Of a stretch of DNA of 32,947 bases, positions 1 through 32,947 are shown in pieces. The stretch is taken from contig NW_003314489.1 in NCBI RefSeq assembly GCF_000143415.4, forward strand, positions 1 through 32,947. The letters are read 5' to 3'. This DNA is from Selaginella moellendorffii (Eukaryota; Plantae; Lycopodiophyta). Positions within the stretch are counted from its first letter, which is position 1; each line of letters starts with the position of its first letter. The position numbers were made by a program, and so were the translations under genes. The notes beneath the pieces are model-generated. The model worked only from the letters and a program-made list of their open reading frames with translations, made no database searches and was not told where the DNA came from.

Positions 1-1
1 G

Positions 2-2141
2 CATCTTCAGAGGTTTGTCGAGACATGTAGCGAGCAGCAACCACATAAAACCCGCCTCTTGGAAGATGGAACACGAGACACCCAACGAGTTCTCCCTTCC
101 ATGTATACCAAGGGGGCCATATTGGAAGATGTGAATCGGGAACTCCAGAGTAATGGCTACAGGAAGCTGAGCCAATCTAGATTTAGTAGATTGTGGAGCA
201 ACAGGTTCAGGGATGTGAGTATAGGAAAGTACTCCAGCTTTTCAAAGTGTGACGAGTGCACTGCTATCAAAATGGCTTTGTCGAAGAATTCTTGCAGCGC
301 TCAAGAGCGAGAGACGTTGGTTAGAAGGCGGCTCGACCACAACATCGAGCAGAGAAGCTGCAGGACTGCATATTATCATAACAGGATTCTCTCCATGGAG
401 AGACCTGACTCTTACCTCTGCATCATCCACGACAAAATGGACCAGAAAAAGACGTGCTTACCTCGACTCAATCCTGCCCCCAAGGCAATCTCTTCATCCA
501 TGCAGCTGCCTGTGTCTCTGTTTGGCATAATCGCTCATGGGCATGGTGCCCAGAACTATGGGAACTTCTTTGTACCTCTATGGGGTGGCGGGGGTGCAAA
601 CATGATGATTGCGTCCCTAGCAAAACACTTAAGGTCTCTGCAAAGTGCGCAGACTGAGCTGAACGGCCAACCCTTGCATAAGGCCCTTGTCGATCGAACC
701 CCATACAGGGTTCAGCTGGAGGAGGAGCAAAGGCTTGCAGTATCGCGTGGGGCCCCATGCCATCCCAGTGAATATGTTGGCCGTCAGATTGTAGGGTTAT
801 CACGTGAGGCCTCATGCCATTCCGACGAGGCTGGTCGCCCGGTGAATGCACAGCCTCATCCAAACGAAGCAGAATCTCAAGGAAGTTCTTGCGGCCGATG
901 TGGCCTTCCACCCCATCTTCTGCTCCAAACAGACAATGCTGGCAGTGAGAACAAAAACATGTACGTCTTCGCGTACTTGGCGATGCTTGTTGCCAAAGGC
1001 ATATTTGAAACGGTTACACTTGGCTTTCTCATGGTTGGGCACACTCATGAAGACGTCGATGCCATGTTCAGTCACCTGGCAGAGTCCCTCCGGCGATCCA
1101 ATGTCCTCACCCTCCCACAACTCTACGATGAATTCCAAAATTGCATCAAAGGCACTGTTGAAGCTGCACTTCTGACAGAGGTTCCAGACTTTAAGGGGTT
1201 TGTAAGAGGCTACATCAGGGATGGATCCGAAACGCTGATTGGCCACTACAAGCCTCTTCAGTTTCATTTCAGCATGTGTGACGGTGCTCCAGTGATGAGG
1301 TACAAGATGAGAGAATGGGACACAGTGTGGCTGCCAGTGGACGGCATTGAACTCTTCAAGAGAGATCCCATAACTGGGGAACCTATGATTCCTCAGGGTT
1401 CCCCACGGCCGATGCACCCGGATGGACTCAAAGACCAGGAAAGTATAGTGGCCGGGATTAGACAGCATATTGCCTTCTGGAAGAGGGGGTTGGTGTTTGG
1501 TGGAGAATCCTATTTTCAGAGGTGCAAGCCTTTGCTCGAATACTGGGAGAAGATTATATCTACTATCCAAAATGGGCCGGTTGTATATGAAGAATTGGAA
1601 GAGTCCTTTTGGCCAGAACCCAGAGCACCAGATAGTAGCGGAACAATGTCCTCTGGAAATGCAGTGACAGATAACGATGTTGAGGATCACTATTGTGGGC
1701 CGAGGAACAAGAAGCCGGATTCAGCATTCAATCCAGTACAGGTCTGCAAAGGAATGGTCGTGCTTGTCAGACCCAGTAATAAAAAACAAATGATATGGGT
1801 GGGGCGCTGCATCACTGATGCAGAGGAGGACGCGGAAACTAACTCCTTCAATGTAACTGTGGAGTGGTTCAAGCCAAGTTCCGGATATACGAAGGATTGC
1901 CTAGAAAAGAGATGGGTGCTGAATCCAAGGGATCCCAGCATGAGCATATCGGTGGATAATGTTGTGCATGGTTGGATGCGGAAGCAGAGTGCCACCATCA
2001 CCTTGCCAGACCATGCAAGAGATGCAGCAAGAGCATTCATAACTCGGGTTCAAGGTGAGATTCATTAATATTCCTTTACAAAGTTTCTAATGTATTTTAT
2101 TTCAAGGTGAACAATCCGAATCTGAATCAGAGGAGGCTTGA
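2..2141 (+). CDS. DDD-type transposase, Sola1/DUF7869-like (5' partial; probable short last exon 2107-2141)
   Basis: Frame is open from position 2 to the stop at 2068. Motifs: KCDEC, HDKMDQKK, QTDNAGSENKN, FLMVGHTHEDVDAMFS. A candidate intron 2055-2106 (GTGAGA...CTAAT...TTTTATTTCAAG) would add GEQSESESEEA*. Family assignment is from motif recall, not a search. Confidence 0.75.
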
Positions 2142-2356
2142 TATAGTGTGTGAGGTAAAACAAAGATGATGTGACATATGCATTTACCAATCACACGTGC
2201 ATAAATCTAATAATATGGCGTGTGGCCCATATTAATGGCACATAAACCCATATTGTGGGCTTACGTGCTTTATGTACCATCATTCCCTTGCAGCGTGTGT
2301 GTTGGTTTCCTTTTATAACACAACGAACTCCATATTTTAGGGTGAAGAGCGTTCTC

Positions 2357-2614
2357 ATGGCAAGCACAAAATCTGTAAGTGAGGCAGAAAAGGAGATGGA
2401 GAAGGAGATAGGTGAAGATGTAGAATATATAAGTCTTCCAAACTCCCCGTACTATACTCCAGGTGATCATTTTTCTGAACAAACGGCAACATTAACAACT
2501 ATCGAGAACGCCCCAGTAACGTCAGAGACAACAATCCAAAGCAAAACAACTGACCCGGAGAAGGATGATAGTACCGCTGAGAGTACCAAAAAGGAGGTGT
2601 CCACTAGCGCTTAG
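2357..2614 (+). CDS. Small acidic, Ser/Thr-rich ORF inside the DNA transposon; function unknown
   Basis: ATG at 2357 (MASTKSVSEAEKEMEKE...), 85 aa. No recognisable domain. Confidence 0.2.
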   Translation: MASTKSVSEAEKEMEKEIGEDVEYISLPNSPYYTPGDHFSEQTATLTTIENAPVTSETTIQSKTTDPEKDDSTAESTKKEVSTSA

Positions 2615-3247
2615 GCTTATAATGGCGTGTGCCCTCATGCCATTTACTTGATCACCAAATACCTTTTTCCCTTTGCACTAGTATATCTTAATACCGGTCT
2701 GAGAAATAGAATGGCATGTGCCCTCAGGCCTTTTACTAAATCACCTTTGAAAGAAATGCAAGCCTCTATGTCGTAAAAAAAAGGTACTAGAGAAATTCCT
2801 TAATAATATGAATGTTATTTAGTTTCATGAAAATACACTAAGGGTCAAATGAGTTAAATGACTTCTCCAGACTAGCAATGCCTCTTGCTACACCTTCACA
2901 ATTAGATTCGTTAGAAAAAGATAACATTGAATAATATCTAAATGTTCTCACCATTAAGTTATATGTCTGGCTAATAGGAATGATGTTCATCTTGGAAAGC
3001 TCACCACACGCTCAATGAACAAACAAATAGTGTGTGCGCGCATGCCATCGCTCTTCTTTAGCTTCAGATTCGGCTTGTTCACCTTGACAATGAGATTTAT
3101 TATACAACTAGATGGACTCAGTCTGGACATAAGGTCACCACGCTAGTCACCATGCCCCAGATATGTCTAGCCCCTGGACAAAAAACATATAATTTCACGT
3201 CATTTTCAAATACTTGAAAATTTGTACCTAGTCCCATTTTACTGAAT

Positions 3248-3274
3248 AAATCCCACTTTAACGAAATAGAGCTT
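3248..3274. repeat. Putative right terminal inverted repeat of the Sola-like element
   Basis: AAATCCCACTTTAACGAAATAGAGCTT vs MITE TIR AAGTTCCACTTTAACGAAATAAAGCAT (23/27). Confidence 0.65.
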
Positions 3275-3521
3275 ATTAGAACATAACTATTTTTTATAGG
3301 AAGTGAAGCATAACTATCTTTTATAGGAAGTGGAGTTGAAGGATGTGTAATGAGAAGTGGAAAATATGACATTTCATAACATTATGCCAAATGAAAGGTA
3401 TTGTCTAAAGTGGTTAAAGCAAGTGTATACACAAATTTTACAAGATCTCTACAAAGTGTTAGTCTTAACTTGATCCTTTTTTACATATTTGGCATGAAGC
3501 AAAAACCAAACACCAAATTGC

Positions 3522-5444
3522 TGTAAGCGACTAAATTTTCCATTCTACTTTAGTCATTTAACCACACCTCCGACCACTTGGAGGAGTCTCAATCACAACC
3601 TCCGTAAGTCCAATTCCGGACTTGGGACTTGCTAGCCCTGAGAATGGCCTCCATGCCACTTAACATTTGCACTTGGTCCAAGTGCTCCACGTGTCCGATC
3701 ACACGACCGACACTCAAAGGTACCACCGACATAGCAGCCTGTTACGCTAAGGCCATGCCCAATCACCTTTGCCACACTGGTAGTCCAATACCACTTGCAT
3801 CACAGTCTTGGCTCTCAAAGACTAGGTAACCCATCCGTGAGTGGTCATCTCAGATCCACTCTTTAGCATCCTTAGGATGCCCACCGACAAGGGGAATAGC
3901 CTTCCCCAATATCCCTCTGTCAGTCCCCACTAAGTCCCTTTTTGCCCCTGGCCGTGTTTGCCGACACTGCCACTGGATTGAGGCCCACAGGCTCGACCAC
4001 TAAGTCCCACGGTCCTCTGGGACTTCCTCACCACACGATTGTGTCCTTGGTCACTACCCCAGAGGACTGCTCCTCTTCCTTTCCACAGTTTGGGCCTTTG
4101 GGACAACATTTCGAAACACCGTGGCCTTACGCGAGCCACCTGGGTACTCTCCCCGCCTTTCGCCTTTAGGTGCTCTAGCCATGGGCTTAGAGCGAGGTTC
4201 CGTTGAGCCACGACAGGTATCCAAGTAGGTAGTGCCACCCACACTTGGACTGGGAGCATCGGCCAGTCGATCTCCCGGGGGAACTAGAGCCGGCTCTTGA
4301 ACACTTCACCAAGCTACCCCGCTTGTCGGTCCGTGTTCACTCTAGTCTTGGACTTCCCAGTGGGCAGCTCATCACCCAACACTGGGTCCGGCCTTCCTGG
4401 GCCAAACTGGCCTTTCCTGGCCAAACTGGCTCCACTGCAGTCCTCCCCTTTACTATACTTTTGGAGCTCACCAAACCCCCCAGGGTCTGGGAGACGAACG
4501 CTTTGGGCTTTCACCTTCTCAGACTCGAACTCGGACTCGGACTCGGACTCGGACTCGGACTCGGACTCGGACTCGGACTCGGACTCGGACTCGGACTCGG
4601 ACTCGGGCTCGGGCTCGGTCTCGGTCTCGGTCTCGGTCCCGGTTCCATCTCGGACTCCATCTTGGACTCCATCTCGGGTCCATCTCGGACTCCATCTCGG
4701 GTCCATCTCGGGTCCATCTCGGACTCCATCTCGGACTCCATATCGGACTCCACTTCGGGTCTCGGTCTCGGTCTCGGTCTCGGTCCCGGTTCCATCTCGG
4801 ACTCCATCTTGGACTCCATCTCGGGTCCATCTCGGACTCCATCTCGGGTCCATCTCGGACTCCATCTCGGGTCCATCTCGGGTCCATCTCGGACTCCATC
4901 TCGGACTCCATATCGGACTCCACTTCGGGTCCATCTCGGACTCCATATCGGACTCCACTTTGGGTCCATCTCGGACTCCATATCGGACTCCATATCGGAC
5001 TCCACTTCGGGTCCATCTCGGACTCCATATCGGACTCCACTTCGGGTCCATCTCGGACTCCATATCGGACTCCATATCAGACTCCACTTCGGGTCCATCT
5101 CGGACTCCATATCGAACTCCATCTCGGACTCCACTTCGGACTCCATATCGGACTCCACTTCGGGTCCATCTCGGACTCCAACTCAGGTCCGCCTCGGACT
5201 CTATCTCAGACACTTCCACGTGTCATGTGTTGGTCCTTTTTGGGTCCCTTTTTGGAGCCTTGCTTATTGGTTGCCTTGTGCTTGCTCCTCGAGCTCTTTG
5301 TTGGGAGTTCCACTCCCGCTCTCGACCTTCCAAGTCGGAGCTTTTAGTCCAAACGTGTTATGCTCGTTTGGCTTTCGCTTCGGCCACTACCACGTGGCAC
5401 CCTTTCCGGCTCCACTTTGGGGCCTAGGGATTTTGTGTCTCACA
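3522..5444 (-). repeat. 3' LTR of outer element (1923 bp)
   Basis: TGTAAGCGAC...GTCTCACA; direct repeat of 17021-18863; abuts the PPT. Confidence 0.95.
4521..5180. repeat. (GGACTC)n microsatellite plus 12-bp-unit minisatellite in LTR
   Basis: 12 perfect GGACTC units at 4533-4604, then GGACTCCATCTC/GGGTCCATCTC/GGACTCCATATC/GGACTCCACTTC variants. Confidence 0.95.
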
Positions 5445-5460
5445 ACTCCACCACCCATAG
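5445..5460 (-). other. Polypurine tract of outer element
   Basis: Minus strand CTATGGGTGGTGGAGT directly before the 3' LTR; identical to the inner element's PPT. Confidence 0.9.
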
Positions 5461-5548
5461 ACGAAGTTCGATGTCCTCATCGAACGGTAAACCATCTTAT
5501 AAAGTAACACCCGCATGTGTTACCATTTCCATCCTTGGCACCTAGCCA

Positions 5549-5680
5549 ATATTTGTCAATGGTTTGACATTGAAGGCTCACCATGCCTTCTCCATATTCG
5601 TCAATGGTTTGACATTGAAAGCTCACCATGCCTTTTGCATATTCCTCAATGGTTTGACACCAAAGGCTCACCATGCCTTG
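5549..5680. repeat. Three tandem 45-bp repeats
   Basis: Unit ATATTYGTCAATGGTTTGACATTGAAGGCTCACCATGCCTT starting at 5549, 5594 and 5639. Confidence 0.9.
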
Positions 5681-6577
5681 CCTATCCTCCAAGGAGGGTA
5701 GTCTCTCCAACTTAGAGACTGATTGGACCACATGTAGTGGTTCTCTCCTTTTATTGGTTTAGTTCTCGCTAAACCCCTTAGAAACTCTTCTCTAAGTCAA
5801 TCCCACTACTCCTTCTCGAGTAGACTCAATTTCCATCTATTGAACGTTTGCACCTTGGAACTTTTACTCTTTTGACTTTTGGAAGTCAATTTCCTAGGTG
5901 TCTCTAACACCTTGCATTGCACAGATTGTGCAACTCCACTTCCCCATCCTAGGGAGTTCATTACTTGAGGGCACCATCATCCTCTCTTCTATTTTGTGCC
6001 ACCTTGGGCACTAAGTTCCATTTATCATACTTCGTGCTAGGGCTGTCCATGGCCCTATCGTTTGGCTACTTTACCGCTCCCTCCCTTGGAGCATCCACTT
6101 TCGCCAAATCGGAGCAATTCGGAATCCATCCTTGGAAACACACTTCCTTTCCCGCAATTTGTTAGCGTCCAACACATTAGTGTTCCTCGCCTAACTTTGT
6201 CACTTGGATTCCTTCCAAGGGATTCCACGGCCCTATCTTGGCCACTCATCTTTTGCTCCTATCCGTTGATTATTGCGCCAAGCAACATCGAATCTCTACC
6301 TCCCTCGTTGAGGTATTCTTTTGATTCCATAGCAAAGGTTCTGCTTTGCCAAGACTAGGGTGTTCACCCCTGGTAAGTCTCTTTAGCATCTTCTACTGTG
6401 GGCTCTATCCATGGCCCAACTTTGTGACCCTCCCATGGGTCTCTCCTAGAGACTACTTTGAACTCACAATACCATTGTATGGTCGTAGTTCATTTCCTTA
6501 GGTGTCCTTCCCACTTGGTCACCTTGACCAAGCCACACCATTATCAATAGGAACTAGGTCTTCCAGACCCTTCTAAG

Positions 6578-7021
6578 TTGTTGACTATGACCCCGGGGGC
6601 ATCCCCCACACTTGGCGGTGCGCCCAAGCCAGCCCTTCCGGCCAAGGATCCATAGCAACTGAGACTGGGTGTCCCCATCTCATTCACCACGTCCTTGGTG
6701 CCCTTTGCACCAAAGTGTTCAAGTTAGATATGCCGAGCTTTCACTCTAAGCAATCTAACCGTGCATCACGACTCCGGGGCATCCCCCGCTTGGCGGTGTG
6801 CCCAAGCCAATCTCCTCATTGAGAGTCCATGACCACCGAAATATGAGTGTCCTCATATTCCAAACCATCACCACGCCCTAGTGATTTGGGACTCGAACCC
6901 AAGCACTAGAGGGTCGGGACTCAAACCCAACCTCCGTATATGCATCTACGGACGGCATCACCCAGGATGCCTGGCGTGACTCTCCCCACGCCGGTGCACC
7001 AACTTATACTCAAAGCGCGCT
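6578..7021 (-). ncRNA. Putative cis-acting structured RNA module (partly duplicated) of outer element
   Basis: Reverse complement is collinear with 13133-13426 and shows compensatory stem changes. Confidence 0.6.
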
Positions 7022-7109
7022 AGAGATCACAGCTTAGGAACCTAGTTCCTCCCCACTGCCAAGTCCTCTCACTTGACAAGCCTGTGATCATGCATGGACT
7101 CCTCCATGC

Positions 7110-8257
7110 TGTAAGGAACCAACTCGCCGAGGTGTCGTAGGCTAAAGGAACCCCGAAAGCATGACCAAAATGACAAAGAGTTCATCGGATGGGACCAAGT
7201 CGAAGATCGAGTCCAAGACCGACTCTAGGACCGAGTTCGAGATCGAGTCCGGAATCGAGTCCGAGACCGACTCGGGGACCGAGTTCGAGTCTGAGTTCGA
7301 GACCGAGTTTGAGACGGAGTCCGAGATCCGAAATCGGGTCCGAGACCGAGTCCGAGGTCGAGTCCGAGGTCGGGTCCGAGATCGGGTCCGAGATCGAGTC
7401 CGAGATCGAGTCCGAACCCGAATCCGAAGTCGGATCCGAAATCGGGTCCGAGATCGAGCCAGAGACTAAGTCCAAATACTAATACGGGTCAAGGGGTGAA
7501 AGCCCAAAGCGTGCGTCTCCCAGGGGGGGGGGGGCTGCAGGGGGTTCCAAAAGTATAGTAGGGATAGTGAGGTCCAGGAACCAGTTTAGAAGGGACTCTC
7601 CAGTGGGGCTCCCAAACTGACTTGAGGTTGGGACTGGGACCGAGGGGCCTTGGGTGGGAGTGAGCATGGACTTGGTTGGTGCCGGAGGGGCCATCCAAGG
7701 AAGTGCTCAAGAGCAGCTCCCACTCCCGAAAGGGAAACCGATTGCGGTGCTTCCGGCTCAAGTGGAGTGGTGCCCCACTTGAGTACCATGCGGCTCATTG
7801 GTCCTCGCCCTTCCTAGGGGCTTGGGCCTTCCTTCGGGATGGAAGTGGGGGGCGAGAGGTACCCATACCGGGCCGCTAGGCCATGGTGTTTCGCCCCGGC
7901 GTCTCGAAGCAAGTGTTGCACTCAAGACTTGGGATTTAGAGGGTCCCATGATCAAGTCTTGTGGTACCAAAGGATGTTAGGAACCTGGAAGCTTGGTGTG
8001 CTTGGCTGCTTGTGCTTGCGGGGAGTGTAGCCGAACCTTAAGTCCAGTCCAACCCGGGGAGGGGGATTGGGAGTGATTTGGGAATCCGTGGATGGTGGCT
8101 AACACTCCGTTGCTCGTGCAGTGAGTAGCTGAGACCAAGTAGGAGCTGGTACCATAGGCGAGAACCTTGGCAAGGGAACTTAGCAAAAGCCAAGGCGGTG
8201 TTGGACGGATAGGCGAGGTAAGCTAGCAAATTGGAAAGGAAAAATTTGTGGCTTACA
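7110..8257 (+). repeat. 5' LTR of inner element (1148 bp)
   Basis: Direct repeat of 13488-14634 with about 9 substitutions and 1 indel; degenerate GAGTCC/GAGATC/GGGTCC hexamer array at ~7200-7470. Confidence 0.97.
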
Positions 8258-8260
8258 ATT

Positions 8261-8272
8261 TGGTATTGGAGC
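8261..8272 (+). other. Primer binding site (initiator tRNA-Met type)
   Basis: TGGTATTGGAGC, 3 nt after the LTR; canonical plant iMet PBS is TGGTATCAGAGC. Confidence 0.85.
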
Positions 8273-8316
8273 CTTTATCTCAGTTCTAGCGAAGGATAGA
8301 GGCGGATTGCTGGGAG

Positions 8317-11300
8317 ATGGCAAGGGCAGGGCGTAAGCGAACCCAGGCGGAGACGGAACCTCCGCCGGAGCTGGAGCCTCCGGTCGAACAAGAGGCTATG
8401 GATGAGGAATCCTTGCATGAGGAGAACTCTAGTGAGGAAACTTCCAAACAGGAGTCCGGTGGCGAGGTTCGGTCGTCCAAGGCTGGATTGGACGTGCTAG
8501 AAGGACAGTTGGCACAGACCAATGCCCTGCTGGAAACTCTCGTACGCAAGCTAAAGCGTGACGAGAGGCGGAAGAAAAAGAAAAAGACTGCGGATGCTGG
8601 CAGCGCAGAAGGTGCGGATCTTTCGGCCGGGACTGAGGCAAAACCAGACAAGGTCGAACAAACTGAAGTGGAATCAGTCCCTCAGGCAGTTCCCAAGTAC
8701 AAACCAAAGCCCCCACCGGTCTTCAAGGGAGTGAACAACTATAAGGTGGTGGAGGATTGGTTTTACGATATGGAGGACTACTTCCGAGCGTTGTGGTTAC
8801 CGAGCTCGGAGAAGGTCCCATGTGCAAAACCATACTTGGCAGATAATGCCAAGTCTTGGTGGAGAACGACGGAGGCCAACGAAGGACCAGTGGCCACTTG
8901 GGACATGATGAAGGCGAGGATCCGCGCAACATACGTTCCTCCGAATGCCACTCTGCATCTGAGAGATGAGCTGAGTAGGCTGAAGCAGACTGGAACCATC
9001 CAGGAATATATGAATGGGTTCATGGCAAAAAGGATACTTGTCACGGACATGGGGGATATGGATGCGTTCCATGCCTTCATATCAGGTTTGCAAACCTGGG
9101 CTCGCGGTGAGGTGATGCGGTGGAACCCGACCAACTACAAGGAAGCGTTGGATGCGGCCATCAAGGTGCATTTCAACGATAACCTGCGAAAGGGGAACAC
9201 GACGGGGTCGGGATCCACATTTAGCAAAGGGGCCAAACCAAGGGGAACGTATAGCAAGGGGAAATTCAAAAAGAGTTTCTCTAAGAATGAGTCCTCGGGG
9301 TTCCGGAAAGGCAAATCCGGTGGCCAGCGAGCGAGTACGTGGGGGAGTCAAGCGAAAAAAGACAAACCCACGGATAAGAAGGTCAAGTCGTATAGCAGCG
9401 TGGGAAACAACGTATGCTACAACTGCGGCGAAGCGGGACACTTCTCGAGGGAATGTCCCTACCCGAAGAAGGCCAGAGCCAATATGGCCATCAAGTCGGG
9501 TGAAGTCCAAACTGAGGTATGTGATCCAGTCCCTAACTCAAAGTTACTCATTACACGAGCAACTTTGGTAGAGAGTCGTTCGCGACATCTACTAGCCCTC
9601 CGAGGGAAGCTCGGAGGTAGCTTTGTTAAGATCCTTATTGACACGGGTGCTTCGGATAATTTTGTGGCTGCAGACATAGTTCGGCAAGCCGGACTAACGG
9701 TGCAGCGGCTAGGCGAACCAAGGACTATAGAGTTTGTTCAAGGTAGCCAAAGCACCGATGAGGTACTTCGACAAGCGAGAGTCGAAGTGGGGACATGGAA
9801 AGTGGACATGGATTTCACCATCTTGGACATGGCGGGATTTGACGTGATCTTCGGAATGGATTGGTTTAATCGGTTCGTGGTAGCCCTGCATGGACAAGGT
9901 AGGAACCTGGTGGTATTGGCGAATGCCCAAGGAAGAAGATCTAGGGTGGAGGCCCAGGATCTAAAGGTAGGGCAAAGCAAGGCCAAAGAGTCATGCTTAA
10001 ACCTGGTGTCCACGAGAGGACAACTCACTAAAGGAACTAAGGCAGCCTTTTTGTGCTTACTCTCGGTGAAGAGTGACAAAAAGACAAGAACGGAAGAAGT
10101 ACCTTTAGTGATCCAGCAGGTGCTGGACCAATTCCAGGATACGATGCCGAAGGAGCTACCGGCGGGGTTGCCCCCCGCACGACCGATAGAACATAAGATT
10201 GAGCTGGTCGAGGGTGCTGAGGCAGTGGTTCGTCCACCCTATCGATTGAATGAAAAAGAACTCAAGGAGCTCAAGAGCCAACTAGAGGAGTTGGTGGACA
10301 AAGGGTATGTTAGGTTGAGCAAGTCGCCGTATGGGGCGCCGGTGCTATTTGTGAAAAAGAAAGATGGATCTATGCGCATGTGCATAGACTACCGGTTGCT
10401 CAACAAGTATACCAAGAAGAACAAGTACCCTTTGCCAAGGATCGAGGACCTGTTCGATAGGTTGGGAAAGGCAAAATACTTCTCGAGGATTGACCTAAGG
10501 TCAGGATACTACCAGATCAGGGTAGCTGAGGAAGATGTTGAGAAGACAACCTGTCGAACGAGGTATGGGAGCTTTGAGTTTTTGGTGATGCCCTTTGGGC
10601 TGTGCAATGCACCGGCAACGTTTTCGGCGTTGATGAACCACATCTTTGTACCCTATTTGGATCGCTTCGTGGTCGTCTATATTGACGACATCCTGATCTA
10701 TAGCGAGACGCTAGAGGAGCATGCCAAACACTTGGCGAAGGTGTTTGAGAAACTAAAGGAACACAAACTGTATGCTAAAGAGAGCAAATGTGACTTTGCT
10801 CAACAAGAGGTAAAGTTTCTCGGGCATGTGGTGGGCCAGGACGGGCTCAAGGTGGACCCGGAGAAGGTCCAAGCGATCCAGGAATGGGAACGACCATCGA
10901 ATGTACATGAGTTGAGGGCGTTCCTGGGGCTATGCAACTACTATCGAAAGTTTATCAGACACTATTCGAGAGTAGCCCTGCCCTTAACGGACTAAACAGG
11001 AAAAGGGAAGATGGTATGGACAGCGGAATGCGAGGCGGCATTCGTCCACCTCAAAGGGAAGTTGAGGAAGGCTCCGGTGTTGGCATTACCAGACTTTGGT
11101 AAGGACTTTGAGGTAGACACGGATGCTTCGGACTTTGCGTTGGGCGCAGTTTTGAAGCAAGACAACCATCCAGTAGCGTTCTTCTCGAAGAAGCTGGACA
11201 AGGCTCAACGGAAGTGGCCTGCCCACGAGAAGGAATTGTTTGCGGTGGTCAAGGCGCTCAAGGAGTGGCGACACTACCTTGGGAGACACTTCAAGGTTTA

Positions 11301-13085
11301 CACGGACAATGTGGCAACGAAACACTTCTTGTCACAGCCTGACCTAAGGGGAAAACAAGGTCGGTGGGCCAATGCTTTGGCCGAGTTTGATTGCGAGATC
11401 CTGTACAAGCCTGGGAAGAGCAACATCGTGGCAGATGCGCTAAGTCGAAAAGCGAGCTTGAAGTTGGCGATATCTAGCGCGACAGCAACCTTTTGGGACG
11501 ATGTGCGGACCGCATACGAGAGTGATGGTCTAGCACAAGAAGTGTTGCTGAGGAATCTGGAGGCGCGGGAAGCTCACCAGAGAGGTGAGCTGCCAACGGA
11601 AGAGAAAACGGGCTATGCGGAACGCAACGGACTCATATATTACAAGCAAACGAGGGTGTATGTTCCAGAAGGGGAACTAAGGAAGGTAGCCTTGGAAGAG
11701 TGTCATGACGGACCTCTCGCGGGACACGGCGGAGTGCCCAAGACGATGGGCTTACTCAAAAGGAAGTATCACTGGCCAGATATGGCTAAGGACGTCCAAG
11801 ACTATGTAAAGACATGTCCAACATGTCAGCAGGTCAAAACCGTGACGAAGGCTAGTGGGGGCTTGTTGCAAAGCATCCCCATTCCAGATCGTCCATGGAA
11901 ATGTCTCACGATGGACTTCATCACGGGACTACCCCCAAGCGAGGGGTTCGATGCGATATTCGTGGTGGTGGACCGATTTTCAAAGATGGCACATTTCATA
12001 CCCACCACAACGGATGTGGATGCGGAAAGTGTGGCAAAGCTGTTCTTCGAACAAGTGGTTCGAGTGCGGGGAAGGCCGGAAGAGATTATCTCAGATCGAG
12101 ATAAGATCTTCACCAGTAGGTTCTGGAGGACACTCCTAGAACAGTATCGCACCAAGTTGAAATTCAGCACGGCCTATCACCCACAGGTAATGGGTATTGA
12201 GTCAAGATTGATGGCACTAACACTTCTTGACAGACGGACAAACGGAAAGGGTGAATAGGCAGCTGGAGGATTATTTGCGATGCTATGTCTCGGGAGACCA
12301 GACCGACTGGGTAAGTCATTTGGGACTTGCGGAAATGTGTTATAACAACTCACCACATTCGAGCATCGGGGTGAGTCCATGGGAAGTCATCAATGGGCGA
12401 GCTATTGAAGGTCCTGTGGAACTCGGCGTGGCCGAGTATCATGGAGAGTTACCCGCAGTGGAGGCATTCACGGCGGAAAGACTCAACATTTGGAATCTAG
12501 TGAGGGATTCCTTGGAACGGGCTCAACAAAGGCAAACTAAGTACGCGAACCAAAAGCGTCGAGATGTGGAGTTCCAAGCTGGGGAGAAGGTGTGGCTGAA
12601 CACCAAGAACCTCAGGCTACCAAGTGGGATCAGCCGGAAGTTGACCCAAAGGTAAGAATGCATGTGTTCCTGTAAATGAATTGATCTTGAGTTCCTTAAG
12701 CAGGTTCGCGGGGCCTTACGAGATTGAGGCTCGAATCGGTAAAGTGGCTTACTGTCTCCGACTTCCTCGAGAGATGGGGAAGATGCATCCCGTGTTCCAC
12801 GTGAACTTACTCAAGCCGTATTTTGAGGATCCGCTTCGCAAGGACCAAGTAAGACCTTTACCTGAGGTTATCCAAGGGGAGGAGGAATACGAAGTCGAGG
12901 CCATCCTCAATGCGCGCAAGAGCAAGCGACATGGACGCGAGGTGAGAGAGTTCCATGTGAAGTGGAAAGGATTTCCACACTGCGAAGCAACATGGGAACC
13001 GGAGGAGAACCTAGCGAACGCACGAGATCTAGTGGAGGAATTTCTGCATGGCAGAACTCTATGTACTTATGCAAAGTTCAATTAA
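8317..13085 (+). CDS. gag-pol: Gag-Pol polyprotein (capsid, zinc knuckle, protease, RT, RNase H, integrase, chromodomain); one in-frame stop and two intron-like inserts
   Basis: [14 protein letters not shown]; LIDTGAS; YIDDIL; DTDASD; H..GH..CPTC; MDF/SDRD/QTER; FAGPY; YEVEAIL...VKWKGF...TWEPEENL. ORFs 8317-10995 and 11011-12258 share a frame and are separated by TAA at 10993-10995. Confidence 0.95.
12187..12229 (+). other. Intron-like insertion in the integrase catalytic core
   Basis: CAG|GTAATG...CACTAAC...TTCTTG|ACAG. Removing 43 nt restores YHPQTDGQTER and D-X35-E spacing. The nearest AG (12233) is 4 nt off-frame. Confidence 0.7.
12652..12703 (+). other. GT-AG intron (52 nt) in integrase C-terminal region
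   Basis: AG|GTAAGA...TTCCTTAAGCAG|G. Removal restores KLTQR-FAGPY in frame; the unspliced reading stops at 12653-12655. Confidence 0.85.
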
Positions 13086-13132
13086 AAGTATCAATTTGAG
13101 AAGTTGAGCAATGGCATATGTTGGGACCCGAA

Positions 13133-13426
13133 GGCGCGCCGAAGGTAAGCTAATTAGCATGGGTTAGCTAGGTCGACCAGGCGTAGGGAGCTACGCCCGA
13201 CTCCCTGCAGGGATGTCGAATCCGTAGACGTATTCTACGGAGGTTGGGTTCGAGTCCCAACCCCCTAGTAAAGCAAGGCTGGGTTCAAGTCCCGACCCTA
13301 TACTAGGGCGTGGTGAGGTGAGGAGTATAGGGACACCTATATTCCGTTGTCAAGGGCTCTTGGCCGGGGAGGCTAACTTAGGCACACCGCTAAGTGGGGG
13401 GATGCCCCCGGAGACATGGTCAACAA
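13133..13426 (+). ncRNA. Putative cis-acting structured RNA module in 3' UTR of inner element
   Basis: Consecutive hairpins at 13180-13197, 13198-13218, 13221-13241, 13242-13262, 13281-13293, 13322-13345 and 13377-13394; conserved in the outer element. Confidence 0.6.
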
Positions 13427-13471
13427 GTCGTAGGATAAAACGAGACGTTCGATGTGGGCATTGAACTTCTT

Positions 13472-13487
13472 CTATGGGTGGTGGAGT
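13472..13487 (+). other. Polypurine tract of inner element
   Basis: CTATGGGTGGTGGAGT immediately 5' of the 3' LTR. Confidence 0.9.
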
Positions 13488-14634
13488 TGTAAGGAACCAA
13501 CTCGCCGAGGTGTCGTAGGCTAAAGGAACCCCGAAAGCATGACCAAAATGACAAAGAGTTCATCGGATGGGACCAAGTCGAAGATCGAGTCCAAGACCGA
13601 CTCTAGGACCGAGTTCGAGATCGAGTCCGGAATCGAGTCCGAGACCGACTCGGGGACCGAGTTCGAGTCCGAGTTCGAGACCGAGTTTGAGACGGAGTCC
13701 GAGATCCGAAATCGGGTCCGAGACCGAGTCCGAGGTCGAGTCCGAGGTCGGGTCCGAGATCGGGTCCGAGATCGAGTCCGAGATCAAGTCCGAACCCGAA
13801 TCCGAAGTCGGATCCGAAATCGGGTCCGAGATCGAGCCAGAGACTAAGTCCAAATACTAATACGGGTCAAGGGGTGAAAGCCCAAAGCGTGCGTCTCCCA
13901 AGGGGGGGGGGCTGCAGGGGGTTCCAAAAGTATAGTAGGGATAGTGAGGTCCAGGAACCAGTTTAGAAGGGACTCTCCAGTGGGGCTCCCAAACTGACTT
14001 GAGGTTGGGACTGGGACCGAGGGGCCTTGGGTGGGAGTGAGCATGGACTTGGTTGGTGCCGGAGGGGCCATCCAAGGAAGTGCTCAAGAGCAGCTCCCAC
14101 TCCCGAAAGGGAAACCGATTGCGGTGCTCCCGGCTCAAGTGGAGTGGTGCCCCACTTGAGTACCATGCGGCTCATTGGTCCTCGCCCTTCTTAGGGGCTT
14201 GGGCCTTCCTTCGGGATGGAAGTGGGGGGCGAGAGGTACCCATACCGGGCCGCTAGGCCACGGTGTTTTGCCCCGGCGTCTCGAAGCAAGTGTTGCACTC
14301 AAGACTTGGGATTTAGAGGGTCCCATGACCAAGTCTTGTGGTACCAAAGGATGTTAGGAACCTGGAAGCTTGGTGTGCTTGGCTGCTTGTGCTTGCGGGG
14401 AGTGTAGCCGAACCTTAAGTCCAGTCCAACCCGGGGAGGGGGATTGGGAGTGATTTGGGAATCCGTGGATGGTGGCTAACACTCCGTTGCTCGTGCAGTG
14501 AGTAGCTGAGACCAAGTAGGAGCTGGTACCATAGGCGAGAACCTTGGCAAGGGAACTTAGCAAAAGCCAAGGCGGTGTTGGACGGATAGGCGAGGTAAGT
14601 TAGCAAATTGGAAAGGAAAAATTTGTGGCTTACA
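13488..14634 (+). repeat. 3' LTR of inner element (1147 bp)
   Basis: Direct repeat of 7110-8257, followed by TSD CATGC. Confidence 0.97.
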
Positions 14635-17005
14635 CATGCTTGGCCCCATGGCCCACCCTTTTTGAAGTTATCACCTTCAACTAGGGTATTTGTTCCCCTG
14701 ACTTGCCAATCTCACTTTGGCAAGTCCTCCGACCACTGTAACATGGTTTCTGCACAAGCGTGAAAGCCCTTGATCATCGACTTTCGTTCAAAGCCCTCTC
14801 TTTGAACACTCGGGAACTACTTCCCTAACCTTGATAGCCTTGTCTCATGGAAAGCTTCAAGACCACATTTCTGCTGCGCCACTCTGATTTCGCGCGTTCC
14901 TTGAACCATTTACGCTTGGCCTTTCTAGGTACTAAGCTACCTAGAATCCTCTTTGGGAACCTTGAAGGAACTCTGTTCCTTAGCTTGCTAAAGCCTCCCT
15001 TTTTGCAAGCTTTCCAATTACCATATAGTCTAACATGGACAATTCCATATTTTAGACTCTCCATGGCATCACGATTGCTAACGGCAACACCCTCAAGCCC
15101 CCACTTGATTCTCCACTCCCAGCTGGCATAACCAACCTTGGTTATGCCCTTCGATTCCTATGGTTCGGTTCTATCCCCTTACTTCTTGCTTTTGGCTTCA
15201 CACATTTTCTTCGGTCATTCTCCTCCAGACCAGGAGGATAGCTTTGCACTTTCTATCATGCCTTAGCAAGTATTCTTAGGGATGAACCTACCCGATAGCC
15301 TAGGGAGTGTTTCCTCAATCCAGGTATGCTCACCCTATAATCCCACACACCGGGATTACGTTGTTGCTTACGGGCCTTTGCATGCCCATCGCTAGCCTTG
15401 CCAAAATACCATTTTTGGCTTTGTCCAATTCGAGTAGACAGTCTTCTCCTGTCTCTGCCACCTTGGACATTTGGATAGCACCTTCTATCCATCATTCGCT
15501 AGGGACTTAGTCCCTTGGGCTTTATCCATTGCCCTCGCGACATCAAACACCACCTTCTGGTGTTCTAGAGTGTTCGGGTGTCCCAATGATGGCTTTCTTG
15601 ACAATGAGTATTTCCTTTTATGACATTGACTTACTATATCGCAACACAAGCAACTTATCCCCCGTAAGGGTGTATCCGACTTCCCTATGCTATTAAGAAG
15701 TCTTGGGTAGCTACCTTTTACCCGTTCAACCAGTTATTTTGCACCTCTTGCTTAGTTGCTTCATAGTTGTCAAGTCTTACAACTCATTGTTTGGTGCTTT
15801 CACACCTCCATAATTATCTGGGTCACCACACTCCAACTGCATGCTCTGCAGCTTAGGCTATGCCATTCCCATTTCCATTGGGATTCCTTTGGCAAGGGGT
15901 TCTCATGAACCCACCAACATAGCCTCAAGGTATCACACCTTGACACATTTGGTGTCTCCACATCATCAGCTCCACGAGCCTACCTCTATGACACTTCCCC
16001 TTCGTGTTTATGTCTTTGCCAAGACCAACACCGCTCTTTCTCATGCCAACCATCCGTTAGCACTGCACCATAGAGGTCACACACAACTTTGTGTCAAAGT
16101 TGTTTTCTTTTTTTTTTTTTTTTTTTGGGAACACCTTTCCCACGACTTTAGCATGGCACATTTTGCCATCGATGAGATACCCTCTGTTCTCATCCTTGGA
16201 TCCTATGATCCCCCCCCATCCTTCGTGGGGTACGACACACCTCAGTCCAAATGCTTCCATCAGTCCTTTTAGGACCATCCCTTGACTCTACTTGAGTCAT
16301 CCAGCAGTTTTGGATTTGGTTAATCCACAGACCCGTAAGGTCCCACTTGTGAGGCACTAGCTCATTGGAATACACTTCCTGCATTCCTGTTCTACTCAGA
16401 AGGACTATTTTCACAAGTGTTACTCTGACACTTGTTTTTGTTATCTAAGGCAACCTCTGCCCCTTAGGACTACTTGTCCATGTGATGAGAATACCAACTC
16501 ATCTCTAAGTACACCCCCCAACTCCTTGGGTTGTTCTAGCATTTATTAAAAGTAGCCCCGGCTACCATTTCAAGGACTTGAGTCCTCTTCCGTATTTGAC
16601 CTCCCACAGTCATTACCTCTGGTCTCACATTCATGAGCACCAACCTCAACTATATGAGGATAATCTTGTGACTCCTTTATTGTTTTGGAGTCTACATCTT
16701 TCCCGTGATCCCAACTATAGTTGTTTATCACAATTACGTTAGCCCGTTTGCTGCGTCAAACGCTCATTTGGATCACATCCTCAGCTCTCTGAGGAGACCT
16801 TATACTGTTCCCAAGATCCCAAAGTCGTTCCATTATTGGCCCTTTTCTATCCACCACATTGTGCCCAAGTCACGCATGAACTTGAGTGGAGAGCCATGTC
16901 CCCTCGGCATGCTACTCCTTAAGGATAAGCCCACTCCTAGGACCTTCCGAAGCCAATATCAATGGTGATATACTTGAGCACCAATAAAAGTCGGACTAAG
17001 GAACA

Positions 17006-17017
17006 GCTCCGATACCA
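17006..17017 (-). other. Primer binding site (tRNA-iMet type) of outer element
   Basis: Minus strand TGGTATCGGAGC, 3 nt (ATT) after the LTR; same spacer as the inner element. Confidence 0.9.
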
Positions 17018-17020
17018 AAT

Positions 17021-18863
17021 TGTAGGCGACTAATTTTTCCATTCTACTTTAGTCATTTAACCACACCTCCGACCACTTAGAGGAGTCTCAATCACAACCT
17101 CCATAAGTCCAATTCCGGACTTGGGACTTGCTAGCCCTGAGAATGGCCTCCATGCCACTCAACATTTGCACTTGGTCCAAGTGCTCCACATGTCCGACCA
17201 CACGACCGACACTCAAAGGTACCACCGACATAGCAGCCTGTTACACTAAGGCCATGCCCAATCACCTTTGCCACACTGGTAGTCCAATACCACTTGCATC
17301 ACAGTCTTGGCTCTCCAAGACTAGGTAACCCATCCGTGAGTGGTCATCTCAGATCCACTCTTTAGCATCCTTAGGATGCCCACCGACAAGGGGAATAGCC
17401 TTCCCCAATATCCCTCTGTCAGTCCCCACTAAGTCCCTTTTTGCCCCTGGCCGTGTTTGCCGACACTGCCACTGGATTGAGGCCCACAGGCTCGACCACT
17501 AAGTCCCACGGTCCTCTAGGACTTCCTCACCACACGACTGTGTCCTTGGTCACTACCCCAGAGGACTGCTCCTCTTCCTTTCCACAGTCTGGGCCTTTGG
17601 GACAACATTTCGAAACACCGTGGCCTTACGCGAGCCACTTGGGTACTCTCCCCGCCTTTCGCCTTTAGGTGCTCTAGCCATGGGCTTAGAGCGAGGTTCC
17701 GTTGAGCCACAACAGGTATCCAAGTAGGTAGTGCCACCCACACTTGGACTGGGAGCATCGGCCAGTCGATCTCCCGGGGGAACTAGAGCCGGCTCTTGAA
17801 CACTTCACCAAGCTACCCCGCTTGTCGGTCCGTGTTCACTCTAGTCTTGGACTTCCCAGTGGGCAGCTCATCACCCAACACTGGGTCCGGCCTTCCTGGG
17901 CCAAACTGGCCTTTCCTGGCCAAACTGGCTCCACTGCAGTCCTCCCCCTTACTATACTTTTGGAGCTCACCAAACCCCCCAGGGTCTGGGAGACGAACGC
18001 TTTGGGCTTTCACCCTCTCAAACTCGGACTCGGACTCGGACTCGGACTCGGACTCGGACTCGGACTCGGACTCGGACTCGGACTCGGACTCGGACTCGGA
18101 CTCGGACTCGGACTCGGACTCGGACTCGGACTCGGACTCGGACTCGGACTCGGACTCGGACTCGGACTCGGACTCGGACTCGGGCTTGGGCTCGGACTCG
18201 GACTCGGGCTCGGGCTCGGGCTCGGTCTCGGTCTCGGTCCCGGTTCCATCTCGGACTCCATCTTGGACTCCATCTCGGGTCCATCTCGGACTCCATCTCG
18301 GGTCCATCTCGGGTCCATCTCGGACTCCATCTCGGACTCCATATCTGACTCCACTTCGGGTCCATCTCGGACTCCATATCGGACTCCACTTCGGGTCCAT
18401 CTCGGACTCCATATCGGACTCCACTTCGGGTCCATCTCGGACTCCATATCGGACTCCACTTCGGGTCCATCTCGGACTCCATATCGGACTCCATATCAGA
18501 CTCCACTTCGGGTCCATCTCGGACTCCATATCGAACTCCATCTCGGACTCCACTTCGGACTCCATATCGGACTCCACTTTGGGTCCATCTCGGACTCCAA
18601 CTCAGGTCCGCCTCGGACTCTATCTCAGACACTTCCACGTGTCATGTGTTGGTCCTTTTTGGGTCCCTTTTTGGAGCCTTGCTTATTGGTTGCCTTGTGC
18701 TTGCTCCTCGAGCTCTTTGTTGGGAGTTCCACTCCCGCTCTCAACCTTCCAAGTCGGAGCTTTTAGTCCAAACGTGTTATGCTCGTTTGGCTTTCGCTTC
18801 GGCCACTACCACGTGGCACCCTTTCCGGCTCCACTTTGGGGCCTAGGGATTTTGTGTTTCACA
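17021..18863 (-). repeat. 5' LTR of outer element (1843 bp)
   Basis: TGTAGGCGAC...GTTTCACA followed by TSD ATTGC. Confidence 0.95.
18020..18598. repeat. (GGACTC)n microsatellite plus 12-bp-unit minisatellite in LTR
   Basis: 26 perfect GGACTC units at 18026-18181, then 12-bp variants. Confidence 0.95.
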
Positions 18864-19694
18864 ATTGCATCACTGACTCATATGGCCTTTGACAAAAATG
18901 ATGTCATTATTGGAAGGCATCATTATAATCATCAACATGTTTAAATGCACAAAGACATTTAGGAGAATGCTTCAATCCTCACGAGTCGCTACACTCAAAC
19001 CACTATACCACTATAACACTGTCCCTTGAAAACACGTGAGAAACTTACATAATTGTTAAGCATTATCCCAAGAATAATATGTGCTATAAATTGATGAAAC
19101 TAATGGTACATATTTCTAGGACTCTCACATAAGAACTTTGGCCGAACACAAGGATTACCACGAGCATGAGGAGTTGTATCACATGCTATGAATGTTGCTA
19201 TCAATTGAGTTTGATTATTCAATTATAACCACATAGCATTGAGTAATTGCACTAACTGCTGCTCTAAAGTTAAAGAATAAGGCTCTGGCATAAAAATGAA
19301 CACAAAGGAAAAACAACAAAGAAGAAATTGGAAAAGCTATAAAGAAAGGAAGATTTAAATTATATAAAAGTTAGATCTAAACCAAAATTCTAAATTAAAC
19401 ACTTCTCAGGGACAATCAAAACTACACATCACCTCCACCAATGTGAGTGCATAAAATATAAAAATGGAATACAAAAATATATTAACCCAAAAACCCTAGT
19501 TTATATATAGAAATGAATATTGAAACTAATCTAATAGTTATCAAAATCCCACTACTCTAATATTAGTATATGGCATTGTCTTGAACCTCACAAATTTAAT
19601 GCCTCTAATAATTTTTTAAAATGGTTTGAGGGATATTTTATTGTGTTTTTATATAAAATAGTAAAAATCTGTTACACGTTGCATAATAGCAATG

Positions 19695-19940
19695 TTTGGT
19701 TTGCTTAATAGTAATGTTATTCTTACTTATTAATCCAATTGATCAAATAAAAATTTATAATTATCAACATGTTTATAATTTATAAACACACAAGATGAAT
19801 TTTATTGCATATCAACCATTAGATGGTAAAATAAAAACAAATATACTAGAAAGTGCTTAAGAAGATTTATAAATTATAAATAATGAATAACAACTATTAG
19901 ATGGTAGAATATCCATACAGATTTGCTTAAGCAAACCAAA
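19695..19940. mobile_element. AT-rich MITE-like repeat, copy 1
   Basis: 14-bp inverted ends TTTGGTTTGCTTAA / TTAAGCAAACCAAA. The core (TTATTGCATATCAACCATTAGATG...AATATACTAGAAAG) recurs at ~25830-26030. No clear TSD. Confidence 0.55.
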
Positions 19941-20335
19941 AATCAATGGTAAAAATTAAATGCTAAAAAGGTATGGGAATGCTACAATAATGCTCCACAA
20001 AACTTAGCTAGTGATAGTGAGTGTCCAAGTCCATTGAGTTCAAGCCATCCATGCTGAGCTCCATCCCTGTGATCATGTTTAAAGTCCTTTGGGACTCCAC
20101 AGTCCTAAAAATCACATAGAGAGAGGTGCTTTGTCCTCTTCCCTCTCTCCTCTTCTTCCTTCCAATATTTTGCATGATTTCTTAGTCTTTCCTCCTCAAC
20201 TTACCATACTCTCCATCATGTCCTCACCCAAAAACTTTTGTTCACCACTTCGAAAGTTGCCATCCTCAGAGCCACCAGGAAGAGTGCCCCTCAGCCATCG
20301 TCTTGATTAAACGAAATCCATGGGTTTACTCCGAT

Positions 20336-21764
20336 ACTCTGCAGACAGCCTCACACATCACCTCCATGAGCTCAGTTTTGACATATGCGGGCTCTGCAAT
20401 TGCATCAAAGCTGATTTGAGACGACATAGCTTATGATGGCTCTCTTACCATTAAGCGAAGAAGTTTGCTTGGAGACATGACACCAAGGATCTTGGGAACC
20501 GTTTATAAACAAAATCTTATCTCGAATGATGGACAACATCAGGGATCTTGTTTCCCCTGTAGTAAAGGTTTGTGCTATCGACTTCTGGGAATGTGCCGTT
20601 CTCGAAGACGTTGGAGCGTAAATCCAAATGGTACCCGCCCTGCACAAGCATCAGGACATGGGATAAGATGATACCGCTTGTGCTTATGTACTTGACATTG
20701 ATGAGATCAGAGCGAATGCTATTGTTGGCAGGCGCCGCTTGAAAGTATGCCAATTCGGTGCACACTTGGTACCTATCACCTACATGCAGGCTATCAACAA
20801 AAACACAATCTCAACATTAGACTTACTCGAAAGATCTCCTGTAGCCAAGTTTTCTTTCAAGTGCTTTTGATCATAAATATTGAATCTCGCATTTATGTCC
20901 CTCCTTTTTATAGCCGACTCTTTTATCTATTCAAGCCGTGAAACTATAAAATAGCTGCTCACCTGGTAATATTCACGAAATGCTGCGAGATCGAAAAGAG
21001 CCTGCTTGGAAAATCAAGTTCTCTGTCGCATGAGATTTGAATGGCAAGCTTTGTTCATAGTATTGGTGTTCCAGAGAAACAATCGCAGCTCCTAATCTTT
21101 TCACTAGCACCTTGACACCGCAGGTAAGAAAAACGATCCAATTCAGTCGATGCTTTATTTCGTTAAAGTGGAACTTTTCATTATCCCACTTATGGTGTGT
21201 GGCCACATGCCATTTTTATAACAACAATAAAAAATTGAAGTTTTAGCTTTATAATTTATAAATTAAAAACTTTTCATATGATTTTGTGTTATAATATTGT
21301 GAAATATAAAAAATAAATTAAAAAACTGATAGAAATATTAATAAATATTAATTAAGTACTAGGAAATGGCATGTGGACACATGCTAATTAATGTCCCACT
21401 TTACTGAATAAGTTCCACTTTAACGAAATAAAGCATGTCGAGAAAAAATGCTTTTCTTACCGCACTGTAATCGTTTTGGATCCCTACACACGGTCCCTCA
21501 CCACACATCTTGAGCATCGAAGTAGTCAGTAAACTCATAGTAACGGTGAGCAAAAGTTCCATCGTCCTGCAAAGATCGAGCATGTAAAAATCCAATCTCT
21601 CAAAGGAAAAAGAAAGAAAACTTCTCACTTGAGTCGCGTAGTGATCCAGAGTCTGTGTGTACCAATGCACATCAGTCGTCAACAGCGCATCGCTGCGATG
21701 CAACGTCGCGTGGAATGAGACGCCGGCGCAAGAAAATGCAGCCGAGACACCAAATCTTCTCCAT
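20336..21764 (-). pseudogene. Serine carboxypeptidase S28 family (EDA2/prolylcarboxypeptidase-like) pseudogene
   Basis: Exon remnants: HWYTQTLDHY (21629-21764), CGEGPCVGIQNDY (21461-21566), GAAIVSLEHQYY...KQALFDLAAF (20963-21110), CTELAYFQAAPANNSIRS, NGSQDPW. Frameshifts and stops are present, and the central region appears to be missing. Confidence 0.85.
21150..21436. mobile_element. 287-bp MITE with perfect 27-bp TIRs and 4-bp TSD, within an intron
   Basis: ATGCTTTATTTCGTTAAAGTGGAACTT ... AAGTTCCACTTTAACGAAATAAAGCAT, flanked by GTCG at 21146-21149 and 21437-21440. Confidence 0.9.
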
Positions 21765-22889
21765 TTCGGCCTGACTCTCAAAATTCCTGGATCCAGAGAG
21801 AAATCTCGCGCTTCCAAATATTCATGATCCCGCCATTCCCAAATGATAAACCCGCAACCAAACCCTAACGAATTCAACTGAAATGAGGTCTTCAAGGCAA
21901 ACGGTCCAACTCAACCGGAATTACCATATAGCTCGTCCTGGAATAGCATTTAGCCAGAGCATTAGTTGAAACCCGCAACTCTAGATATGATGCAACCTTG
22001 TTCGGCTGCAACTCTAGCTCTATCTCCACGAAGACGCTCTGAGCATCCTCTAGAAATACTGTACATCTAAAGAAATGAAAGGAACTAACTCAACTGTGCC
22101 TTGAGCTGCTTGGTCTCCTGCCTCAAGTCGATGACCAAGCATTTGCTCGCAAGTGGCGTCCAGCTTTTTTTGTACACGTAGATGTGAAACTATGATCAAG
22201 AGTTTTGATCGTAACAATGAATGGAAAGAAAAAGAAATTAAAAATAGAAAAGAATGTAATTGAACATACAAATTACTTTTGAGCAAACCGTCAATCTAAC
22301 GAACTATAACATATTTAGAATTTATAAACATTCTGAAACAATATCTTGTTTAGGAAAAGTGGGAAAAATACCAAACTTTCCAAGCACTGATTTATTATAA
22401 ATAGTAAAAGCAATGCAACGACAAACAATGTTTTTTTCTTAGGAATTGCTGATAAAGATTGGAAGCAGTGAGTGCCAATTCATCCTCGACCCTGAGAGGT
22501 AGCAAAAGTGGCTCGTTCTTCTTCTGAAGTCTCATTTACCCTAGACTAATCATCAGCTGGTGTGATACAGTCATCTGGGATAAGGTGAAGCTTGACAACT
22601 TGGTTCACGTTTGAGAAACATTTTCTTTTCTTAAGCACTGCTTACTCTTGGCTTCTTTGCATGTAGATTGGACATAATGTTGTGATAGGATGCAACTGTA
22701 TGATTTGTGGACAAGTTGGAATTGCTGGATCTTGCACATAAGTATGAGATCTTTCTCTTTTTCCTTCACTGCAGACTAGGTGATATGTAGTGCATTCGCT
22801 CTGCCAAGTTTCCAACTGCATACACTGCTAGCAAAGTCATTCAAGCGATCTTGTCTCTCGTTGCGATCTCTTCCAGAACATGCCCCACA

Positions 22890-23060
22890 GCGACTTCTAC
22901 TGTAAATGCGGGAGCGTCGAGGTCGCCGAGCTTGTGTTTGAGAGCTCCATTGCGTCTCCCAACACTGTGGCATGGAATACTTTGATTGCAGGACATGGCG
23001 CTCGAGGAGACGCCATCGCTGCGTTCCAAGCATTTCGGAGCATGCGAGTAGGAAAAGATG
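22890..23060 (+). pseudogene. Isolated PPR (PLS-class) fragment
   Basis: DFYCKCGSVEVAELVFE...VAWNTLIAGHGARG. Confidence 0.7.
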
Positions 23061-23382
23061 CACTTGAGAAAAAACTTTGATGTATATTTGAGGATTCGCG
23101 CCAAACAATCTTTGAAGGGGTGATCCCTGTTGGAGTCTTGAGAGCCTTGGTTTTGCGGCTACCAGCGAGTTTACACAGTCACCGAGCTCGAGAGCAAGCT
23201 TGGTGTTGTCAACAAGCTCTCGCCAAGCTCTCACATTGGATGTTTGCCACAAAGGTTTCGCAGAGCCACCACCGATTGCTGCCATTGTATCAGAGAGGTA
23301 GCTCCACTTTTCGCTGTGATTCGGACCTGGAGAAAAGAAAGTGATGGAAAGATTGACAACATCAGGAAGCAGGAAGCGATTT

Positions 23383-24330
23383 CTATGTGGTCCGCAACAC
23401 AAGCAGGGAAATCCCCACAGAACTCCCTTCCAGTCCCTGCCGGAGAATCTGTGCGTGGAAGAGCTTCCCGAGCTTCAAATCTCCCAGGTTCCTGCAAACT
23501 GGCAACAACGCAAGAAAGGTTTGAGAGTTTAGAGCAACTTCCAGGGCTGCATAGCATTCCAACGCAAGCTCGTCCTCGCCAATGTAAACACATCCAAACA
23601 GGAAAGAGTTCCACAAAACTATGTCGCGATCTAAGATTTTATCAAATACCCTGCGAGCGTCCATGATCAAGCTTCCACACTTGGCATACATATCAACCAG
23701 ACTGCCGGATCTCTCTCCAGGCCAAGCTGCGAGATCCACGAGTGGATTTTCATTGCTTTCTCGAGAGATTCTACGTCTAAATCCCATTTTCTTCTCTGTG
23801 ATTACGCTACAAGCCTTGATAGCGGCGAGACAAGCTAAACGATCGGGTTTAAATCGTTGTTCTTGCATGGAAGAGAAGAGAAGGAAAGCTTCGTCTCCAT
23901 CTCGGCTCTCGTGAGCATAGCCTGTGATGATCGATGTCCAGGAAACGATGTCGTGCTGCTCCATCGAATCAAACACCCTGCGAGCATCTTCTAGACTTTC
24001 ACAGTTGCCATACAAGTCCACCATCGCGTTTGCCAAGTGTATGTCTCCTCGCCTCCAACTTGAAGCCGCGAGAGCTTGATGCGTGAGAGTGAATCGCCAA
24101 AGCTCGTTCCAAGCTCTTAATCTTCACAGCCAACGACGCATCAATCTCCTCTCGCGCAGCCAGACTAGAGCAAGTTTTGATAGCTGCGAGAAAACTCGAG
24201 CAATCTGGATTGATCATAGCAGCTTCCATCTGGGAGAAGAGCTCGAGAGCCAAATCTTCCTGCCGGTTTTGAGCGTATCCCAGAACCAATACCGTCCAGG
24301 AGACAACGTCGTGGTTCTCAATCCCATCGC
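23383..24330 (-). pseudogene. PLS-class pentatricopeptide repeat pseudogene
   Basis: DVVSW..LGYAQN, VDLYGNCESLEDARRVFDSM..DIVSWTSIITGY, SLVDMYAKCGS. Frameshift near 24040; lacks a start and the C-terminus. Confidence 0.85.
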
Positions 24331-24456
24331 CGAGAGTTTCTCATGCTTCCACACTTGGCATTCCAGGAAATGTTCACTTAAACATGATACCTTTAAAATA
24401 AAAGATGCTTAAACTAAGATTCTGCCTTTACAAACAAGCCCTAGTGCTCATTCGAG

Positions 24457-25407
24457 ATGGTTAAGCGCGAGCGCGAGCGCGAGCATAGTTTAGACAATTA
24501 TATGCACAAAAAACTTAGGCAAGGGATGGATTACCACACGGTCCTGGATGAGAAACTCTGTGAGGAACACCCAGCGCTGGTAGAGAAATATAAACTAGAG
24601 AAATCGATTGGGGGTGGAGGGCAATCGACGGTGTACAAGGCATTCCGAAGGAGTGATGGGAAGGTTTTTGCGATCAAGACGGTCCATGGGCCCGATGGGC
24701 TGTTTGAAGCTCGGCTGATGGCTATGCTAGAGGTGTCACTCAAGGGTCTCGATGAGCAGGGGCTCGTCCACTTCGAGCAGCTCATACGAGAAGAGCCCAA
24801 TCAGTACGGGGAGGTGTACCACCTTGTTCTTGAGCTGTGCAATTGCAGCCTTCACGACCGGATCAAGTACAAGGGGCAGCTTGATGAGGAAGAATCTGCA
24901 AAGATCGTCATAGCTCTCGCCAAGACGCTAAAGAGGGTTCATGACAATGAGATCATCCACTGCGACCTGAAGCCCGCGAATGTTTTGCTGAAGTACCCGC
25001 GGCCTGGGATGTTCTATGTCCCAAAGGTGTCCGACTTTGGGATGGCTTGCTGGATGGAGGATCCGTGGAACGAGTGTGGGGCTGGGACGTGGGATTATAT
25101 GTCCCCCGAAGCGATGCTCGATGGGTGCTATATCACCGCCAGCGATGTGTGGGGCTTAGGGATGCTGCTTTACACTTGTCTCACGGCAATTTGTCCGTTC
25201 CCAAATATGGATGTGGAGGTGGTATTTAAGAATGCACGCAAGCGAGATCGAAGTTTAAGGAACCTCCATCACAATTCTATGGATTGGGATAGCATTCCAT
25301 CCCTTTCTGCAAGGCAGCTTATCCAAGGCATGACGGAATTGGATCCCGGAAGGAGGTTTACTTTGGAAAAGGTCCTCGAACATGAGTGGATAAAGAAATA
25401 TTTATAA
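24457..25407 (+). CDS. Ser/Thr protein kinase, CAMK/CDPK-like catalytic domain only, intronless
   Basis: GGGGQSTV, AIK, HCDLKPAN, DFG, GTWDYMSPE, DVWGLG, conserved subdomain XI Arg; 316 aa from ATG to stop. Confidence 0.9.
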   Translation: MVKREREREHSLDNYMHKKLRQGMDYHTVLDEKLCEEHPALVEKYKLEKSIGGGGQSTVYKAFRRSDGKVFAIKTVHGPDGLFEARLMAMLEVSLKGLDEQGLVHFEQLIREEPNQYGEVYHLVLELCNCSLHDRIKYKGQLDEEESAKIVIALAKTLKRVHDNEIIHCDLKPANVLLKYPRPGMFYVPKVSDFGMACWMEDPWNECGAGTWDYMSPEAMLDGCYITASDVWGLGMLLYTCLTAICPFPNMDVEVVFKNARKRDRSLRNLHHNSMDWDSIPSLSARQLIQGMTELDPGRRFTLEKVLEHEWIKKYL

Positions 25408-25814
25408 AAATAATGTTGCTCTTACATAAGGACCATGTAAATCTGCTAATGTGTGAATTAAAAAAAATATAAAAGATTGCTCTTACAGATTCTTTTTCTG
25501 AGGAGGAGCCGCACAAAAAGCCTTGATGATGGTCCACCCTCAGCGGGATATCAACTGCTCTGCAGGATCAGGCCGGTCCCCCACTTCCATTGAAAAGGAG
25601 AGAGCTCTTTTGTTTCATCTTGGCAATAGGAGATGAAGCATGGGCTGCTCCAGACGCTTCAATCCAGCAAAGTCTGCAAGGATTTTGGAGCACCACCAGC
25701 TTGCTGCTCTGAACTGCAGTTTTGTGTGTTGCATTTCTTGTCAGTTCCAAGGAGAGAGGTCCAACTTGAAAGCTTTGATGTAATCTTGTAATAAATTGCT
25801 ACATGTTGCATCGC

Positions 25815-26081
25815 TTGGTTTTTTTAATAATCAAATAAAGTTTATAATTATAAGCATGTTTGTAATTTATAAATATAAGATTAATCTTATTGCATATCAA
25901 CCATTAGATGATAGAATAAAAAATAATATACTAGAAAGAGTTTAAGAAAGTTTAAAAATTATAGACATGTTTATAAATTATAAATACAAAATTAATCTAT
26001 ATGAGTAACAACCGTTAGATGATAGAATATCCTAGAATATCCAAGCATTTTCTAGGTATATCCATTACCATCTAAAACCAA
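25815..26081. mobile_element. AT-rich MITE-like repeat, copy 2 (degenerate)
   Basis: Collinear with 19695-19940; ends TTGGTTTT / AAAACCAA. Confidence 0.45.
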
Positions 26082-27758
26082 AAATTGTAATATAATTTAT
26101 GATACTGACCCATCCAAAATTTTTTTTATATAAGTTTATTCTATAGTTTACTCAAAACCTCTTGTTAACAACAAGGTCAAAATATGGAGATATCGAGCTC
26201 AACTGCACCCTCATCAATTAATCAGTAGTTCCATCACAATTAGAATGAAGGATCATTAGCGTAAGCCATGGAGAATGAAAAAGAAATGTGATTTGTGTAA
26301 GAAACACTGTTTAATAATTAGAAACAGCCACCATCAGAATTTGCAACAGTAGCAACCAGAAATAAGGGTGTAAAAAAGACCTTTATTTGTCACCCTGGGA
26401 AACGAGTGAGAGAAGGAGAAACCGAGTGAGAAAGCATGGTCATGGTGTCACCGACTAGAATCTCCTAACATGAGACCAAGGAATTGGAGTCTGTTGCAAT
26501 GCCCCGAAACGGACACACAATGTTTTGTTCCAGTTATTGTCATGTGACAATAACTGTCACATCGAAAACCGTGTGGGAAAACATGGCGGCCCTCCTGCCA
26601 AGATCTAGGCTGAGATTCAGCTACAATGCGGGGAAGCTTGGCTATAAACCTTCTCTTGGAGAACTGCTAGACTGTCAAACAAATTTCTCTCAGAGATGTT
26701 ACAAACACTCCAGGATGAACTACTATTCACATCACTGATTATTTCTGCTCGAAAATGAGTTTTTCTGTTTCAGGTGTCATTGTTCCTAAGGAAGAAAGGT
26801 GATCAGTCAATGCAGAAAATCGATTTATGTCTGCTTGGAAGCTTTTTTCTGTTCGAGCTCGCTCCACATTGGCACCTGTGGAAGGGTGAAACTAGGAGAT
26901 GAAAACAGACATTAATCACAAAATACCTGCAAATGCTTGAGCATCCTTTTATCGCTTTGCCTGACATATAGAAGCATGCATGCCTTCCAGCTCAAAATGG
27001 TCAGAAATGTAAATGCAGCTTAAGTCTTAAGAAGCATTTCACACCAAGGACATAAGAAACTTATTTTCGTGCTCAATGAAATTATGCCCAGCCAGTTTTT
27101 TGGTTTTTTACTGGTAAATAAAAAGCCCTGATTAATAAGCACAAGATCTGGATTGGACTTTGGAAATCAACAATCGGCTGCAAGAGTTCGGCTGCAAGTG
27201 GCACGAAGCACACGCGATCCAGATCATCCAAGGCCTAGACTAATGCAATATGAACTTAAAGCATAGCATGGGGAAACTCTCATGACTCGGAGCGGTGGCA
27301 AAAGGGACTCTTTTGTATTTGGCAGAAAGCCTGCGCAAGAAAGTGAGTAGTGACAAGACGAGAAAAAGCACATAATACCTTTAGAAAGTGGAGTCTGCAA
27401 ACACTCCGGCAAAGGTCTCTCTCGATCGAGCATCTTTACTTCCAAGATTTTTGGAAGTTCTATAGCTCGGGCTAGACTGTGTAGGCTTCGGGGTTTTCCT
27501 TTGAGAAAACAATCTGTAACATGACATCCTAGGAAGGATAATCTAAACAATACCAGGCTTCTTTCCAGAGACCGATCTTAAGCTTCGTGTATCGTTTCCA
27601 GTCTTCAGTCTCCTTGAATCCGACTGGGAGACCTGTCAAGTCAAGAGGAGATCTTAAACGATGGAGCATAGATAGAGTTGGAGAGAATATCAGCAATCTA
27701 GCAAGAACCCTAAATCCAACGGCGTAAATTCAAAGAGCTCCCGCCAATAGATATGATC

Positions 27759-29360
27759 TTAGCTCTCATAAACATGAGCCATCAACAAGTACGCTGACGA
27801 TTTCACCCTCACATCCATTCCAACCAACGCATCAAATGCTTCACTTCCAACTCTCGTGTTCTTCCACTTCCTACAAGCGCTCAAGATCGTCATCCAGGTC
27901 ACGACACCCGCTTGGAAAGGCATCGATCTCACAATCTCCAGCGCCTCCTCCAGATGGTTTGCTCGCCCCCTATCAATCATGCAGTGGTAGTGCTCAATCC
28001 CATACTTCTCTCTTTCGGTCCAAACAATCGTTTCCCTCGCTCCACAAGCCCGGCATGGCTACATGCGGCTAGCACACACAGCAGGGTCACACCTCCCGGC
28101 CTCATGCCAGTGTCCACCATCGCCTGGAACGTCACAAACACGAACTTCACGTCATCTTGGCGGCCATAGCCGGACACTAGAGCCGTCCATGCAACCACGT
28201 CCCGCGCGGCAACCATGGAACCATCAAAGACACGCTGAGCGTCGGCCATGGTAGCACACTTCCCATAGAAGTCGATCAAACCGGTGACCACGATGGTATC
28301 ACCCTCCAGTGCATGCCGGCAAATCTCGCCATGGAGACGTCGCCCAGCTTTGCTCGAGGCGATGGATCCGCACGCCTTGAGTGCTGCCACGAGCGTCCAC
28401 TGGTCGGGCTCCACTCCCTCGTCCACCATCGCGAAGAACACCACCAGGGAGCTCTCGCCATTGCCATTCTCGGCGTAGCCGGAGACGAGCCCCGTCCATG
28501 ACACTACATCGTGGCTCTCCATTTGATCGAAGGCCCTGTGCGAATCCTCCATGCTTCCAGCTCGCGAGTACATATCGATCAGGCTGCTGGCCACTAAAAG
28601 ATCTCGATCACACCCGGCTTCCGTAGCTCGAGCATGAACAGCCATGCCTTTCTCCAGGCTTTCGATCTTCACAGCTCTTCCATCAAAGTCCCTGGCTTCT
28701 TCTCGCGATGCCAAGTGATTGCAAGCCTTCACAGCAGCAAGGTAGCTCAAGCTATTTGCCACAACGCGTGGTTCTTCCCTGTGCGTGGCCGCGAGTAGCT
28801 CGAGCGCCATAGCCTCGCCATCATTCTCGGCATAGCCCAGCATGATCGTGTTGTACGAGACCACGTCCCGTGTAAGCATTGCATCAAAAACTCGCCGGGA
28901 ATCCACCATAGTTCCACACTTCGCATACATGTCGATCAAAGTGTTCCCCACGAAAACGTCCCTGGAATCGCAGCCACTGTTCACAGCTGCGAGGCGATGG
29001 ATCACCATTCCAGTGGTGAGAGTGCGAAACTTTATCACACTTCCGCCTTGCTCCTCCTCGGCAAGGCTGCTGCAAGCCTTGATCACTGCCACGAAAGTCC
29101 AAGCGTTTGCATGGTATCCCTGGTGAACCATGCACAAGAAGAGCTCCACCGCCACCTTGTTCTCGCCATTGTCACCATAGCCGAGTATCAACGCTGTCCA
29201 CGAGACAATGTCGTGGCTGGCAAAGCGCTTGAAGATCCTCCTTGCATCCTCCATACTCCCACACTTCATATACAAATCCACAAGTCCGTAAGCCATGAAA
29301 GCATCCGACTCAAATCCACTCTTGCGAGCTTCGTGATGAACAGCCATGACGGTCTCAAGA
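27759..29360 (-). pseudogene. PLS/E-class PPR gene, 5'-truncated, frameshifted near 28000
   Basis: 456-aa ORF of P/L/S repeats to LAACSHAGLVERG. The E-type tail (LEEALEIVRSMPF...TWMTILSACRKW...SAYLLMAHVY) is in another frame. No DYW domain. Confidence 0.85.
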
Positions 29361-29364
29361 GCTC

Positions 29365-32300
29365 ACGGCTTTAAATCCCACAGGCCATGGAATATTTTTA
29401 GAATATTTTTGTGGTTTGTGTCATTCTCCCTTCCCTCATGACCCAACCATATATGGCAACTTCGAGAAGCTAAATGAGCCTCACATAGGCAATATGGCCA
29501 TGGAGAAAAGATGTGCAAACAGCAACACCAACGTCGCGACAAATGGTCACGAAAGAAAGAAAGAAATACAGCTTTCTCACATGACAATATGGTCATGGAA
29601 ACAAAAGAATAAGAATAGAACAAATGGCTCAAAGCATATAACAATATAGCTATAGAACTCAATTCTCCCATTCCTCAGGAATGTCATCCAAGTCATAACC
29701 AAAACTCGAAAACACTCTCTTCATATCATCCTCAGTTTCTCATGTAGTTTTGTCCATGGAATAGCCATTCCATTGAACTAACAACTCCTTAGTTGTCTTC
29801 TAGCGTGTTTTCACTAATCTTTGAGCAAGAATATTGGCTGGACTAGCCTTCTCTACATCAATCTCTGGGACCTGGATGATGGATTGATCCACTACATCAC
29901 CAAAGTGCAAACACACTTTAAGCTTGCTCACATAGAATGTTGGATAAATCTTCGAGCTAGTTGGCAAGTCCAAAGTGTATGCAAGATCCCCCACATGCTA
30001 TAAATTGTCCAAAGCCTACAATATTGTGGAGACAACTTAGCACTGCCATCTCCTTTTAGAGACTATTGTGCATTTGACAACTTAAGGAATACCTTGTCAC
30101 CAACTTTGTACTTTTGATGACAACAATGTTCATCAACTAATCATTTGCCTCGCTCTTGAGCTTGCTTTATGTTTAATTTTGCCAACTCAAGATTGTTTTG
30201 CATATCCAAGAAATCACAAGCATGAAGTACCCGAACCAAAGCCAAATTCAAACTCATCGAAGACCTAGGCTCATAGCGATACATCGCCATAAAAGAAGAC
30301 ATGCCAATAATTGATTGATAAGCACTATTGTGAGCAAATTGAAGTAAAGGCAAGTATTTCTCCTATACTCCCTATCGAATCAAGTTTCCCACAAAAGACC
30401 TCAACATATCTTCTAATAGCTGATTCATATGCTTTGTCTACCCATCTGATTGTGGATGCTCACCACTACTCATACTTAGCTTAGTCTTTAGTTCTCAAAG
30501 ACCATTTGCCAAAACTTGGACGTGAACTTGGGATCCTGATCAGACTCGGCAAAACATAAAGATTGAATAACCAGTCTACAAACAACTGAGCAAGTTCAGA
30601 AGTTTTTATCGTCGTCTTTAGCAGGAAGAAGTGAGCTATCTTCGTCAAATAATCCACAACAACCCAAATAGCATCATTTCCTTAAAAGGTTTTGGGCAAA
30701 CCAGTGATAAAGTCCATCGAGATGTTATCCCACTTATTCTCAGGTACACATAAAAGATGATAGAGGTTAACGAGCTTTTGATGATTAACTTTGACCACTT
30801 GGCAGGTCAAACAACCATGTATGTACTTCTTAACATTTGGCCAAAAGAAATGCTTCTTCACCAACATATACGTTTTTAATACCCCTAGATGCCCAGCATT
30901 TGGCATATCATGACACCCAACCAAAATTCGTTTTGATGAGTTTGTTAACATGAGGAACCATTATATGTCCCTTTTACACTAGGATTCCATCTTGTATTTT
31001 GAATGACGCAAATTTGTTCAACAAAACTTTCACATGAATATTAGTGATAAAGCAGTCGAAGTCAACAAACTCCTTAAGCTCATCTAAGAGATCGCTGGAT
31101 AGCTTCATGAATGAGATAGAATTTATCATCCTAGATAATGCATTAGCCATCTTATTGTCACCTCCATGCTTGTACCGGATCTTAATAGATATTTTCTGCA
31201 GGAACTCTTGCCAATGAGCAAGGCGACCTCAAAGATCCACATCTGGAGAGACTGATGATCTGAATCTACATGGAAGTTCGATCCATATAAATAATGTTGC
31301 CATTCCTTCACAATAGCAATTATGATATACAACTCTTTGTTGCGAGTAGGTTAATTCTACTGTGTGGCATTAAATTTGTGGCTCATGAATGTGAGAGAAT
31401 GCCTAATTGGAAGTAATATAGCCCCAAAAACACATATAATTTCCACTATAGTCATCTTATCATTCATTGACCCCTTCAAAACAATCTTTTCTCTGACATC
31501 CAGACCTGTGGCAACGGAAACAATTGCCCTCTGCCTTGTCTTTTTCTCACTAGTGTAAATGAAGTTTCGTAGCCTTAATGCCATCTTCATTCTTCGAGCC
31601 ACAATGGAACAACGGCTGTTTCATTCCCAAATATGAAGCATTGGCGAGTTGGTCATCACGTTGACCACCCCGTAGACCATCCTGTTGACCATAATTGACC
31701 AAGTTGACTGATAGTTTGGGTGAAAAGATCTAAGCTTTAGTGATAGCATTAGTCAATGTTGCTAGAAAATCCTTCTTAACCTCCACTAAGCTCAATCCTT
31801 TGATGAAACATTGCACCTTTAGCAACTCATTATAGGTGCCCGTAAGACTACTAAGGCAAAGATCACGGAACTTGTAGGCATACGCATCTAAAGACAAAGT
31901 CCCCTGCCGGATCTCTAACAGCTAGTTCACAAGATCAACCTCTTCAAACTTTTTGACAAATGAAGTGTGGAAAACTTTTGTCAAATCAATCTAAGAAGTT
32001 AGTTTTGAATTAGTTTTGATGTAGTTCTTCCACCACGAAGAAGCACTTATCGTCACAAAAAAACCTATCTTCACTTTATTCTCATAAGAATTGTGAGACC
32101 AACAACTTTCTCACAATTCCTGGTATTGTGGAATATAAATCATTACTAAATGTTTGTGATAGTCAAAAGGTTAATTCTTGGTTTAATCTTTGGCATGCCT
32201 GACATACCAATGGTAATCACGGATATGAGTGTGATTCAATGGGTCCATGCAAAGCAAAAAATCTTTAATAAAATTGATAGAATCTTTAACTTCTTTTATG

Positions 32301-32558
32301 TCACTCTAAATCTTAGAAATCTAGTGTCCTTACCGCACAACGACATTATCAAAAGTCTCTTTTACATCATCAACGCCATACTCCTTATTAGGATCAATAT
32401 CTTGCTCACCTGCCACCCCTAAAAGAATGTGCTATCTTATTACCAATGAAACGAATAGAAGAGTGAACTTTAGGCCAACCTCTTAATCCTTAAGGCGTTA
32501 GAGCCTTAAATCCCACCTGCCATGGAATATTCTGGGAATATTCGTGTGGTTCGTGTCA
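29365..32558 (-). mobile_element. Decayed Ty3/gypsy (chromovirus-like) element; PR/RT not seen, 3' LTR truncated
   Basis: gag remnant ~31800-32050 (SSWWK..EIRQG..CFIKGL), RNase H (KEWQHYLYG..DSDHQSL), integrase ([16 protein letters not shown]), chromodomain-like LVQWNGY. LTR starts TGACAC at 32558 and 29423, PPT at 29424-29437, PBS-like TGGTATG near 32203-32209, 5' LTR ~32211-32558. Confidence 0.85.
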
Positions 32559-32947
32559 CATTTCGACAAGGCAGCTCTCCACGAAAATGGATCCACACCT
32601 CCTCTCCAGCGCCTGCGAGTGGATTGCCATTCCAATCTCCAGCGATCTCGTCTTGGAAAGCCGTGGCAATGCTAGAGCATGCCTTGGCCGCAGCAACAAA
32701 AGTTCTCGAGTTTGGAGTCGCGCATTGGCGAGAAGAGGGAGAGCGCCGCCAATCCATTGTCGTTCTCTGCGTAACCGAGCATGAGCGCATTCCACGAGAC
32801 AATGTCATGGCTGGGCATGGCGTCAAATACCTCTCGTGCTTCGCCTATGAGGGAGTACATGTCCACCAGGCTGCTGCCCACGAAGAGATCGCCCGCCACT
32901 TCACTGGCTATGGCGTCGGAGTGGAGCTCCCGCCTCCTCTTGGCATC
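32559..32947 (-). pseudogene. PLS-class PPR fragment (continues beyond window), cut by the gypsy LTR
   Basis: DLFVGSSLVDMYS..AREVFDAMPSHDIVSWNALMLGYAEN with frameshifts; ends ...CLVEM exactly at the LTR start. Confidence 0.8.

What the first reader, a model, noticed from the sequence alone, without database searches (positions are those of the whole stretch)
8218..8283. Candidate leader intron that removes the U5 end and the PBS: a possible mRNA/genomic-RNA switch
Seen: donor GAG|GTAAGC at 8218 in U5 (a perfect AG|GTAAGT in the 3' LTR copy, ~14595). An acceptor CTTTATCTCAG| lies at 8283 (alternative TTCTAG at 8289), just after the PBS (8261-8272) and 33 nt before the gag ATG. The 66-nt size resembles other introns in the window. 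Inference: spliced mRNA would lack the primer site and att end, so it could not be reverse transcribed. That would explain how the integrase introns survive retrotransposition.
Basis: partly seen in the sequence, partly recalled or inferred. Interest (0 to 1): 0.88.

Follow-up and report, generated by a model that had tools for sequence, protein, structure and literature searches.

The report
Intron-bearing plant chromovirus retrotransposon
A plant jumping gene carries two short, likely spliced inserts in its integrase and, in one contig from a likely RNA run, skips its protease site in a way that would give a capsid-only message, while the proposed leader intron over its primer site is present as a motif but was seen only unspliced and likely serves mainly as a priming hairpin.

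Summary
The motifs are there: donor GAG|GTAAGC at 8218, PBS 8261-8272, acceptor CTTTATCTCAG at 8283, in a young chromovirus-type LTR element (7110-14634). The splice is not shown. The only contig that spans the leader (run X1, likely RNA, another copy) is unspliced, and no raw read covers it. The donor letters are also the 5' arm of a predicted 14-bp U5 hairpin that pairs with the LTR end, which explains them without splicing. The same run holds a different GT..AG joint, 9517-9673, that drops the protease active site and would end the protein right after Gag: the EVD/BARE1 strategy, here in a Gypsy element. Two frame-breaking GT..AG inserts split the integrase (47 and 52 nt); relatives lack them and a second copy keeps the first. 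So the element likely keeps introns by packaging unspliced RNA. Whether a rare leader splice is what bars the spliced Pol message stays open (about 1 in 4). RNA evidence rests on one run. The scan noted intron-like segments at LTR ends before in other genomes, none checked with RNA.

The parts
7110..8257 (+). 5' LTR (TGTAA...TTACA), 1148 bp; target-site duplication CATGC at 7105-7109 and 14635-14639
   Evidence: 10 differences from the 3' LTR
7554..7560 (+). TATA-like word TATAGTA, shared with the host element's LTR; likely promoter
   Evidence: both LTR families; the X1 contig begins at 7584, 30 nt downstream, with no family coverage at 7527-7583; contigs cannot prove a start
8218..8256 (+). 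Predicted 14-bp U5 hairpin; its 5' arm is the donor motif, its 3' arm the LTR end
   Evidence: z -3.78, 0 of 200 shuffles fold as well
8218..8283 (+). Candidate leader intron of the finding (66 nt, GT..AG); not seen spliced
   Evidence: unspliced in the one spanning contig
8261..8272 (+). Primer-binding site, initiator-Met type (label recalled)
8271..8303 (+). Predicted 10-bp hairpin that covers the acceptor's pyrimidine tract
   Evidence: pairing 0.84-0.99; not better than shuffles alone (z -1.01)
8317..13085 (+). gag-pol: Gag, zinc knuckle, protease, RT, RNase H, integrase, SH3, chromodomain; this copy is broken by a stop at 10993-10995 and at the first integrase break
9517..9673 (+). Alternative gag-protease intron, 157 nt, GAG|GTATGT..GCTGCAG; removes the DTG active site; a stop follows one codon after the acceptor
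   Evidence: GT..AG joint in one X1 contig, depth 4.67, 28 letters on the short side
12187..12233 (+). Integrase intron 1 candidate, 47 nt, CAG|GTAATG..CTAAC..TTGACAG; lies before the catalytic E of D,D(35)E
   Evidence: kept in a second copy
12652..12703 (+). Integrase intron 2 candidate, 52 nt, AAG|GTAAGA..TAAGCAG; splits the SH3-like region
13040..13099 (+). U-rich patch with the element's only ATTAAA (13081), over the pol stop; possible internal poly(A) signal
   Evidence: inference
13145..13210 (+). Second strong donor AAG|GTAAGC with a possible acceptor CCCTGCAG 66 nt on, in the 3' untranslated region
   Evidence: no joint seen
13120..13300 (+). Multi-hairpin RNA element in the 3' untranslated region, shared with the non-coding host element; candidate packaging signal
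   Evidence: (z -4.68)
13476..13487 (+). Polypurine tract GGGTGGTGGAGT
   Evidence: same tract in the host element
13488..14634 (+). 3' LTR

Best explanation
This is a chromovirus-type LTR retrotransposon that likely uses the host spliceosome to make its messages and likely copies only unspliced RNA; the 8218-8283 stretch is predicted to be mainly the U5 hairpin plus primer site needed to start reverse transcription, with a donor motif buried in the hairpin and spliced rarely if at all. Shown: the element's anatomy; two frame-breaking GT..AG inserts in the integrase that relatives lack; retention of the first insert in a second, about 2% divergent copy; a precise GT..AG joint at 9517-9673 in one contig; an unspliced leader in the one spanning contig. 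Inferred: that the joint makes a Gag-only mRNA that sets the Gag:Pol ratio in a single-ORF element; that the integrase inserts are spliced from a rarer Pol mRNA; that spliced RNAs are kept out of particles by pool separation (translation versus packaging, as in BARE1) rather than by loss of the primer site.
For:: contig 7584-8388 (depth 13.5) is the only X1 record in bins 7690-7889 and 8090-8289 and has no joint, while the same run shows the 9514->9672 GT..AG joint, so the leader splice is rarer there than the Gag splice; donor bases pair with the LTR end at 0.97-1.0; the host element has a hairpin in the same place with different letters and only a weak donor; the leader donor costs 6.7 kcal/mol to open, against 0.9-3.7 for the other three intron donors (background median 5.8); the splice would remove none of the 7 upstream ATGs, all of whose frames close by 8124; 69 of 81 relatives are contiguous at integrase break 1 and 20 of the 38 measurable ones at break 2, none with a 40-60 nt insert. 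BARE1 keeps its intron through separate RNA pools (PMC3735527, abstract and Discussion part 1 read); EVD couples its protease-removing splice to early termination (PMC5580714, passages read).
Against: All RNA evidence is from contigs of one run whose RNA nature is the tool's guess; contigs drop rare forms; the joint has 28 letters on its short side and stands in one contig. No integrase splice was seen, so the Pol mRNA itself was not observed. The base before the donor is G, which fits a donor, where T would extend the hairpin (the host element has T). Both elements in the window have a pyrimidine tract plus YAG 10-11 nt after the PBS, against 0 of 14 intronless relatives. How spliced RNA is excluded from particles was not tested at all.
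Confidence: 0.45

Rival explanations
1. One reading: 8218-8283 is a real alternative intron, spliced on the Pol mRNA together with the integrase introns, so that this mRNA lacks the primer site and LTR end and cannot be copied; the U5 hairpin that hides the donor would be the on/off device that protects genomic RNA.
For: Strong donor and acceptor around the PBS (0.16-1.4% in shuffles); intron-like size and U-richness; 5 AG|GTA[AT]G sites on the sense strand against a shuffle mean of 1.08 (1 of 500 shuffles reached it) and none antisense, two of the five being the RNA-supported donor 9517 and the integrase donor 12652; 0 of 14 intronless relatives have the pair; the second copy's listed changes at 8276-8278 leave the tract all-pyrimidine and no change is listed at the GT or AG (22 of that contig's 26 differences are listed); RNA likely starts upstream. 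Foamy viruses have their major donor in the LTR, upstream of the PBS (PMC5035957, passages read).
Against: Unspliced in the only spanning contig, in a run where the Gag splice is visible. Hairpin pairing explains the donor letters; hairpins reaching the LTR end are common in relatives (7 of 14 with mean pairing 0.6 or more). No branch-like word. The element's Gag splice would need its own exclusion route unless it is co-spliced.
Confidence: 0.27
2. The spliced Pol mRNA is made uncopyable at its 3' end: it ends at an internal poly(A) signal over the pol stop, before the polypurine tract and 3' LTR, or loses part of the 3' hairpin cluster through the donor at 13145; U1 binding at 13145 would let genomic RNA read through.
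For: Only ATTAAA of the element at 13081 in a U-rich patch; a top-scoring donor at 13145 just behind it; strongly folded 3' element shared with the non-coding host element; EVD uses U1 to hold back early termination (PMC5580714, passages read). X1 depth falls from about 5 to under 2.5 after 12890.
Against: No read ends or joints were seen there; an X1 contig runs across 13092-13109; contig depth is a poor measure; the 13210 acceptor is the costliest to open (14.0 kcal/mol).
Confidence: 0.14
3. The integrase inserts are not spliced in practice; the family is defective for integrase and is moved by an intronless helper, so no exclusion device is needed and the leader motifs are hairpin by-products.
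For: Insert 1 is unspliced in the one X1 contig over it; the window copy is broken at 10993 and at break 1; non-coding relatives are evidently mobilised in this genome (host element).
Against: Both inserts have canonical ends, U-rich bodies and branch-like words; the 138- and 125-codon stretches behind them are open and as alike to relatives (about 30-50%) as the part before; no intronless close relative turned up (best 50-59% identity), though these libraries do not seem to hold this genome's elements.
Confidence: 0.12

Closest known systems
EVD and other Arabidopsis Ty1/Copia elements (Oberlin et al. 2017, PMC5580714; passages read)
   Same: Single gag-pol ORF; an alternative intron removes the protease sequence and creates a stop shortly after the junction, giving a Gag-only mRNA.
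   Different: This element is Ty3/Gypsy; that paper says Gypsy elements showed no such conserved splicing in Arabidopsis. EVD's full-length Pol RNA needs no splicing, whereas here two inserts break the integrase frame.
BARE1 of barley (Chang et al. 2013, PMC3735527; abstract and first part of Discussion read)
   Same: Short alternative intron gives Gag-only RNA; intron survives because translated and packaged RNAs are separate pools; a parasitic relative shares the cis signals.
   Different: Copia; separation comes from two TATA boxes and the R region, not from removing the PBS; no introns in integrase.
Ogre (Tat lineage, Ty3/Gypsy) intron, as described in PMC6317226 (passages and Ty3/gypsy section read); the primary paper PMC2596294 was not held
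   Same: A Gypsy element whose Pol can be translated in full only after splicing, yet genomic copies keep the intron.
   Different: [quoted passage not shown]
Foamy-virus major splice donor (PMC5035957, PMC7828637; passages read)
   Same: A donor inside the LTR, upstream of the PBS and present in both LTRs, whose folding matters; pol comes from a spliced mRNA. That such splices drop the PBS follows from the map and is my inference.
   Different: Retrovirus; donor in R with far acceptors; here a 66-nt candidate near the LTR end that is not shown to be used.
Penelope-like elements (PMC8557442; passages read)
   Same: Retroelements that keep introns after retrotransposition; 5' UTR introns across the terminal-repeat boundary in Penelope and Chlamys-3_cRei.
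   Different: Not LTR elements; no PBS or integrase; the paper calls intron retention highly unusual among retroelements.

Membership tests
Ty3/Gypsy chromovirus | LTRs, PBS, PPT, domain order Gag-PR-RT-RH-IN | tested here: met
Ty3/Gypsy chromovirus | C-terminal chromodomain | tested here: met
   PF00385, E 5e-16
Galadriel clade | tRNA-complementary PBS (Tcn1 mostly lacks one, PMC6317226) | tested here: met
   PBS at 8261-8272; initiator-Met label recalled
Galadriel clade | RT groups with labelled Galadriel references | tested here: inconclusive
   RT sits in a 28-row clade (98/93) with single-ORF angiosperm chromoviruses and metagenome loci, nearest 69% (61 of 123 RT rows used); no labelled reference was in the tree, the clade name is recalled
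Spliceosomal intron (leader 8218-8283) | GT..AG ends, pyrimidine tract, U-rich body | tested here: met
Spliceosomal intron (leader 8218-8283) | Junction present in RNA | tested here: inconclusive
   Absent from the one spanning contig; 0 raw reads at 8090-8689 in 3 of 3 raw runs; contigs drop rare forms
Spliceosomal intron (leader 8218-8283) | Sites conserved across copies | tested here: inconclusive
   GT kept in both LTRs, no change listed at GT or AG in a second copy (table incomplete); donor weak in the non-coding host element
Spliceosomal intron (integrase 1 and 2) | Canonical ends, frame-breaking insert absent from relatives | tested here: met
Spliceosomal intron (integrase 1 and 2) | Junction present in RNA | tested here: inconclusive
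   Intron 1 retained in the one contig; intron 2 mostly uncovered (12656-12689), contig end unexplained
EVD/BARE1-type Gag-only subgenomic RNA | Splice removes protease site and creates a stop right after Gag | tested here: met
   joint in one contig; stop one codon after the acceptor, 400-codon Gag with zinc knuckle intact
EVD/BARE1-type Gag-only subgenomic RNA | Element belongs to Ty1/Copia | tested here: not met
   Gypsy domain order and chromodomain; so it works like, but is not a member
EVD/BARE1-type Gag-only subgenomic RNA | Spliced RNA excluded from particles (early poly(A) or separate pool) | not testable with these tools
   needs 3' RACE and particle RNA
Ogre-type intron | [quoted passage not shown] | tested here: not met
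   protease and RT are in one frame here; element is a chromovirus
Foamy-type LTR donor | Used donor upstream of the PBS feeding a spliced pol mRNA | not testable with these tools
   motif position fits; use not shown

The most novel reading that the evidence does not exclude
A chromovirus that has gained obligatory host-type introns inside its integrase and protects them with a hairpin-gated leader intron that cuts the primer site and LTR end out of every Pol mRNA, while a third splice makes the Gag-only message: an LTR retrotransposon that sorts genome from message by splicing alone.
Probability: 0.22. Interest if true: 0.9.

Novelty: new variant of a known kind. Interest (0 to 1): 0.6.

Why it matters
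Introns in an LTR element are normally lost in one round of copying, and plant LTR elements are said to generally lack them apart from Ogre and EVD (PMC12786077, passages read). An element that needs splicing inside its integrase yet keeps the introns must sort spliced from unspliced RNA, which makes the old question of how retrotransposons choose the RNA they package testable with four exact junctions. The protease-skipping splice, if confirmed, extends the Copia way of making extra Gag to a Gypsy element. I found no report of introns inside a chromovirus integrase or of a PBS-removing leader intron in an LTR retrotransposon in 10 full-text searches; these cover open-licence papers only, not repeat databases, and the element tables of PMC6317226 were not among the supplement text searched, so a database note on this family may exist.

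Tried and rejected
No whole genome is held, so copy-wide conservation could not be counted. No RNA holder was listed on record for the stretch. Three raw RNA runs of one study (about 12 in 100 of each read; 287, 137, 137 reads laid, mostly under 90% alike) cover only LTR parts and scraps and nothing at 8090-8689: no evidence either way. Only 4 of 23 listed runs were laid; there is no DNA control and no second RNA-type run. Searches for close relatives failed: best identities 50%, none, 56%, 59%; 116 of 150 hits read straight through break 1, the other 34 are truncated or deviant, none clearly with this intron; PBS-junction pattern absent from viral and genome contigs; no Gag relatives in viral contigs. 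A gag-protease donor in relatives: 3 of 10 have a score-7 donor within 250 nt, about the chance rate, so no conservation signal. Rfam: 0 matches in 5400-17200. Rejected: that the leader splice creates a start codon or removes upstream ATGs (neither junction spells ATG); that donor 10563 is an intron (it lies in RT codons RYG). Reading the uncovered stretch 12656-12689 in X1 as a sign of intron-2 splicing: gaps are frequent in that run and the contig runs 4 aligned letters into the insert, so not counted. PMC13148404, PMC7175516 and PMC2864245 (passages read) say nothing on introns inside LTR elements. The host lineage was not determined; PPR arrays show a land plant, and a spikemoss is only a recalled guess that steered two paper searches.

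Full report
Setting. The finding lies in a young LTR retrotransposon: 5' LTR 7110-8257, 3' LTR 13488-14634, 10 differences in 1148 columns, target duplication CATGC. One reading frame from ATG 8317 carries Gag, zinc knuckle, protease and RT, then RNase H, integrase, an SH3-like region and a chromodomain. This copy is broken by a stop at 10993-10995 and at the first integrase break. Its RT falls in a well-supported 28-row clade with single-ORF plant chromoviruses, nearest identity 69% (61 of 123 RT-bearing rows were used: the closest by identity, a set of named ones and all loci; Galadriel-like is a recalled label). It is inserted in a non-coding LTR element on the minus strand (3522-18863) that shares its cis signals. 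PPR arrays mark the host as a land plant; no genome is held.

The observation. The donor-acceptor pair around the PBS is unusual against shuffles (0.16% strict, 1.4% relaxed), the interval is U-rich like the element's other intron candidates, and 0 of 14 distinct PBS sites in fetched relatives have such a pair (2 have a donor, none an acceptor; 2 near-duplicates were dropped). Both window elements have a pyrimidine tract plus YAG just after the PBS, but they are related and so not independent.

A second reading of the same letters. Folding shows that the donor GTAAGC is the 5' arm of a 14-bp hairpin whose 3' arm is the LTR end GCTTAC (pairing 0.97-1.0 in three contexts; z -3.78). An LTR that ends in CTTACA gets GTAAG for free from such a hairpin. 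The C/T difference between the two LTRs keeps the pair as G-U; of the second copy's two changes in the stem one keeps a pair and one breaks a pair beside the loop. The host element has a hairpin in the same place with other letters and only a weak donor, though alone it folds no better than shuffles (z -0.49), and a non-coding element would not need the donor anyway. Hairpins reaching the LTR end are common in relatives (7 of 14). The acceptor's tract is likewise paired, downstream here and upstream in the host element. The leader donor is the hardest of the four intron donors to open (6.7 against 0.9-3.7 kcal/mol), but near the background median of 5.8. One detail favours a donor: the base before GT is G, where T would lengthen the stem.

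RNA. Four of 23 listed runs were laid. Three raw RNA runs of one study had no read at 8090-8689. Run X1 (contigs; RNA is the tool's guess) covers 29 of 30 bins. Its longest piece, from another copy (26 differences in 806 letters), runs from 7584 to 8388 with no joint, and bin depths show it is the only record over the leader. It begins 30 nt after a TATA-like word shared by both LTR families, with no family coverage at 7527-7583, which fits a start upstream of the donor but cannot prove it. The same run holds one joint: 9514 to 9672, skipping 157 letters with GT..AG ends, that is intron 9517-9673. It removes the protease DTG site, and a stop follows one codon after the acceptor, leaving a 400-codon Gag with its zinc knuckle. 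The precise ends, the strong donor and the stop make a chance deletion unlikely, and they are also the best sign that X1 is RNA; but it is one contig, depth 4.67, with 28 letters on the short side, and a spliced-and-reinserted DNA copy is not excluded. From recalled assembler behaviour an unbroken contig means the spliced leader is a minority form in that run; it does not mean absence.

Integrase introns. Inserts at 12187-12233 (47 nt) and 12652-12703 (52 nt) have canonical ends, 37-40% GC and branch-like words. Relatives are contiguous at these places: 69 of 81 loci at break 1 (3 not measurable, 9 with other small or large offsets) and 20 of 38 measurable at break 2, none with a 40-60 nt insert; 187 of 240 proteins carry the unbroken motif at break 1. 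Break 1 lies before the catalytic E, so unspliced RNA cannot give a working integrase. In the window copy removal of the 47 letters alone leaves the frame off; the X1 copy differs by a short indel beside the donor and its spacing fits a 47-nt intron. That contig (14 other letters in 608) keeps the insert, so two diverged copies carry it, which implies survival through copying unless they arose by DNA duplication. No integrase junction was seen; intron 2 is largely uncovered in X1.

Mechanism. Shown: anatomy, inserts, one GT..AG joint, unspliced leader. Inferred: the element makes a Gag-only mRNA by the protease-skipping splice, a rarer Pol mRNA by splicing the integrase introns, and packages unspliced RNA. 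I judge it most likely (0.45) that spliced RNAs are excluded by pool separation, with 8218-8283 serving mainly as the priming platform. A 3' route (0.14) has its own anatomy: the only ATTAAA over the pol stop, a top-scoring donor at 13145 and a strongly folded 3' element shared with the parasitic partner. Dead integrase with a helper (0.12) cannot be excluded.

Comparison. The Gag splice works like that of EVD (PMC5580714, passages) and BARE1 (PMC3735527, abstract and Discussion part 1) but in a Gypsy element. The need to splice for Pol recalls Ogre (PMC6317226, passages and section 9; the primary paper was not held), but the position and lineage differ. A donor in the LTR ahead of the PBS is known from foamy viruses (PMC5035957, passages), and intron retention with a leader intron across the terminal repeat from Penelope-like elements (PMC8557442, passages). 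Ten searches showed no report of introns within a chromovirus integrase or of a PBS-removing leader intron in an LTR retrotransposon; for most hits I saw only the listing. Earlier notes of this scan describe intron-like segments at LTR ends in a chromovirus and in fungal copia families of other genomes; they are unchecked, lack RNA data, and did not change my odds. No look-alike of this element was on file.

Verdict. Observation confirmed; leader splice unproven and, in the one informative run, not the main form; the element's intron architecture is real enough to merit follow-up. New variant of a known kind; interest 0.6.

Noticed in passing
window 3522-18863, minus strand: The element sits inside a non-coding LTR element (LTRs 18863-17021 and 5444-3522, target duplication GCAAT, about 97% alike LTRs) that shares its PBS, polypurine tract, TATA-like word, U5 end and 3' hairpin cluster but shows no match to its gag-pol: a likely parasitic partner.
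   Followed up: partly
window 13120-13300 (+) and 6872-6996 (-): Five-hairpin RNA element, z -4.68, 72% alike between the two families, 32 of 33 predicted pairs kept with 2 changed on both sides (two sequences only); no Rfam match; candidate packaging signal.
   Followed up: partly
window 13143-13152 and 8216-8225: The 3' UTR donor and the leader donor share ten identical letters, and each has a possible acceptor exactly 66 nt on. Unexplained.
   Followed up: no
window 7188-7498, 13566-13876, 4488-5276, 17987-18695: Both LTR families carry arrays of 6/12-nt tandem units in U3.
   Followed up: no
window 7584-8316: If RNA starts near 7584 the leader is 733 nt with 7 upstream ATGs (frames of 9-63 codons), so Gag translation would need shunting, re-initiation or a second, nearer start.
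   Followed up: partly
window 2-2106: Open frame of 684 codons running off the left end with DUF7869 (PF25273, E 9e-42), followed by a 52-nt U-rich GT..AG intron candidate at 2055-2106.
   Followed up: partly
window 6590-6700 and 6770-6880: Part of the shared 3' region is present twice in the host element (two hits to 13305-13426).
   Followed up: no
window 23386-24123 (-), 27980-29362 (-), 24445-25407 (+): PPR-repeat frames and a single-exon protein kinase; a further retroelement remnant with integrase-like codons appears on the minus strand near 29700-31900 (read by eye).
   Followed up: no

Follow-up and report, generated by a model that had tools for sequence, protein, structure and literature searches.

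A structured RNA module of about 250 nt lies in the 3' non-coding part of a coding LTR retrotransposon of Selaginella moellendorffii, and occurs again, once complete and once in part, in a non-coding LTR element at the same locus. The conserved RNA structure is very probably real, and we read it, at a little below even odds (roughly 45%), as a cis signal recruiting full-length RNA to Gag for packaging. The window analyzed comprises positions 1 to 32,947 of contig NW_003314489.1, 32,947 nt in all.

Two nested LTR elements occupy the window, an inner one (7110-14634, plus strand) within an outer one (18863-3522, minus strand). The inner element sits antisense in the outer one, with the junction at 7109/7110, about 110 nt upstream of the outer module. 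It is 7525 bp long with the target site duplication (TSD) CATGC, and its LTRs (7110-8257, 1148 bp, and 13488-14634, 1147 bp) are 99.1% identical. Its primer binding site (PBS), read from the sequence at 8261-8272 (+), is of the tRNA-Met type, judged by the description of SM1-Galahad considered below. The gag-pol frame (8317-13085, +) runs through Gag, CCHC, protease, RT, RNase H, integrase, SH3 and chromodomain, and is disrupted at three places, by a stop near 10994 and by changes of frame near 12240 and near 12650. The Gag-PR-RT-RH-IN order, C-terminal chromodomain, LTRs, PBS, polypurine tract (PPT) and 5-bp TSD identify a Ty3/gypsy chromovirus. Its anatomy fits SM1-Galahad, by description and not by sequence; as to a Galadriel placement, a 35-row RNase H-integrase tree put the inner-element protein inside no supported clade. 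It does not match SM-Tcn1, which is described with 440-bp LTRs and no PBS (PMC2864245).

The outer element (3522-18863, minus strand) measures about 7.8 kb without its insert and has its own TSD (GCAAT), PBS, PPT and LTRs (18863-17021, 1843 bp, and 5444-3522, 1923 bp). In its interior of about 4 kb, 124 tblastn queries revealed nothing coding (best E 0.34). The sequence-only reading had called this interior decayed; a non-coding element fits better, as there is no coding remnant and the element is itself a high-copy family. Being large, without coding capacity, equipped with PBS and PPT and present in many copies, it is LARD-like. Both families are large, with 13740 contigs from one sequencing run matching the inner stretch and 14914 the outer stretch. 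Their PBSs are both Met-type and their LTR ends are alike (30 nt, 80%); beyond the ends and simple repeats the LTRs have little in common.

The LTRs of both families carry degenerate tandem arrays of a 6/12-nt GAGTCC type, variable in length (7190-7490, 13566-13870, 4490-5280 and 17990-18700), followed by a similar short motif; arrays and motif hint at a common descent of the two families. Near its PPT the outer interior holds three 45-nt tandem repeats (5549-5683). Elsewhere in that interior a 16-nt stretch in sense orientation (14888-14873, -) matches the 5' end of plant tRNA-iMet. It may be a captured primer fragment; Rfam gave no tRNA match for it, and the same 16 letters appear as a wheat small RNA with no tRNA label (PMC5411081). 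Flanking host frames were seen in window regions 3522-3821, 468-2049, 23383-25407 and 27977-29362, among them PPR-type frames at 23383-24340 and 27977-29362 (-) and a kinase-like frame at 24445-25407 (+); the look-alikes of the one PPR frame checked (27977-29362) are streptophyte protein clusters. An AT-rich repeat of about 95-110 nt stands at 19756-19911 and again at 25841-26045, 6085 nt apart, and is possibly a small DNA transposon or a Helitron piece.

Comparison of the window with itself by blastn matched 13180-13413 with 6992-6772 (72%, E 2e-22) and 13305-13426 with 6695-6578 (75%, E 2e-14). The other internal match of note joins the PPT regions (13446-13493 with 5486-5439, 90%), and the internal sequence common to the two elements comes down to the PBS, a hairpin with the PPT, and the module. 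Self-blastn, folding and alignment together place the inner copy at 13171-13424 (+). Outer copy A (6765-7000, -) is complete, with both T-arm hairpins. Outer copy B (6580-6760, -) is a partial tandem copy that keeps the GACA hairpin, the junction and stems at the T1 and T2 positions; its stem at the T2 position carries two double changes and both T-loops are replaced by other loops. This loss points to a core in the 3' half of the module, from which the T-arms may be separable. The sequence-only reading had taken 13133-13426 to be collinear with 7021-6771. The shared stretch is real, with its start near 13171 and not at 13133. It had also named conservation no higher than in the flanks as fatal to its case; aligned identity of inner and outer element is 0.59-0.70 inside the module, 0.46 upstream (13086-13170) and 0.30 downstream. 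Every stem and loop it quoted is present in the sequence, with the qualification that the TGGG-GACA-CCCA hairpin belongs to the third, tandem copy (6760-6580), outside 7021-6771.

Sequencing depth on the outer element is at least 0.72 million in 21/21 bins over 6592-7095 and about 0.12 million or less in 3/8 bins of the 3' flank, a minor support, since the 5' flank matches the module in depth and such depth does not measure copy number. Downstream of the inner module a hairpin at 13447-13466 leads into the PPT (13447-13487, +), an arrangement common to the outer element and weakly to distant relatives; the outer counterpart, a hairpin with an AGGA loop and the PPT (5445-5485, -), lies about 1.1 kb downstream of copy B. 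This hairpin just before the PPT, usually with an AGGA loop and with differing stem letters, was seen at 13447-13466 (+), at 5485-5466 (-) and in loci L007, L039 and L054, and the metagenome family has two of them, one behind the stop codon and one ahead of the PPT. Because the distance from module to PPT differs between the elements (about 50 nt in the inner, about 1.1 kb in the outer), the module is not part of the priming site. At the 3' end of the outer LTRs (3667-3563 and about 17165-17065, -) there is a weak look-alike of the third hairpin and T1 (26/34 nt), which at a covariance-model E of 0.53 (3667-3563) may be chance.

The predicted fold is a chain of about nine hairpins, in 5'-to-3' order a palindrome, three hairpins, T1, a stem around T2, CGTGGTGA, the GACA hairpin and a four-way junction. 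The 8-nt palindrome GGTCGACC (13171-13178, +) has its outer counterpart in GGTGCACC at 7000-6993, where a double change leaves it palindromic; it is a weak, post hoc candidate for a dimer contact, and is predicted to be mostly paired in the outer monomer fold. Three abutting hairpins follow (13180-13197, 13198-13218 and 13221-13241, +), with pair probabilities of 0.97-1.00. T1 (13242-13262, +) has a 7-bp stem and the T-loop TTCGAGT, an exact box B, and competes with an alternative pairing in a longer fold. A second 7-bp stem (13263-13308, +) encloses the T2 hairpin (13277-13297), whose loop TTCAAGT is again an exact box B. CGTGGTGA (13309-13316, +) is the same in all three module copies and could pair with CACCG of the 8-nt loop in a candidate pseudoknot without covariation. 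The 10-bp hairpin with its GACA tetraloop (13322-13345, +) has 3/10 pairs changed on both sides, and the four-way junction (13346-13424, +) is built from a closing stem and three hairpins with a purine loop, a GCACACCG loop and a GATG loop. Folding z-scores are -4.2 for the inner and -5.8 for the outer copy, with 0/100 shuffles as stable in each case. The two box B hairpins, the palindrome kept through a double change and the four-way junction come in addition to what the sequence-only reading had described.

The loops of T1 and T2 fit the tRNA T-loop or box-B consensus, displayed at a stem apex as in a box-B recruitment element. The whole window contains three exact box-B matches, all of them loops of the module, against 0.40 expected (0/100 shuffles reach three); if a single mismatch is tolerated, the count is no more than chance predicts (8 found vs 7.95 expected). 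A fourth T-loop site has one mismatch in this copy, whereas about 85% of the family depth at that site fits box B. ARAGORN found no tRNA gene. Rfam, a search that the sequence-only reading had proposed, yielded no match within the module, neither a tRNA at E 10 nor any other of its families, including ribozymes, CTE, Psi and DIS; the scan of 12900-13600 returned one chance match at E 9.3, outside the module. A tRNA gene or the head of a tRNA-derived SINE was rejected on the ARAGORN and Rfam results and for want of a conserved box A. A tRNA cloverleaf was rejected likewise, as the acceptor-like stem is missing in the outer copy (judged by eye) and both programs were blank, and so was a TRIM of the Helenus/Cassandra type, as the motifs are internal and the elements are 7.5-7.8 kb long.

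Support for the fold comes first from copies that were each folded alone. Of 62 confident inner pairs, a proportion of 0.99 reappeared in the outer copy, to within two positions, whereas a null in which the same substitutions and gaps were moved gave 0.15 ± 0.10 (0/200 as high); curated helices played no part in this comparison. For half-modules the recovery was 0.99, then 0.98 for the 3' half of copy A and 0.71 for the 3' half of copy B (0/300 each). Sequence variants within the families gave further evidence. Two variant tables, of 118 and 73 rows, were used through the 40 rows with the best support in each; 37 of these variants mapped on module copies, 21 of them in stems. Single stem variants kept pairing in 13/17 cases, where a transition-rich null expects a proportion of 0.44 (p 0.007), and in 11/12 cases when shares were limited to 8-95% (p 0.0009). 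Pairs are broken by four of the listed stem variants, at shares of 3, 4, 31 and 97%. Two pairs are swapped on both sides, with matching majority shares of 0.87/0.82 and 0.90/0.88 (not phased). Most of the kept changes are G-U wobbles, which favors RNA over DNA as the level of action.

Aligned-column tests were more modest. In a three-copy MAFFT alignment 8/38 pairs are changed on both sides (reached in 8/500 shuffles) and 84% of cells pair, in a test that leans toward structure because the structure was derived from the same sequences. Double changes counted column by column gave p values of 0.017, 0.053 and 0.010 with curated helices, which had been drawn with all copies and variant tables already in view, and 0.16-0.25 with blind helices; broken pairs were significantly scarce in 2/6 comparisons. 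Misalignment at indels probably contributes to these weak counts. The covariation proposed earlier holds in that independent folds agree and variants keep pairing, and is modest at most in the pairwise double-change counts (p 0.01-0.25). The loops said to be kept are so for GACA, the 8-nt loop, GATG and the T-loops, while unpaired identity overall is 0.63 vs 0.69 in stems. A single host, or close kin of it, is the source of every module copy.

We then compared the module with related loci, taking the best 80 of 525 (42-52% identity). Two covariance models, R1 and R2, found no module copy in these 80 loci and no match in any 3' UTR; the best outside matches (E 0.025 and 0.036) lie antisense at the LTR starts of locus L016, followed by one at E 0.68. 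Among the best 80 of 525, 51 loci have sequence past the chromodomain, and 41 of these form one family with an 800-nt 3' UTR. That UTR is hairpin-rich (z -5.5, 20 shuffles), with consensus helices, and a tree-aware covariation test on 38 rows was weak (P 0.04-0.18). In L007 (6920-7725) and its relatives we saw a hairpin chain in which some pairs are compensatory and one hairpin has a GACG tetraloop; the UTR of this family is a possible second, independent structured UTR. Homology of the module with this metagenome-family UTR was rejected, as nhmmer found only the PPT hairpin in both directions (E 0.02 and 0.08). In L033, L037, L039, L052 and L054, among twelve loci read, the PPT directly follows the chromodomain. 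With no module found in these relatives and some of them lacking a 3' UTR, the module is lineage-specific and a long structured 3' UTR optional in the group. Searches with module patterns gave 0 matches in viral and 0 in metagenome contigs; a protein scan of the viral contigs found one distant locus.

One RNA run of 9.2 million records yielded 8 reads on 1088 bases of the inner element, and the RNA reads on the module differ from this copy at about 8 positions. The inner family is nearly silent in that sample, from a type of library that would miss small RNAs. For the outer stretch, two further runs produced no read and a single read, too few to test expression.

Of the 3' UTR cis-element that the sequence-only reading had proposed, there is good support for a conserved and structured RNA module that acts in cis; for its role, packaging stands as the likeliest single choice, by elimination only. 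The elimination runs as follows: a non-coding element needs a PBS, a PPT, LTR ends and a packaging signal, and once the first three are accounted for, the module is the only remainder. In this proposal the RNA would fold in cells as predicted. The T-arm hairpins would mimic tRNA in the manner of box B of brome mosaic virus, the purine-rich loops and the junction would be bound by Gag or its zinc knuckle, and the palindrome might help dimerization. The non-coding element would have kept, and partly doubled, the module while competing for the particles of the coding element. There is a precedent in the T-loop mimic that recruits RNA to bromovirus replication compartments. Against it, packaging in the clade does not depend on the module, which the covariance models found in none of the 80 related loci, some of them lacking a 3' UTR altogether. 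This coding family is a putative helper of the non-coding one, and their LTRs share little beyond ends and simple repeats. The fuller scenario, in which a 3' packaging signal built on tandem T-arm mimics converged with bromovirus box B and the non-coding parasite, by keeping and partly doubling it, out-competes its helper for Gag, we regard as doubtful.

A short leader had been offered as an argument for a 3' Psi. The distance is as claimed, about 44 nt from the end of the PBS (8272) to the ATG (8317), and the argument drawn from it is weak, as the 5' end is lengthened by the U5 of a 1.15-kb LTR and the signals of Ty1 lie 5'. For Ty1, packaging and dimerization signals are described within the initial few hundred bases of the RNA (PMC5454406; see also PMC3592414). 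Since Ty1 packages through its 5' end, the leader length adds little.

Less probable than packaging, and on our estimate unlikely, is a host-facing RNA element that serves nuclear export, stability or translation of unspliced RNA, with the T-arms binding host tRNA-handling proteins. The same independent folds and variants serve this explanation equally, T-loops are host ligands, and a non-coding element also needs export and stability. Some retroelements have CTE or RTE elements at the 3' end, a position typical of export elements and shared by the module. Yet Rfam gave no match to any such family, and a role in translation would not explain retention in a non-coding element.

It is improbable that the module acts in reverse transcription, its T-loops and junction keeping the tRNA-Met primer in place or joining the two RNA ends, 3' to 5', during strand transfer. 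In its favor are the Met-type PBSs of the two elements and the presence of two T-loops, as well as the binding of tRNA elbows by paired T-loops elsewhere and the split PBS of Ty3. Against it, the spacing between module and PPT varies, and a comparison without a control brought out no long, specific pairing with the 5' leader.

Highly improbable is an action of the box-B motifs at the DNA level, whether they form an internal Pol III promoter or insulating TFIIIC sites, in the manner of Helenus and Cassandra. The three exact box-B matches would suit it, and Helenus is reported from Selaginella moellendorffii (PMC10886601), but the outer copy has no box A even when one mismatch is allowed, and there is no T4 terminator close by. 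Moreover the motifs are internal and not in LTRs, most of the module is not box B, and the stems around and beyond the motifs are kept through G-U wobbles. We give the least credence to neutrality, with incidental hairpins in a stretch left over from a shared ancestor or from a template switch of recent date, to which the weak pairwise double-change counts, the ease with which transitions yield G-U pairs and the frequent module swapping described among non-autonomous elements (bioRxiv 10.64898/2026.03.01.708851) would be congenial, since the fold is intact at about 28% divergence where the null loses it, the variant test allows for transition bias, and the third copy keeps its stems by double changes.

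Returning to packaging, the selection of their own RNA by plant LTR retrotransposons, and its borrowing by non-coding parasites, are poorly known; the dependence of TRIMs on autonomous partners, for instance, is described as not known (PMC10886601). Here the shared cis set is narrowed to the PBS, the PPT region, the LTR ends and one structured module of 250 nt, which can be tested on a short RNA. A structure-conserved cis module with tRNA T-arm mimicry, its function being inferred, is probably undescribed so far: in the open literature, judged by titles or the start of abstracts, we found no account of the module or of T-loop hairpins in the 3' UTR of an LTR retrotransposon, and a prior description may exist elsewhere. 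Conserved structure in LARD cores and tRNA-derived boxes in Helenus LTRs have been described in the sources cited below.

Among coding elements the closest is SM1-Galahad, a Galadriel-like chromovirus of Selaginella moellendorffii of 7.5 kb with LTRs of about 1.1 kb, a poly-G tract and a Met PBS (PMC3350952), and the inner element agrees with it in size, LTR length, poly-G tract, PBS and split chromodomain frames. In SM1-Galahad the main frame ends in the integrase core and two short frames follow with the chromodomain, and that description mentions neither a 3' UTR nor a non-coding partner (PMC3350952). Of five strings searched in its supplement none was found, and the match is by anatomy only. 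LARDs such as Sukkula resemble the outer element as large non-coding LTR elements with a structured core domain, and their cores are said to specify conserved RNA structure (PMC7215508); they differ, as far as descriptions allow comparison, in that here the core is common to a coding family and carries T-loops. Helenus and Cassandra TRIMs are LTR elements with tRNA- or 5S-derived box motifs, and Helenus LTRs carry tRNA-derived boxes in Selaginella too (PMC10886601); those elements are shorter than about 1 kb with boxes A and B inside the LTRs, whereas here the motifs are internal, no box A is conserved and the elements are 7-8 kb long.

The Psi of MLV has GACG loops and a kissing loop with a self-complementary CG. 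The GACA and GATG loops of the module recall these GACG loops, although its GACA is without the self-complementary CG. More broadly, the clustered hairpins, purine-rich loops, palindrome and possible pseudoknot resemble retroviral Psi and the 5' domain of Ty1 (PMC5454406), which differ in lying at the 5' end; no Rfam match links the module to them. The nearest functional parallel is box B of brome mosaic virus, an internal T-loop mimic with tRNA-like modification that is needed for RNA recruitment into replication compartments (PMC4083346, PMC5869524, PMC13191261). Like the module, box B of RNA3 is an internal non-coding stem-loop presenting a tRNA T-loop, the viral one carrying m5U and pseudouridine. 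The module differs in belonging to an LTR retrotransposon and in setting two T-loops among about nine hairpins, and its likeness to box B is one of analogy. If the T-loop mimic does have a role in packaging, it would link the packaging of a retroelement to a signal of a plant RNA virus.
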